In this document: piece after piece, positions 1 to 44,087 of the stretch
Position numbering within the stretch: the stretch's first letter is position 1
Layout of the letters: each line of letters begins with the position of its first letter
Assembly (NCBI GenBank): GCA_002269645.1
Contig: NIVC01004498.1
Location: forward strand, 1-44,087
Source: Macrostomum lignano
Lineage: Eukaryota
Direction of reading: 5' to 3'
DNA length: 44,087 nt
Notes under the pieces: model-generated
Seen by the model: the letters and a program-made list of their open reading frames with translations, nothing else
Told to the model about the DNA's origin: nothing
Databases searched by the model: none
Position numbers and translations under genes: made by a program

Positions 1-569
1 GGAGAGGAGAGGGAGGAGTGGAGAGGAGAGGAGAGTGAGAGAGGAGAGGGGAGAGGAGAGGAGAGGAGAGAGAGAGGGGAGAGGAGAGAGAAGAAGAGGA
101 GAGACGGGAGAGAGGAGAGAAAGATAGAGAGGAGAGGAGAGGAGGGAGGAGAGGAGAGGAGAGGAGAGGAGAGGAGAGGAGAGGAGAGAGGAGAGGAGAG
201 GAGAGGAGAGGAGAGGAGAAGGAGAGGAGAGGAGAGAGAGGAGAAGGGGAGGAGAGGAGAGAGGAGAGGGGAGAGGAGAGGAGAGGAGGGAGAAGAGAGG
301 AGAGGAGAGGAGAGGGAGAGAGGAGAGAGGAGAGAGGAGAGGAGAGGAGAGGAAGGAGAGGAGAGAGAGAGGAGAGGGGAGAGGAGAGGAGAGGAGAGGA
401 GAGGAGAGAAGGAGAGGAAGGAGAGGAGAGGAGAGGAGAGGGGAGAGAGAGGAGAGGAGAGGAGAGGAGAGGAGAGGAGAGGAGAGGAGAGGAGAGGAGA
501 GGAGAGGAGAGGAGAGAGGAGAGGAGGGGAGAGGAGAGGAGAGGAAGAGGGGAAAGGGGAGAGAGGAGA
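1..569. repeat. Purine-only (GGAGA)n / GA-rich microsatellite
   Basis: Only G and A for about 570 nt, mostly GGAGA pentamers; runs off the window start. Confidence 0.97.
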
Positions 570-1359
570 GCTGAGAAGCGAATAAACCCTGAGCGGGCTG
601 GATCGCGACATCTGACAGAGTGTGAAAGATTTGCTGTGACTGAGGCACAAAAAATCATCAATTATTTTCCCTGTCAAGTCAGCCCCACCTGTACAGATTG
701 ACGACAGCTGCATAGATCGAGTGTACATTCCATTGTACATTAAGTACGACCAACACTAAAATCTTTGTTTTTTCGCAAGCTAGACAGTTTTCTTCTCTAA
801 CCTCGTCCCCCACCTCAGCAACAAATCTGCATCCCAAGGATTTGTAAAGACAGTGGATGTTGTTGCAATTCAGCTTTTATGGATGAGAAAGAAAATTGTA
901 AAATATTAAGCATTATTTTATTTTTTAAATCTTAGATGTAATTGGAATCCTGTATGGCGCTGAGGGAACAACAAGTTACTGGGACGTTGAGAAGGCAGTC
1001 ATGTCAAAATGCAATGCAATAGTTATACATGCATTATCACAATCCAACGCAATGCAATGTAATCAAATCACAAATCACTCAATAACTGGAGTAAATACAA
1101 ATTTCAAATTTCATCATTTCAAACCAAATAGTTTAAGAAGGTATTCGCAACCTTAACTGAAGTTTATTTAAGTACTTAAAACACTAATTTAAAGCAGAAA
1201 TATATCATAGCACGATTTATTTGTTTAAATATTCTATTACAGAACTTATAGCAAATGTTTCATTGGACTTTGCACTATTGCCGCAAACATTAACAGCGAT
1301 TTATAAAATTTTCGTATAATCACACTATATTTTCAAACGTTAAAGGAAAATTTGTTTTC

Positions 1360-4303
1360 TTAGAAAGGTGTCATTATAACAATAAAACTTTCTAAACGAT
1401 GTCTCAGCAGATGATTCGTTTTTTGCAATCGATGTTCGATGTTGCAATTAGGCAGCGAACCGCGAGCCAAATCGGCTTTAAACTGAGCCTCACACTTGGC
1501 CAGAAGCTCGGGCCCAGTCAGGATGTCAATGCCAGTCATGGCCAGGGCCTTGGCCTGAGCCAGAGTATACGGCTGGGCCTCCGGTAGGTTAACAAATCGT
1601 GTGAACTCCACGCTATGGTTGGGCGCGTCGCCGCCCATGTAGAACATGGGATGGATTGCCGGCACAGTGTAACTAACGTTGCCCATATCTGTTGAACCCG
1701 ACGGCAGTTCCGTGATGCCAACGTGTTCAACACCTAGAGCGGTCAGATTGGCGCTATAGGCAGCTCCGAGTGGCGCGTTGCAGATGACGCTGCTGTAGCC
1801 GCGGCTTATGTCCTCGATGCTGCATTCGCAGCCGGAGGCGACCGCGCCAGCCCGGAGGCAGGCTTCAACTCGAGCTCGGAGTACGGCCAGTTCGCGATCG
1901 CTAGGACAGCGGACGAAATAGTCTGACGAAATTGATGTTGAAAGAAACATTGTTTCGGATCGAAGCAGATTTAAGGTGTCAACTTCTAAACAATAACTAA
2001 AACGTAATACGTAATACGTCAAGAAAGCCATAGAATTTAAAGTGCAAGTTCAGCTTCAACCATGACAGATGGTTTCTGCATCAAGAGGCTTTAGCACCGC
2101 TTTGGCACCAAGAGGCTTTGGCACCAAGGGCCTTTAGCACCAAGGGGCTTTAGCACCAAGGGGCTTTAGCACCAAGGGGCTTTAGCACCAAGAGGCTTTA
2201 GCACCAAGAGGCTTTAGCACCAAGAGACTTTAGCACCAAGAGGCTTTAGCACCAAGGGGCTTTAGCACCAAGGGGCTTTAGCACCAAGGGGCTTTAGCAC
2301 CAAGAGGCTTTAGCACCAAGAGGCTTTAGCACCAAGATACTTTAGCACCAAGAGGCTTTAGCACCAAGGGGCTTTAGCACCAAGAGGCGAGGCTTTAGCA
2401 CCAAGAGGCTTTAGCACCAAGAGACTTTAGCACCAAGAGGCTTTAGCACCAAGGGGCTTTAGCACCAAGAGGCTTTAGCACCAAGAGGCTTTAGCACCAA
2501 GGGGCTTGGGCACCAAGAGGCTTTAGCACCAAAGGGCGCCAGCACCAAGGGGCGCCAGCACCAAGGGGCGCCAGCACCAAGGGGCGCCAGCACCAAGGGG
2601 CGCCAGCACCAAGGGGCGCCAGCACCAAGGGGCGCCAGCACCAAGGGGCGCCAGCACCAAGGGGCGCCAGCACCAAGGGGCGCCAGCACCAAGGGGCGCC
2701 AGCACCAAGGGGCGCCAGCACCAAGGGGCGCCAGCACCAAGGGGCGCCAGCACCAAGGGGCGCCAGCACCAAGGGGCGCCAGCACCAAGGGGCGCCAGCA
2801 CCAAGGGGCGCCAGCACCAAGGGGCGCCAGCACCAAGGGGCGCCAGCACCAAGGGGCGCCAGCACCAAGGGGCGCCAGCACCAAGGGGCGCCAGCACCAA
2901 GGGGCGCCAGCACCAAGGGGCGCCAGCACCAAGGGCGCCAGCACCAAGGGGCGCCAGCACCAAGGGCGCCAGCACCAAGGGGCGCCAGCACCAAGGGGCG
3001 CCAGCACCAAGGGGCGCCAGCACCAAGGGGCGCCAGCACCAAGGGGCGCCAGCACCAAGGGGCGCCAGCACCAAGGGGCGCCAGCACCAAGGGGCGCCAG
3101 CACCAAGGGGCGCCAGCACCAAGGGCGCCAGCACCAAGGGGCGCCAGCACCAAGGGCGCCAGCACCAAGGGGCGCCAGCACCAAGGGGCGCCAGCACCAA
3201 GGGGCGCCAGCACCAAGGGGCGCCAGCACCAAGGGGCGCCAGCACCAAGGGGCGCCAGCACCAAGGGGCGCCAGCACCAAGGGGCGCCAGCACCAAGGGG
3301 CGCCAGCACCAAGGGGCTTTAGGATCAAGGGCTTTAGGATCAAGGGGCTTTAGGATCAAGGGGCTTTAGGATCAAGGGGCTTTAGGATCAAGGGGCTTTA
3401 GGATCAAGGGGCTTTAGGATCAAGGGGCTTTAGGATCAAGGGGCTTTAGCACAAGGAAACAACAGGGGGCCTTACATCATCAGTATTCAATGGTAACTGC
3501 ACCATTTGACGTTCAGCAAACATTATTTTCAGCAGACAATTTAACAGAGTTACGTTGAATAACTTTTATCAAATCGACTCACCCAGCACAGCTCGCTCAG
3601 GGATGATATTGGGCCGCTGGCCGCCCTCCTTCACGATGCCGTGCACCCGCCACTCCGGCCGCATCTGCTGCCGCAAGTTCGACACGCTCTGGTAGGCCGT
3701 CACGGCCGCGTCAAGGGCGTTGAGGCCCTCCCAGGGCGAGCCGGCAGCGTGGGACGCCTTGCCGGTGTACGTTGCTCGGAGGAAAGCCACACTGAGGTGC
3801 GGCACGTGCACTGCCGTCAGCTTGTACGGGTGCGCCATGAGGGCCACGTCAACGTCTTTGAAGAAGCCGGCCTCAATAAAGTTGATCTTTCCGCCGTAGT
3901 GCTCCTCTGCCGGCGTCCCGAGCACCGTGACCCTGCCGGCCACGCCGCCCGCCTCCATGGCCGCCTTGATGCCCAGACCGGCACCCACCGCCACCTCGGC
4001 GATCAGGTTGTGTCCGCAGGCGTGCCCGATGCCCGGCAGAGCGTCGAACTCGCACATCACGGCGATGTGGGGCCGCCCGGCGCCAGCAGACCCGAACTCG
4101 GCCTTGAACCCGGTGTCCAGCACGAAGTGCCGCGTCACGCTGAAGCCCGACGACTCCAGCGTCTCCGTCAGCAGCTGGTGCGCCATTCGCTCCTCCAGCG
4201 CCAGCTCCGGGTTCTGCCACAGGCGGGAACTGACGCCGAGCAGCAGCTCGCGCGACTCGTCGATCTTGGCGGCCGCGACATCCTTCAGCTGCTGCGGATT
4301 CAT
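1360..4303 (-). CDS. PM20D2: M20 peptidase domain-containing protein 2-like dipeptidase, copy A (2 exons: 4303-3583, 1922-1360; about 427 aa)
   Basis: Motifs CEFDALPGIGHACGHNLIAE, GTPAEE, AHP, GSTDMGNVS and PAIHP. Phase-1 GT-AG intron 3582-1923 joins ERAVL-D-YFVRCP in frame. The C-terminal tail is about 30 aa longer than in copies B and C and is less certain. Confidence 0.9.
2088..3451. repeat. Intronic 16-bp minisatellite in three related blocks
   Basis: TTAGCACCAAG(A/G)GGCT (about 2088-2530), CCAGCACCAAGGGGCG (about 2531-3312), TTAGGATCAAGGGGCT (about 3313-3451). Confidence 0.97.
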
Positions 4304-4707
4304 CAGAGCAGTCGCTGAAATGCGGTTGGTAGAAAACCTGAGACAATGAGACCTGTAGCGGAATAACGGACTAAAGAAACTGTATCTCGCTACTAACAAG
4401 TAAGCAGAAATAACCTGAAAATACATATTTGAGAGCGAAAACGCCTGGAACTGGAAAAATGTTCAATTATGTATATTTAGGACTATCAAATAGTTCTATT
4501 GGAATTAGTCCACTTAATTCAAATTACGATTAAAACAGTTTTCATGAGGATATTTTCTCGATTGCTTCATGATAAAATATAAACATTGCAATTCAGTAAT
4601 TTTTTAGCAAAAAAGACTTTAATAAAGCTTTCGTACCAACTATTTTGGTTAGAAAAATTTGCACTAGGCAACGAAAAAACACATTTTCGAGTTTCCCATC
4701 ACAATCA

Positions 4708-4924
4708 GCTCCAGCCACAGGTGCTCAGCTCATCCTTGAGTCTCCCATTACCCTCAGCTCATCCTTGAGTCTCCCATCATCCTCAGCTCATCCTTGAGTC
4801 TCCCATCACCCTCCGCTCTAGCCACAGATGTTCAGCTCATCCTTGAGTCTTCCATTACCCTCAGCTCTTCCTTGAGTCTCCCATCACCCTCCGCTCATCC
4901 TTGAGTCTCCCATCACCCCCGGCT
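4708..4924. repeat. 29-bp minisatellite abutting the copy B stop codon
   Basis: Unit CTCAGCTCATCCTTGAGTCTCCCATCACC, about 6 degenerate copies. Confidence 0.9.
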
Positions 4925-4925
4925 C

Positions 4926-6207
4926 TTAGCCGTAGATGCTCAGATCCTCATGAAAAGTTTCCCAGCATCGCTGCACCAGCGCAGGCTCCGTGAGCACATC
5001 GATGCCGGTCATCGCCAGAGCCTTGGCCTGCTCCAGGACGTAACGCTGCGCCTCAGCAGCTCCGGCCAGCACCGCAAATCCCGCACTATGCGTGGCAGCG
5101 TCGCCACCGATGAAGAACATCGGATGAATGGACGGCACCTCGTAGCTCACATTGCCCATGTCGGTTGAGCCGGTGGGCTCCGGGTACAGCTGAGTGTGCT
5201 CAACACCCAGAGCTCTCAAGTTCGCACTGTAGGCGCCAGCAAGAGCGCGATTGGGAATCACATTCTTGTACTCAGGTTCCGACTCTGAGATGAGGCACTC
5301 GCATCCGGTTGCCATGGCAGCCGCATGCATGCATTGCTTCACTTTGTTGAGCAGCAGTTGCGAGTCGCCGCCAGTTGAAGCTCGGGTGCAGTACTCTGGA
5401 AGTTGAAGCGTTTGCTGCGTCACCAAGATGCAAGAGCTTAGTTTTGCACTTTTAATCCGCACTACAGATTGCACTAATAACCTGACCTAGCACAGCTCGC
5501 TCAGGGATGATGTTGGGCCGCTGGCCGCCCTCCTTCACGATGCCGTGCACCCGCCAGTCCGGCCGCATCTGCTGCCGCAGGTTCGACACGCTCTGGTAGG
5601 CCGTCACGGCCGCGTCAAGGGCGTTGAGGCCCTCCCAGGGCGAGCCGGCCGCGTGGGACGCCTTGCCGGTGAAGATAACCTCAATACTACTCAGACTCAA
5701 GTGAGCGCTGTGTACCGTTGTCATGCGGTCTGGATGCGCCATCAGAGCGACGTCAACGTCTTTGAAAAAACCCGCATTGATCATGTTGATCTTGCCGCCC
5801 TGTGCCTCCTCTGCCGGCGTCCCGAGCACCGTGACCCTGCCGGCCAGGCCGCCCGCCTCCATGGCCGCCTTGATGCCCAGACCGGCACCCACCGCCACCT
5901 CGGCGATCAGGTTGTGTCCGCAGGCGTGCCCGATGCCCGGCAGAGCGTCGAACTCGCACATCACGGCGATGTGGGGCCGCCCGGCGCCAGCAGACCCGAA
6001 CTCGGCCTTGAACCCGGTGTCCAGCACAAAGTGCCGCGTCACGCTGAAGCCCGACGACTCCAGCGTCTCCGTCAGCAGCTGGTGCGCCATTCGCTCCTCC
6101 AGCGCCAGCTCCGGGTTCTGCCACAGGCGAGAACTGACGCTGAGCAGCAGCTCGCGCGACTCGTCGATCTTGGCGGCAGCGACATCCTTCAGCTGCTGCG
6201 GATTCAT
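4926..6207 (-). CDS. PM20D2: PM20D2-like dipeptidase, copy B (2 exons: 6207-5487, 5395-4926; 396 aa)
   Basis: Same M20 metal-binding motifs as copy A. A 91-nt phase-1 GT-AG intron (5486-5396) gives ERAVL-E-YCTRA; spliced length 1191 nt is divisible by 3. Confidence 0.92.
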
Positions 6208-6352
6208 CAGAGCAGTCGCTGAAAATGCAGTCATGTAAACTAATAGTACTCGTAACTGATATTAAGCTAGGTAAACTTCAGAAGTAAAAAAAATATTAGA
6301 TCAGAAGACAAAAAAAACAAATTGAAAGTTTCATACAGGTATTAATACGAGC

Positions 6353-7016
6353 CCCTCAGCAACATTGAAAGTTTCCACCCTAGCGCGCGAAGGGTCAACG
6401 TTTTGGTGGGTGGAGATCTTTGTGGTTTGAGCCATAGACAAATATATAATCCGGATTCGAACGAAGCAAAGGAACAGCAAAGAGCAAGTGCACTCCAACC
6501 GATGCAGGGCTACATTCCTGTTACTAGGCAGTGCTGTCGGATTCGCCTTCAAAGGAGTCGTCAAAGGAGTGAGCACCACGCTGCTCGTTTCTCTGCACTT
6601 GATCTGCAGTTTGCGGATTGCTGTGTGCGACCGCCCAATTTGGCTAGCAACAGCTCGGATGGACATCCCAGCGTCCAGCATGCCAATGGCCCGCGCTCGT
6701 ATCAGGTCGGTCATTTGGCGAACCATTGCGTTCGGTTGCGAACGTGGATTTTAGACTCCTTTAAGCAGCTGCTGTCTGCTCCATGTGACTGTTTCCTTCG
6801 AGCTGTCTGGCGTCATGACCCAAGTTTTTGTCTATGGCCCAAGTGCGTGTTGACGAAATCATCAATCGTCTATGGCACTTGACGAAATCATCAATCGTCT
6901 ATGGCACAAGTGCGTGTTGACGAAATCATCAATCGTCTATGGCACAAGTCTGGCGACAAAAACCATTTTTGAAACTGGCTGGCGCGAGGGTGGAAACTTT
7001 TCAATGTTGCTGAGTG
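6353..7016 (-). mobile_element. Internally deleted Tc1/mariner-family element with a transposase N-terminal HTH stub
   Basis: Imperfect TIRs of about 35 bp (C[C/A]CTCAGCAACATTGAAA(A)GTTTCCACCCT.GCGC at about 6353-6388 and 6982-7016) with TA after the right TIR. The ORF from ATG 6726 reads RARAIGMLDAGMSIRAVASQIGRSHTAIRKL, typical of the Tc1/Tc3 HTH. No DDE core is present. Confidence 0.8.
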
Positions 7017-7021
7017 TAGAG

Positions 7022-7150
7022 CCGGGGTAGACCAGCTCAGCGGTAAAAGCGTCCGACCCTTCGCGGCCACATTCATTTGGGGCTTGTGTGTGCAAGAAGG
7101 GGGAGTTTGTCCTGCGATTTACAGCCACGAGGACCAAAGACCACCCTGTG
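7022..7150 (+). mobile_element. Possible tRNA-derived SINE head fragment
   Basis: CCAGCTCAGCGGTAAAAGCGTCCGAC resembles a tRNA 5' half/A-box; no clear B-box or cloverleaf. Confidence 0.3.
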
Positions 7151-7400
7151 GAACATTATATATTAGACTATGATTTAAAATACGAGATCCTTTAACGAGC
7201 TAGTGGAGAAAAAGTTAAAACAGCATAAAATATTGTAAATTACAGCTTGCGGCTGCATGAAAGTCATTTAATTAGGGTTAGGACATAAATGGTAAAGTTT
7301 TTAACATTGACAGAGAAAGAACATTGCTAGTAGAACTAATTATACAGCTTTGATGGCCTTTCCAGATAACTTTTGACAACCAAACTGACTATCCTCAATA

Positions 7401-7557
7401 CGCTGCCTGCGAGGGGCCCCGGCTGCGTGTTGCCCTAGTTTATGAACCATAGACTGCAAGTGATAAAAAGCTACCCACATTGAGAATCGATCGTTTTATT
7501 ACTTTCCATGGTTCATAGACTATGGCAAGAAGCAGCCAAGACCCCTCGCAGGCAGCG
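7401..7557. mobile_element. 157-bp MITE-like foldback flanked by TA
   Basis: Arms CGCTGCCTGCGAGGGG...TATGAACCAT and ATGGTTCATA...CCCCTCGCAGGCAGCG (about 50 bp, imperfect); TA at 7399-7400 and 7558-7559. Confidence 0.75.
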
Positions 7558-7989
7558 TATGCAGGATTCTCAGTTAGGCTGACAAAAGCTATAGTAGCGT
7601 TGTATGTTGGCAAAGCACTACCGGGTGAGGATTTACCATAGACATTCTCGGCTTTTTGTACGGAAATTTAATCTCGAATTATCTGCAGTTAAAGGACCCA
7701 CTCCATCCATTTAGATAGAATAATTGCCATCCCAGTGGTCTGCTTTCCCAAATTGATTCTAATTACTCAGCCACAAAATTAGTACATAAAAATTTATATT
7801 AATGCACGTTAGTAGCTATATGGGTTAAAGATTTTTGTAAAAATCTAGTTACAAAATTGCGTAGAACAATATCTCTAGCATGGAAAACTGTAGTAGTCTT
7901 AAAATCGTAGAAAGACCCTGGCCTACACTCGCCAGTTCGCAATTCATATATTTTTTTTACAAATAGTTGTATCAAAATCAAATGAAAAC

Positions 7990-9310
7990 GGTACCCAGGC
8001 CAAGCAGCGTCCCGGAGTCACTTGCGTTGTCCCAGAGTCGTTTCAGATGACATGGGTAAAATTGGAAAGAAGAGACTCCAAACGACTCTAAAACGACGAG
8101 ATGTCACGGTACAAGTCGCCAAAAGTCAGCAAAGAGTTATGCAAGAGTCATTTTAAAGCAGCATTATATTGTCCGCGACTTTGGGGCAACGCAAGTGACC
8201 AGCTGGGACGCTTTTACGACTCTGGGGGCCCCCGTAGAGTCGTATCTAGGGCGAGCTAGAGTCGTTTTAGAATCACTGAGTTGCGTCACATAGTAAAATA
8301 GAATCTTATTTCGCATTTATAACAACTCGATTGTCTATTTAGTGTACTAGACCCGTTAAAACGTTACCATGACAAGAATCGCTAAAGAGTCATTGCAAAC
8401 AACTCTCTAGTGACTTTAGTGACTCTGTGGCAACTCTGGTGACTTTTTAACGACTCAAACGACTGCAATGCGACGGAGAGGCGACTTTTGCGTTAGTTGC
8501 AGAACCGTAAAAGTGTTGGCGCTGAACTTTCTCTAGAGATGTGACTCTGATTCATCAAGTGACTCTATAGTGACTCTAGAACGTCTCAAACACGACTCTA
8601 CGGCCCCAGAGTCGTTTCAGGGTCGCAGGTAATAAAACGCTCCAAAGCGTTTTATTGGATTGGCGATTCTTGAGCGGCTTGACTTTTTGGCGGCTTGTAC
8701 CGTAATATCTTGTCGGTTTAGTCGTTTAGAGTCACTTCTTTCTTATTTTACCTGTGTCATCTGCAACAACTCTGAAACGAATATGGGGCGACGCAAGTGA
8801 CTCTGGGCCTAGGTGCTGTTCTCATCGGGTAGGCCAAGAAGCATCCCAGACTCAGTTGCTTCTCCCAGAGTTGTTTCAGAGTCAGTTTGTGCAGATAATA
8901 GATAAAATAAGAAAAAAGTGACCTCTAGACGACTCTAAAACGACGAGATGTCACGGTACAAGTCGCCAAAAAGTTGTAAAAGAGGCAGTCGCCTACGAGT
9001 GAGAGTCAATTTGAAGTGTTTTATTGTCTGCGACTCTGGGGCGACGCAAGTGACCTATGACGCTTTTAAAATGACACTGGGGCCGCAGAGTCAGATCTGA
9101 GGCGTGCTGGAGTCGCCGTAGAATCACTGAGTTGCGTCACTTAGTAAATTGAATCGACGTGTAGTGTACTTAGGTCAAACTCTGACACAACGACTCTTGG
9201 ACGGCTTTTTGCGAATCTTTTACAATTCTGCAACTGGTTTGAGCCTTATCTGTCGCACCACAGTCGTTTGAGTTGTTTGCAGTGACTCTAGCGATTCTGG
9301 TGACAGTAAC
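7990..9310. mobile_element. Cluster of a GACTC/GAGTC-rich dispersed non-autonomous repeat family in inverted and direct arrangement
   Basis: Segment about 8000-8290 recurs inverted at about 8550-8830 and direct at about 8830-9130. Segment about 8350-8520 recurs inverted at about 9170-9310, 11380-11580 and 24660-24790. Confidence 0.7.
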
Positions 9311-9394
9311 CTTTTCAATGTGAAACGTTATGCAGGAAACTATCTTGAAAACCAACTTCTTTTAGCTGTCCAAGAACTCCTAGTAAACATAGCG

Positions 9395-12317
9395 CTAAAA
9401 GTCCTTCAGCCTGGCCATATCGGCTCGAAAACCTTCCCAGATCTGTTCGAGCACGCCAGGCTGCGTCAGAATATCGATGCCAGTCATAGCCAGCGCCTTG
9501 GCCTGAGTCAGGGCGTGCGGCTGAGCAGCTGGGTCGCCAGCCAGCTCAGCAAAATCGCGTGTGTGAATAGCCGCCTGGCCACCAACTGAGAACATTGGAT
9601 GAACTGACGGCACCTCGTAGCTCACGTTGCCCATGTCTGTGGAGCCGATAACCGCATCTGGCTCTGATTCTAGGAAAGGCTCATTCAATCTGACCAAGTT
9701 CTTCGTGTAAAATTTAATCAAAGACTCGTTGGTTATCAAGTTACTGTTGGCGTGTCCGTTTATCTCGGACTGCCAACTGCAGCCAGTGGCGAGAGCGGCA
9801 GCGTCAAAGCAGGCATCCACTTTGCGACGCAAAACGGCGAGTTCTTTGTCTGTTGGAGCGCGGATGTAGTACTCTGCGGGAGAGCAGGTACATCTGGGAT
9901 AGGCAAACTTTCGTTTGGAGTGTCTATTTATCTGTTTGGATGATTGATTCGAACTTTAAAACGGCCCTTTTAGGGCTATTATCGCTTTGTGATTTTAACT
10001 GTAAAATGGCCTTTCTGGGACTCTACTTGCTTTGTGATTTTATATGCAAAGTGTAAATAAAAATTCCTAAATGTCGACAACTTCTAGAATGAAAACCCTG
10101 TAATGACAATCAAACTTAGAGGGGTTGGAAATATATGGTGCGCACTTGAAGCATTTAGTTTTGTAAATCAGGAAAACAGGGACTCTTTTATGTACTATGT
10201 CCAATGCATCTTGATGAGTCACCTGGTAAGACATTGACCGCGAGAGAGTGGCAACAGGTCAATTCCGCTGTGAAAGACTAACCGCCCTGATCTGAGGTAG
10301 AAATACAATGGGGCGCTTTTATACAAGACCTAAAAATCGCATCGCCGAAAGTCAAATTAGAACGGTCAATTCACAAGACCTGAACTTCACAAGACCTAAA
10401 CTTCACAAGATCCTAACTTCATAGGACCTAAACTTCACAGGACCTGAACTTCATAGGACCTAAATTTTACAAATCCAAAAACTTTACAAGACCTAACATT
10501 CACAGAACCTAAATTTCATAGACCCAAAACTTGACAGGACCTAAACTTCAGAGAAACTAAACTTCATAAGACCTAAACTGTATAGGACCTAAATTTCACG
10601 AGACCTATACATCACAGGACTTAGGATTCACATGGCTTTCTTTTTCTACTATTAGTAGGCAATGCTAGGCATGTAAGATTCGATAAAAATCAAAGGGACA
10701 TGACTTATTTTTAAACCGGATCATCGCGTACCCAGCACAGCTCGCTCAGGGATGATGTTGGGCCGCTGGCCGCCCTCCTTCACGATGCCGTGCACCCGCC
10801 AGTCCGGCCGCATCTGCTGCCGCAGGTTCGACACGCTTTGGTAGGCCGTCACGGCCGCGTCAAGGGCGTTGAGGCCCTCCCAGGGCGAGCCGGCAGCGTG
10901 GGACGCCTTGCCGGTGAAGGTGACGTCGAATGCCTGGATGCTAAGCGCACGCGGACGAGCCACAGTCAGCTTGTAGGGGTGCGCCATCATTGCGACGTCC
11001 ACATCGGTGAAGAATGCCGATCTGCACAGTGTTCAGCGGCGTGTGACATGCGCTTCTTAGTCGTTTAAACTTAAAGAGTCGTTTAAGCGTCATTGCAGTT
11101 GACATAAGTAAAATAGGAAAGAGTCTCTAAATGACTCTAAAACGATGAGATGTTCCGGTACAAGCCGTCAAAAAGTCATTAACGAGTCCGTCAAGATTCA
11201 TGAATTACCTTCAAGCATTTTATTGCCTCTAGGGCGACGCTGGAGCAACGTTATAACGACTCTGGGGTCGTAAAGTCGTGTTTGAGGCGTGCTAAAGTCG
11301 CTGTAGAGTCACTGAGTTGCGTTTGAAGCGCAATTGCATCGCATGATGAATTGAGCCGCATCTCTAGCAATAGTAAGCGCCAACACGATTCTTGTATGAC
11401 TCTTGCGCAACTCTTTTACGGTTCTGCAACTGACGTAACGCGCTAATTGTGACGCAAAAGTCGCCTCTCCGTCGTATTGCAGTCGTTTGAGTCGTCAAAA
11501 GTCACAAGAGTTGCCGCAAAATCACTAGCAATGGCTCTTTAGCGATTCTTGTCATGGTAACGTTTTTAACGGGAAAGTACGAGTAGCATTGCGATAGTAT
11601 CCGAATACAATGATAAAAACCATCGAGATTGAATTTCTTAGAATGTGCCGCTTCAAAAATAACACCAAGATTAAGTGTCCGAATTTTGCGCACACACTTC
11701 TTTTCCTGTCACAGTACCAGTATGTCATAACCTCTATGTTCTAAAACTATTATCGATAATTACTGTTTCTTATTAAAGTCATATAAATTCTTCACAACTC
11801 ACTGAACCAACAGAGCAAGATATATTACAGAGAAAATGCTATTGACTAGATTCCGTGCGTGGCCCCACCAAGTCTTAGTAGTCGCACCTGATCATGTCGA
11901 TCTTTCCGCCGTGTGCCTCCTCTGCCGGCGTCCCGAGCACCGTGACCCTGCCGGCCAGGCCGCCCGCCTCCATGGCCGCCTTGATGCCCAGACCGGCGCC
12001 CACCGCCACCTCGGCGATCAGGTTGTGTCCGCAGGCGTGCCCGATGCCCGGCAGAGCGTCGAACTCGCACATCACGGCGATGTGGGGCCGCCCGGCGCCA
12101 GCAGACCCGAACTCGGCCTTGAACCCGGTGTCCAGCACGAAGTGCCGCGTCACGCTGAAGCCTGACGACTCCAGCGTCTCCGTCAGCAGCTGGTGCGCCA
12201 TTCGCTCCTCCAGCGCCAGCTCCGGGTTCTGCCACAGGCGGGAACTGACGCCGAGCAGCAGCTCGTGCGACTCGTCGATCTTGGCGGCCGCGACATCCTT
12301 CAGCTGCGCGGCTCCAT
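9395..12317 (-). CDS. PM20D2: PM20D2-like dipeptidase, copy C (3 exons: 12317-11888, 11021-10732, 9873-9395), with an apparent 1-nt deletion at codon 4
   Basis: M20 motifs are intact. Splices KIDMI-R-SAFFTD and ERAVL-E-YYIRAP are in frame. The homologous ATG (ATG GAG CCG CG CAG CTG) is 1 nt out of frame, and the spliced length of 1199 nt is one short of 1200. Confidence 0.8.
10370..10625. repeat. Degenerate 16-bp intronic minisatellite
   Basis: Unit about CACAAGACCTAAACTT, roughly 15 copies. Confidence 0.85.
11070..11600. mobile_element. Copy of the GACTC-rich dispersed repeat inside the copy C-specific intron
   Basis: GACTCTAAAACGA.GAGATGT..CGGTACAAG.CG and GTCACTGAGTTGCGT match 8080-8290; CTTTAGCGATTCTTGTCATGGTAACGTTTT is the reverse complement of 8359-8390. 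Confidence 0.7.
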
Positions 12318-12884
12318 CGGGACAGCGGCGAGTAAGCCGCTGAAAGTTGGTCAACACAATTTTGTGCCAGAGAACCGCAACTGTGCCTGCATGCAGTGAC
12401 AGCCAGTGGTAACATGTGCAGTACCACAGGGTCTATCTATGCAGTTCATGCAACGTATAACGTGTGCTACAAAAACACACAGGCCGTTCTGTGGGAATCG
12501 GAACTTGCAAGTATTTGGTTTTACGAGTGTCTGTACTCTGTAGATAAAGATATCTAGATAAAACAAAGCCAGCGGAATGAGTGCCCCGCACCGAAGCTAC
12601 AGTGCTTGGCATAATCGAAATGACACACGCATTCAAGAGAATCGAGGCAAGTTGCAAGTATTGAATATTAGTCAAGTTTTCTGATATCTTTAACGTTTCA
12701 ACCTTAGTAGGCAGTTGGAGGAACTGACACGTGAAATGTATTAGCTTTTATTGAAATCATAAAATTGCAGTTACTATTTCAAAGCCAAAGATCAATACAT
12801 ATTAAATAACGGTTTTCGAAAGAAACTCTGAGCGTAACAAAGTTTATCTTAGTCACCACGAGAATTGTTAGTATCTTAGAGACT

Positions 12885-13445
12885 ATGGGATTCCCGAATC
12901 AGATGAGTCTTGGCATCTCCGGGATTCCCTAAGGAGTCTTGGCATCTTCGGGATTCCCCAATGCGTCTTGGCATTTCCGGGATTCCCCAATGCGTCTTGG
13001 CATTTCCGGGATTCCCCAACAATTCTTAGCATCTCCGGAATTTCCCAAGGAGTTTTGGAATTTCCGGGATTCCCCAACGAGTCTTGGCATCTCCGGGATT
13101 CCTCAATAAGTTTTGACATCTCTGGGATTCACCAATGAGCTTTGGCATCTCGGGATTTCCCAATGAGTCTTAGCATCTCCGGGATTCCCCAAATGAGTTT
13201 TGGCATCTCCGGGATTCCCCAATGAGTCTTGGCATCTCGGGATTCCCCCAATGAATCCTGGATCCTGGCATCTCTGGGATTTCCCAAAGAGCATTGGCAT
13301 CCCATTCCCCAATGAGTCTTGGCATCTCCGGGATTCCCCAATGAATCTTGGCATATCTGGGATTCCCCAATGAATCTTGGCATATCTGGGATTCCCCAAT
13401 GAGTCTTGGCATCTCCGGGACTCCCCAATGAGCTGTCTTGGCATC
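12885..13445. repeat. 29-bp minisatellite
   Basis: Unit CCGGGATTCCCCAATGAGTCTTGGCATCT, about 19 degenerate copies. Confidence 0.95.
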
Positions 13446-14439
13446 TCAGCAACTCTTTAAGCCTCGAAATTAATCATTATTAGCAATGGCTTTAAAGAAT
13501 AAATAGAATTAACACTAACTTCGACATCTCATCACGTAAACATTTTAAGCTCATAATGCAAGCAAAGTTTAAGTACTGCCTTTTTGATAAGAACATTTTA
13601 ATCCTTTAGAACAAATAATTTAGGTCGAAAAAATCCATCTAAAACTCGATTCGAATATTTTTTTATTAATTAGATGTACTTTCCAATCGTCAGGCCTTTG
13701 ACATTGGCGTTAGCCCCCATGGGATTTCACAACCCGCCAGCCCCAAATGAATGTGGGGCTCACGCCATGAAAAGTTCTAAATGTACTTCACAAATAGACC
13801 CTTCATTTCGACACGAAAGTTTTTTGAAAGATTCCTTAACCTAGCTAATCTGCTAGTAAATTATAACAATAAATAAACGAAGCCAGAAGAGAACAGCCAA
13901 GTGACCAATCAAAAAATTTTTTCAGAAGAAAATCCAGATGGTTCAATCGCACCTGGAACACCATTTCAGACAATTTTTCAACCACCATAAATTCCCAATT
14001 TTTTTATCTGTGCAGCGCATAATTTTGCAAAAAAATTGATCTCACTTGATATAAACGATTTGCAAAACAATTGTGCTTTAAATTTCACAATACACACATA
14101 CACACGATATAGAAGTGATATTTGAAGATTTTTTAAAATTAAAAAAAATCACAAAACATAAACACAGAGGCAGAGAGATGCGCAATTCAAAACTATGCGA
14201 GTTGAAGTAATAGCCGCAAATAACAAAAAATGCCAACACCATTCACAATACAATATTATGAAGTCATAACAGATTTAGGATTACTATAATAGAAATCGAA
14301 TGGTTCAGAGACAGATTATATAATTATTAATTAGTATGGGAATTTATCAACACCCACAACAGTACAATATAAAGGTACTGAGTACACAAAACAAAAACAT
14401 TTCTTCGTCATGTTTTGACATGTTGATTTCTCTGACACA

Positions 14440-15212
14440 TTAGTGACATCAGTGACACAACAGTGACATTAGTGACACACTAAGTGACATTAGTGACACA
14501 CTACGAGTAAGTGACATCAGTGACACACAGTGACATTAGTGACACACTAAGTGACATCAGTGACACACAGTGACATTAGTGACACACTAAGTGACATCAG
14601 TGACACACAGTGACATCAGTGACACACTAAGTGACATCAGTGACACACTAAGTGACATCACTGACACACTCAAGTGACACATCAATGACACATCAGTGAC
14701 TTCAGTGGCACAGCAATGACTTCAGTGACATTAGTGACACACTAGTGATATCAGTGGCATAGCAGTGACACATTAGTGACATCAGTGGCATAGCAGTGAC
14801 ACATCAGTGACATAAGTGAAACAGCAGTGACACATTAGTGGCATCAGTGAAACAGCAGTGACACATTAGTGACATCAGTGAAACAGCAGTGACACATTAG
14901 TGACATCAGTGAAACAGCAGTGACACATTAGTGACATCAGTGAAACAGCAGTGACACATTAGTGACATCAGTGAAACAGCTGTGACACATTAGTGACAAC
15001 AGTGACACAACAGGGACATCAGTGACACAGCAGTGACATCAGTGACACAGCAGGGACATCAGTGACACAGCAGGGACATCAGTGACACATTAGTGACATC
15101 AGTGACACAGCAGGGACATCAGTGACACAGCAGGGACATCAGTGACACAACAGGGACATCAGTGACACAGCAGTGACATCAGTGACACAGCAGTGACATC
15201 AGTGACACATCA
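14440..15212. repeat. CAGTGACA-core composite minisatellite directly 3' of the UFSP2 stop
   Basis: Repeats of CAGTGACAC/CAGTGACAT forming variable units of about 20-31 bp. Confidence 0.95.
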
Positions 15213-15213
15213 G

Positions 15214-17962
15214 TCAGACGCCCATATCCGGCTGCGGTATGCACAAATTGTAGTGCACATCGGATTTAAAAAACGAGGCGGATTTCCAACCGCACCAGCC
15301 GTCTTTGCTGAGCTGCTTGGCGTCCGTCTCGGAGCCGGTGTAGTGCGGATCCAGCACTAGCCAGCGCACCTCGCCGCTGGCCTCGTTCAGACTGCAGCCA
15401 AGCAGAGTGTGGGCGTACTGGCCGCCGCCAATCATCACCGGGCAGCCGATGGTTTCGAAATGATGCAACAGCAGACGGGCCTGGCATTGTGTTGCAGCAT
15501 GAGATGAAGAGGGCAGTGAGCTGCTTCTTGTATAGTGGCTGTGCTAATCTGTCTGGCTAACTGCTCCCTAATCTGGCTATCTGCTCCATAATCTGTCTGG
15601 CTATCTGCTCCCTAATCTGGCTATCTGCTCCCTTATCTGTCTGGCTATCTGCTCCCTAATCTGGCTATCTGCTCCCTAATCTGGCTATCTGCTCCCTAAT
15701 CTGGCTATCTGCTCCCTTATCTGTCTGGCTATCTGCTGCCTAATCTGGCTATCTGCTCCCTAATCTGGCTATCTGCTCCCTTATTTGTCTGGCTATCTGC
15801 TCCCTAATCTGGCTATCTGCTCCCTAATCTGGCTATCTGCTCCATAATCTGTCTGGCTATCTGCTCCCTAATCTGGCTATCTGCTCCCTTATCTGTCTGG
15901 CTATCTGCTCCATAATCTGTCTGGCTATCTGCTCCCTAATCTGGCTATCTGCTCCATAATCTGTCTGGCTATCTACTCCATAATCTGTCTGGCTATCTGC
16001 TCCCTAATCTGTCTGGCTATCTGCTCCATAATCTGTCTGGCTATCTGCTCCCTAATCTGTCTGGCTATCTGCTCCCTAATCTGTCTGGCTATCTGCTCCA
16101 TAATCTGTCTGGCTATCTGCTCCATAATCTGTCTGGCTATCTACTCCATAATCTGTCTGGCTATCTACTCCCTAATCTGTCTGGCTATCTGCTTCCTAAT
16201 CTGTCTGGCTATCTGCTCCCTAATCTGGCTATCTGCTCCCTAATCTGGCTTTGTTTTCTAATCTGGCTATCTGCTCCCTAATCTGGCTACCTACTCTAAT
16301 CTGGATATCTGCTCCCTAATCTGGCTATCTACTCCCCAATCTGGTCCCATTTTCAAATTCGAAAGATCAGGAAGAAGCTCATGAAAGACCTCACCTGTTC
16401 AGGCAGGTCAACACCCCGAGACACGTGCACCAGACGGGCGGCAACTCCGGTTAAACTTTTCAACGCGTAGGACAGTTCCACAGCGCCAAGCCACTGCCTA
16501 GATCCGATCAATGACTTCGGCTTGTCGCCCAGATCAACCAAGGCTCGTTGGATTGCTTCGTGTTTAGGCACGGGAGCGTCTATAACACCGCGACGGCGCA
16601 ACCAAGACACGATGGTTTGCAGAGATCTGTGGAGAGGATTATTTTTCCCGTCGGAAAAATGGAGTATCGAAAATATGAATTGTCGGAGTTATGAATTTCT
16701 GAGGATATAAAGAGTCGGAGATGTGAAGTGTCGGAGATCAGAAGTGTCGGAGATCTGAATTGTCGGAGATCAGAAGTGTCGGAGATCTGAATTGTCGGAG
16801 ATCAGAAGTGTCGGAGATCTGAATTGTCGGAGATCAGAAGTGTCTGAGATCTGAATTGTCGGAGATCAGAAGTGTCGGAGATCTGAAGTCGGAGATCGGA
16901 GTCGAAGACATGAAGTTGGAGACAAGAAGTCGGAGATATGAAGTGTCGCAGATATGAAATTGGAGATGTGAGTTGTCGGAGACATGAAGTCGGAGATAGT
17001 CCATTCAAATTCAACAAGACCAACCTGTAGGCGCAGCCCCAGCCGGAGTCGTGGAAGCCGCAGCTGCCATAGTGATAATAAGCATAATCTCCTTGCACTA
17101 GCCGGGTGACCCAAGGCGCTGTATCCGGCTGCGGCTTGGCCTTCAAATGCGGATTAATCACTAGCCTACCAGACTCATCTTCATCAGCTCCATTTCCAGC
17201 ATCACTAGTAGACAGCAGCTGGTCTGCAGCGAACTTCAGTCGCATTGCTGGCCAGAACACTGGTCGAGTTTTCGGCACGCCAAGCTGCTCGTGCCAGCCG
17301 TGACGCAGCTGACGCAACTCGTCTGTGTCTGCGCCAATGGGATAAAACACCCGAATCAGGCGGGGCCGGCCGCCAACTAATGGTTCGGTTAATCGATAAT
17401 AATTAGTATCTACAGGCCGGCGCCACTTGGCAACAGTTAGGCCTAGCTGACGGACATAATCCACCAGACCAGCGTCTAATCTTTGCCAGACTTCATCGTC
17501 CTCGAAATCGCCGCCAATCAACAATGGACAAAGATAATTGATTTTTATGCCAACGCTAACGCAGCTCGATCTATTAGTACCGCTACTAGATACCGTAGCA
17601 ACCGTTGCTATGGGAACAGTACAATCAACATCGATTGTACCGTGACTCCAACGGCAATACAATTCAGTTGGCGAGTCTACAGATGCCGAATTGGAAGAAT
17701 TAGCGGCGAGCAGTTTAGCTAAAGAAGCTCCATCGGATACTAACATCGATGCTCGAGCGGAGACCAATCTTCGCCTGTCATTTTCGAATCTTTCTACAAA
17801 CGATTCCGGCAGCGCGGCCCAGCTAGACGCGTCAGCGGTCAGCCAGCAGGTGACGCGAATGTACACTAGACGGCGATGTTTCGCGTCGCTGACGCCGCCT
17901 TCAAATGACACTTCACCTCCGGTTGGGAGGTCGTCGTAGAGATCCACAGCTTGGTCCGACAT
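15214..17962 (-). CDS. UFSP2: Ufm1-specific cysteine protease 2 (3 exons: 17962-17025, 16626-16395, 15480-15214; 478 aa)
   Basis: YYHY...DSGWGCAYRSLQTIVSW (catalytic Cys), PVMIGGG, DPHYTG (Asp/His) and GWCGWK..F..YNLC. GT-AG introns join in frame; total 1437 nt. Confidence 0.93.
15545..16345. repeat. 20/24-bp intronic minisatellite
   Basis: CTAATCTGGCTATCTGCTCC and CTAATCTGTCTGGCTATCTGCTCC variants interspersed. Confidence 0.95.
16680..17000. repeat. 16-bp intronic minisatellite with a 32-bp dimeric higher-order unit
   Basis: GTCGGAGATCAGAAGT alternates with GTCGGAGATCTGAATT. Confidence 0.9.
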
Positions 17963-18064
17963 GCAAGATTAATTGACTGCTTGTTGCAAAACTCTTTGTA
18001 TCACGAAAGGCTTAGAATTATAAAAATTACTGGGGTAGATACTCACAACTTCAGGATTTGAGTA

Positions 18065-18780
18065 GATGTGGTGTCTGAGACTCTCTGGGAGATTTGGGAA
18101 GCTGTGGTGTCTGAGACTCTCTGGGAGATTTGGGAAGCTGTGGTGTCTGAGACTCTCTGGGAGATTTGAAGCTGTGGTGTCTGAGACTTCTGGAGATTTG
18201 GAAGCTGTGATGTCTGAGACTCTCTGGGAGATTTGGAAGCTGTGATGTCTGAGACTCTCTGGGAGATTTGGAAGCTGTGGTGTCTGAGACTCTCTGGGAG
18301 ATTTGGAAGCTGTGTGTCTGAGACTCTCTGGGAGATTTGGGAAGCTGTGGTGTCTGAGACTCTCTGGGAGATTTGGGAAGCTGTGGTGTCTGAGACTCTC
18401 TGGGAGATTTGGGAAGCTGTGGTGTCTGAGACTCTCTGGGAGATTTGGGAAGCTGTGGTGTCTGAGACTCTCTGGGAGATTTGGGAAGCTGTGGTGTCTG
18501 AGACTCTCTGGGAGATTCGGGAAGCTGTGGTGTCTGAGACTCTCTGGGAGATTCGGGAAGCTGTGGTGTCTGAGACTCTCTGGAGATTCGGGAAGCTGTG
18601 GTGTCTGAGACTCTCTGGGAGATTTGGGAAGCTGTGGTGTCTGAGACTCTCTGGGAGATTCGGGAAGCTGTGGATGAGACTCTCTGGGAGATTCGGGAAG
18701 CTGTGGTGTCTGAGACTCTCTGGGAGGTTCGGGAAGCTGCGGTGTGAGACTCTCTGGGAATTTGGGAAGCTGCGGTGTCT
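18065..18780. repeat. 36-bp intergenic minisatellite
   Basis: Unit GGGAAGCTGTGGTGTCTGAGACTCTCTGGGAGATTT, about 20 copies. Confidence 0.96.
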
Positions 18781-19291
18781 TAGCTTAGTGAAAGAAAATA
18801 CTTGAAATAAAGTCAAAGAAAAAGTAACTGTTTGAAAACAAGATGTTTATTTTTCAAAGTTTATGCTCCAAGTTTCTGAAACAGCGCCTTATTAGCTGTT
18901 TCAACACAATTTATCAAGTTGGTTGTTGATGACAACTAGAGTTCCAGGGGGCCGGCCATTTCTAGAAAAAAATCTACTTCAAGTTTAAATTGAACGAGAA
19001 GAGAAGAGCACAACAGAAGCAAATATGATGCGTGAAGGGGGGAGGCTTCCTATAGATTTTCTACCAGACTAAGCAACAATATTCGCAATATATTACTACT
19101 TGACATTTAGGATCGTATAAGTAGACGATAAAGATAATTTGAATTTAGAAATGTTTTATTTTGTTAAAATGTTGTTTAAGATACTACTATGAGGGAACCT
19201 TGCGCGTGTGCTTTAGTAAGTGTTTAGCAGTTTATTCTTGTCAATTGAATTAGTCTAGTCTTCATTATGATTATAGCCATTAATCCGTTCA

Positions 19292-20589
19292 TCAATGCAA
19301 ATTAACCAACGGTGACCGCAGATTGCCAAGACTGTCTTCCAGCTCTTTCCAGGTCTTCGGCGGCAGGGCGGCCTCTAGGTTGCCCTGTTCGATGGGGCCA
19401 ACAACCATGGGGTAGTTGTAGACCAGAACCTGGTACTCTTCGTCAAGCTGATCGAAGGAGCGCTTGCCTTCGGGCAGCTTGTGGTAGGCCTCGTAGCAGT
19501 CGGTGATGCGCTTGCGCAGGTCCTGGAAGTACTCGTCGTACGACACTAGACGCATGTGGTTGCCGCAGTAGCACCTGATGGTGTGGGTGAGCCAGAGAAG
19601 TGGCACGATTGAAAATGTAGATTGGTGTTAAGAGTTCACTGAAGTAGCAAGGATTTCCTGGCTGAACTTCGAGATTGCCTTATTAAGGATCTCCTTAAAA
19701 GAATTTGCGAGGATCCCCATAGAATGCGCGAGGATTCCCTAACGAAATGCGCCAGGATTCCCTAACGAAATGCGCCAGGATTCCCTAACAAAATGCGCCA
19801 GGATTCCCTAACGAAATGCGCGAGGACTCCCTAACGAAATGTGCGAGCATTCCCTAACGAAATGCGCGAGGATTCCCTAACGAAATGCGCGAGGACTCCC
19901 TAACGAAATGTGCGAGCATTCCCTAACGAAATGCGCGAGGATTCCCTAACGAAATGCGCGAGGATTCCCTAACGAAATGTGCGAGGATTCCCTAACGAAA
20001 TGCGCGAGGATTCCCTAACGAAATGCGCGAGGATTCCCTAACGAAATGCGCGAGGATTCCTCCTCCCCATAGAATGCGCGAGGATTCCCTCAATCCTTAC
20101 CCCATAACTAAAAAAACTAGACAGTGTGAATTGGATTTAAAAAAATCGATAATACCTTTGATTAACATCCTTATGCAGAAAGGTGTAGGAAGTGTAAGTC
20201 TCCTGGCACGGGCAGCCAACCTGACGATAGTGACTGTGGCTGGGCACGAGATGCGGCCTCTCCTTAGTATTGGGGAAGAATCGGTACAGTTTAGTCTCAT
20301 AGAACTGGTCGTTGCCAGCCATCTCGGCCAGCTTTTCAAGTCTAGACCGACCGACAGCGTAACCAAGAGCGTCCGGTAGGCCATAGTCGCCAAACTGTTT
20401 GCCCTTGTGCATGTCAAGGTATTCCATGTCTTTCTCTAGGAAATTCTCTTTAGTAGTGTTTTCAACCACTTGGTGACCGTGACCGCCGCTCAGGCTGCGA
20501 ACGGCACCTCCGAGTGACTGCAGGCTGGCGCGGCCGGTCAGGAAGGCGCCGGTTGCGCGGCCAGACAAAGCCAGTACGAAGCGAGACAT
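19292..20589 (-). CDS. COX5B: Cytochrome c oxidase subunit 5B-like with a C-terminal extension (2 exons: 20589-20156, 19574-19292; 238 aa)
   Basis: Arg/Ser/Ala/Leu-rich presequence-like N-terminus, then TKERPHLVPS..RQVGCPC. The phase-2 splice gives FLHKDVNQ-R-CYCGNHMRLV, completing the four Zn-ligand Cys of COX5B. Confidence 0.85.
19720..20090. repeat. 23-bp intronic minisatellite
   Basis: Unit GGATTCCCTAACGAAATGCGCGA. Confidence 0.95.
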
Positions 20590-20711
20590 GATTTTTTTAT
20601 TGTTGCTGTTTGAGAGGCTATCGATACGGTCGTTATTAGGGCGCTTAGGACTTGCGCATCAATTTTGAGTATGCTTAAGCATTTTTAAAGGTGTTTTGTG
20701 TAGACGGATTC

Positions 20712-22555
20712 TAGCTGAGGCTAATGAGCAAATTGCTGATCTGACTAATTGGTATGCCTGAGGCTAATGAGCTGATTGCTGATCTGACTAATGGGTATAG
20801 TTGAGGCTAATGAGCTGATTGCTTACCTGACTAATGGATATTCTGAGGCTAATGGAGTATGCCTGAGGCTAATAAGCTGATTGCTAATCTGACTAATATA
20901 GGTATAGCTGAGGCTAATGAGCTGATTGCTTACCTGACTAATGGGTATGCCTGAGGCTAATGAGCTGATTGCTAGTCTGACTAATGGGTATGCCTGAGGC
21001 TAATAAGCTGATTGCTAATCTGACTAATATAGGTATAGCTGAGGCTAATGAGCTGATTGCTGATCTGACTAATGGGTATGCCTGAGGCTAATGAGCTGAT
21101 TGCTGATCTGACTAATGGGTATAGTTGAGGCTAATGAGCTGATTGCTTACCTGACTAATGGATATTCTGAGGCTAATGGAGTATGCCTGAGGCTAATAAG
21201 CTGATTGCTAATCTGACTAATATAGGTATAGCTGAGGCTAATGAGCTGATTGCTTACCTGACTAATGGGTATGCCTGAGGCTAATGAGCAAATTGCTTAC
21301 CTGACTAATGGGTATGCCTGAGGCTAATGAGCTGATTGCTAGTCTGACTAATGGGTATGCCTGAGGCTAATAAGCTGATTGCTAATCTGACTAATATAGG
21401 TATAGCTGAGGCTAATGAGCTGATTGCTGATCTGACTAATGGGTATGCCTGAGGCTAATGAGCTGATTGCTAATCTGACTAATGGGTATGCCTGAGGCTA
21501 ATAAGCTGATTGCTAATCTGACTAATAGGTATAACTGAGGCTAATGAGCTGATTGCTAGTCTGACTAATGGGTATACCTGAGGCTAATGAGCTGATTGGT
21601 AGTCTGACTAATGGGTATACCTGAGGCTAATGACTGATTGCTAGTCTGACTAATGGGTATACCTGAGGCTAATGACCTGATTGCTAGTCTGACTAATGGG
21701 TATACCTGAGGCTAATGACCTGATTGCTAGTCTGACTAATGGGTATACCTGAGGCTAATGATCTGATTGCTAGTCTGACTAATGGGTATAGCTGAGGCTA
21801 ATGAGCTGATTGCTAGTCTGACTAATGGGTATACCTGAGGCTAATGACCTGATTGCTAGTCTGACTAATGGGTAGACCTGAGGCTAATGACCTGATTGCT
21901 AGTCTGACTAATGGGTATGCCTGAGGCTAATGAGCTGATTGCTAGTCTGACTAATGGGTATACCTGAGGCTAATGAGCTGATTGCTAGTCTGACTAATGG
22001 GTATACCTGAGGCTAATGAGCTGATTGCTAGTCTGACTAATGGGTATAGCTGAGGCTAATGAGCTGATTGCTAGTCTGACTAATAGGTATACCTGAGGCT
22101 AATGACCTGATTGCTAGTCTGACTAATGGGTATAGCTGAGGCTAATGAGCTGATTGCTAGTCTGACTAATGGGTATACCTGAGGCTAATGAGCTGATTGC
22201 TAGTCTGACTAATGGGTATACCTGAGGCTAATGAGCTGATTGCTGATCTGACTAATGGGTATGCCTGAGGCTAATGAGCTGATTGCTAATCTGACTAATG
22301 GGTATGCCTGAGGCTAATAAGCTGATTGCTAATCTGACTAATAGGTATACCTGAGGCTAATGACCTGATTGCTAGTCTGACTAATGGGTATACCTGAGGC
22401 TAATGACCTGATTGCTAGTCTGACTAATAGGTATACCTGAGGCTAATGATCTGATTGCTAGTCTGACTAATGGGTATACCTGAGGCTAATGAGCTGATTG
22501 CTAGTCTGACTAATGATAGAGCTGAGACTAATTGATTTCTAATCTGACTAATCTA
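20712..22555. repeat. 43-bp intergenic minisatellite (about 1.85 kb)
   Basis: Unit CTGAGGCTAATGAGCTGATTGCTAGTCTGACTAATGGGTATAC, about 42 copies with variants. Confidence 0.97.
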
Positions 22556-22929
22556 AGCCACATGTTTGATTAAACAACTTAAAGTCAAAGTCAAACATAC
22601 CGAAACTTCTTGTGTAATTAATCAGCTCGCAAGCAAAAAATAAATAAGACAGAGATAGCACACTTGACAAATTCAATAAAATTAAATTGCTACAAAAATG
22701 CTTAGAGTGTTGCTTAAAAACAGCAATATAAAAGCATTAGGGAACTGAATACTCGTAAAATTAAATTAAACAACACGTTTACCTATAGATATACAACAAT
22801 ATTGTTTTAAGGTTTTAACCAAGGTTTTAAGCGGAAATTTTAATCAAGCGAATATTTAGCGATACATTGTAAATAATAAAATCTTGGCACAATTTACAAG
22901 AATATGAAAGGGTAGCGGAGGCGTGACCA

Positions 22930-23205
22930 ACAACTGGGGATCTGGGAGGCTGGCTCAGCAACTGAGGATCTGGGAGGCTGGCTCAGCAACTGAGGATCTG
23001 GGAGGCTGGCTCAGCAACTGAGGATCTGGGAGGCTGGCCCAGCAACTGAGGATCTGGGAGGCTGGCCCAGCAACTGAGGATCTGAGAGGTGGCCCAGCAA
23101 CTGAGCATCTGGGAGGCTCGCGCCCAGCAACTGAGGATCTGAGAGGCTTGCCCAGCAACTGACACTCTGGGAGGCTGGCCTAGCCACTGAGAATCTGGGA
23201 GGCTT
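22930..23205. repeat. 28-bp minisatellite downstream of the CTC1-like stop
   Basis: Unit GCAACTGAGGATCTGGGAGGCTGGC(T/C)CA. Confidence 0.93.
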
Positions 23206-23294
23206 CTGAAGATGTAGTTCCAGCATCTTTGGAGCAAAAAATCGAGATCTAATAGCCAACCGAGCCATTCTTAATCAATCCGCACCCCACTGCC

Positions 23295-26200
23295 TCAGCC
23301 AGTGTGCATCACTCTCAACAGGGCCAGAGACACGTCCGGCAGCCGTTGCCTTGGCAACAGGTCGCTAACAGTCAGCTGCAACATGGTAGGCGGTTGACGA
23401 CGCAGCAGCCGCACCAGCAAGCGGACAGGCCGGCGACACCGGCTGCTCTCCAGGTGGTAGCGCAGCACCTCGGACAGGTAGGACCCGTCGCCGCCACCTC
23501 CGCTATTTTCATCCCAGCAGCGTCGATAAGCCACAGCGTGATTGGCACTGGCTACGCTATCAACAAACCTATTTGGGAATCCTAGCAGGCGGCAGATCGT
23601 GTAGAAGCCTCGACAGGACAGACTAGCTGATTGAGTGCCATCCTGAAGCAGGACGAAGGCTTCCGCAAGCGGTGGCTGCGCCGTTAAAGATGACGGGTGG
23701 AACTGGAAAATATGGAACAGAAGATTTTATCATTTCTGTCTTTGACTTGCTACTGAACAGTAGGAATAAAATAATTTTTGCACAAAAATTTAAATTTTCG
23801 AATTTGCGAGAAATTTGCATTACAATGCGCGGATATACTACTAATTACGCTTACTAAATTAAGTAGAATATGAGGTTCTATTTACTTATTTAGTGATTTT
23901 GAGTGTCATATACCCCTAAAGATTTTTAGTAAGTGGTTTACCGATATGTATCGAAAAAGCCATAGAATCCATCGCCTCACCTGAAATCGACAGACCGCGG
24001 ACAGAAAGCAGTCCAACTGAAATACTCGACCTTCGTCAAACCAGTTAGCCAAACCGGACTCAACAGCTGATGTCAAATTGAATTCAATTAAAGCTCCGAT
24101 GCTGTCAAAGTATTCACCGCTATGAAGGTTGTCAGCAACGGCTGCTGTTTGACGCGTTGGTCGACCATTGGCCGATCGGGTCACCTAGTAAAAGTGGCGG
24201 TTAATCGCTTTTATACATTGCATGCGCAACTAGCTACTCTCATCAGCAGCATGGTAACGTTTCCACCTCGAAACCAAAAATGATTCCAAATTCGCGGCTC
24301 TTTTTACAATTCTGCGACTCACGTGATGCGCTCGTGACTGATGACAATAATAATAATTAATAATTGATTACACCTGCCCCAATTGGGCTAGATGTGCAAC
24401 CAACAGCTCAGCCGCAGCTATTGCGCGGCGCATCTGAAGGCTGCGTACGGCTGTTCAGTCCAAGGAGGGGGGGGGGTCGCTACACACACAGCCTCAATTA
24501 CCTCAGCTAATGCTGTCACCCATTTTACAGCTGAGTGAACTGAAGCAACGCAAGGTGTCTTGCTCAAGGACACAAATTGTTCCGAGTAGGATCGGGATCG
24601 AAGCCCCCGACCTTCAAGTCGTAAGTCCGACGCTCTAACCACTAGGCTACAGCCCCGTGTGACTTAACAGTCGCTTCTGTCACATTGCAGTTGTTTTAGT
24701 CGTTAAAAAGTCACAAGAGTCGCTAGAGTCACCAGTGAGTTGCTTGCAATGACTCTTTTGCAATTTTAGCGGTCACGGTTAACGTTTTCAATGGTCGAGG
24801 ACAACGGGCGTGGTGCTGGTGTGAATTGCACCAATTGGGGCTGAGAGGAACTTTACCATGCTTCTGATTGTATATACTGGTAGGTATGTAGTAGTGACAC
24901 CAACCGACAACAGATGAATGGTAGGATTGATATCGGAGCAGACGCAGAGCAACTCCGCAGATTTTTTAGCATTCGCAGCCCCATTTTCAGCGTCATTGAA
25001 CTGGCGCCTGCTGACATTCAACAGTAGGACATCTTCGGCGTGGAAATTCGAACTAGCCAAATGCTGAATCATCTCTAAACGTCTAATATTCGATAGCGGA
25101 GCGCAGAATTGCACTCTAGCCGCTTCTTCGTCGGCTATCGGATCACCAATTAGAAGCCAAGCGTTGCCATGGCAACCAGATCTATCGTTGCCGAAGTCCA
25201 ATAGTCGTCCGCGTAGAGCAAACAAGCGTAGATGCCCGGATACCCGAGCGCGACTGGACGTCAGCCAATCAGATTGGCGCAATTGAACACACTCTACGCT
25301 GATTGGTCGCCGCTTTAAACTAATTAATAAAGGAGTTGCCGATGTCAGACAGTCAGTTTCGCTGGTTGCTAAGGAACTAGCTGCCAGATGTTGATCGGTA
25401 GAAATCTCGTCAGAGACAATTCTATATGTACCAGATGGCAGCAGCAGTTCGCGCAGCACTGAAGCTGTGTAAAAACGCAAACGAATAGATAAGGTAAGAG
25501 AAAATTTCAATGGAAATATATTGGCCACTGGGCTTCGTTAGGATTAAAGAGGCTTAGGAGGTCTTAATTCTGAGGGATCTAGAGTTCTAGACAGTTCCCA
25601 TATATAGCGATCTCTAGAGTCAACAGACAATCCTCATATAGTGATCTGGAGTCTACAGACAATCCTCATAGTGATCTATAGTCTACAGACAATCCTCATA
25701 GTGATCTATAGTCTACAGACAATCCTCATAGTGATCTATAGTCTACAGACAATCCTCATAAAGTGATCAATAGTCTACAGACAATCCTCATAGTGATCTA
25801 TAGTCTACAGACAATCCTCATAGTGATCTATAGTCTACAGACAATCCTCATAAAGTGATCAATAGTCTACAGACAATCCTCATAGTGATCTATAGTCTAC
25901 AGACAATCCTCATATAGTGATCTAGAGTCTACAGACAATCCTCATATAGTGATCTAGAGTCTACAGACAATCTTTATATAGTGATCTAGAGTCTACAGAC
26001 AATCCTCATATAGTGATCTAGAGTCTACAGACAATCCTCATATAGTGATCTAGAGTCTACAGACAATCCTCATATAGTGATCTAGAGTCTACAGACAATC
26101 CTCATATAGTGATCTAGAGTCTACAGACAATCCTCATATAGTGATCTAGAGTCTACAGACAATCCTCATATAGTGATCTAGAGTCTACAGACAATCCTCA

Positions 26201-28287
26201 TATAGTGATCTAGAGTCTACAGACAATCTTTATATAGTGATCCAGGGTGTACAGACAATCCTCCTAGGCTCTATAGGACTTAAAGACAATACTAAATTAT
26301 AATTAATTTTAATGTTACAAAAAGAACGCAGCCATCTTACCGCTTCCACTCATTTCCATCAGCACTTTAATCTGTTTGCTACGATTTTCATTAGCATCAC
26401 CATCACTACTAGCTGCTTTAAGCGTTCCAGCCAGACTGAATGAGCCAACGCTAACACTGTGACAAGAGTTCACAGTCAGTTCAATTGAATCGGTTCCAAG
26501 ACTTCGCCGACGCTGTCTCTGATTAATCTTCGAGGCCACAGCCGTAGCTAAATGAGAACACCGAACTAACAGCAGCATAGAGCCATCCCAATCGATTAAG
26601 CTAGCCCTAACTATCGGCAATTTCAACACAACTAAATGCACCATTCGAGCTGATAGATTCAATCGAACTGGACCGTCGTGAATCAGTCGCATAGCCACAG
26701 ACGAATTACTATTAGTAGTAAACAAGTCTAGTCGCAGTCTTTCTCCAATAGGATCGAATGCTATTCGCCGACCAATAAGAATGACGGAATTTGAACTATC
26801 CGAAGCCAAGGACAGGCCCGTTGGTATAGTTGTTGCCAATAGCAACTGCACTGGATTAATAGCATCCGATAATCTGTGCAATTTAACAAATTTTTCCACT
26901 AATTGTTTATGATACTGACGTCGGTAGGCAAGAATCCTTGTCTCTTTCTCCGGTATTGCCGACATTGATAGCAGAGCTTTGCAAAGTGCCACTAGAAGGC
27001 CTCGATCTGATGACCTATCAATAGACTGAAGCGTTATTGACCAGGCCAATAGGCGAATAATAGTCGAACTATTGTCATCAATTTCACTGTTGAATAATAA
27101 TTCACTAATTAACCAATGTTGGTTATTGATTTTTGAATGACTGTCATTTCCTTGACTATCATTTTCGTCAATATGTTTTGGACAATGCAGACTAGTGTAC
27201 ACGTAGGCAACTATCACTGTTGCTATCCGATTGTTAGTTGCAATTTTTATTGCCTGACAAGCTGATCCAGTGTACAGGTGAGCATTCCTAAGCTGAATTA
27301 TTCGGCTAACAATGCTTCGAGACAATGATGTCAATGTTGATGGGAATAGCGCTAGCAAGGCTGGCTCACCTGTTATAAGTGCAAAAAGGGGAGATGGGTG
27401 ACAAGGTAGACAAAAAAGGGGAGATAGGAAAGAAAAGTGGAGAGAGGGTAGACGGGAGAGGAGTTAGTAGAAATGGTGTAGAAAGGAGAGAATAGATTCG
27501 GGAAGGGGAGATGGGAGAAGGGAAAGTAGGGAGAGTGGCCCTTGTTTCTCCGCTGTGTCAACAGACTAACCTGCAGCTAAGGAAAGTGGAGGGGAGAGAA
27601 TAGAGATTGAAGATATATATCATGGTTTCAAGAATCAAGCATATAAACATTAGAAAAAACAAACTATAAAGTGCATCTTTTGAAGTGCATATCAGCTCAT
27701 CAAAGCGCAGTCTTACCTGGAGAGTCAGCCACACTGCCTTCGCAGTGATCTGATAGAATATTGACATAGGCAAATCCTTCAGTCAGAGACAATGACGTCA
27801 CTTTCGCATTGATAAATCTTCGATAAGTAGAGCATTGTCCAACAATGCAGTTACAGTTTCCAGCCTCACTGCTACTAGAGGAAATGCCAATTTGCAAAGA
27901 AGCTGGTGCTACCAGATTTTGTAAACAGTCTGGGAATTTTGCAGCATTATTATGACCACTATTAAGCTCAAGTCGCCAACAGCCATACTCAGAACCTGAA
28001 GCCATTGTTAGCTTCACCGGCTTGGTAGGCAATCCATCAGACAAATCTAGCCAATTTCCAATTGCCAGTTTATTGTAACATTGCACTAATTGTTGATAAC
28101 AATCATTGTAACTATTCAGTTGGTTGCTACCACATGTTACAATAACATTCTCTGTTCGACAGAAACAATATCCTGCACTATTGACTCTAGTTGGTTGCAA
28201 TTTAAGTACCAAACAGCATGGCTTCAATTTTATTGGATGAGACACAGCAACAAGATAGCCAGATGGACCACAGGGCTGTAAATGCAA
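23295..28287 (-). CDS. CTC1: Divergent CST complex subunit CTC1-like OB-fold protein, 5' incomplete (exons 28287-27717, 27369-26341, 25464-24857, 24184-23981, 23702-23295; about 939 aa)
   Basis: Five exons join through GT-AG introns with matching phases (1,1,0,0). By-eye similarity to recalled human CTC1: VLLQDGTQSASLSCRG vs LLVEDGTAEAVVTCRN, IIQLRNAHL vs CLQLQDVHL, GYLVAVSHPIK vs GSLVRLSALVK. The exon structure is well supported; the identity is moderate. Confidence 0.62.
24346..24656 (-). mobile_element. tRNA-derived SINE with a CORE-like central domain
   Basis: Minus strand: GGGGCTGTAGCCTAGTGGTTAGAGCG (A-box), GGCTTCGATCCC (B-box-like), TGTGTCCTTGAGCAAGACAC...CTCAGCTGTAAAATGGGT (CORE/MIR-like), then an (ATT)n tail. 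Confidence 0.8.
25615..26265. repeat. 30/32-bp intronic minisatellite
   Basis: Unit GTGATCTAGAGTCTACAGACAATCCTCATATA and a shorter variant. Confidence 0.96.
27385..27600. repeat. GA-rich low-complexity intronic tract
   Basis: Purine-rich plus strand (pyrimidine-rich on the gene strand). Confidence 0.7.
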
Positions 28288-28999
28288 CTGTAATTAGCAA
28301 AAAACACAATTAAAACTCCTTATATAAATCAGTGCAGACATAAAAAAATACACAAAGGCTTTGCTTGAAGACATTTTGCCAAAATATAAACTTTGTTATT
28401 AATTTTCTTATAAATATACAATTAGCACCATTTTTCAATGACTTTTAATATTTTTGTTTGCTATAAGAAACTTTTATAAATGATAATATACTTAGAATTA
28501 GATGCAAATGTGAATCCATAAGAGAATATATAAAACAAATATATTTTTTGATATTTTTATCAAACAGAATTTTTGCAATACCAGTACATTAAAGAAATCA
28601 TAACCCCACTCAAGTAAAAAAGTTTGAAGTTTTGAAGCATGTCCTTTTGTATAATTATTACTTCACTTTTCCAAAATAGATCTTATATCATTTTTTCAAT
28701 TTATTTTAAATAACTTGTTTTACTACTTTCTATTATCCAGTGTTAACCATATTGATTTTTGAGAATAATATGTTTTCAATTTCAAAGCCTAGTTATGAAT
28801 ACTAATTAAAATGTATCCTGTGATTGATGCCTTGAATTACTAATATTTATTTATTGTTTTATAGCTCATTTTTTAACTTTTTTTGTTTTTCTACTATTTA
28901 AAAATGTTTTTTTAGTTTTTACTCAACTAAGAAGGATAGTTATAGTAGCTCAACATCATTCTCAACATGCTTCCATTACACTTAGTCATCAGAGCTGAG

Positions 29000-30040
29000 G
29001 CAATAAAGGGTACCATGCATCTAATTTGCACTAAATTGCTCATAACTTTTGAATGCCAAGAGATATTAACATAATTCAAAACGTATTGCATAGATAGATA
29101 AAGCTGCTTTCTTGAAATGTCAACACCATTTATTTATCTGACTAGCTATGAAGTACATTGAAAATTCCCACTACTTTTTGGATACCCCTCATATCTTTCT
29201 GCCACAATAGAGCCATCCACTAGATATGGACATTAACCAGAAAAGCTACGGAATTTACTGCTTCACTAATGGGATCCTTGTGAGATAGCCTAGCTGCTTT
29301 AGACATAGCTGTTTTCTACAAGGGTAAAGCAATCTTGCAAGAGAATCATTACCTTGGTAAGAATGTCTTATTTTTACAATCGATAAGATGAGCGACTGAG
29401 GCAATGTCATGCTCTACAAGAGAAGCTGAAGAAGCTGGGTGAAAACTTTTGGCATCAAATCATTACTGCTAACAAAATCTAGTTGTTGCACTACAACCCT
29501 AAAACCAAGCAGCAGCCCAAAGTTTGGGTGGCCCCTGGAGAGCCTTTCCCAACCAAGGCCAATGTAATACCAGCTATTACCAAAACAATGGTAATAGTTT
29601 TCTAGGACTATGAAAGACTCATATATATTGACTACCTAGAAAAGCACTAGACCATTAACTCCTAATGCTATATTGCATCCCTAGCTAGTTTGCAGTTGCA
29701 GCTAGTCAAATGCTAACCTGGGAAGCTGCATGCTAGCATTTCTTGCAGCATGACAATACATAGCTGCATATATCCTGAGCCATATTGGCAGAAATACATA
29801 AAAAACTAGAGAATTCTGCCACATCTACTATATAGCCCTGATCTGGTATCTAGTGATTATTGCCTTTTTAGTCTAATAAAATATGCTCTCCATAGTTGGT
29901 GTTATAGCAGTAAAAAGGAGCTTGGTTGTAACCTTGAGAAGTGGTTCAGAAGTCAACCTAAAGAGTGGTTTGCCACTAGGATCAAAAAGTTATCAAAGTG
30001 CTGGGATTACTGCATTAATACAGAGTAAACTTACCCTTTT
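29000..30040 (+). mobile_element. Decayed mariner (DD34D-type) transposon
   Basis: Degenerate motifs HYNPKTKQQPKVW..PGEP, KTMVIVF*DYE.LIYIDYLEK, QHDN, ILPHLLYSPDLVSSDY and IKKLSKCWDYCI, with many stops. Boundaries are approximate. Confidence 0.85.
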
Positions 30041-31259
30041 GGTGTTATAAACCAAAGTCTAAGAGCTTTTTGATTGCCTACTCATATTTCATGGCATAAA
30101 AAGTAAAATATTGAATTTGAAATTTTTATTGGCTCTATTATAGATAATTCATTTTTTTTTAATCTATTATTGTATAGTATATAAGATTAGTTAAACATGC
30201 TATATACTTAATATAACAATAGCCATTGCTGGCAATTTTTTAGTTTACTATATTTAATAATTTTTCAGTTTTCTTAAACTTTACAGCCAATTTACCAACT
30301 CTGCAATGGCTAGAAGGCCTAGAGCACCAACCACAATCATTTCTAAAGCTGATATGAGGCCAACCACCAATTGCAAGCTCATAGACATTGGTATCAACCT
30401 ACAAGAACCACAGGCAGGGTTTTTTGGGCCATACAGTTTTTTTAGTGCCTTGAAAATAACATTGGCAACTGGATTTTCAGCATCAAAGGCTAATCTGGCA
30501 ACTTCATTTTCCCTGTGCCAGTTGCCAATTTCAAAAAATGATTTTGTAAGTATATTAAAAGTGCCATATAAATGGATAGGATGGAATTGTTAGTTTGTTA
30601 TTGTTTGCAATATAGATAGCAGTCTTAAGAGTTAAAAGAACTAATTTCTGCTTTTTAAATGTAGCCTTAGAAATATCCATCCTTAAGAATTTGGCTAGTT
30701 GCCAATGAGCAACCAAAAATAAGCCAAAACAACCAATAAACTAAGAGATTTCTGCTATTGCCTATTAAAATTTTGTCAAAATTTAAAACTAATGCCCTAA
30801 ATGCACTTTTAGTAAAATCTTATAGATTATGTCATGGTCCAATAGTTATGCCCCAAAAGATTTCAGCTTATTACTAGCAATCTAGTGTGCCCCCCCCTTA
30901 AGGGCAACTAATAAGCAAGTGTGATAGTGATGTTCCTATATGATACAAAATCCCACGGCTGCCACTAAAGTTGTGATAGAGGTGAGCTTCCCTCTATTAA
31001 TATCTCACTAATTAGCCACAACTAACTTTTTAAAAATCACTTTATTTATTTAAAATAGTCACAGACAATGATATTTTCTATGAATCTCTTTTTCCTAAAA
31101 GTAATAAATAGACAACAAAATATAGCTTTCACAAAGATACTTTGGGTGTGGGGTAAGTAATGTCACTACAGGCTTCTATCTAAAATATGTAGGCACATGG
31201 ACATGTAGGTAGTGTAGCTGCAAAATAAACTTAGTAAAACAATACCAGTGCATTTGAGA

Positions 31260-31972
31260 TGTGCATAGGTTGTTTATGGCCCAAGATATTGCAAGAATAC
31301 GCCAAGCAGATTTAGCAAGTGCAGCACAATAAAAAATCATCTATGCAGCAAACAAAAATCACCATGAATCTTAACAAGATGCCTGCACCAAGCAGATCTG
31401 CAAGGTGTTTAGCAGGTGGGGCTTGAATGACATCCTAAACTGCCTGGTTGCTGAGGATGAAAGCTGGCTCTACCTGGATGGCAAGGGCAGCAAAGCAGAC
31501 AATTGCTGCTGGCTAGGAGCTGGGGACTCTAGGGCAACTGTGACCAGAAAGTCCATCTTGGACTAGAAGACCATGCTGCTAGTAGCCTTCATGCCAAATG
31601 AACAAGTCTCCATCCGCACAACTCCATTGAACTTTGTCTGGCACAGTGGCGACCTCTGGCACACTCTCCAGTCAAATCCAATTTACCTAGACGAGGTTTT
31701 GTGGTAGATGGAAACCATATGGCTTCACACCTGAAGGCAGTTTCTAAATTTCTGCTTTATGGCAAGTGAATATGCTCTGACAGAGTCCCTACAGCTTGGA
31801 CTTCAACTTTTCCTGTTCCTGTTCAAGATTCCTGTTCAAATGGCTGAAAGCTGACTTTTCCAAGAAGAGTTTTGCAACCTACAAAGAGGTCAAACAGGCT
31901 GCATTGCACTGGTTATGGCAGTTGGAGGAAAAACATCTGTAGGCTGAGGTGGACAAGCTGTATGTGGTATAT
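31260..31972 (+). mobile_element. Second decayed mariner-like transposase remnant, ending at the LTR element insertion
   Basis: LVAEDESWLY (IVTGDETW-like) at 31444-31473, KTMLLVAF, SPYSLD and EVKQAALHWL. Confidence 0.7.
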
Positions 31973-32836
31973 TGTAGAGTGTTCTACCTCCCGTTAAAGG
32001 AGGAAAAAGGAAGATAATCGTATAATACTACTATAAGTAAGTAAGTACACGCATGTGCGCCTAAGCTTTGAATGAATCACGCTACCAGAAAAAGATGTTA
32101 CCAGAATAATACGCCATGAGCCATTTTCCCCTTTTAGCGCAACACGTGAATTGTCATGATACTATTTTGGATCAAAAACTTGTCTATAAATACAAGCGAT
32201 CTGAAGCGGTACCGGAGCCATTCTCCCCACGGAAGAGGAGCGCTCCGAAGAGGAAGCCTTAGGAGGACTTCCTGATCTACCAAGTCAATCGAGACTCGGT
32301 CGAGTTGTTGCGGTAAGCCTTCCTTATTTGCGCCCGTTGTGTTAGAGACGTCTCGCTCAAGTCTATTGAGACTTGAGTCTAATTGAGTCTGTTGAGACTC
32401 TTGAGTCTGTTTAGACTCCATTGGTTGCAGTCTCCAGAAGGACTGCCCCTGATAGATCTTAGAGGACTATCAGTGGTTTCCGGAGCTATACCTAGAGTGC
32501 ATAGAGGCACTGCTAGAAGAAGGAGGCTTAATTTAGACCGCAGTTTGGCGCAGGGTACCCATTGTTGCTACGAGGCCTCTGATTGGTCCTGACGGAAGAT
32601 ACCGGCCGGAAGAACTTATCAGAAGTACAAGAGGAACCAGGACCAGAGCAACTGAAGAATCAAGGCGCCTGATCTACGAGATCTACTGACAAGTTCCTAG
32701 CGAGAACTACTCAAGAAATTCAAATCCGGATTAAAGGTAATTGAATACCTTCGTTTGACTTACTGGGTTGCCTAGCTGTTGAGCTAGAAGTGATTGTTCC
32801 TTGATTATCGAAAGTCGGGTAATAAGGAACACATCA
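31973..32836 (+). repeat. 5' LTR (864 bp)
   Basis: TGTAGAGTG...CACATCA, directly repeated at 41718-42580. Confidence 0.97.
32185..32192 (+). promoter_or_regulatory. Candidate LTR TATA box
   Basis: TATAAATA about 210 nt into the LTR, followed by an ATG-free leader. Confidence 0.5.
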
Positions 32837-32838
32837 AT

Positions 32839-32856
32839 TGGTGATCTCGCCCTCTC
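32839..32856 (+). other. Primer binding site (possibly tRNA-Trp-like, imperfect)
   Basis: TGGTGATCTCGCCC two nt after the LTR end; TGG is complementary to the tRNA CCA. Confidence 0.6.
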
Positions 32857-33552
32857 GGCACTACTCAAACCTTGAGCAATAGCCTGGCCAAGCTATTGTA
32901 AAGTGACGACAGAGCGACTTCATTAATTTTGCGCGCACGTGTTAGAGTTAACACTTTTTAAGTCCGTTACGTTTTGAAACTCGAGTAAAATTTGGTGTAC
33001 AGGTTTGAGCACCTGTCAAATTTGAGTACAGTTTGAGCACGCGTGTTAAAATTTTGTTTTGACGAGCTCGAGCAAGTGTGAGTTTAAAACAAAACCGAAA
33101 TTAACTTCGTCGGTACACTGAAAACAAACCAAAAATAAAAAGAATCGTCGACGCAAAACAAACAAAAAATAACTGAAACATTTTGCCGGCACAAAAACTA
33201 AAACAAAACCGAAATTAATTGAAACTTCGTGGAGAGCAGAGTTAATTGACAAAAGAGAGAGAGTCAAAGAAGAGAAGAAAGACTTTGCAAAGCAAGAAGA
33301 CAAGTCCACTTCAACTTGAAGATACACTTTGCGGGACGCCGCATAAGTGCGAAATCAGCAAGCGAACAGAACAAGTTCATTTGAGGACAACCAGTGGCAG
33401 CAAGCCACACCGCATCCGAGGCCAGCGAATAACAAATCGACACCACAAGGCAATTCGTTACAGTCGAGGTTTATTCCGAGGCAAACACCACACTGGACGA
33501 TCCGTTACAAATCGATCCAGATCTTGAACTACCGTTCTACCCTATCAACAAC

Positions 33553-36183
33553 ATGGCGCGGCGCAATCCAACGGTACACAGAGACATCAAAGAAACGGTC
33601 GGTACTTTCTCGATGGAGAAAGATTTTAACACATTTGTCGACCATTTTGACCTGGTATGTAGGGAATACAACCTACAAAATCCAGAGAAGGCACAGCTGC
33701 TGCCACCTCTTCTCCAAGGTACTGCGCGAGAAATTTACGGCAAGCTGGATGCGGCAACACAGCAAAATTATCCAGCACTAATCATTCAACTGCGCGCGCA
33801 TTTCAACCGTTGCGGCACAAACAGATCAGTGCTGCTGCACAAGTTGCATAACAGAAGGATGCAAGCAACAGAATCCTTCCTCGCCTTTGTGGACGATATC
33901 CGCCAGATAATTAAGGCACTGCATCAGCCACCGCTGCAAGCTGCGGACCAACCACCACTGGGAGCGGCAGAATTGGCCGCCAGAGAAAGACAACGATTGA
34001 TGGATCGTGAACAAAACCTCATCCTGCACGTAATAAACAACGCACAGCCGTCACTTCGGGATAGACTTTTGCGTGAAAATATCGAAACCGAAGAAGACCT
34101 TTTGCGTTGCGGAATGCAATGGGAAGCCAGTGCCCCATTAATGACGACAGGCAACAATGAAGTGCAGAAACTGACGCAGCAACTAAACAAGTTAATGCAG
34201 CACCAGACAGCTGCTATCGCCGAACAAAAAAGACGAAATGAACAAGCCTCAGCCAGATGTTACTACTGCGGACAAGAAGGACATTATCAGATTAATTGTC
34301 CTCATTGGTCAACAAGATACGACAAGCCGCGACAGATATTCAACAATCAGAAGCCGCAGAAACCATGGCAGCAATATCAAAATCGCCAACAACAAGGCAT
34401 AAGACGCTTCGGAAATGATAGACGCTTCGGAAATAATGACCGCTCCGGAAATGATGGCCGCTTCGGAAACGAAGGCCGCTTCAGAAGTAATGGCTACAGG
34501 CCACGCAACGTCAGATACACACAAAGACAGCCGACGCAAGCAATGCCACGATACGCGAATGCCATCACGTACACACCGGAAAATGAACAGCAAGAACAGC
34601 AAGTGTTCACAATTGACGACTTGGAAATGGACTTCACAGTCCCGGAACTTGACATCAGCTTGATCGAAAAGAAGACGACGCACGAGGACAACACTGACAA
34701 CACAGAAGAGACGAATGAAACCGAAATGATCAAATTAAAAGAGACCACCGGAGACAGCAGAGAAAACAGGAAGAAAGTAAATCACAAGACAAGGGAGGAG
34801 GCGGAGAGCGACATCGGCAACGAAGAAAAGATGAAAACCGGCGAAGAAAACAACTATGAATCGACAACAGTGGATGACGACAAAACGAGCATGAAAGACA
34901 AAGAAATGAAAGAAGAAGAAGAATGTAGAAGTTACGGCAACGACCACGACTGCGAGGTGCGTGATGACACGAACGACTACCAAGCCGAAAGAGGAATGCA
35001 GGAAGAACCGAGAGCGGAGAATCTAAGTTCCGACAGCGATCAAGGCTACGAAATACAATGGAAAGATGAAGAAATGGAAAAAGAACAGGTGAAAGAAAAG
35101 CCGAGTTCCGACAGCGACGAATGCTACGAGATCCGATACAAACGAAATGGTGAAGCCTATATTCAAACGGTCGACTACAAGACAGAGAAAAGATACCAAA
35201 CGCAATGGAGTGAAACAACGGAAACATCGGAAGAAGCTGCAGACGAAGATAATGAAATAACCAAAAAGCAAAGCGAATCAGAAGCCTTCCGCCTGGATCA
35301 GCCAATGGAACAACCGAAAGAATATGATGCGGACATGGAAGATAACGAATGGCGATCGCAGCCAATGCCAGCAAGGACAACGGCAAAATCCAAGAAGTGG
35401 AAAAACTGGCTATTCTGGATCATCGTGATACTACTGATAGCAGTAGTCGCCAAAGCAACGGCAACGGAAAAGCCAATTCCAATGATTTGTCCAACGGATG
35501 CGCATATCCAACCGATGATCTACAAGATACCAACCGACATCAAATGCAGTTACTTCAAGACAAACCAGACAAAACCAAAGAAGATTACACTCGATCTCTA
35601 CAAGGCTAACATCAAGAAGCATCGACAACACGGGATAGTATGCTTCAGAGACAAGCACCTGGTGGAAAAAGTTTGGCGCGGACAATGGAACCGGATCCGA
35701 TTTAAACAACATGAGCTACATGTGTCGCACGCGGAATGCCTACAATGGAATCAAACACTATTTTCAAAGGATGGTGAACTGGAACCAGATGAGAAGGTCG
35801 GCAACGCACAGCTGTTCAGAACAAAGAATTCAGCCAACGGTCGATATATTCACTTCTTCGGAAAATGGAAAGAATATATGGCACGCAACAGCTACTTGAT
35901 CAGAAATATTCCATTCTACTACAATCCGTACGAGAAAATGGAATCGTTACAGCTGCAACTAAGCGAATGTCGATACAGTGAAGGATGGTGTCCAACGCCG
36001 ATTCTACGGAAGGAAGAACTACACAGTCTACCACTGAGTCCAACATATCATCAAGACTATCGATGGCAGATTGAGCACAGAGCACAATCACACTATGAGG
36101 AACCGTACAAATCACGACAATATTTCTTCGCATGGAAAGTAGAGCCGGAAATTGACTGCAAGCTTCAAAAGTATCACAAGTGA
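33553..36183 (+). CDS. gag: Gag (capsid-like, CCHC knuckle) + acidic spacer + internal signal peptide + N-terminal half of Env
   Basis: Ty3-type Gag, CYYCGQEGHYQINC at 34258-34299, basic-hydrophobic-AxA segment KSKKWKNWLFWIIVILLIAVVAKATA at about 35386-35463, then a Cys-rich ectodomain. Confidence 0.9.
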   Translation: MARRNPTVHRDIKETVGTFSMEKDFNTFVDHFDLVCREYNLQNPEKAQLLPPLLQGTAREIYGKLDAATQQNYPALIIQLRAHFNRCGTNRSVLLHKLHNRRMQATESFLAFVDDIRQIIKALHQPPLQAADQPPLGAAELAARERQRLMDREQNLILHVINNAQPSLRDRLLRENIETEEDLLRCGMQWEASAPLMTTGNNEVQKLTQQLNKLMQHQTAAIAEQKRRNEQASARCYYCGQEGHYQINCPHWSTRYDKPRQIFNNQKPQKPWQQYQNRQQQGIRRFGNDRRFGNNDRSGNDGRFGNEGRFRSNGYRPRNVRYTQRQPTQAMPRYANAITYTPENEQQEQQVFTIDDLEMDFTVPELDISLIEKKTTHEDNTDNTEETNETEMIKLKETTGDSRENRKKVNHKTREEAESDIGNEEKMKTGEENNYESTTVDDDKTSMKDKEMKEEEECRSYGNDHDCEVRDDTNDYQAERGMQEEPRAENLSSDSDQGYEIQWKDEEMEKEQVKEKPSSDSDECYEIRYKRNGEAYIQTVDYKTEKRYQTQWSETTETSEEAADEDNEITKKQSESEAFRLDQPMEQPKEYDADMEDNEWRSQPMPARTTAKSKKWKNWLFWIIVILLIAVVAKATATEKPIPMICPTDAHIQPMIYKIPTDIKCSYFKTNQTKPKKITLDLYKANIKKHRQHGIVCFRDKHLVEKVWRGQWNRIRFKQHELHVSHAECLQWNQTLFSKDGELEPDEKVGNAQLFRTKNSANGRYIHFFGKWKEYMARNSYLIRNIPFYYNPYEKMESLQLQLSECRYSEGWCPTPILRKEELHSLPLSPTYHQDYRWQIEHRAQSHYEEPYKSRQYFFAWKVEPEIDCKLQKYHK

Positions 36184-36416
36184 AGGAGGACTACTGTCGA
36201 ATACGTTTTTGGCAAAGCAGGAGACTTGGCCTTGACGTTTCAAAAGAAGCCGGTTGAACAGGAACTCAAATGCAAGGATACGGACAAGACGCTATTCATC
36301 TCGGAGCAAGAAATACCAGTCTACGTGAAGGATGGTGACAAACAAACCTTCTGGCAATCATAAACGGAACATATCAGCAACAAGAGAGACAACGACGCGA
36401 CATAGAATGTCCACGA
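36184..36416 (+). pseudogene. env: Env middle segment bridging the two ORFs (after the in-frame TGA; frameshift near 36335)
   Basis: Frame 1 continues RRTTVEYVFGKAGDLALTF...C...LFISEQEIPVYV. Frame 3 is open from 36339 (QTNLLAIINGTYQQQERQRRDIECPRL) into the 36417 ORF. Confidence 0.75.
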
Positions 36417-39400
36417 TTGGTGTCAAACCGACTGCTGTCAGCAAAGATCACGGCGCTGGATCACAACCTGCATAACCAGCTTAACCACTTACATCGGTCA
36501 CTGGTCCAGCTAACTTGCAAAATGCACGCAATCAACTTAAATTATGCCAGACAAAACTACTATGTCAACCCTACGATGACTTTTCGTAAAATCACCGGAA
36601 TGACGAACGTTTTGGCAGTTCCAATATACGAGCATCTGTTGATATACAAGTGCACGCCGATACAGCACTTTAACATCTTGCCGTCAAACACGTCAACAAC
36701 CTGCTACGATAAGCCAAGGATTGAAGCGTTCTACGAAGGAAAACGAATTCAGGGATTCTTGGACACGGTACACAACATCATCGTTGGCACCGCAATACCG
36801 AGACCTTGCACCACGGCAGTAAACTACTATCAACTGGACAATGCACTACACGTCATCAAAACAACTGGAACGACAGCAAACGTCACAGAACCGGAAGTAA
36901 TCGTCGACGAAAACTACGACATGGAGGATTTGAAAATCCGATTCAACAGAACGAAGTATACGCCATTCGCCGATATCCAACTTGACGAGATAACACCAGG
37001 ATGGACGATCAACGACTTCTTGCAAGCGTTCATCACCCAACGCAAGATGATTCACCAGCTGTTCACAAGAAAGGACAAAGGAACCGGGACAGGAAGATTT
37101 CCCGTCCTTGTTTCAATGGACAGCGCCATCAAATCATTTTGGACAAATAGCTTCTGGGAGCTGCTCAATGGAAGAGGCAGTCTCTATCAAGGATTCATCT
37201 TCTACGGTGCTTGCATTGTGTGGATTGTCACGGCAATCTTCATCATTTCATCGATCGTACGGTGCTTCAGTCAAACTTGTCCAAGAGCTAAGAAGACAGT
37301 GAATGCCATAATGCAAAGAACGACAACGGAAAGCGACAACAGTTTAGAACTAACAGAAACTGCACATTGTGAGGTTCAAGGGCAACCGACACTAGCAACG
37401 CGGCTATATCCATCGATTCCGACAACACCAACGGCACCAAGGATACAACCACCCAACTATCAAGCAGAACAGCACGAGCCAAAATGGCCGGAAAACTACG
37501 TCTGTACGCTACACGCCGAGATTGGCAAAGCAATGGCTCAGGTCATTGTCAACAACTTGCCATGTCGAGCACTACTGGATTCAGGCAGCTCGATCACAGT
37601 CATCTCGCAACAATTATGCAACAAGCTACGACTCGCGGTACGACCAGCAGCAATCGCAGTTGCAGGAGCAGGAGGACATTCACTCAACATCCTAGGAAAA
37701 GCAGATATCGACTTGAAAATTGCTAATAAACAGCTGACGGTCCCGACGTACATCATCGACAGACTACCAAACCAAGACGTCATCGTTGGAATCGACACGT
37801 TCAAGCAGCTTCAACTACCATTGACCTTCGACTTCAACAAGCAAACGTTTAGGATCGACACGGTGGAGCAACCGCTGATCAACCAGATTCGAGTACTACC
37901 GAAAGTAACTCTGCAGCAAGATGTCATTATCCAGCCTGAAAGCGCATGCTGGGTCAGAGCGAAAACGACCAGCGCGGCAGATGAAGCAATGATATTTGAT
38001 CCACACAGGAGAGTCACGGCAAAACATCAAATCATGATGCCTACGGCACTAGTGCTGGTTGCAAAGGATAAGCAACTGCCAGTACAAATCTTCAACCCGA
38101 ACACAGAAACGGTTCATCTACGACAAGGAATGTGCATCGGTCATCTCAACACCCAAGCATCGGTTATGCTGATTGAACAAGCGACTCCACGACTAACAGA
38201 GGAAGAATTTCAAAAGAAGATCAATTTGGATGACAGCCCGATTACGGAACAGCAAAAGAGGAAAGTTCGACAGCTGTTGTGGAAGTACAACGAAGCCTTC
38301 TGCCATCATGATTACGACATCGGACGAGCCAAGGACATCAAACAGGAAATCAAACTTCTGCCGCACACGGAACCAATTCAGTGCAAGCCGTACCCGATCG
38401 CCAAGCATCTGCAACAACACTTTGACGAAATCATCGATAAAATGCTAAAGCACGGCATCATCAGCAAAGCTATTTCGGCTTACTCCTCACCGTGCCTACT
38501 GGTACAGAAGAAGGAGACAAACGAAAGACGACTCGTATGCGACTTCAGACTGTTGAACAAGTACATACCGACGGATCAGCAAAGCCTACCGAAGATCTCC
38601 GAACTACTAGCAAAGCTCAACACGGCAAAATTGTTCACGGTGTTCGACCTACGTCATGGATTTTGGCAAATTGAAATCGAGAAAGAGTCACGACAGTACA
38701 CGGCTTTCAAAACCTACAATGGACAAGTATACGAGTACAATCGATCGCCGATGGGACTTAGCAACAGCCCAGCAACGATGAGTCGACTAACAGCATACAT
38801 GCTAGCAGGATGCACGAACCTGCTGCACTATGTCGACGACATTTTAGCCTACGGAGAGGATTTCGAGCGACTCTACGAAGCTACGGAGAAGGCCCTAGCG
38901 CTCATTCAACGCCAAGGTCTGAAGCTACAACCAACTAAATGCAAATTCTTCCGAGACAACGTGCGTTACCTGGGACATCAGGTGACAGCCAAAGGAATCT
39001 CACCGGACCCAGACAACGTGGAAAAGGTGAAGAAGTTTCCTACGCCAACCAGTATAACGAAGGTCCAATCATTCCTTGGACTTGCGCAATACTTCAGGAA
39101 GTTCTTACCTAACTTCGCAAAGACAGCAAAGCCACTGTACGACCTGCTCAAGTTCGACAAATGGAAGCAAGACAACTGGACACAGAGACAACAGGAAAGT
39201 TTCGACGAAATCAAACGACAGCTGACATCAGACGCACTGCTACAGCATCCGGACTTCGACAAGCCCTTCATCATCGAGACAGACGCCTCAGGAACGGGAC
39301 TCGGAGCAGTCCTACTACAGGAAACCGAGGACAAGAAGGAACGACCTATTGCTTACGTCAGTCGAGCACTCAAACCAAATGAGACAAAGTGGTCAGCTAC

Positions 39401-41042
39401 GGAACGAGAGCTACTAGGAGTCTTGTTCGCCCTGCGACAGTTTCATTACTACATCTATGGTTCTCCAATACAGACGATAGTACGCACGGATCATGCACCA
39501 TTGACCTACGTCGTAACTACAAAAGGACAGACCAACAACCGACTCATCAGGATGACACTCAAGATCCAGGATTACAACTACAAACTCGTCTACAAACCAG
39601 GAATTACCAACAAAGCCGCGGACGCCCTGTCAAGAGCCTATGAAGTCAACGCCATTCATCCAATCCCTAACATCAAGGAGTTGGTGGATGAAACCGAGCG
39701 CGACAACTTCTACCAAGCGGTTAAAGACGACGACAAGAACATCAAACTCAGTCCCATGGAACGAAAATTCCTACGCAAGCAACGACAACACCTAACAATC
39801 AATAAGTCACGGCTCTACTGGATGAGCGACAATAAACCCAAGATCTACATACCATATTCGTTTCGGCAAGCAATTCTCAACGAGCTACACGACAACCCAC
39901 TCGCTGGACACCTGTCGGCAGCAAAGACCATCGCGAGAGTGGAACAATACTACTTTTGGCCAACTATGTACGGCGACATCAAGCAGTATTGCAACAACTG
40001 CCATTCATGTGCTGCATCAAAGACAGGACGACGACAGAAACCGCAGCTACAGTCCATTCCGAAGTCGACTACAATGGACTGTCTAAGCATCGACATCACC
40101 GGACCGCTACCACCGAGCTGTCTCCAGGGCATCGCCTACACCTACATTCTAACCGCCTTGGATATCTTCTCGAAGTTTGCTATCGCCATACCGATACCGG
40201 ACATCACAGCTCAGACAGTGGCAATGAGTTTCTTCAACGAAATCATTTGCAAGTACGGCACGCCGAAGAACCTCACATCGGACAACGGATCGCAGTTTAC
40301 ATCGCAACTGTTTCAGCAAGTCGTAAGGATTCTCAACATTACGCAGATCTACACATCGACCTACAATCCGAAGGCAAACATGGTTGAACGGTTTCACCGC
40401 AACCTGCACGAGATGATTACACATTTCGCGCACCAACAGCCGGAAGACTGGATCATCTACCTGCAATCTGTAACAATGGCCTACAACAGCGCTATTCATC
40501 GATCAACGGACAATACGCCATTCTTCCTAATGTTTGGACGAGACTTCCAACCGCCGAATCTGCTCGCACAGCAATTGCTACCATCGCAGTACGTGGAAGT
40601 ACCGACTTCCATTCAGAAATTCGTCACGCAACTACACCTCGCATGGAAGATCGCCAAGCACAACATTGACAACCAGGTGGCTCTGACCACCGGCAACGAC
40701 GCGAGATCGACAACCCTGACGGCCGGCGACATCGTCTACCTACACTACCCGCCACAGCAGACGCATAAACATGCACAGAAGTACAAAGGACCCTATCGAG
40801 TGGTCCAACTAACGTCACCAACAACGGCACGCCTGGCTAATGTACAAGATCCACATCAGCACCAGTTCTACGTACACATTCATCGACTAAAGAAGATCAA
40901 CACTGACACAGCGACGTTTCTACCGACATTAGACAACGCTGATCGCACGCGTTCAACGAACCGCCACATCGCGACGAAGCACGAGGAGACTCAAACGACA
41001 GATGTGAGCCAGCCACATGGCTACAACCTACGACCACGCTAG
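36417..41042 (+). CDS. pol: C-terminal Env (coiled coil, TM) fused to Pol (protease, RT, RNase H, integrase)
   Basis: TM FIFYGACIVWIVTAIFIISSIV at 37194-37259, LLDSGS at about 37572-37589, YVDD at 38829-38840, IETDASG, HDNPLAGH...CHSC, IDITGP/DNGS/VERFHR and GPY. Confidence 0.97.
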   Translation: MVSNRLLSAKITALDHNLHNQLNHLHRSLVQLTCKMHAINLNYARQNYYVNPTMTFRKITGMTNVLAVPIYEHLLIYKCTPIQHFNILPSNTSTTCYDKPRIEAFYEGKRIQGFLDTVHNIIVGTAIPRPCTTAVNYYQLDNALHVIKTTGTTANVTEPEVIVDENYDMEDLKIRFNRTKYTPFADIQLDEITPGWTINDFLQAFITQRKMIHQLFTRKDKGTGTGRFPVLVSMDSAIKSFWTNSFWELLNGRGSLYQGFIFYGACIVWIVTAIFIISSIVRCFSQTCPRAKKTVNAIMQRTTTESDNSLELTETAHCEVQGQPTLATRLYPSIPTTPTAPRIQPPNYQAEQHEPKWPENYVCTLHAEIGKAMAQVIVNNLPCRALLDSGSSITVISQQLCNKLRLAVRPAAIAVAGAGGHSLNILGKADIDLKIANKQLTVPTYIIDRLPNQDVIVGIDTFKQLQLPLTFDFNKQTFRIDTVEQPLINQIRVLPKVTLQQDVIIQPESACWVRAKTTSAADEAMIFDPHRRVTAKHQIMMPTALVLVAKDKQLPVQIFNPNTETVHLRQGMCIGHLNTQASVMLIEQATPRLTEEEFQKKINLDDSPITEQQKRKVRQLLWKYNEAFCHHDYDIGRAKDIKQEIKLLPHTEPIQCKPYPIAKHLQQHFDEIIDKMLKHGIISKAISAYSSPCLLVQKKETNERRLVCDFRLLNKYIPTDQQSLPKISELLAKLNTAKLFTVFDLRHGFWQIEIEKESRQYTAFKTYNGQVYEYNRSPMGLSNSPATMSRLTAYMLAGCTNLLHYVDDILAYGEDFERLYEATEKALALIQRQGLKLQPTKCKFFRDNVRYLGHQVTAKGISPDPDNVEKVKKFPTPTSITKVQSFLGLAQYFRKFLPNFAKTAKPLYDLLKFDKWKQDNWTQRQQESFDEIKRQLTSDALLQHPDFDKPFIIETDASGTGLGAVLLQETEDKKERPIAYVSRALKPNETKWSATERELLGVLFALRQFHYYIYGSPIQTIVRTDHAPLTYVVTTKGQTNNRLIRMTLKIQDYNYKLVYKPGITNKAADALSRAYEVNAIHPIPNIKELVDETERDNFYQAVKDDDKNIKLSPMERKFLRKQRQHLTINKSRLYWMSDNKPKIYIPYSFRQAILNELHDNPLAGHLSAAKTIARVEQYYFWPTMYGDIKQYCNNCHSCAASKTGRRQKPQLQSIPKSTTMDCLSIDITGPLPPSCLQGIAYTYILTALDIFSKFAIAIPIPDITAQTVAMSFFNEIICKYGTPKNLTSDNGSQFTSQLFQQVVRILNITQIYTSTYNPKANMVERFHRNLHEMITHFAHQQPEDWIIYLQSVTMAYNSAIHRSTDNTPFFLMFGRDFQPPNLLAQQLLPSQYVEVPTSIQKFVTQLHLAWKIAKHNIDNQVALTTGNDARSTTLTAGDIVYLHYPPQQTHKHAQKYKGPYRVVQLTSPTTARLANVQDPHQHQFYVHIHRLKKINTDTATFLPTLDNADRTRSTNRHIATKHEETQTTDVSQPHGYNLRPR

Positions 41043-41162
41043 AGTTTAGAGAACAACCCCGTGTAGTGACCGGGATAAAGAATAGCACTACAGCTTCGCA
41101 AGCTTGTCGTAAAAGGCGACTAATCCGAGCGACACAAAGACAGCGACAAATTGACGACAATT

Positions 41163-41537
41163 ATGGGCAACGCACTGTCAAAACAGGCGCCCCAGCCTCA
41201 GCAGCTATATGACTGCCCGATATGTTTAACTGATGACTTGGCTGTCAAGCCACCGACTATTTGCATCAACGAACATAAAGTTTGCGGACAATGTTTAAGC
41301 GATTCACATTATATTCAGCCATGGCAGAATTGTCCCCTCTGTAGAGATAGTTTGCGACAATGTGCCTATTGTTATTCTTGGCGCACGTTTCAATATTGTA
41401 ACCACCAACATTTTATTTGCATGCACTGTTTGAAGCAAACCGCTAGTAGGGGCGTTATAGGATGCCCCTTATGTAATAGTATGCCGCGAGACTGCACGTT
41501 TCGAAAGTGGTGTCGGATCAAACCTGATGCCACTTGA
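41163..41537 (+). CDS. Accessory tandem C3HC4 RING protein with a predicted N-myristoylation signal (124 aa)
   Basis: MGNALSK; RING1 CPIC..CINEHKVCGQC..CPLC; RING2 CAYC..CNHQHFICMHC..CPLC. Confidence 0.85.
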   Translation: MGNALSKQAPQPQQLYDCPICLTDDLAVKPPTICINEHKVCGQCLSDSHYIQPWQNCPLCRDSLRQCAYCYSWRTFQYCNHQHFICMHCLKQTASRGVIGCPLCNSMPRDCTFRKWCRIKPDAT

Positions 41538-41702
41538 TGTCTACGCGATATTCGAGTTTTGACCGCAATATGTACTGAAAAGTTTTTAGAGTTTTGACCA
41601 AACCCTCGCTTCACTAGACGCGCACAAAATCAATTGTTTATTTCCTATATTAACTGATCACCACAGAATTTTATTGTTAAAACTCGGGACGAGTTTTTTC
41701 GT

Positions 41703-41714
41703 AAAAAAGGGAGA
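41703..41714 (+). other. Polypurine tract
   Basis: AAAAAAGGGAGA three nt before the 3' LTR. Confidence 0.85.
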
Positions 41715-41717
41715 TTT

Positions 41718-42580
41718 TGTAGAGTGTTCTACCTCCCGTTAAAAAAGGAAAAAGAAGATAATCGTATAATACTACTATAAGTAAGTAAGTACACGCATGT
41801 GCGCCTAAGCTTTGAATGAATCACGCTACCAGAAAAAGATGTTACCAGAATAATACGCCATGAGCCATTTTCCCCTTTTAGCGCAACACGTGAATTGTCA
41901 TGATACTATTTTGGATCAAAAACTTGTCTATAAATACAAGCGATCTGAAGCGGTACCGGAGCCATTCTCCCCACGGAAGAGGAGCGCTCCGAAGAGGAAG
42001 CCTTAGGAGGACTTCCTGATCTACCAAGTCAATCGAGACTCGGTCGAGTTGTTGCGGTAAGCCTTCCTTATTTGCGCCCGTTGTGTTAGAGACGTCTCGC
42101 TCAAGTCTATTGAGACTTGAGTCTAATTGAGTCTGTTGAGACTCTTGAGTCTGTTTAGACTCCATTGGTTGCAGTCTCCAGAAGGACTGCCCCTGATAGA
42201 TCTTAGAGGACTATCAGTGGTTTCCGGAGCTATACCTAGAGTGCATAGAGGCACTGCTAGAAGAAGGAGGCTTAATTTAGACCGCAGTTTGGCGCAGGGT
42301 ACCCATTGTTGCTACGAGGCCTCTGATTGGTCCTGACGGAAGATACCGGCCGGAAGAACTTATCGGAAGTACAAGAGGAACCAGGACCAGAGCAACTGAA
42401 GAATCAAGGCGCCTGATCTACGAGATCTACTGACAAGTTCCTAGCGAGAACTACTCAAGAAATTCAAATCCGGATTAAAGGTAATTGAATACCTTCGTTT
42501 GACTTACTGGGTTGCCTAGCTGTTGAGCTAGAAGTGATTGTTCCTTGATTATCGAAAGTCGGGTAATAAGGAACACATCA
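41718..42580 (+). repeat. 3' LTR (863 bp)
   Basis: About 4 differences from the 5' LTR seen by eye. Confidence 0.97.
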
Positions 42581-42954
42581 ATATGCGCATATAAAGTATA
42601 TTTCATTTCACACACATTGGCCATAGACACTGCTTCTATTAACCCTGCGTTCTAAAGCTAATATAAGGAGAGCAAATATAAAGGAAATGAATGTTAACAT
42701 CGGCATGGCAAGAGCCCGCTACCAAGCTTGAGATTACTAACTATAATTCACCTAGACTTTGAGTTGGTAACGGAAGTTGGATGTAACACTGTATGAGCAC
42801 TGCCAAAGGGTGATTGATATTGGGGGATTCTATGTTGTTGAGTGGTATAGTTTTCTTCATTAGCGATTGCAAGTTTGTCTGCTTTCACATCAGTGACATT
42901 ACTTATGACACACGCGAAGTAATAGATATTCCCCTCAAATAGAAAATATTTTTA

Positions 42955-43290
42955 AGACAACAAGCACCCCCAATGAAAAGTAAGCAATTGCAGATAGCAA
43001 GCATCCCTTAATACTTGTAGCAAGCATCCATCCAGATAGCAAGCATCATCCCAGATAGCAAGCATCTGCAAATAGCAAGCATCCCCAAGATAGAAGCATC
43101 CACCCAGGTAGCAAGCATCCTGTAGATAATAAGAATCCCTAAATAACAAGCATCCTTAGATAGAAAGAATCCCATACATGTTAGCCAGTACCCCCTCTCT
43201 CAAATAGCAAGTACCCCATCTCTCAAATAGCAAGTACCCCCTTGAGAGCAAGCATCCCCCAGAAAGCAAGCATCCACCAGACAGCAAATA
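42955..43290. repeat. Degenerate AGATAGCAAGCATCC-type minisatellite
   Basis: Recurring TAGCAAGCATCC core at roughly 17-20 bp spacing. Confidence 0.8.
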
Positions 43291-44087
43291 GCTAGTGCAA
43301 ATGTTACCTCCACTAATGTGATAATTGCTTTCTCAGGTTGTGTAACAATCTACGTTTTAGCTAGCACAACAATCTCTTTTTGACAGTGCAATAATTAGTT
43401 TCTCAGCTAGTTAAATAATCATTTTCTCATTTAGTACAATAATCCTTTGCTAATCAAGTCCAAAATCAATGTCTCAGCTAGTGCAAAAGCCCTTTCTAAT
43501 TTAGTGCAACAATCCTTGGCTTATCAAGTGCAATAATCCTTGGTGTATCAAGTGCCATAATCTAGGTCTGCTTAATTAGTCTTTTAATAAAATCTTTCAA
43601 TAAAAAAATTATGCTAGGGCCTATTTTTATTTTTTACACTACTAAGATTTGACCTAGGTCACTGCATTAGCAGTCCAGCGTGTTTATATCTAGGTTAGCT
43701 CTTATTAAATTTATAAATTAATTTGTAGCACTTATAATTCCATACTAACACTAAGTCAATTGAGTAAAAGTCACAGAGGAGTTATGACATAATCAATTTC
43801 TTTAGGCAAGTTAGTACCAGTTTCTATTTTCTATTAAAGTTAGCAGTGTGAGTGTGGTTACACAATATAAATCAAGAATTGTACTATGCTTCCACACTGC
43901 ATTTTCAATACTGTGATACAGTTAGGGGTCCCAATTCTGAGATCCAGCTTTTTGTTAGTGATCGAGATCCTAGCATTAATAGTCTGGGATCCCAGTAAAC
44001 ATGGATTGGAATTTACACTTTGCAAAAGTGAATATTTTTTGTCTTGCAGTTAGCACTTAAATAGTTTTGAGAGGATTTTTGCATCCT

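Follow-up and report, generated by a model that had tools for sequence, protein, structure and literature searches.

The element studied here raises the question of how retroelements that carry env between gag and pol assemble their particles. The gene order, and very probably the family, are in print, and for most of the elements described in PMC13524379 that paper states the transmission mechanism to be unknown. If the budding route proposed below is true, the tail of Env would drive the formation of enveloped retroelement particles in a way unlike that of retroviruses and Drosophila gypsy. The family is young and multi-copy, and the proposal can in principle be tested through residue-level predictions, which place two segments in the membrane, a furin site between them, late-domain motifs in the tail of Env and candidate protease sites at three positions. 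Relatives of the element are labelled Macrostomum lignano, a flatworm used for transgenesis (PMC12801592).

One frame encodes Gag, Env and Pol

We analysed a 44,087-nt stretch of DNA (the window), in which the element has the features listed in Table 1. Judged from its sequence, it is a young, recently active gB-type GAG-ENV-POL retrotransposon of the Ty3/gypsy group. The hallmarks of this group are present (TG...CA LTRs, a primer-binding site, a polypurine tract and a short target-site duplication), and Pol has the order PR-RT-RH-IN with gypsy-type Pfam profiles, the same profile scan finding no Pao peptidase in pol. Among other RT relatives, the best have 31-42% identity. The LTRs of the window copy are 99.4% alike (4 mismatches and 1 gap over 870 aligned columns), and the two LTRs of a copy are 0-5 substitutions apart in 16 of the 17 others. 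The primer-binding site is identical in 16 of these 17, the remaining row being unreadable. Simple pattern searches of the 5' LTR gave no heat-shock element, and Rfam gave no match anywhere in the window.

Table 1. Features of the element in the window
Feature	Position	Strand	Basis or detail
Left target-site duplication, 4 bp	31969..31972	+	repeated at 42581-42584
5' LTR, TG...CA ends	31973..32836	+	compared with 3' LTR
Primer-binding site	32839..32850	+	2 nt past 5' LTR
Gag	33553..34554	+	putative capsid region; CCHC knuckle 34258-34299
[VA]NAI copy 1 (behind nucleocapsid), candidate protease site	34555..34566	+	putative role
Acidic spacer, 31% D+E	34561..35361	+	composition
Hydrophobic segment 1, putative internal signal or signal-anchor	35410..35466	+	Kyte-Doolittle hydropathy 2.41
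Class III (gB-type) envelope ectodomain	35476..37190	+	profile, fold, dN/dS
Broken stretch, window copy	36170..36360	+	four single-base frame gaps versus intact natural copy
Furin consensus R-x-R-R	36387..36398	+	in 18 of 18 copies
Hydrophobic segment 2, putative Env transmembrane anchor	37191..37247	+	hydropathy 2.43; helix in structure model
[VA]NAI copy 2 (Env tail), candidate protease site	37299..37310	+	motif recurrence
Late-domain-like cluster, Env tail	37404..37460	+	LYPSI 37404-37418, PTAP 37428-37439, PPNY 37449-37460
Aspartic protease	37533..37823	+	DSG at 37578
Reverse transcriptase and RNase H	38505..39575	+	YVDD at 38829
Integrase (zinc finger, core, C-terminal part) and stop codon	39645..41042	+	third [VA]NAI at 39645
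Accessory ORF, 124 aa	41163..41537	+	MGxxxS myristoylation-type start, two RING-like Cys/His clusters
Polypurine tract	41703..41714	+	upstream of 3' LTR
3' LTR	41718..42580	+	compared with 5' LTR

ORF A (33433-36183, with an ATG at 33553) contains zf-CCHC, and ORF B (36339-41042) contains a viral fusion glycoprotein match followed by aspartic protease, RT, RNase H and integrase. Domain profiles across the two ORFs bear out the order Gag, Env, Pol of the original prediction: Gag-CCHC, an acidic spacer, a hydrophobic segment, a class III gB-type envelope, a transmembrane segment, a tail and PR-RT-RH-IN. The Gag region is 25-27% identical to those of L041, L043 and L044, and dN/dS is about 0.4 across the wider post-nucleocapsid region.

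The same prediction had joined these parts in one ORF and had reduced the damage in the window copy to two lesions, a stop and a frameshift. The single ORF stands: an uninterrupted frame of 2,538 codons, matching the intact siblings of about 2,500 aa whose existence had been suggested as a check, is found in 4 of the 18 copies examined, including one that is 94% identical to the window copy. In three further copies the frame stays open across Gag, Env, PR and RT, and the frame is therefore not a product of chance. The count of lesions was wrong. Alignment to an uninterrupted natural copy shows four single-base gaps in the window copy, all within about 36170 to 36360, which produce the TGA at 36181; these breaks are probably assembly errors. 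Separate gag, env and pol ORFs might be read from the split inside env of the window copy, but this reading conflicts with the uninterrupted frames and with the finding that most breaks are confined to one copy each. The 67 frame-shifting indels of the family are spread over 54 different codons, none of them common to the family. Programmed frameshifting was also considered and is ruled out by the intact frames and by the lack of a family-wide frame change. Four other families in G000 have the identical domain order where their frames are intact; Gag-Env-Pol order recurs in families at 23-67% identity, and 8 of a further 50 env homologues have it.

The gene order, and very probably the family, are already described

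The novelty that had been suggested for this order does not survive, as the order is already in print and the family very probably is too. Such an arrangement, with env in frame and flanked by gag and pol, has been in print since 2019 for Burro (GYPSM1), a giant gypsy element of planarians that likewise encodes one polyprotein, has an env matching mononegavirus fusion glycoproteins and carries extra ubiquitination-related domains (PMC6431247). Burro is larger, with an ORF1 of 4,873-5,140 aa in an element of more than 30 kb, compared with 2,498 aa (about 2,500) and 10.6 kb here. Its ORF1 contains MATH, BIR, BCL2, ankyrin and dUTPase modules, whereas the window element has RING ORFs after pol and Pfam scans of its 2,498 aa found no MATH, BIR, BCL2 or ankyrin family.

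GAG-ENV-POL elements have been reported from Nematoda, Bryozoa and Platyhelminthes, where they are described as non-monophyletic (eLife 2026, PMC13524379, citing Sacco et al. 2022). The paper also notes ectodomains with a transmembrane domain on either side. The operational features of the HSV/gB-type GAG-ENV-POL errantiviruses of that paper are present here, namely gag, env and pol in order between LTRs and a class III gB-type ectodomain flanked by signal/TM segments. Matched by features rather than by sequence, the family is almost certainly Platyhelminthes_Rhabditophora_Mlig_errantivirus_2 (PMC13524379, Supplementary file 1). The entry for that family gives an HSV/gB-type env, an identical primer-binding 12-mer, an LTR of 863 nt (864 here), an LTR spacing of 9,727 (9,744 here) and 16 copies (18 scored here); its sequence is not among the first 30 of the 58 Platyhelminthes places in Supplementary file 2. 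The main text of PMC13524379 does not contain 'polyprotein', 'single ORF', 'in-frame', 'late domain', 'ESCRT', 'budding' or 'RING'. Nematode non-canonical endogenous retroviruses, which in the paraphrase of PMC13524379 have ENV before POL, were the subject of Sacco et al. 2022 (doi 10.1099/jgv.0.001739), whose title refers to a glycoprotein captured from an RNA virus. Their hosts are nematodes, whereas the named near-identical proteins of the window element are from a flatworm: one database entry, annotated as a Macrostomum lignano retrovirus-related polyprotein, shares 98-100% identity with Env-Pol.

The middle region is a class III envelope

In single-sequence searches the Pfam match of ORF B to the viral fusion glycoprotein family PF24664 is weak (E 2.9e-5, below the curated cut-off), and the N-terminal half of Env alone has no Pfam match. 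A middle region other than an envelope could be argued from that cut-off, but both profile and fold identify gB. The envelope profile matches gammaherpesvirus gB with E 8e-18. AlphaFold gave a pLDDT of 32.5 from the single sequence, and a 46-row alignment, used instead, gave a model with a pLDDT of 79, which Foldseek matched to herpes gB with E 9e-20 and a TM-score of about 0.44. The envelope dN/dS of 0.05-0.10 indicates purifying selection. The region is thus a real envelope, as had been proposed. It is exceedingly improbable that the middle region is something else, or that separate ORFs or programmed frameshifting underlie the expression of gag, env and pol.

The best fold matches of the envelope model include nyamivirus G, and the nematode elements reportedly have a nyamivirus-like env in a continuous gag-env-pro-pol ORF. 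The furin motif is kept in all 18 copies, in two sequence variants, and also occurs in L041, L043, L044 and L045. Mosaic copies are seen in the family; together with the young LTRs and the purifying selection on env they are only indirect signs that the element may be an infectious endogenous retrovirus.

Predicted topology and protease sites

Kyte-Doolittle scans found one strongly hydrophobic stretch in each of ORF A and ORF B. Segment 1 has five basic and no acidic residues on its N-terminal side, basic residues sit C-terminal of segment 2, and six N-glycosylation sequons and the furin motif lie between the two. The membrane-threaded arrangement that had been predicted is coherent as a two-pass topology, with flanking basic residues outside both segments and sequons between them. 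From hydropathy, flanking charge and sequon position, it is very likely that segment 1 acts as an internal signal with Gag remaining cytosolic, that Env passes into the ER lumen, where it is glycosylated, and that segment 2 returns the tail and Pol to the cytosol.

The motif [VA]NAI occurs three times, after the nucleocapsid, after TM2 and before the integrase, against 0.06 occurrences expected, and this recurrence likely marks sites of the element protease. The second copy is retained in a divergent tail variant; in four other families the motif is absent after TM2. Gammaretroviruses remove an R peptide from the Env tail by cleavage, and the candidate site in the tail here may be likened to this.

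Late-domain-like motifs in Env tails

Retroviral late domains, among them PTAP/LYPxnL in HIV p6 and PSAP/LYPxL/PPPY in MLV, are short motifs (PTAP, LYPxI, PPxY) that recruit TSG101, ALIX and NEDD4-type ligases. The same short motifs lie just upstream of the protease here, but retroviruses have them in Gag and make Env separately by splicing, whereas in this element they are in the Env tail. No earlier report of LYPxI, PTAP and PPxY late-domain-like motifs in an Env tail was found in the literature searched. Such motifs can alternatively send membrane proteins to lysosomes and not to virions. Gag of the window element has no PTAP and no PPxY; it has one YPAL, which fits YPxL and is located in the capsid region. 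The first 600 aa of L008, L041, L043 and L044 contain no PTAP, PPxY or [LIVF]YPx[LIV].

The patterns were picked after inspection of the query, and the LYP pattern was widened. Of 37 homologous tails, 9 have P[TS]AP, where shuffling gives a mean of 0.40, and 7 have [LIVF]YPx[LIV], where 0.37 is expected; 0 of 2,000 shuffles reach either count. PPxY is not enriched in these tails (133 of 2,000 shuffles reach the count). After removal of seven G000-type rows P[TS]AP remains in 4 of 30 tails against 0.27 (0 of 5,000 shuffles), and [LIVF]YPx[LIV] outside that group is marginal (205 of 5,000 shuffles reach the count). The 37 tails derive from 55 proteins, with 4 unanchored proteins, 12 without a detectable TM2 region and 2 with tails shorter than 40 aa omitted. 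For env-less relatives, 26 of 119 RT relatives had enough pre-protease sequence, and none of the 25 pre-protease segments left after redundancy removal has any tail motif (Fisher test against the tails, count 12/37, P 0.0009; minus G000-type rows, 6/30, P 0.027). Motif-bearing tails fall in several separate branches of a quick, unfinished env tree (47 of 54 rows; L008, L043 and P0005 are absent through a length filter).

A model of tail-driven budding

Our best model, taken as a whole, is that the precursor would bud through ESCRT recruited by the Env tail and mature by protease cleavage; we give it a probability of about 0.55. Signal peptidase and furin would cut on the luminal side, and Gag and Pol would both be kept on the cytosolic face of the membrane patch that holds Env. 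The PTAP, LYPxI and PPxY motifs of the tail would recruit TSG101, ALIX and NEDD4-type ligases, and therefore Env, not Gag, would drive budding. The element protease would cleave at each [VA]NAI site and also at the N-terminus of the protease itself, taking Gag off its anchor, trimming the Env tail and releasing the enzymes, and the mature particle would then fuse with a neighbouring, probably germline, cell. We propose this sequence, from the holding of Gag and Pol at the membrane onward, tentatively, at a little under even odds. Equal 1:1:1 synthesis need not mean equal amounts of Gag, Env and Pol in particles, by analogy with Tf1, in which Pol is selectively turned over.

The same tail enrichment, polyprotein and topology would also suit motifs that act as degradation signals, sending Env-tail-Pol to multivesicular bodies and lysosomes and so reducing the amounts of Env and Pol compared with Gag, which would correct the 1:1:1 synthesis. 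A capsid requires far more Gag than Pol, no frameshift or splice that could supply the excess was seen, and ESCRT-sorted host membrane proteins use motifs of the late-domain type. However, some tails not followed by a protease motif carry the motifs as well (P0042, P0046 and P0053, whose records may be incomplete), and PTAP together with LYPxL is the late-domain arrangement of retroviruses; we consider degradation unlikely.

None of the three motifs is present in 24 of the 37 homologous tails, including that of family L044. This would be expected if the protease cleaved early, on the ER, with Gag and Pol forming ordinary cytoplasmic particles and Env acting apart (for example in somatic-germ cell fusion or later capsid envelopment), so that linkage served only co-expression. 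Candidate protease sites on both sides of the membrane-bound part would permit such cleavage, but the tail motif enrichment and the lack of these motifs in env-less relatives would be left unexplained, and we find this account quite unlikely.

Stoichiometry might instead be set at the RNA level, spliced or internally started RNAs giving Gag-only, Env-only or RING-only products. The 3' RING ORF requires a separate translation route, and the passage on Cer1 in PMC10309623 provides a precedent in a spliced mRNA, the CERV message. Against this, no joint within 33000-41700 was present among the listed contigs of four runs from four studies, a weak result because contigs drop rare forms. Alternative RNAs as the explanation seem very unlikely.

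Tail-driven budding could, in its fullest form, invert the retroviral roles: the whole precursor would be membrane-bound, the Env tail would carry the late domains, the capsid would form only after cleavage in the released vesicle, tail cleavage would couple maturation to fusion, and at that membrane the myristoylated RING protein would serve as a ubiquitin ligase or in a matrix-like role, like arenavirus Z. We regard this extended scheme as doubtful.

An accessory RING ORF

The likeness of the RING ORF to viral RING proteins and arenavirus Z is a lead only. With recognition just under threshold, the ESM Atlas gave the ORF 0.86-0.92 for viral RING clusters and 0.87 for arenavirus Z.

The single Gag-Env-Pol frame

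We located a complete LTR element in the window; the alignment of its two LTRs spans 870 columns and shows 4 mismatches and 1 gap. Between the two hydrophobic segments come six sequons and a furin consensus, and an acidic spacer (31% D+E) lies upstream of segment 1. The anatomy is as originally predicted. The two lesions proposed to break the frame (one stop, one frameshift) are instead four single-base gaps, at about 36170 to 36360.

Features of the window and of the LTR element within it
Feature	Position (nt)	Strand	Remarks
M20 peptidase-like gene copies	1360-12436	-	tandem array
ORFs with Pfam Peptidase_M20 + M20_dimer	3569-4462; 5452-6261		
Exons like UFSP2 (Peptidase_C78, UfSP2_N) and cytochrome c oxidase subunit Vb	16802-17968; 20137-20658	-	
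Minisatellite arrays	1-27000; 43018-43562		many; periods 16-43 nt
Nested inverted repeats	about 8000-8800; 11100-11600; 24670-24770		
Complete LTR element	31973-42580		TG...CA LTR ends; flanking 4-bp duplication
Primer-binding site	starts 32839		
First long interior frame	33433-36183		contains CCHC knuckle
18-nt repeat, five units	34405-34494		in Gag, 3' of CCHC knuckle; RFGND-type arginine/glycine-rich stretch
Hydrophobic segment 1	35410-35466		only strongly hydrophobic segment of first frame
Second long interior frame	36339-41042		sub-threshold viral fusion glycoprotein match, then protease, RT, RNase H, integrase
Hydrophobic segment 2 (TM2)	37191-37247		only strongly hydrophobic segment of second frame
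Accessory ORF, 124 aa	41163-41537		MGNALSK start; two RING-like clusters
Polypurine tract			just upstream of 3' LTR

A DNA search of the genome (G000) yielded at least 18 copies at 94-100% identity, a floor because only 18 of 169 candidates were scored. Four of the 18 have one uninterrupted frame of 2,538 codons, bearing out the predicted single Gag-Env-Pol frame, and in three more the frame stays open from a point inside Gag across Env, protease and RT. By eye, three pairs of copies share flanks, one pair being two of the four uninterrupted copies, so about 15 independent insertions are left. Relative to an uninterrupted natural copy, the G000 copies carry 67 frame-shifting indels at 54 codons, mainly single-base losses and none common to the whole family; only 3 copies have substitution stops. 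All four gaps are absent from a copy with the window's 3' flank, and in contigs from public runs the frame is uninterrupted at gaps one and two in 4/4 runs and at the third in 1/4. The frame breaks in the window are likely an assembly error, unproven because the public runs mix all copies.

Of the 17 other copies, 16 have two LTRs that differ from each other by 0-5 substitutions (the remaining copy has no 3' LTR in the fetched stretch), and the element has spread recently. One copy (L027, contig C2112) has an apparent 5-bp target-site duplication, against 4 bp in most readable copies.

A gB-type envelope under selection

The middle region is an envelope, as first proposed. A natural copy's ectodomain gave 51 matches among 1.84 billion representatives, and a 46-row profile (5 rows from G000, 41 of shorter matches) matched gammaherpesvirus gB (E 8e-18); all 52 solved-structure matches listed were gB or its synonyms. 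In a Foldseek search with an AlphaFold model (mean pLDDT 79, pTM 0.55), herpes gB came top (E 9e-20, TM-score about 0.44), and predicted viral proteins included rhabdo-like, nyamivirus and chuvirus-like glycoproteins (E about 1e-21 to 1e-16).

In Env, which is under purifying selection, dN/dS between diverged copies is 0.05-0.10; it is 0.01-0.07 in Pol and about 0.4 in the spacer. When L008 is compared with L035 and L033, dS varies from region to region, between 0.03 and 0.8. This indicates that the copies combine several sub-families in mosaic form, the result that template switching between co-packaged genomes would produce.

The layout in other families and in print

In G000, 30 of 63 scored candidates matched PF24664, and the five loci fetched (L041-L045, on contigs C1189, C368, C2598, C103 and C2129) add at least four Gag-Env-Pol families at 23-67% identity. 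L041 is one 2,458-aa frame with the order CCHC-env-PR-RT-RH-IN (30% identity), and L042 is a copy of L041 with breaks. The frame is intact from Gag as far as the protease in L043 and L044, and from Env as far as the integrase in L045. Three CCHC knuckles occur in L041 and L043, against one in the window's element. CCHC, env and a protease motif share one predicted protein in 8 of 50 other homologues (gene predictions, possibly spliced models), and one homologue, P0050, is of BEL/Pao type and carries env at the end. Judged from these sequences, the layout is old and shared among families. Sacco et al. 2022 reportedly describe a continuous gag-env-pro-pol ORF.

One database protein (P0002, 3,074 aa) fuses the unrelated domains glycosyl hydrolase 2 and RNase H to this family's Gag-Env-PR; it lacks the late-domain cluster and is probably a chimeric gene model.

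The original prediction described the arrangement correctly and it is real, but its novelty does not hold. PMC6431247 places the env of planarian Burro between gag and pol and in the same frame, by its account the first such case, and this env matches mononegavirus fusion glycoproteins. PMC13524379 reports GAG-ENV-POL gB-type elements, not monophyletic, in nematodes, bryozoans and flatworms, their ectodomains having a transmembrane domain on either side, two in all. Its supplement includes Platyhelminthes_Rhabditophora_Mlig_errantivirus_2 (863-nt LTR, 9,727-nt spacing, 16 copies), whose primer-binding 12-mer is identical to that of the window's element. A UniRef/nr protein named Macrostomum lignano retrovirus-related polyprotein is 98-100% identical to Env-Pol. 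The architecture is thus known, and very probably the family. PMC10309623 and PMC12801592 serve as context; a term search of the latter's accessible text found no 'env', 'envelope' or 'glycoprotein'. The points of interest are the tail motifs and an assembly model that can be tested.

Late-domain-like motifs in the Env tail

The tail from TM2 to the protease, roughly 90 aa, packs LYPSI, PTAP and PPNY into 19 residues. PTAP and PPxY are present in 18/18 copies and LYP in 16 (MYP in 2), and retention extends to a tail variant only 80% identical. The tails of other families contain PSAP and IYPTI (L043), PTAP and IYPKI (L045) or LYPKI (L041); that of L044 has none of the three motifs.

We counted motifs, with patterns chosen after the query was seen, in 37 tails of at least 40 aa from 55 proteins. 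P[TS]AP occurs in 9/37 tails (shuffle mean 0.40) and [LIVF]YPx[LIV] in 7/37 (0.37), counts reached by 0/2000 shuffles; PPxY is not significantly enriched (3/37 versus 0.95; 133/2000 shuffles). Permuted control motifs occur 0-1 times each, except [TS]APP (6, which may overlap the motif itself). With the seven G000-type rows removed, P[TS]AP persists (4/30; 0/5000 shuffles) and the LYP motif is marginal (2/30; 205/5000). In a quick env tree, motif-bearing tails are spread over several branches. In all of 25 env-less RT relatives the 110 aa upstream of the protease are free of these motifs, which in this sample are thus not a general property of the Gag-Pol junction. The Gag regions of four families (L008, L041, L043, L044) contain no PTAP, PPxY or LYP pattern; a single YPAL is present in the Gag of L008. 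Counting against a late-domain reading, 24/37 tails lack any motif. Searchable full texts, a scope outside which subscription papers such as Sacco et al. 2022 fall, held no report of late-domain motifs in retrotransposon, errantivirus or gypsy Env tails, and term searches of the accessible text of PMC13524379 returned nothing on such motifs.

A model for particle assembly

The predicted two-pass topology is well supported by hydropathy, sequon placement and flanking charge (the residues before segment 1 include five basic ones and no acidic ones, those after segment 2 three basic and none acidic). Gag and Pol would remain tethered to the membrane with Env, the Env tail would recruit ESCRT, and the element protease would mature the particle, a joint model with moderate support. 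We give a probability of about 0.3 to the reading in which a membrane-bound Gag-Env-Pol precursor buds through ESCRT driven by the Env tail, its capsid forming after cleavage in the released vesicle. The same tail motifs could instead send Env-Pol to lysosomal turnover, which would ease the problem posed by a 1:1:1 ratio; the fixed stoichiometry of the original prediction stays a proposal.

The polyprotein contains three [VA]NAI motifs against 0.06 expected (a pattern picked post hoc): after the nucleocapsid, 17 residues past TM2 and before the integrase. These are plausible candidate protease sites; the post-TM2 one is not common to other families. Gag and Pol might alternatively be released early, with Env working separately. 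Alternative RNAs are a further possibility; among the joints listed for contigs of 4 public runs, none falls within the coding region, contigs being apt to lose rare forms.

Accessory ORF and other features

The accessory ORF has a myristoylation-type start, and its Pfam zf-RING_2 match (E 0.002) is below the cut-off. It was found in 12 of 17 scanned 3' stretches (11 starting MG, one MS), the other five starting too far downstream, and is present in the main loci L008 and L010; in L008 the accessory RING region lies 3' of pol (497-1904, minus strand). Some copies have a longer version of the ORF together with another RING ORF, and a 3' region of about 1,640 nt against about 585. G000 gave 145 matches among 150 scored, several clustering on contigs C2121, C87, C1130 and C4009. 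Besides its minisatellite arrays the window has nested inverted repeats, possibly DNA transposon remains.

Follow-up and report, generated by a model that had tools for sequence, protein, structure and literature searches.

A Ty3/gypsy element of Macrostomum lignano with a predicted class III, gB-like envelope encoded between gag and pol

Retroelements of the GAG-ENV-POL type with a gB-type env have been published for nematodes, bryozoans and flatworms, and the same work describes gB-type ectodomains with a membrane segment on either side (Chary and Hayashi, eLife 2026, PMC13524379). The non-canonical endogenous retroviruses of nematodes are cited there as metaviruses in which env likewise precedes pol, though in a host of another phylum (Sacco et al. 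2022, PMID 35550022, cited in PMC13524379). The Atlas virus of hookworm (Belpaoviridae) includes env within a single polyprotein of 2828 aa (10.64898/2026.03.22.711591); that env differs in being of class II, at the C-terminal end and in a BEL/Pao element. A literature search on gag-env-pol retrotransposons returned PMC13524379 only, while none was found for the gag-env-pro-pol order or for a Macrostomum LTR retrotransposon with an envelope; passages of PMC12801592 make no mention of env.

The window analysed here, i.e. the 44,087 nucleotides of contig NIVC01004498.1 from M. lignano, holds a complete Ty3/gypsy LTR element at 31973-42580, in the order gag-env-protease-RT-RNase H-integrase (Table 1). 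LTRs, primer-binding site, polypurine tract and target-site duplication are of the Metaviridae type, the Pfam domains of pol follow the Ty3/gypsy order, and the Pao peptidase A17 was not among the matches listed in the Pfam scan of the element; the gag region additionally matched DUF1759 below cut-off (E 1.4e-4). With env sitting between gag and pol, this is probably a recently inserted element of the GAG-ENV-POL type, endowed with a class III (gB-like) env and expressed as one polyprotein. Regarding the family, it is very probably the published Platyhelminthes_Rhabditophora_Mlig_errantivirus_2, as compared by primer site, LTR length and LTR spacing, since the corresponding table row (PMC13524379) lists an identical 12-nt primer site, LTRs of 864 bp, a spacing of 9727 vs. 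9745 here, and 16 copies. Gene order, gB-type env and Ty3/gypsy pol are shared with the gB-type errantiviruses, but the window copy is broken, unlike the published entry. A public protein labelled M. lignano in UniRef (P0052) is 99.5% identical to the C-terminal frame of the window over 1488 aa. In PMC13524379, the terms "polyprotein", "fused" and "RING" have no match in the main text, the env of Mlig_errantivirus_2 is not among the modelled envs of Supplementary file 4, and two env motifs of the window element were not found in the supplements searched.

Table 1. Features of the element in the window.
Feature	Position	Strand	Basis or remark
Left target-site duplication, ATAT	31969..31972	.	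Sequence; right copy 42581-42584
5' LTR, TG...CA, 864 bp	31973..32836	+	861 of 865 aligned columns identical to 3' LTR
Primer-binding site, 12-mer, starts TGG	32839..32850	+	Reverse complement equals PBS in PMC13524379 Supplementary file 1, row 1445
gag from first ATG, one CCHC zinc knuckle (about 34258-34305)	33553..34570 (end approximate)	+	Pfam zf-CCHC E 2.8e-4
Acidic, fast-evolving gag/env linker, in frame	34571..35385 (start approximate)	+	Translation; dN/dS
Internal segment resembling a signal, with a basic patch, a hydrophobic core and small residues	35386..35466	+	First of two hydrophobic stretches; putative cleavage
env N-terminal half, region of gB-like domains I and II	35467..36180	+	Translation, profile, model; stop at 36181 in window copy
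Candidate fusion loop 1, VWRGQW	35671..35688	+	Model hairpin tip, strands 49-68/71-81; aligns at EBV gB loop 1
Candidate fusion loop 2, YIHFFGKW	35845..35868	+	Model loop before strand 133-149; aligns at EBV gB loop 2
Divergent, broken env patch: stops 36181 and 36361 in upstream frame, frame change	36123..36498	+	Copy comparison
Furin-type motif RQRR	36387..36398	+	Aligns with EBV gB RRRRR
env C-terminal half, with a long central helix (about 36426-36566), a beta-rich crown and a stem	36399..37190	+	Pfam PF24664 E 3.6e-6; sister-model helix 322-368
Transmembrane anchor	37191..37259	+	Second hydrophobic stretch; then Cys at 37263 and 37278
Aspartic protease, in frame past env tail	37539..37796	+	Pfam Asp_protease_2 E 7.5e-10
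Reverse transcriptase and RNase H	38505..39575	+	Pfam RVT_1 E 2.9e-28, RT_RNaseH_2 E 2.7e-37
Integrase (H2C2, core), up to stop codon	39849..41042	+	Pfam Integrase_H2C2 E 1.1e-20, rve E 3e-14
Accessory 124-aa Cys-rich RING-like ORF, myristoylation-like start MG-x-x-x-S	41163..41537	+	Pfam zf-RING_2 E 0.003, below cut-off
Polypurine tract	41703..41714	+	Sequence
3' LTR, 863 bp	41718..42580	+	LTR comparison

Sister copies are open over a single frame of some 2500 aa, and open frames above 2400 aa occur in 16 of the 144 matches in the searched genome (G000). Seven excised loci (L013, L015, L017-L021) have the motifs of the knuckle, env, protease, RT and integrase in one frame. Among 51 public representatives, nine combine knuckle, env and protease in a single protein and 14 hold one of the two junctions, the 28 with neither being mostly short pieces; one representative (P0050) is a Pao-type element where a related env comes after the integrase. 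Word-indexed protein searches found just 1 and 2 proteins.

The class III, gB-like fold put forward in the first-pass annotation is supported as a prediction by four routes, namely family profile, Pfam, ESM Atlas and predicted structure. Against the sequences of solved structures, all 25 rows listed for the family profile are herpesvirus gB, the best being EBV gB (E 4.5e-17), with a match that covers both env halves (positions 10-428), brings the two aromatic loops onto the EBV gB fusion-loop positions, and the furin motif onto RRRRR; the two candidate loops of the annotation are present and, as a prediction by position, bipartite as in gB. Pfam PF24664 (Monjiviricetes_fusion) reached 25.7 bits on the C-terminal half in the window (E 3.6e-6) and 24.3-24.5 bits on sister copies, below the 27-bit cut-off that five of 19 public relatives scanned did pass; among 34 alignment members, 21 match it at E 0.01 or better and three match the herpesvirus gB family PF00606, for which neither the window nor the sister protein gave a Pfam match. 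In the ESM Atlas, 8/8 rows shown belong to class III families, with a low recognition score. The model of env from an unbroken sister copy (pLDDT 81.7, pTM 0.60) shows a gB-like domain architecture with a long central helix, and its comparison by Foldseek, as the annotation had advised, retrieved postfusion KSHV gB (E 1.1e-21, TM 0.45), while VIA aligned 423 residues to postfusion gB (Z 12.7, rmsd 8.8). As the Foldseek overlays have a TM of 0.39-0.45 and an rmsd of 12-16 Å, the likeness lies in the domains and their order rather than in a close overlay, and the model may lean on gB learned by AlphaFold. From a single sequence, AlphaFold gave an unusable model (pLDDT 32.6), and searching solved structures with each env half retrieved no gB, i.e. 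0 hits and 6 weak unrelated ones (E 0.12-0.29).

Compared with herpesvirus gB (EBV, KSHV, HSV), the likeness comprises the domain order, the two fusion loops, the furin site before the central helix and the cysteine pattern of the C-terminal half; identity is 9-17%, the ectodomain is shorter (571 aa) and lies inside a retroelement polyprotein, and the element is without a gH/gL-type partner. Glycoproteins of Monjiviricetes and related negative-strand viruses (PF24664; chu-, nyami-, xinmo- and rhabdo-like), as well as the chuvirus-like G of mosquito BEL/Pao elements, are matched through Pfam on the C-terminal half, Atlas and BFVD, but below the Pfam cut-off, at 9-14% identity and with no family standing out. 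While the PDB matches listed (part of 114) are all gB, Atlas and BFVD place rhabdo- and GP64-like clusters lower. Midway nyavirus G is among the top named BFVD matches of the window-family env; the non-canonical nematode elements reportedly carry a nyamivirus-like env within a gag-env-pro-pol frame that is continuous. The scores do not point to any one viral donor, as they fall within E 1e-23 to 1e-12 for glycoproteins of nyamivirus, herpesvirus, entomopoxvirus, chu-like and rhabdo-like kinds alike.

The motifs annotated for 35386-37259 are all at the places given, and that range is read in two frames in the window copy. The C-terminal series paralleling gB was recovered in full (LTCKM 36510, NPTMTF 36567, CYDKPR 36702, GFLDT 36753), together with the cysteines following the anchor and the six sequons (NQT 35563, NQT 35749, NGT 36363, NTS 36687, NVT 36879, NRT 36945). 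Taken by themselves, sequon count and furin motif mean little: the 571-aa sister ectodomain holds 6 sequons, where shuffles average 3.7 (P 0.16), and a single R-x-K/R-R at any position arises in 21% of 5000 shuffles. It is conservation, not motif counts, that exceeds chance, with R-x-K/R-R retained in 39/51 aligned relatives covering the linker. The 12 ectodomain cysteines are near-invariant, none of them being absent from more than one of the 36-52 rows that cover it in the alignment of 55. Besides, env is under purifying selection, with a dN/dS of 0.04-0.09 in two copy pairs, similar to protease and integrase; the gag/env linker is the highest of seven regions (0.30-0.40). The 63%-identical family L017 was left out of this comparison, as dS was saturated in six of the seven regions. 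The gB-type ectodomain lies between the only two hydrophobic stretches of a 2538-aa sister polyprotein (residues 655-681 and 1253-1285), and the signal-like segment precedes env in 9/9 loci inspected by eye, where a nearby start Met is not conserved.

From this layout, the element would make a single Gag-Env-Pol polyprotein crossing the ER membrane twice, a two-pass topology considered likely. The Gag part would be produced in the cytosol, and the first hydrophobic segment would act as an internal signal directing the ectodomain to the lumen of the ER, the site of its glycosylation and of the formation of six disulfides. The second segment would halt transfer, so that protease, RT and integrase would be cytosolic again, initially tied to the env tail. 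Signal peptidase would then release the env N-terminus, the element protease would free the Gag and Pol parts, and furin would cleave ahead of the central helix. On an enveloped particle, the two aromatic loops of trimeric Env would enter the target membrane and refolding would fuse the membranes, which would let the element pass between cells. LTR elements usually make Gag in excess; unlike this, the route gives Gag, Env and Pol at 1:1:1, and may therefore involve an additional step at the level of RNA or recoding. No env-skipping joint was seen in contigs from four public runs, which cannot prove absence.

The unusual equality of Gag and Pol amounts also speaks for a separate RNA, spliced or subgenomic, from which the class III env would be expressed beginning with a Met before the signal; Gag and Pol would then come from other RNAs, and the single frame would be a matter of DNA layout. 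A Met does stand ahead of the signal segment in two loci (L013 and L019), and in the window's subfamily at 35365, seven codons ahead of the basic patch, so a separate env start would be possible there; it is not a conserved feature in the other loci inspected, and both junctions stay in open frame in distant relatives, which makes this origin of Env unlikely. Less probable still, an env of class III fold could mainly anchor Gag and Pol to a membrane, or offer them a platform for assembly, within one cell rather than serve entry into another. This would agree with the few aromatic loop residues of some distant families, loop 1 having a single aromatic residue in 6/7 distant loci of the same genome, and env transmission is unproven for most such elements (PMC13524379); yet the whole ectodomain, with its 12 cysteines, furin site and both loops, is kept under purifying selection, and an anchor would need none of these.

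In the window copy, the N-terminal half (frame of 33433) stops within env, whereas the C-terminal half reads in a different frame, open from 36339. The surrounding patch has 46 mismatches and 13 gap columns relative to nine of the 14 other copies compared, against at most 7 differences per 500 bases between copies elsewhere. Being broken inside env, this copy is unable to make env, or Pol by the polyprotein route. Programmed recoding, with the stop and the frame change at 36180-36360 serving to set protein ratios, is scarcely credible and largely refuted. Two copies (L002 and L012) do have most of the divergent patch in common with the window and are likewise broken in it, but in different ways; the nine copies, identical over the patch, are open through it, contigs from the four public runs do not agree with the window where the first break lies, and the break falls within the ectodomain. 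As for a chance resemblance to gB in a region that is no class III fusogen, the sequon and furin counts and the poor single-sequence model would allow it, but it is refuted, with next to no probability left, by the concordance of Atlas, gB profile, PF24664/PF00606 member matches, sister model, Foldseek, BFVD and VIA.

Beyond the polyprotein, the RING-like ORF has 145 matches in the searched genome and its Atlas rows are RING clusters; a literature search on RING accessory ORFs found no report of such a gene, yielding an irrelevant review, and "RING" is absent from passages of PMC5408684. A quite unlikely extension is that of an enveloped metavirus infectious from cell to cell and built from the two-pass Gag-Env-Pol chain, where Gag and Pol would be recruited attached to Env and the small, putatively myristoylated RING protein would act as an arenavirus Z-like matrix or budding helper; this role is a lead suggested by the MG start, the RING pattern and an Atlas score of 0.87.

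Since gB-type env in gypsy elements and the GAG-ENV-POL order are already known (published 2026), and very probably the family too, the element has little weight as a discovery. What is added is small, namely an env structure model with its fusion loops mapped, the finding that env is under purifying selection, an argument for one polyprotein from its two-segment topology, and the accessory RING gene. If right, the polyprotein route would be an unusual form of assembly for an enveloped retroelement particle. Were the cell-to-cell infectious metavirus real, its assembly route could be studied directly, as the flatworm is amenable to transgenesis and carries near-identical copies.

Regarding the envelope protein (env) encoded at 35386-37259, the first-pass annotation proposed a class III fusogen of the gB/chuvirus type, an interpretation supported by a profile comparison with solved gB sequences, by an AlphaFold model and by the Foldseek and VIA-align matches of this model. 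All the env motifs it listed were located at the positions given, including RQRR in the linker between the two env halves and the cysteines beyond the membrane segment; the furin motif and six sequons are indeed present, yet by themselves not beyond chance (P 0.16 for the sequon count, and a lone furin motif in 21% of shuffles). A single-sequence search of solved structures with env found nothing of gB type, and the Pfam PF24664 scan of the window protein scored under the family cut-off. Scanning all 1.84 billion representatives provided 51 public relatives, 25 of which were aligned with nine genome loci into a profile; against solved-structure sequences, the 25 matches listed were all herpesvirus gB (best E 4.5e-17, both halves covered). 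The two aromatic loops, proposed as fusion-loop candidates, fall at the EBV gB loop positions, loop 1 opposite HR of the EBV construct and loop 2 opposite RVEA, both being substitutions introduced at the EBV fusion loops; the family's basic motif aligns with RRRRR, the furin site of EBV gB (PMC12859058). Loop 1 is aromatic-poor in six of seven distant loci.

From a 55-row alignment (10 loci and 45 of 52 proteins), the ectodomain of the sister copy, an unbroken copy of the window's element, was modelled by AlphaFold with a pLDDT of 81.7 and a pTM of 0.60, and displays a central helix of 47 residues and a hairpin with loop 1 at its tip. The best solved Foldseek match is postfusion KSHV gB (E 1.1e-21, TM 0.45, rmsd 12.6) and VIA-align against HSV-2 gB gives a Z of 12.7 (423 aligned, rmsd 8.8), both being loose overlays. 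ESM Atlas matches agree with the class III reading, with low recognition flagged. The predicted viral structures that score highly include nyamivirus, herpesvirus, entomopoxvirus, chu-like and rhabdo-like glycoproteins, so that these models allow no viral donor to be named.

None of the 12 ectodomain cysteines is missing from more than one of the rows that cover it, and the linker motif R-x-K/R-R is retained in 39 of 51 rows. The env dN/dS (0.09 and 0.04 for locus L013 vs. L018, 0.08 and 0.08 for L013 vs. L019) resembles that of protease and integrase and differs from the gag-env linker (0.30-0.40); at the sequence level, env function is judged to be maintained across the family. Along the L013 vs. 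L018 pair, dS ranges from 0.03 (gag) to 0.85 (protease), a sign of mosaic recombination between subfamilies. In four distant families (L021, L022, L025 and L029), an insertion of about 200-270 aa lies between the env halves around the furin site, with a basic motif on either side of it in L022.

The sister polyprotein (2538 aa) contains only two hydrophobic stretches, flanking the ectodomain on either side, which is the topology required if a single chain is to place env in the ER lumen with Gag and Pol cytosolic, the probable arrangement. In 9/9 loci inspected, the first of these stretches resembles an internal signal peptide, with no conserved start Met; it would direct the ectodomain into the lumen, the Gag and Pol portions staying in the cytosol. 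By analogy with class III proteins and viral polyproteins in general, cuts by signal peptidase, furin and the element's protease would follow, then env trimer formation, budding and membrane fusion. Production of env from a spliced RNA is a live alternative; contigs of four public runs, which could miss such a joint, display none skipping env, and none of the runs is catalogued as RNA. Regarding the single chain, knuckle, env and protease occur within one protein in 9 of the 51 public relatives. Sacco et al. (2022) are reported to have found a single frame in nematode endogenous retroviruses. Among env relatives, P0006 carries a NADAR domain (E 8.5e-16) upstream of env in the same protein; aspartic-protease matches are unusual in place or number in P0016, with one ahead of env, and in P0031, with two motifs after it.

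The window's LTR element is complete, with a target duplication ATAT flanking the LTR pair and a purine tract ahead of the 3' LTR; the LTRs being identical in 861/865 aligned columns, the insertion is judged to be young. Directly after the gag knuckle, four 18-nt repeats (34405-34494) encode an R-F-G-N-type repeat, possibly an RNA-binding low-complexity tract.

Positions of features of the LTR element in the window
Feature	Position	Strand	Basis or location
5' LTR	31973-32836	+	sequence
3' LTR	41718-42580	+	sequence
Primer site	32839	+	sequence
Accessory Cys-rich RING-like ORF	41163-41537	+	inside element

Reading from 33433, the window's copy runs into a stop at 36181; the remainder lies in a different frame, open from 36339. 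In the genome searched, 16 of 144 matches to the env N-terminal half lie within open frames >2400 aa. Over 36000-36560, nine of 14 other copies are mutually identical with env open throughout, two have much of the window's divergent patch in common yet break differently, and three belong to other subfamilies. The copy comparison points to damage, not design. Since contigs from four public runs disagree with the window at the first break, this break is private to the copy or else an assembly error. Outside the patch, window and sister copy never differ by more than 7 columns in 500 bases. The short patch itself (36123-36498) is partly common to L002 and L012, the rest of the element being nearly identical to the main subfamily, which suggests that it arose by recombination with another subfamily or that the assembly is faulty at this place.

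The RING-like ORF has 145 matches in the genome; its myristoylation-like start is retained in L013, L018 and L019 and was not seen in L017. In several sister copies it is longer, with a second RING ORF behind. Several element or RING-ORF matches cluster on contigs C2121, C1130 and C87, perhaps as tandem arrays or transposon clusters. Elsewhere, minisatellite arrays are densely packed in window positions 1-27000, their units measuring 16, 20-24, 23, 29, 32, 36 and 43 nt. A dispersed repeat of 300 nt has three copies there (at 3788, 5692 and 11803), and inverted repeats lie at 8344-8721 and 11137-11580.

A published survey describes env of gB type from across the animals and, for nematodes, bryozoans and flatworms, the gene order GAG-ENV-POL; its Supplementary file 1 contains a flatworm element with an 864-bp LTR, a spacing of 9727 and the same primer site as the window's element (PMC13524379). 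P0052, a public protein sharing 99.5% identity with the C-terminal frame of the window, bears in UniRef the species name of this published element; the window's element and the published one very probably belong to one family. The window element's sequence was not found in the supplements searched (in one of the searches, among 30 of 58 places), and the family's env is absent from the list of modelled envs. The element type is already known; what remains of interest is the putative one-chain, two-pass assembly route, together with the accessory RING gene.

Follow-up and report, generated by a model that had tools for sequence, protein, structure and literature searches.

Gag-Env-Pol 'errantiviruses' that carry an Env of the HSV/gB type have been published for Platyhelminthes, Nematoda and Bryozoa (Chary and Hayashi, PMC13524379), and the supplement to that work catalogues a flatworm family, Platyhelminthes_Rhabditophora_Mlig_errantivirus_2, with 16 copies listed. 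According to the main text, the ectodomains alone were studied and the mechanism of transmission outside Drosophila is called elusive; the terms 'late domain', 'ESCRT', 'PTAP', 'cytoplasmic' and 'budding' have 0 occurrences in that text. No report of late domains in Ty3/gypsy Env tails was found in the literature searched, which covered few subscription journals and did not include Sacco et al. 2022 (J Gen Virol).

We have analysed a stretch of 44,087 nucleotides of Macrostomum lignano DNA (contig NIVC01004498.1), hereafter the window. It harbours an element that shares with Mlig_errantivirus_2 its gene order, gB-type Env, 864-nt LTR, 12-nt primer-binding site (PBS) and occurrence in many near-identical copies. 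As both the PBS and the LTR length match the catalogued entry, the element family is already known; what is new relative to it are the motifs in the Env tail.

Architecture of the element

The locus has the make-up of an errantivirus in the operational sense (Table 1): paired LTRs, 99.4% identical over 870 nt by self-BLAST (4 mismatches, 1 gap), a PBS, a 4-bp target duplication (ATAT at 31969-31972, before the 5' LTR, and again after the 3' LTR), Pol domains in Ty3/gypsy order (Pfam), and a gB-type Env situated between Gag and Pol with a hydrophobic helix on each side. Pol is in frame with the Env tail. The ectodomain match to PF24664 (E 2.9e-5) lies below the curated cut-off; a structure model (pLDDT 56.5) of the Env from one natural open copy finds herpesvirus gB in a Foldseek search (E 7.6e-19, TM-score ~0.23).

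Table 1 Features of the element, in window positions
Feature	Position	Strand	Basis or remark
5' LTR (TG...CA)	31973..32836	+	self-BLAST against 3' LTR
Primer-binding site (PBS)	32839..32850	+	12 nt, identical to PBS of the catalogued family
Gag	33553..35406	+	CCHC zinc knuckle 34258-34299 (Pfam zf-CCHC), acidic linker
Internal signal/anchor helix, Gag/Env junction	35407..35463	+	hydropathy peak 2.4
gB-type (class III) Env ectodomain	35464..37193	+	PF24664, structure model of open copy
Env transmembrane helix	37194..37259	+	hydropathy peak 2.4
Env cytosolic tail, variable, ~75 aa	37260..37484	+	ends at conserved Trp-Pro before protease
LYPSI, ALIX-type YPx(L/I) motif	37404..37418	+	translation
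PTAP, TSG101-UEV-type motif	37428..37439	+	translation
PPNY, WW-domain-type PPxY motif	37449..37460	+	translation
Pol: protease, RT (YVDD 38829-38840), RNase H, integrase	37500..41042	+	Pfam
Accessory ORF, two RING-like Cys clusters, pol/3' LTR interval	41163..41537	+	weak Pfam zf-RING
3' LTR	41718..42580	+	ATAT directly after

The window copy is frame-broken in env at ~36180-36350 (a stop at 36181-36183 ends the first frame, and the frame with the tail begins at 36339), so a whole Env cannot be encoded at this locus. Single open frames of 2,480-2,538 codons were identified in 10 of the 84 genomic protein matches, and of 40 loci scored, 14 others match a 1.2-kb query without a difference. These identical copies and intact single frames indicate that the family is young and that Gag-Env-Pol forms one polyprotein. 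Six of 30 loci (L017-L022) have a common frameshift in the part of the tail that precedes the motifs, which places Env out of frame with the tail and Pol; this reflects either shared descent or an assembly error.

Upstream of the protease, a Trp-Pro pair (37485-37490) is kept in 10 of the 11 env groups described below and in many distant homologues, and may mark the N-terminus of the protease or a cleavage site. The RING-like accessory ORF has counterparts of ~50% identity in sister families, and the genome contains 145 matches to it. Its start, Met-Gly-x-x-x-Ser, which we take to be myristoylation-like, is present only in the window's family; a matrix role like that of arenavirus Z was rejected, the myristoylation-like start being absent from sister families. 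The product could be a ubiquitin ligase that acts together with the tail motifs.

Outside the element, the minus strand of the window contains what are presumably tandem host genes or gene fragments resembling M20-family amidohydrolases (1360-12436) and exons that we take to resemble a UFM1-specific protease (15214-17968). Many tandem minisatellite arrays, with units of 16, 20-24, 23, 29-32, 36 and 43 nt, occupy positions 1-26300, and inverted-repeat elements occur near 8000-8800, 11100-11600 and 24700.

The motif cluster of the Env tail

The first-pass annotation had read LYPxI, PTAP and PPxY motifs at 37404-37460 and placed them between the transmembrane helix and the protease. Translation bears out both points: LYPSIPTTPTAPRIQPPNY represents the translated letters of this interval, with all three motifs in frame in the ORF at 36339-41042, and 48 codons separate the hydrophobic helix (37194-37259) from the start of the cluster, with 39 codons between its end and the catalytic Asp of the protease (codon at 37578). 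The motifs fit the late-domain consensus P[ST]AP, YPx(L/I) and PPxY, the residues allowed at position -1 of YPx(L/I) being general background knowledge. No further matches to the three classes were found in the 916-aa and 1567-aa frames of the window. When the 75-residue tail was shuffled 200,000 times, P[ST]AP arose in 2.1%, (L/M/I/V)YPx(L/I/V) in 0.4% and PPxY in 3.2%, and at least two classes together in 0.07%. The segment also shows the other late-domain traits of cytosolic location (topology from hydropathy), conservation against a variable background and flexible position. The trait of Gag or matrix placement is absent: a motif scan of the Gag frame of the window's family for late-domain classes was empty.

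Within the family, 37 loci supplied 17 distinct in-frame tails. Not one of the 10 core motif positions varies among them, versus 30 of the 60 other tail positions (Fisher p 0.002, each column counted as independent), and synonymous change was seen in 6 of the 10 core codons. Invariant residues combined with synonymous codon change point to constraint at the protein level. PTAP is invariant throughout; in PPxY both prolines and the tyrosine are fixed, x being N, T, I or G, and in LYPSI the Y, P and I are fixed while the first position is L or M.

Contigs of the probable RNA runs span the element, and those of three runs cross the tail ungapped, which demonstrates its presence there, the depth giving no expression level. 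These runs, none of them labelled RNA in its record, are probably RNA because a host intron (27368-27714, minus strand, GT-AG) is joined in three of the four runs. One database protein of the family (P0001) is devoid of exactly 33 residues holding all three motifs, and in the DNA the missing stretch has GT...AG-like ends. Among the joints listed in the four runs, whose contigs drop rare forms, no splice joint matched this gap; it is probably a gene-model artefact.

The host genome encodes a TSG101 UEV domain (E 2e-42 to the human protein), an ALIX with its own PSAP and a conserved V-domain stretch about the binding Phe, and, by domain matches alone, many HECT domains. ALIX is described as binding YPXL/I (PMC3244986). 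A structure model of the host ALIX V domain with a 40-aa tail scored 0.57, against 0.03 for the best of three controls; it is rated weak, with a partner pLDDT of 45-46, and its runs share at least 60% of contacts. In a calibration made without peptides, 51 of 78 solved pairs and 2 of 108 mismatched pairs passed, and passes at 0.60 or under, the range in which the ALIX/tail score of 0.57 falls, comprised 5 of the 78 solved pairs and all 4 passing mismatches. Moreover, as solved ALIX-peptide structures exist, the model may have passed by likeness to them.

Related and distant Env proteins

Env-bearing loci of the M. lignano genome were collected through protein and Pfam searches, with an in-frame tail required, which gave 34 distinct tails in 11 groups; the groups are related, not independent, and two of them are subgroups of the window's family. 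One interrupted env locus (L055) yields no tail. P[ST]AP is present in 9 of the 11 groups (shuffle mean 0.28) and the (L/M/I)YPx(I/L) class in 8 (shuffle mean 0.11); 10 groups have at least one class and one group has none. The expectation that the motifs would be conserved in related elements thus held for these two classes, which persist in far groups whose Envs are ~23% identical to that of the window. PPxY was found in the tails of two groups only, both subgroups of the window's family, to which the trio is confined. The order of the motifs flips, YPxI preceding PTAP in the window and P[ST]AP preceding YPx(I/L) in the sisters, with different spacing as well, and one sister-family copy has PNAP. 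Two sister groups without a tail PPxY (L051 and L053, at residue 590 of the long frame, and L052) have a PPPY or a PPAY elsewhere, in the cytosolic linker on the Gag side that precedes the signal anchor, at two different distances from the anchor. Because of this relatedness, and because the tails of the groups can be aligned only weakly, the pattern across them shows retention and not independent origin.

For more distant homologues, a profile built from six natural Envs retrieved 489 proteins at E 0.001 or better, of which the best 150 were used. Among the resulting 151 proteins, 79 had a transmembrane call, and removal of 2 members of the window's own family and of 5 tails shorter than 40 residues left 72 tails. 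In these 72 tails from the best 150 of 489, P[ST]AP occurs in 9 (shuffle mean 0.69), the LYPxL class in 7 (0.54) and PPxY in 12 (1.46), so that each class exceeds all 2,000 shuffles, 8-13-fold, whereas five permuted control patterns gave 0-2 matches, which is chance level. In the same 72 proteins, the per-residue rate of motifs in the tails is ~10-fold that of the remaining protein. Still within the best 150 of 489, 51 of the 72 tails have no class, 7 have two and none has three, and a motif was seen in 3 of 23 further homologues without a clear transmembrane call.

Clustering of this same set (best 150 of 489) at 35% identity places motif bearers in 15 of 39 clusters. With one tail per 35% cluster, 4.7, 3.9 and 7.1 of 37 tails carry P[ST]AP, LYPxL and PPxY, respectively, versus 0.3, 0.3 and 0.8 by chance; at 30% clustering the LYPxL excess comes down to 1.2 of 18. 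The named hosts among 20 distant homologues checked were M. lignano and three nematodes. The Gag-side linker, taken as a within-protein control, had matches in 0 of 20 proteins, but the same 20 proteins had only 1, 0 and 2 matches in their tails, too few for the control to be informative. The sample consists of elements that are or may be Gag-Env-Pol; Gag-Pol-Env elements with a gB-type Env lie outside it, and word-based searches for homologues yielded little. One further protein (P0005) is a predicted stand-alone gB-type Env with its own signal peptide, no in-frame Gag or Pol and a PSAP at its end; its contig is short and pol may follow.

Proposed function and known systems

We consider it very likely, judging from conservation, that the motif residues have been selected for ESCRT and WW-domain binding. 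With less assurance, we favour as probable that the Env tail, and not Gag, recruits TSG101/ALIX and a NEDD4-type ligase for the release of enveloped particles. Intact members encode Gag, signal anchor, gB-type ectodomain, transmembrane helix, tail and Pol in one frame. By hydropathy, the ectodomain would enter the ER lumen while Gag and the tail-plus-Pol portion would stay cytosolic, leaving every precursor tethered to the membrane. The motif residues are under protein-level selection in the family and its relatives, and the Gag of the family has no such motifs. If the known motif classes are a guide, PTAP would bind host TSG101, LYPSI would bind ALIX and PPxY a NEDD4-type ligase. ESCRT-III would then be drawn to the neck of the particle assembling at the membrane, freeing an enveloped, Env-bearing particle whether from the plasma membrane or into endosomes; Pol would afterwards be freed by the protease, and the tail would stay on Env.

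Enveloped budding by way of the Env tail, as proposed in the first-pass annotation, finds partial backing in the conservation among relatives, the motif-free Gag and the host TSG101 UEV, ALIX and HECT domains. On the other side, the full trio is family-specific, and 51 of the 72 distant tails (best 150 of 489) are motif-free. Because Gag, Env and Pol form a single frame, budding would presumably be coupled to incorporation of Env.

In the main rival account, the same motifs would send a membrane-anchored Env-Pol to multivesicular endosomes, and no particle with a capsid would be cut off at a neck. Env-Pol made in excess, as a 1:1:1 Gag-Env-Pol frame entails, would be either degraded there or exported in exosome-like vesicles. 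All the conservation evidence fits this account equally well, the motifs lie on a transmembrane tail, as they do in cellular cargo and adaptors, and not on Gag, and cellular membrane proteins use the same motifs for endosomal sorting. ELM also lists LYPxL/ALIX under endosomal sorting (PMC8728146). We nevertheless regard endosomal delivery as unlikely: the packing of two to three different classes is the viral late-domain pattern (PMC2958808 and, for bluetongue NS3, PMC6949946); a full gB-type fusogen, which requires an enveloped carrier, is retained; and the Gag-side PPxY of the sister groups suggests the whole assembly, not Env alone, as the target. Alternatively, YPSI could be a YxxPhi adaptor-binding endocytosis signal of the kind common in the tails of viral glycoproteins, with the proline motifs as by-products. 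The location in the tail is suitable and each YPx(I/L) instance also fits YxxPhi; however, the 72 tails (best 150 of 489) show no enrichment of generic YxxPhi (38 of 72 versus 31.6, p 0.06) but do show one of the narrower ALIX class, 8 of the 11 groups retain Pro at +1 together with L/M/I at -1, and P[ST]AP and PPxY would be left unexplained, which makes an endocytosis signal quite improbable.

Also highly improbable is an origin of the cluster as a p6-like linker between Gag and protease that came down from an env-less ancestor and was stranded by the insertion of env, so that it would belong to Pol or Gag and not to Env. Its position just upstream of the protease is that of HIV p6, and the restriction of the sample to elements that are or may be Gag-Env-Pol favours such an origin. 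Against it, no in-frame motif was found within 130 codons upstream of the protease in any of 40 env-less-looking loci of 10 families, with a single off-frame PTAP; these loci were hand-picked among 150 scored of 2,387 candidates, the protease being placed by match coordinates and the absence of env judged from hydropathy and nearby zinc knuckles. Scission is not required by LTR elements whose assembly is cytosolic, and the predicted stand-alone Env mentioned above ends in PSAP, with the reservation that pol may follow on its short contig. Chance matches in a proline-rich disordered linker would suit a Pro/Thr-rich tail and short motifs, but were rejected, with next to no probability left to them, on the composition-matched shuffles, the permuted patterns, the balance of synonymous and replacement change and the recurrence across families.

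Release by way of the Env tail, a budding design that is not known from retroviruses, can tentatively be extended to invertebrate Gag-Env-Pol retroelements in flatworms, nematodes and others. Here the fusogen tail, joined to Pol and co-translated with Gag, might be the late domain, and scission would take place only where Env is present; the motifs would be mobile within the tail or to the Gag-side linker, would have been acquired or retained by at least 15 of the 39 Env lineages sampled (best 150 of 489), and might mark those elements that still spread from cell to cell. In the main text of the published survey, the route by which env-carrying LTR elements spread outside Drosophila is stated as unknown (PMC13524379). 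Selected ESCRT-recruiting motifs would provide sequence evidence, independent of the fusogen fold, for continued use of host membrane scission. They point to host factors that are open to knock-down in a laboratory flatworm or nematode, which makes the route of spread testable. If true, late domains on a fusogen tail would represent a new placement of a textbook module.

Late domains of retroviruses, filoviruses and arenaviruses sit on Gag or matrix proteins. Unlike these, the motifs of the window are found on a fusogen tail within a Gag-Env-Pol polyprotein whose Gag is motif-free. Foamy viruses reportedly depend on Env as well as on ESCRT for budding, but differ from the window element in having the late domain on the capsid protein and a separate class I Env. 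The likeness to the retroviral, filoviral and arenaviral modules lies in the use of the same classes, grouped within a short cytosolic stretch of variable sequence and interchangeable in order (PMC2958808). Bluetongue virus NS3 is a transmembrane glycoprotein with cytosolic PSAP and PPRY that drives budding through TSG101 and NEDD4 ligases (PMC6949946). Though it is non-structural, no fusogen, devoid of YPxL and encoded outside a capsid/polymerase polyprotein, NS3 is the closest membrane-protein precedent found for the tail of the window Env.

What the first reader, a model, noticed from the sequence alone, without database searches (positions are those of the whole stretch)
41163..41537. Retroelement accessory gene: myristoylated tandem-RING protein, an arenavirus Z-like analogue
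An intact 124-aa ORF lies between integrase and the PPT, where env usually sits. MGNALSK fits the N-myristoylation consensus (Gly2, Ser6, Lys7), and two complete C3HC4 RINGs follow. The second has a short first loop like the arenavirus Z RING. The sequence looks more T-rich than the A-rich pol, suggesting capture. Arenavirus Z is a Gly2-myristoylated RING matrix protein that drives budding. This Gag has no myristoylation signal, so the small protein could supply matrix function, or be a membrane-anchored E3 ligase that counters host defence or ubiquitylates cargo for ESCRT. Similarity to Z may be convergent.
Basis: partly seen in the sequence, partly recalled or inferred. Interest (0 to 1): 0.9.

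Follow-up and report, generated by a model that had tools for sequence, protein, structure and literature searches.

The report
Retroelement-encoded tandem-RING accessory protein
A young endogenous retrovirus-like element of the flatworm Macrostomum lignano carries, after its integrase, a small conserved gene for a protein with two RING zinc fingers, most likely a ubiquitin ligase. No RING gene of this kind turned up in the retroelement literature I searched, but it is not a relative of the arenavirus Z protein.

Summary
Window 41163-41537 (+) is an intact 124-codon ORF between the pol stop (41042) and the polypurine tract (41703-41714). It starts MGNALSK and carries two complete C3HC4 RING patterns six residues apart.

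It belongs to a young Ty3/gypsy-type element of Macrostomum lignano (LTRs 99.5% identical, 4-bp target duplication). A class III env-like gene already sits between gag and pol.

The ORF is a real, selected gene:
- All six sibling loci fetched have it at the same place, five of them open.
- dN/dS is 0.10-0.16 in this frame only (pol 0.045).
- An exhaustive search found a small, unnamed family. One member lies 120 nt after an integrase 64% identical to this one.
- All 16 zinc ligands, plus a Pro and an Arg in RING1, are invariant across the family.

The arenavirus Z reading is not supported beyond "myristoylation motif plus RING". Gly2 occurs only in the M. lignano copies, there are two RINGs, and there are no late-domain motifs. 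Z is an insignificant hit; ordinary RING E3 ligases score better.

Best reading: an element-encoded accessory RING E3-type protein, probably made from a spliced subgenomic RNA, and in this lineage probably membrane-anchored. No such gene turned up in the retroelement literature searched.

The parts
31969..31972 (+). Target-site duplication ATAT, 5' copy (3' copy at 42581-42584)
   Evidence: Read from the flanks printed
31973..32836 (+). 5' LTR (TG...CA). Contains a TATA-like box at 32184-32193 and a consensus 5' splice site G|GTAAG, with the intron starting at 32313.
   Evidence: 99.5% identical to the 3' LTR (3 mismatches and 1 gap in 864). No ATG between the TATA box and the donor. The LTR-leader part of the M. 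lignano protein P0089 matches up to this donor, and its RING protein follows.
32839..32856 (+). Putative primer-binding site (starts TGG, 2 nt after the LTR)
   Evidence: Read from sequence. The priming tRNA was not identified.
33553..35304 (+). gag: CCHC zinc knuckle (from 34258), followed by a long acidic low-complexity region. No Gly2.
   Evidence: Pfam zf-CCHC E=3.6e-4. The 3' bound is taken as the point where the env-pol ORF of L001 begins.
35305..37300 (+). env-like class III fusion glycoprotein gene between gag and pol: signal/TM near 35398, membrane anchor near 37191. It is broken in the window by frameshifting indels. Its front part reads in the gag frame and its rear part in the pol frame.
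   Evidence: Pfam Monjiviricetes_fusion E=2.7e-5, below the curated cutoff. The same family is precomputed for the relatives P0002 and P0005. Against the uninterrupted 1914-aa env-pol ORF of L001, the alignment shows 4 frameshifting indels, 2 in-frame indels and 0 stops. The GAG-ENV-POL order is known for flatworm errantivirus-like elements (PMC13524379).
37500..41042 (+). pol: protease, reverse transcriptase, RNase H, integrase. Open throughout.
   Evidence: Pfam hits. 100% identical to GenBank ALD16272.1, 'retrovirus-related polyprotein', Macrostomum lignano.
41043..41162 (+). pol-RING spacer. It has no ATG and four stops in the pol/RING frame. A nearly invariant block lies at 41057-41085, with small predicted hairpins. 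It is the candidate region for the 3' splice site.
   Evidence: The block is conserved in L007 although synonymous sites between the two elements are saturated.
41163..41537 (+). Tandem-RING accessory ORF, 124 aa
   Evidence: Present in L001-L006. dN/dS 0.10-0.16. AlphaFold2 with the family alignment gives pLDDT 82.7.
41166..41183 (+). N-myristoylation-type motif G2-N-A-L-S-K7
   Evidence: Pattern read. Identical in all 7 M. lignano copies, with a synonymous difference in L001. Absent from non-M. lignano relatives.
41214..41342 (+). RING1 (C18-C60). It carries the features expected of an E2-binding RING: Ile20, Pro58, and Arg61 directly after the eighth ligand.
   Evidence: All ligands plus P58 and R61 are invariant in 8/8 family sequences; Ile/Val at position 20 in 6/8. 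Profile hits to TRIM21, SIAH1 and RING1B RINGs.
41361..41474 (+). RING2 (C67-C104): short first loop of 8 residues, and no conserved Arg after the last ligand
   Evidence: Profile hits to BRE1, MAT1 and CBL RINGs. RING1 of relatives cross-matches RING2 of the window at E of 1e-5 to 1e-6, which points to an internal duplication.
41538..41702 (+). 3' untranslated region. No significant remnant of the C-terminal domain carried by longer family members.
   Evidence: The tblastn match of P0086 runs on to 41636. However, a profile of the C-terminal domain scores no better in this frame than in other frames or in shuffles.
41703..41714 (+). Polypurine tract AAAAAAGGGAGA
41718..42580 (+). 3' LTR

Best explanation
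The ORF is a bona fide accessory gene of a GAG-ENV-POL errantivirus-like Ty3/gypsy element of Macrostomum lignano. It encodes a small protein made of two fused RING domains.

Most likely mechanism:
1. The protein acts as an element-encoded RING-type E3 ubiquitin ligase.
2. RING1 recruits a charged E2. It keeps the loop-1 Ile, the loop-2 Pro and the Arg directly after the last ligand. That these three residues mark E2-activating RINGs is my own knowledge of RING E3 structures, not a tool result.
3. RING2, which arose by internal duplication and lacks that Arg, acts as a structural partner. This would resemble the inactive half of RING heterodimers such as RING1B-BMI1 or BRCA1-BARD1.
4. The protein is probably translated from a subgenomic mRNA spliced from a consensus donor in the LTR leader to an acceptor in the 120-nt spacer. 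That would make the 41163 ATG the first AUG.
5. In the M. lignano lineage the protein is a short form. It lacks the roughly 100-aa C-terminal domain of most relatives and has an N-terminal extension with a myristoylation motif. It is therefore probably membrane-anchored, where it would ubiquitylate host or element proteins to the element's benefit.

Shown: existence, position, inheritance, purifying selection, ligand conservation, RING fold.
Inferred: E3 activity, division of labour between the RINGs, splicing, myristoylation, target.
For: Copies:
- The identical ORF is present in L002, L003 and L006.
- A 144-aa variant is present in L004 and L005.
- A diverged copy is present in L001. All sit about 120 nt after pol.
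- Only L006 shares the window's flank, so the others are separate insertions.

Selection:
- dN/dS is 0.14, 0.10 and 0.16, with Fisher p of 9e-3, 1e-4 and 1e-7.
- Four of the other five frames give 1.2-1.8. The codon-aligned antisense frame gives 0.30. pol gives 0.045.

Family:
- The exhaustive search gave six hits, five of them family members. The best, P0086, has E=1.3e-24 and 46% identity.
- P0086 lies 120 nt after an integrase 64% identical to the window's.
- Sixteen ligands plus P58 and R61 are invariant among 8 sequences that are 25-45% identical. The spacing is fixed, including the 6-residue linker.
- Relatives carry two such genes back to back.

Fold:
- The AlphaFold2 model has pLDDT 82.7.
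- Foldseek and profile hits are all RING E3 domains: Ring1B, UHRF1, RNF125, TRAF6, BRE1, TRIM21 and viral ICP0-type proteins.

Splicing:
- There is no ATG between the LTR TATA box and the G|GTAAG donor, nor in the spacer.
- The M. lignano protein A0A1I8G201 (P0089) joins an LTR-leader translation, homologous up to exactly that donor, to a RING protein of this family.
- In L008 and L010 an AG lies directly before the ATG. In L010 it follows a polypyrimidine tract.

Myristoylation motif: kept in 7 of 7 M. lignano copies.
Against: - There is no direct evidence of transcription, splicing, translation, lipidation or E3 activity.
- The window protein alone is below Pfam's RING cutoffs (E=0.003).
- The ORF is absent from the protein collections searched, and no gene was called on it in the deposited M. 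lignano annotation of the sibling loci.
- In L001 the ORF is broken (one premature stop, two ligand positions substituted) although that copy's env-pol ORF is open. L005 has one ligand position substituted.
- The window form lacks the C-terminal domain that most relatives carry. That domain may hold the substrate-binding function.
- No AG lies directly before the window's ATG, and the acceptor is not identified.
- P0089 may be a gene model without RNA support.
- dN/dS is about 3.5 times that of pol.
Confidence: 0.55

Rival explanations
1. Arenavirus Z-like matrix analogue. The myristoylated RING protein lines the membrane and drives or organises budding of enveloped particles. It would stand in for the missing membrane-binding signal of Gag, with the RINGs acting as assembly scaffolds rather than as a ligase.
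For: - The Gly2 motif is present and conserved within M. lignano.
- Gag lacks Gly2.
- The element encodes an envelope-type glycoprotein, so a membrane step is expected.
- RING2 alone has Z as its top PDB sequence hit, with similar loop lengths.
Against: - The Z hit is not significant (E=0.038). It drops to E=0.15 with the family profile, below many cellular E3 RINGs.
- Z is not among the top 50 structural matches in PDB or BFVD.
- There are two RINGs, not one.
- There are no PTAP, PPxY or YPxL motifs in the protein.
- Gly2 is absent from all relatives outside M. lignano, so matrix function cannot be what has kept the family.
- RING1 keeps the residues typical of E2-activating RINGs.
Confidence: 0.08
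2. A decaying remnant. An ancestral roughly 200-aa accessory gene has lost its C-terminal domain in M. lignano. The remaining 124-codon ORF is open only because the copies are young.
For: - Most relatives are 206-214 aa with a C-terminal domain that the window ORF lacks.
- The stop codon differs between variants (124 vs 144 aa).
- L001 has a premature stop plus ligand substitutions while its env-pol is open. L005 has a ligand substitution.
Against: - Frame-specific dN/dS is 0.10-0.16 in comparisons with dS up to 0.68, far deeper than the age of the young copies.
- Five of seven copies keep all 16 ligands, and six of seven are open.
- Another short form (P0087, 130 aa) exists in a different lineage.
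- The N-terminal extension is conserved, with 5 synonymous and 2 non-synonymous codon changes.
Confidence: 0.15
3. A zinc-finger regulator rather than a ligase. The cross-brace domains would bind nucleic acid or a host protein (for example in RNA export, silencing or transcription) without transferring ubiquitin, as in MAT1-type or some viral RING proteins.
For: - RING2 matches MAT1 and other non-canonical RINGs weakly.
- Pfam scores are sub-threshold.
- No activity data exist.
Against: - The RING1 features most diagnostic of E2 engagement are invariant or nearly so across the family: Pro58 and Arg61 in 8/8 sequences, Ile/Val20 in 6/8.
- The best profile and fold hits are active E3 RINGs.
Confidence: 0.15
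4. A recently transduced fragment of a host RING gene with no role for the element.
For: The base composition differs from gag-pol.
Against: - The same gene sits at the same place in an element with 64% integrase identity, with the same compositional contrast.
- The only other M. lignano relative found (P0089) is itself joined to an LTR leader.
- The exhaustive search found no closer cellular homologue.
- Purifying selection is evident.
Confidence: 0.02

Closest known systems
Arenavirus Z protein
   Same: Small size, a Gly2 myristoylation-type N-terminus, a C3HC4 RING with a short first loop, and being encoded by an enveloped reverse- or RNA-genome agent. It is the top, but insignificant, PDB sequence hit for RING2 alone.
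   Different: This protein has two RINGs, not one, and no late-domain motifs. There is no significant sequence or fold match. The myristoylation motif is confined to one lineage of the family. RING1 keeps E2-activating residues.
RING E3 ligases encoded by large DNA viruses (herpesvirus ICP0 type, giant-virus and baculovirus/entomopoxvirus RING and IAP proteins)
   Same: A parasite-encoded RING domain with E3-type features. These proteins appear among the BFVD fold matches. Their usual role is ubiquitylation of host factors (established knowledge).
   Different: Those are DNA-virus proteins, much larger or with other domains, and have a single RING. Matches here are at the generic RING level only (E of 1e-3 to 1e-1, one RING aligned).
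Lentiviral accessory proteins that redirect cellular ubiquitin ligases (Vif, Vpr/Vpx, Vpu)
   Same: Small accessory genes outside gag-pol-env, expressed from spliced RNAs, that work through the ubiquitin system (established knowledge). They evolve faster than pol.
   Different: They contain no RING and borrow cellular cullin-RING ligases. Here the element would carry the ligase domain itself. There is no homology.
Extra ORFs captured by LTR retrotransposons (for example ORF3s of bdelloid rotifer elements, PMC5408684), and GAG-ENV-POL errantivirus-like elements of flatworms, nematodes and bryozoans (PMC13524379)
   Same: An additional ORF after pol in a Ty3/gypsy-type element. The backbone, with a class III env between gag and pol, matches the flatworm elements described.
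   Different: Neither paper mentions a RING ORF: 0 occurrences of 'RING' in PMC13524379 and 0 of 'RING finger' in PMC5408684.
Heterodimeric RING pairs (RING1B-BMI1, BRCA1-BARD1)
   Same: One RING has E2-activating residues and is paired with one that lacks them. Ring1B-Bmi1 and BRCA1 structures are among the best hits.
   Different: Here the two RINGs are in one chain with a fixed 6-residue linker. No solved or predicted structure matched both domains at once (TM-score on the query about 0.3).

Membership tests
RING-type (C3HC4) zinc finger | Eight Cys/His ligands in C-x2-C-x(9-39)-C-x(1-3)-H-x(2-3)-C-x2-C-x(4-48)-C-x2-C spacing | tested here: met
   RING1 fits exactly. RING2 fits except for a first loop of 8 residues, one short of the classical minimum. 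All 16 ligands are invariant in the family.
RING-type (C3HC4) zinc finger | Significant match to RING profiles or structures | tested here: met
   The window protein alone is below Pfam cutoffs (E=0.003). The family profile hits the TRIM21 RING at 4e-5 and the BRE1 RING at 3.4e-4. The model has pLDDT 82.7, and its fold matches are RING domains at Foldseek probability 0.9-1.0.
RING E3 ubiquitin ligase (active) | E2-contact residues: a hydrophobic residue in loop 1, Pro in loop 2, and a basic 'linchpin' residue after the last ligand | tested here: met
   RING1: Ile/Val20 in 6/8, Pro58 in 8/8, Arg61 in 8/8. RING2: no conserved basic residue (N/G/K/L). This is a sequence-level test only.
RING E3 ubiquitin ligase (active) | Ubiquitin transfer with an E2 | not testable with these tools
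   No biochemical data.
Arenavirus Z protein | Sequence or structural homology to Z | tested here: not met
   Z scores E=0.15 with the family profile and E=0.038 with RING2 alone. It is absent from the top 50 Foldseek matches in PDB and BFVD.
Arenavirus Z protein | Gly2 N-myristoylation | tested here: inconclusive
   The motif is present in all 7 M. lignano copies but absent from every other family member. Lipidation itself was not tested.
Arenavirus Z protein | A single central RING and C-terminal late-domain motifs | tested here: not met
   There are two RINGs. No P[TS]AP, PPxY or YPxnL motif is present in the protein.
RBR (RING-between-RING) ligases | An IBR domain between RING1 and RING2 | tested here: not met
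   The linker is 6 residues in all members. No RBR or IBR Pfam hit was found.
TRIM proteins | RING followed by a B-box and a coiled coil | tested here: not met
   The second domain has RING spacing and matches BRE1, MAT1 and CBL RINGs. There is no B-box or coiled-coil hit, and the protein ends 20 residues after RING2.
Accessory gene of an LTR retroelement | Lies inside the LTRs, is inherited with the element across insertions and relatives, and is under purifying selection | tested here: met
Accessory gene of an LTR retroelement | Expressed from its own (spliced) mRNA | tested here: inconclusive
   There is a consensus donor in the LTR, no upstream ATG, and the P0089 leader-RING junction falls at that donor. 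No RNA data were available, and the acceptor is not identified.
GAG-ENV-POL errantivirus-like Ty3/gypsy elements (PMC13524379) | LTRs, PBS and PPT; CCHC gag; a class III env between gag and pol; pol order PR-RT-RH-IN | tested here: met
   In the window the env-like gene is interrupted by frameshifting indels.

The most novel reading that the evidence does not exclude
This would be the first family of RING ubiquitin ligases encoded by a retroelement. The fused RING pair is carried, sometimes in two copies, by enveloped errantivirus-like elements of flatworms. It would let the element ubiquitylate host or its own proteins directly, rather than borrowing a host ligase. In M. lignano the protein would have exchanged a C-terminal targeting domain for an N-terminal lipid anchor, moving the ligase to membranes where the element's glycoprotein and particles meet.
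Probability: 0.35. Interest if true: 0.8.

Novelty: new variant of a known kind. Interest (0 to 1): 0.65.

Why it matters
To my knowledge, retroviruses and LTR retroelements manipulate the ubiquitin system only by hijacking host ligases, and RING ligases of their own are known only from large DNA viruses.

A conserved, fast-evolving, sometimes duplicated RING gene in invertebrate endogenous retrovirus-like elements would add a new class of retroelement accessory function. It would also give a concrete handle on element-host conflict in a tractable flatworm model.

The gene goes unannotated: GenBank annotates only the polyprotein, and the ORF is missing from the protein collections searched. 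Similar accessory genes may therefore be missed routinely.

Tried and rejected
- Word-indexed homologue searches with the protein and with the family alignment found nothing. The exhaustive search was needed.
- The exact-sequence look-ups found no record of the 124-aa product, and the cluster look-up none of it or the 128-aa TTG-start form.
- A metagenome scan found nothing.
- Single-sequence AlphaFold2 was useless (pLDDT 36).
- Remnant of the family's C-terminal domain after the stop: a tblastn match of P0086 runs on to 41636. A profile of that domain scores -0.4 bits, no better than other frames, and 36 of 500 shuffles reach it. Rejected as unproven.
- Read-through from pol: the ORF is in the pol frame, but four in-frame stops lie in the spacer (read). 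Rejected.
- RBR and TRIM architectures: rejected (see membership tests).
- P0090, a hit with an N-terminal membrane segment and two separated RINGs, matches RING1 only. It was treated as an unrelated RING protein.
- Rfam found nothing in 40900-42600.
- The organisms behind the Logan runs that hold the relatives could not be identified.
- Supplementary tables of the two most relevant papers are not held.

Full report
**1. The observation**

Window 41163-41537 (+) is an open 124-codon frame, MGNALSK...KPDAT, ending in TGA.
- It contains two complete C3HC4 patterns: C18...C60 and C67...C104, separated by six residues.
- The ATG has A at -3 and G at +4.
- It lies 120 nt after the pol stop (41040-41042) and upstream of the polypurine tract (41703-41714). 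The 3' LTR starts at 41718.
- The compositional remark is correct. AT skew is -0.02 in the ORF, against a minimum of +0.10 in any 375-nt window of gag-pol. A protein with about 15% Cys needs many TGY codons, though, and the same contrast is seen in a distant relative.

**2. The element and its host**

The integrase-containing polyprotein is 100% identical to GenBank ALD16272.1, 'retrovirus-related polyprotein' of the flatworm Macrostomum lignano.

| Feature | Detail |
|---|---|
| Extent | 31973-42580 |
| LTRs | 864/863 nt, 99.5% identical, TG...CA ends |
| Target duplication | ATAT |
| Primer-binding site | TGG-initiated, 2 nt after the 5' LTR |
| gag | CCHC knuckle and a long acidic region |
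| env-like gene | Two membrane segments, weak Pfam match to the Monjiviricetes class III fusion glycoprotein family |
| pol | PR-RT-RNase H-IN |

The env-like gene lies between gag and pol. This GAG-ENV-POL order with a gB-type class III envelope has been described for errantivirus-like Ty3/gypsy elements of Platyhelminthes, Nematoda and Bryozoa (PMC13524379). The same Pfam family is on record for the nearest pol relatives, from a root-knot nematode and a bee. So the slot after integrase is not an empty env slot.

In the window, gag and pol are open. The env-like gene is interrupted. Against the uninterrupted 1914-aa env-pol ORF of sibling L001, the alignment shows four frameshifting indels, two in-frame indels and no stop.

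**3. Siblings**

Six loci of the M. lignano assembly GCA_002269645.1 were fetched through members of the pol cluster.
- L006 shares the window's flank. The others are separate insertions.
- All six carry the ORF at the same place.

| Locus | State of the RING ORF |
|---|---|
| L002, L003, L006 | Identical to the window |
| L004 | 144 aa because the stop is a sense codon; 3 amino-acid changes |
| L005 | 144 aa for the same reason; 4 amino-acid changes, one of them at a zinc-ligand position |
| L001 | Divergent subfamily (pol about 10% different); one premature stop and two ligand positions substituted, although its env-pol ORF is open |

(All.) The copies are mosaics, as expected from recombination between co-packaged RNAs.

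**4. Selection**

| Comparison | dN/dS | Fisher p |
|---|---|---|
| Window vs L004 | 0.14 | 9e-3 |
| Window vs L005 | 0.10 | 1e-4 |
| Window vs L001 (dS 0.68) | 0.16 | 1e-7 |

- Four of the other five reading frames of the same block give 1.2-1.8. The codon-aligned antisense frame gives 0.30.
- pol gives 0.045 and gag 0.037.
- The ORF is therefore under frame-specific purifying selection, about 3.5-fold more relaxed than pol.
- The first 17 codons show five synonymous and two non-synonymous codon changes. MGNALSK itself is unchanged.

**5. A family**

The ORF is in none of the protein collections searched. An exhaustive HMMER search of 1.8 billion representatives gave six hits. Five of them form a family:
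- P0086: 206 aa, E=1.3e-24, 46% identity.
- P0087: 130 aa.
- P0088: 208 aa.
- P0091, with its cluster-mate P0093: 214 and 229 aa.
- P0089: UniProt A0A1I8G201 of M. lignano, a 660-aa read-through translation that holds two further units.

Context of the relatives:
- P0086 lies 120 nt after an integrase 64% identical to the window's, on a 2-kb Logan contig.
- On another contig, the stop of a P0086-like ORF is followed directly by the ATG of P0088. Some elements therefore carry two such genes in tandem.

Conservation across eight sequences that are only 25-45% identical:
- All sixteen ligands, Pro58 and Arg61 are invariant.
- The ligand spacing and the six-residue linker are fixed.
- RING1 of relatives cross-matches RING2 of the window at E of 1e-5 to 1e-6, which points to an internal duplication.

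Differences between family members:
- Most relatives have an extra C-terminal domain of about 100 aa. The window protein and P0087 lack it.
- No significant remnant of that domain follows the window's stop.
- None of the relatives outside M. lignano has Gly2. They start MT, MN, MA or MS, a few residues before the first Cys.

**6. Fold and likeness**

With the family alignment, AlphaFold2 gives pLDDT 82.7 and pTM 0.68, with two beta-beta-alpha RING units.

| Search | Result |
|---|---|
| Foldseek vs PDB | Ring1B, UHRF1, RNF125, TRAF6, RNF8, BRE1, TRIM RINGs; one RING aligned at a time |
| Foldseek vs BFVD | Giant-virus RING proteins, ICP0, IAP-type proteins; one RING aligned at a time |
| Either library, top 50 | No arenavirus Z |
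| Family profile vs PDB sequences | RING1 matches TRIM21 at 4e-5; RING2 matches BRE1 at 3.4e-4; Z at E=0.15 |
| RING2 alone vs PDB sequences | Z is the top hit at E=0.038, just ahead of TRIM32 (0.096) and BRE1 (0.25) |

The protein has no late-domain motifs.

**7. How it probably works**

- RING1 keeps the three residues that, in solved E2-E3 complexes, contact the E2 and hold E2~ubiquitin closed: a hydrophobic residue in loop 1, Pro in loop 2, and Arg right after the last ligand. This rests on established knowledge of RING E3s and was not tested here.
- RING2 lacks the Arg. I infer an intramolecular active-plus-support RING pair.

For expression, several observations point to a spliced subgenomic mRNA, as for other retroelement accessory genes:
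- The LTR has a TATA-like box and, 129 nt on, a consensus G|GTAAG donor with no ATG between them.
- The spacer also has no ATG.
- The LTR-leader translation inside P0089 matches the window's LTR up to exactly that donor and then continues with a RING protein.
- In L008 and L010 an AG directly precedes the ATG. In L010 it follows a polypyrimidine tract.
- The acceptor in the window is not identified. The spacer holds a block that is nearly invariant even in the distant L007, with small predicted hairpins.

In M. lignano, the loss of the C-terminal domain and the gain of an N-terminal extension with a myristoylation motif suggest that targeting moved from a protein-binding domain to a lipid anchor. 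The substrate is unknown.

**8. Novelty and verdict**

The backbone is a known kind of element, and RING ligases of large DNA viruses are known. Full-text searches found no RING gene in an LTR retroelement or retrovirus. The paper describing flatworm GAG-ENV-POL elements does not mention one.

- The finding is real and interesting as a new accessory-gene family.
- The Z-analogue interpretation is at most a loose functional analogy for one lineage.
- Confidence that this is a selected accessory gene is high.
- Confidence in ligase activity, splicing and myristoylation is moderate, because none of the three was observed directly.

Noticed in passing
window 35305-37300; L001 10001-15745: A class III (gB/G-type) env-like gene lies between gag and pol. 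In L001 it is fused in frame to pol as one 1914-aa ORF. In the window it is interrupted by frameshifting indels. The nearest pol relatives, from a root-knot nematode and a bee, carry the same Pfam family in 1924- and 1986-aa products.
   Followed up: partly
window 41057-41085 (within spacer 41043-41162): A non-coding block just after the pol stop is almost invariant between the window, L001 and the distant L007. RNAalifold predicts small hairpins, two pairs with compensatory changes (three sequences only). Rfam finds nothing. It could be a splice, export or translation signal for the RING gene.
   Followed up: partly
L012 1-160 and L007 1912-2070: In relatives, two tandem-RING genes lie back to back. 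The stop of the P0086-like ORF is directly followed by the ATG of the P0088 ORF.
   Followed up: partly
P0089 (UniProt A0A1I8G201, M. lignano); window LTR 32140-32313: A second, 25-35% identical RING family exists in M. lignano. It is recorded as a 660-aa read-through of repeated [LTR leader + RING protein] units. This could reflect spliced-transcript-based gene models, or a tandem or non-autonomous LTR-RING arrangement. Its genomic locus could not be fetched.
   Followed up: partly
L002-L005 versus window (whole element): Sibling copies are mosaics. Single segments (5' LTR, front or rear of env, the RING region) differ by 2-15% while the rest is over 99% identical, as expected from recombination between subfamilies.
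   Followed up: no
window 16802-17962 (-), 20137-20589 (-), 3569-4426 (-), 5452-6234 (-), about 11800-12100: Host gene fragments on the minus strand: a UFSP2-like peptidase C78, a COX5B-like protein, and M20 peptidase exons present in three repeated copies.
   Followed up: no
window 1-570, 1950-3350, 14650-16280, 19650-20110, 21100-22660, 25580-26330: Many minisatellite arrays (periods 16, 20-24, 23, 32 and 43 nt) and a purine-only GGAGA-type array at the window's start.
   Followed up: no
window 31405-31942 (+): Short ORFs just 5' of the element resemble the end of a decayed mariner-type transposase. This is judged from memory of the family, not tested. The retroelement may have inserted next to, or into, an old DNA transposon.
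   Followed up: no
window 33769-33780 (gag residue 73): A YPAL motif (YPxL type) in Gag is the only late-domain-like motif found in the element's gag reading frame as it stands. It may be chance.
   Followed up: no
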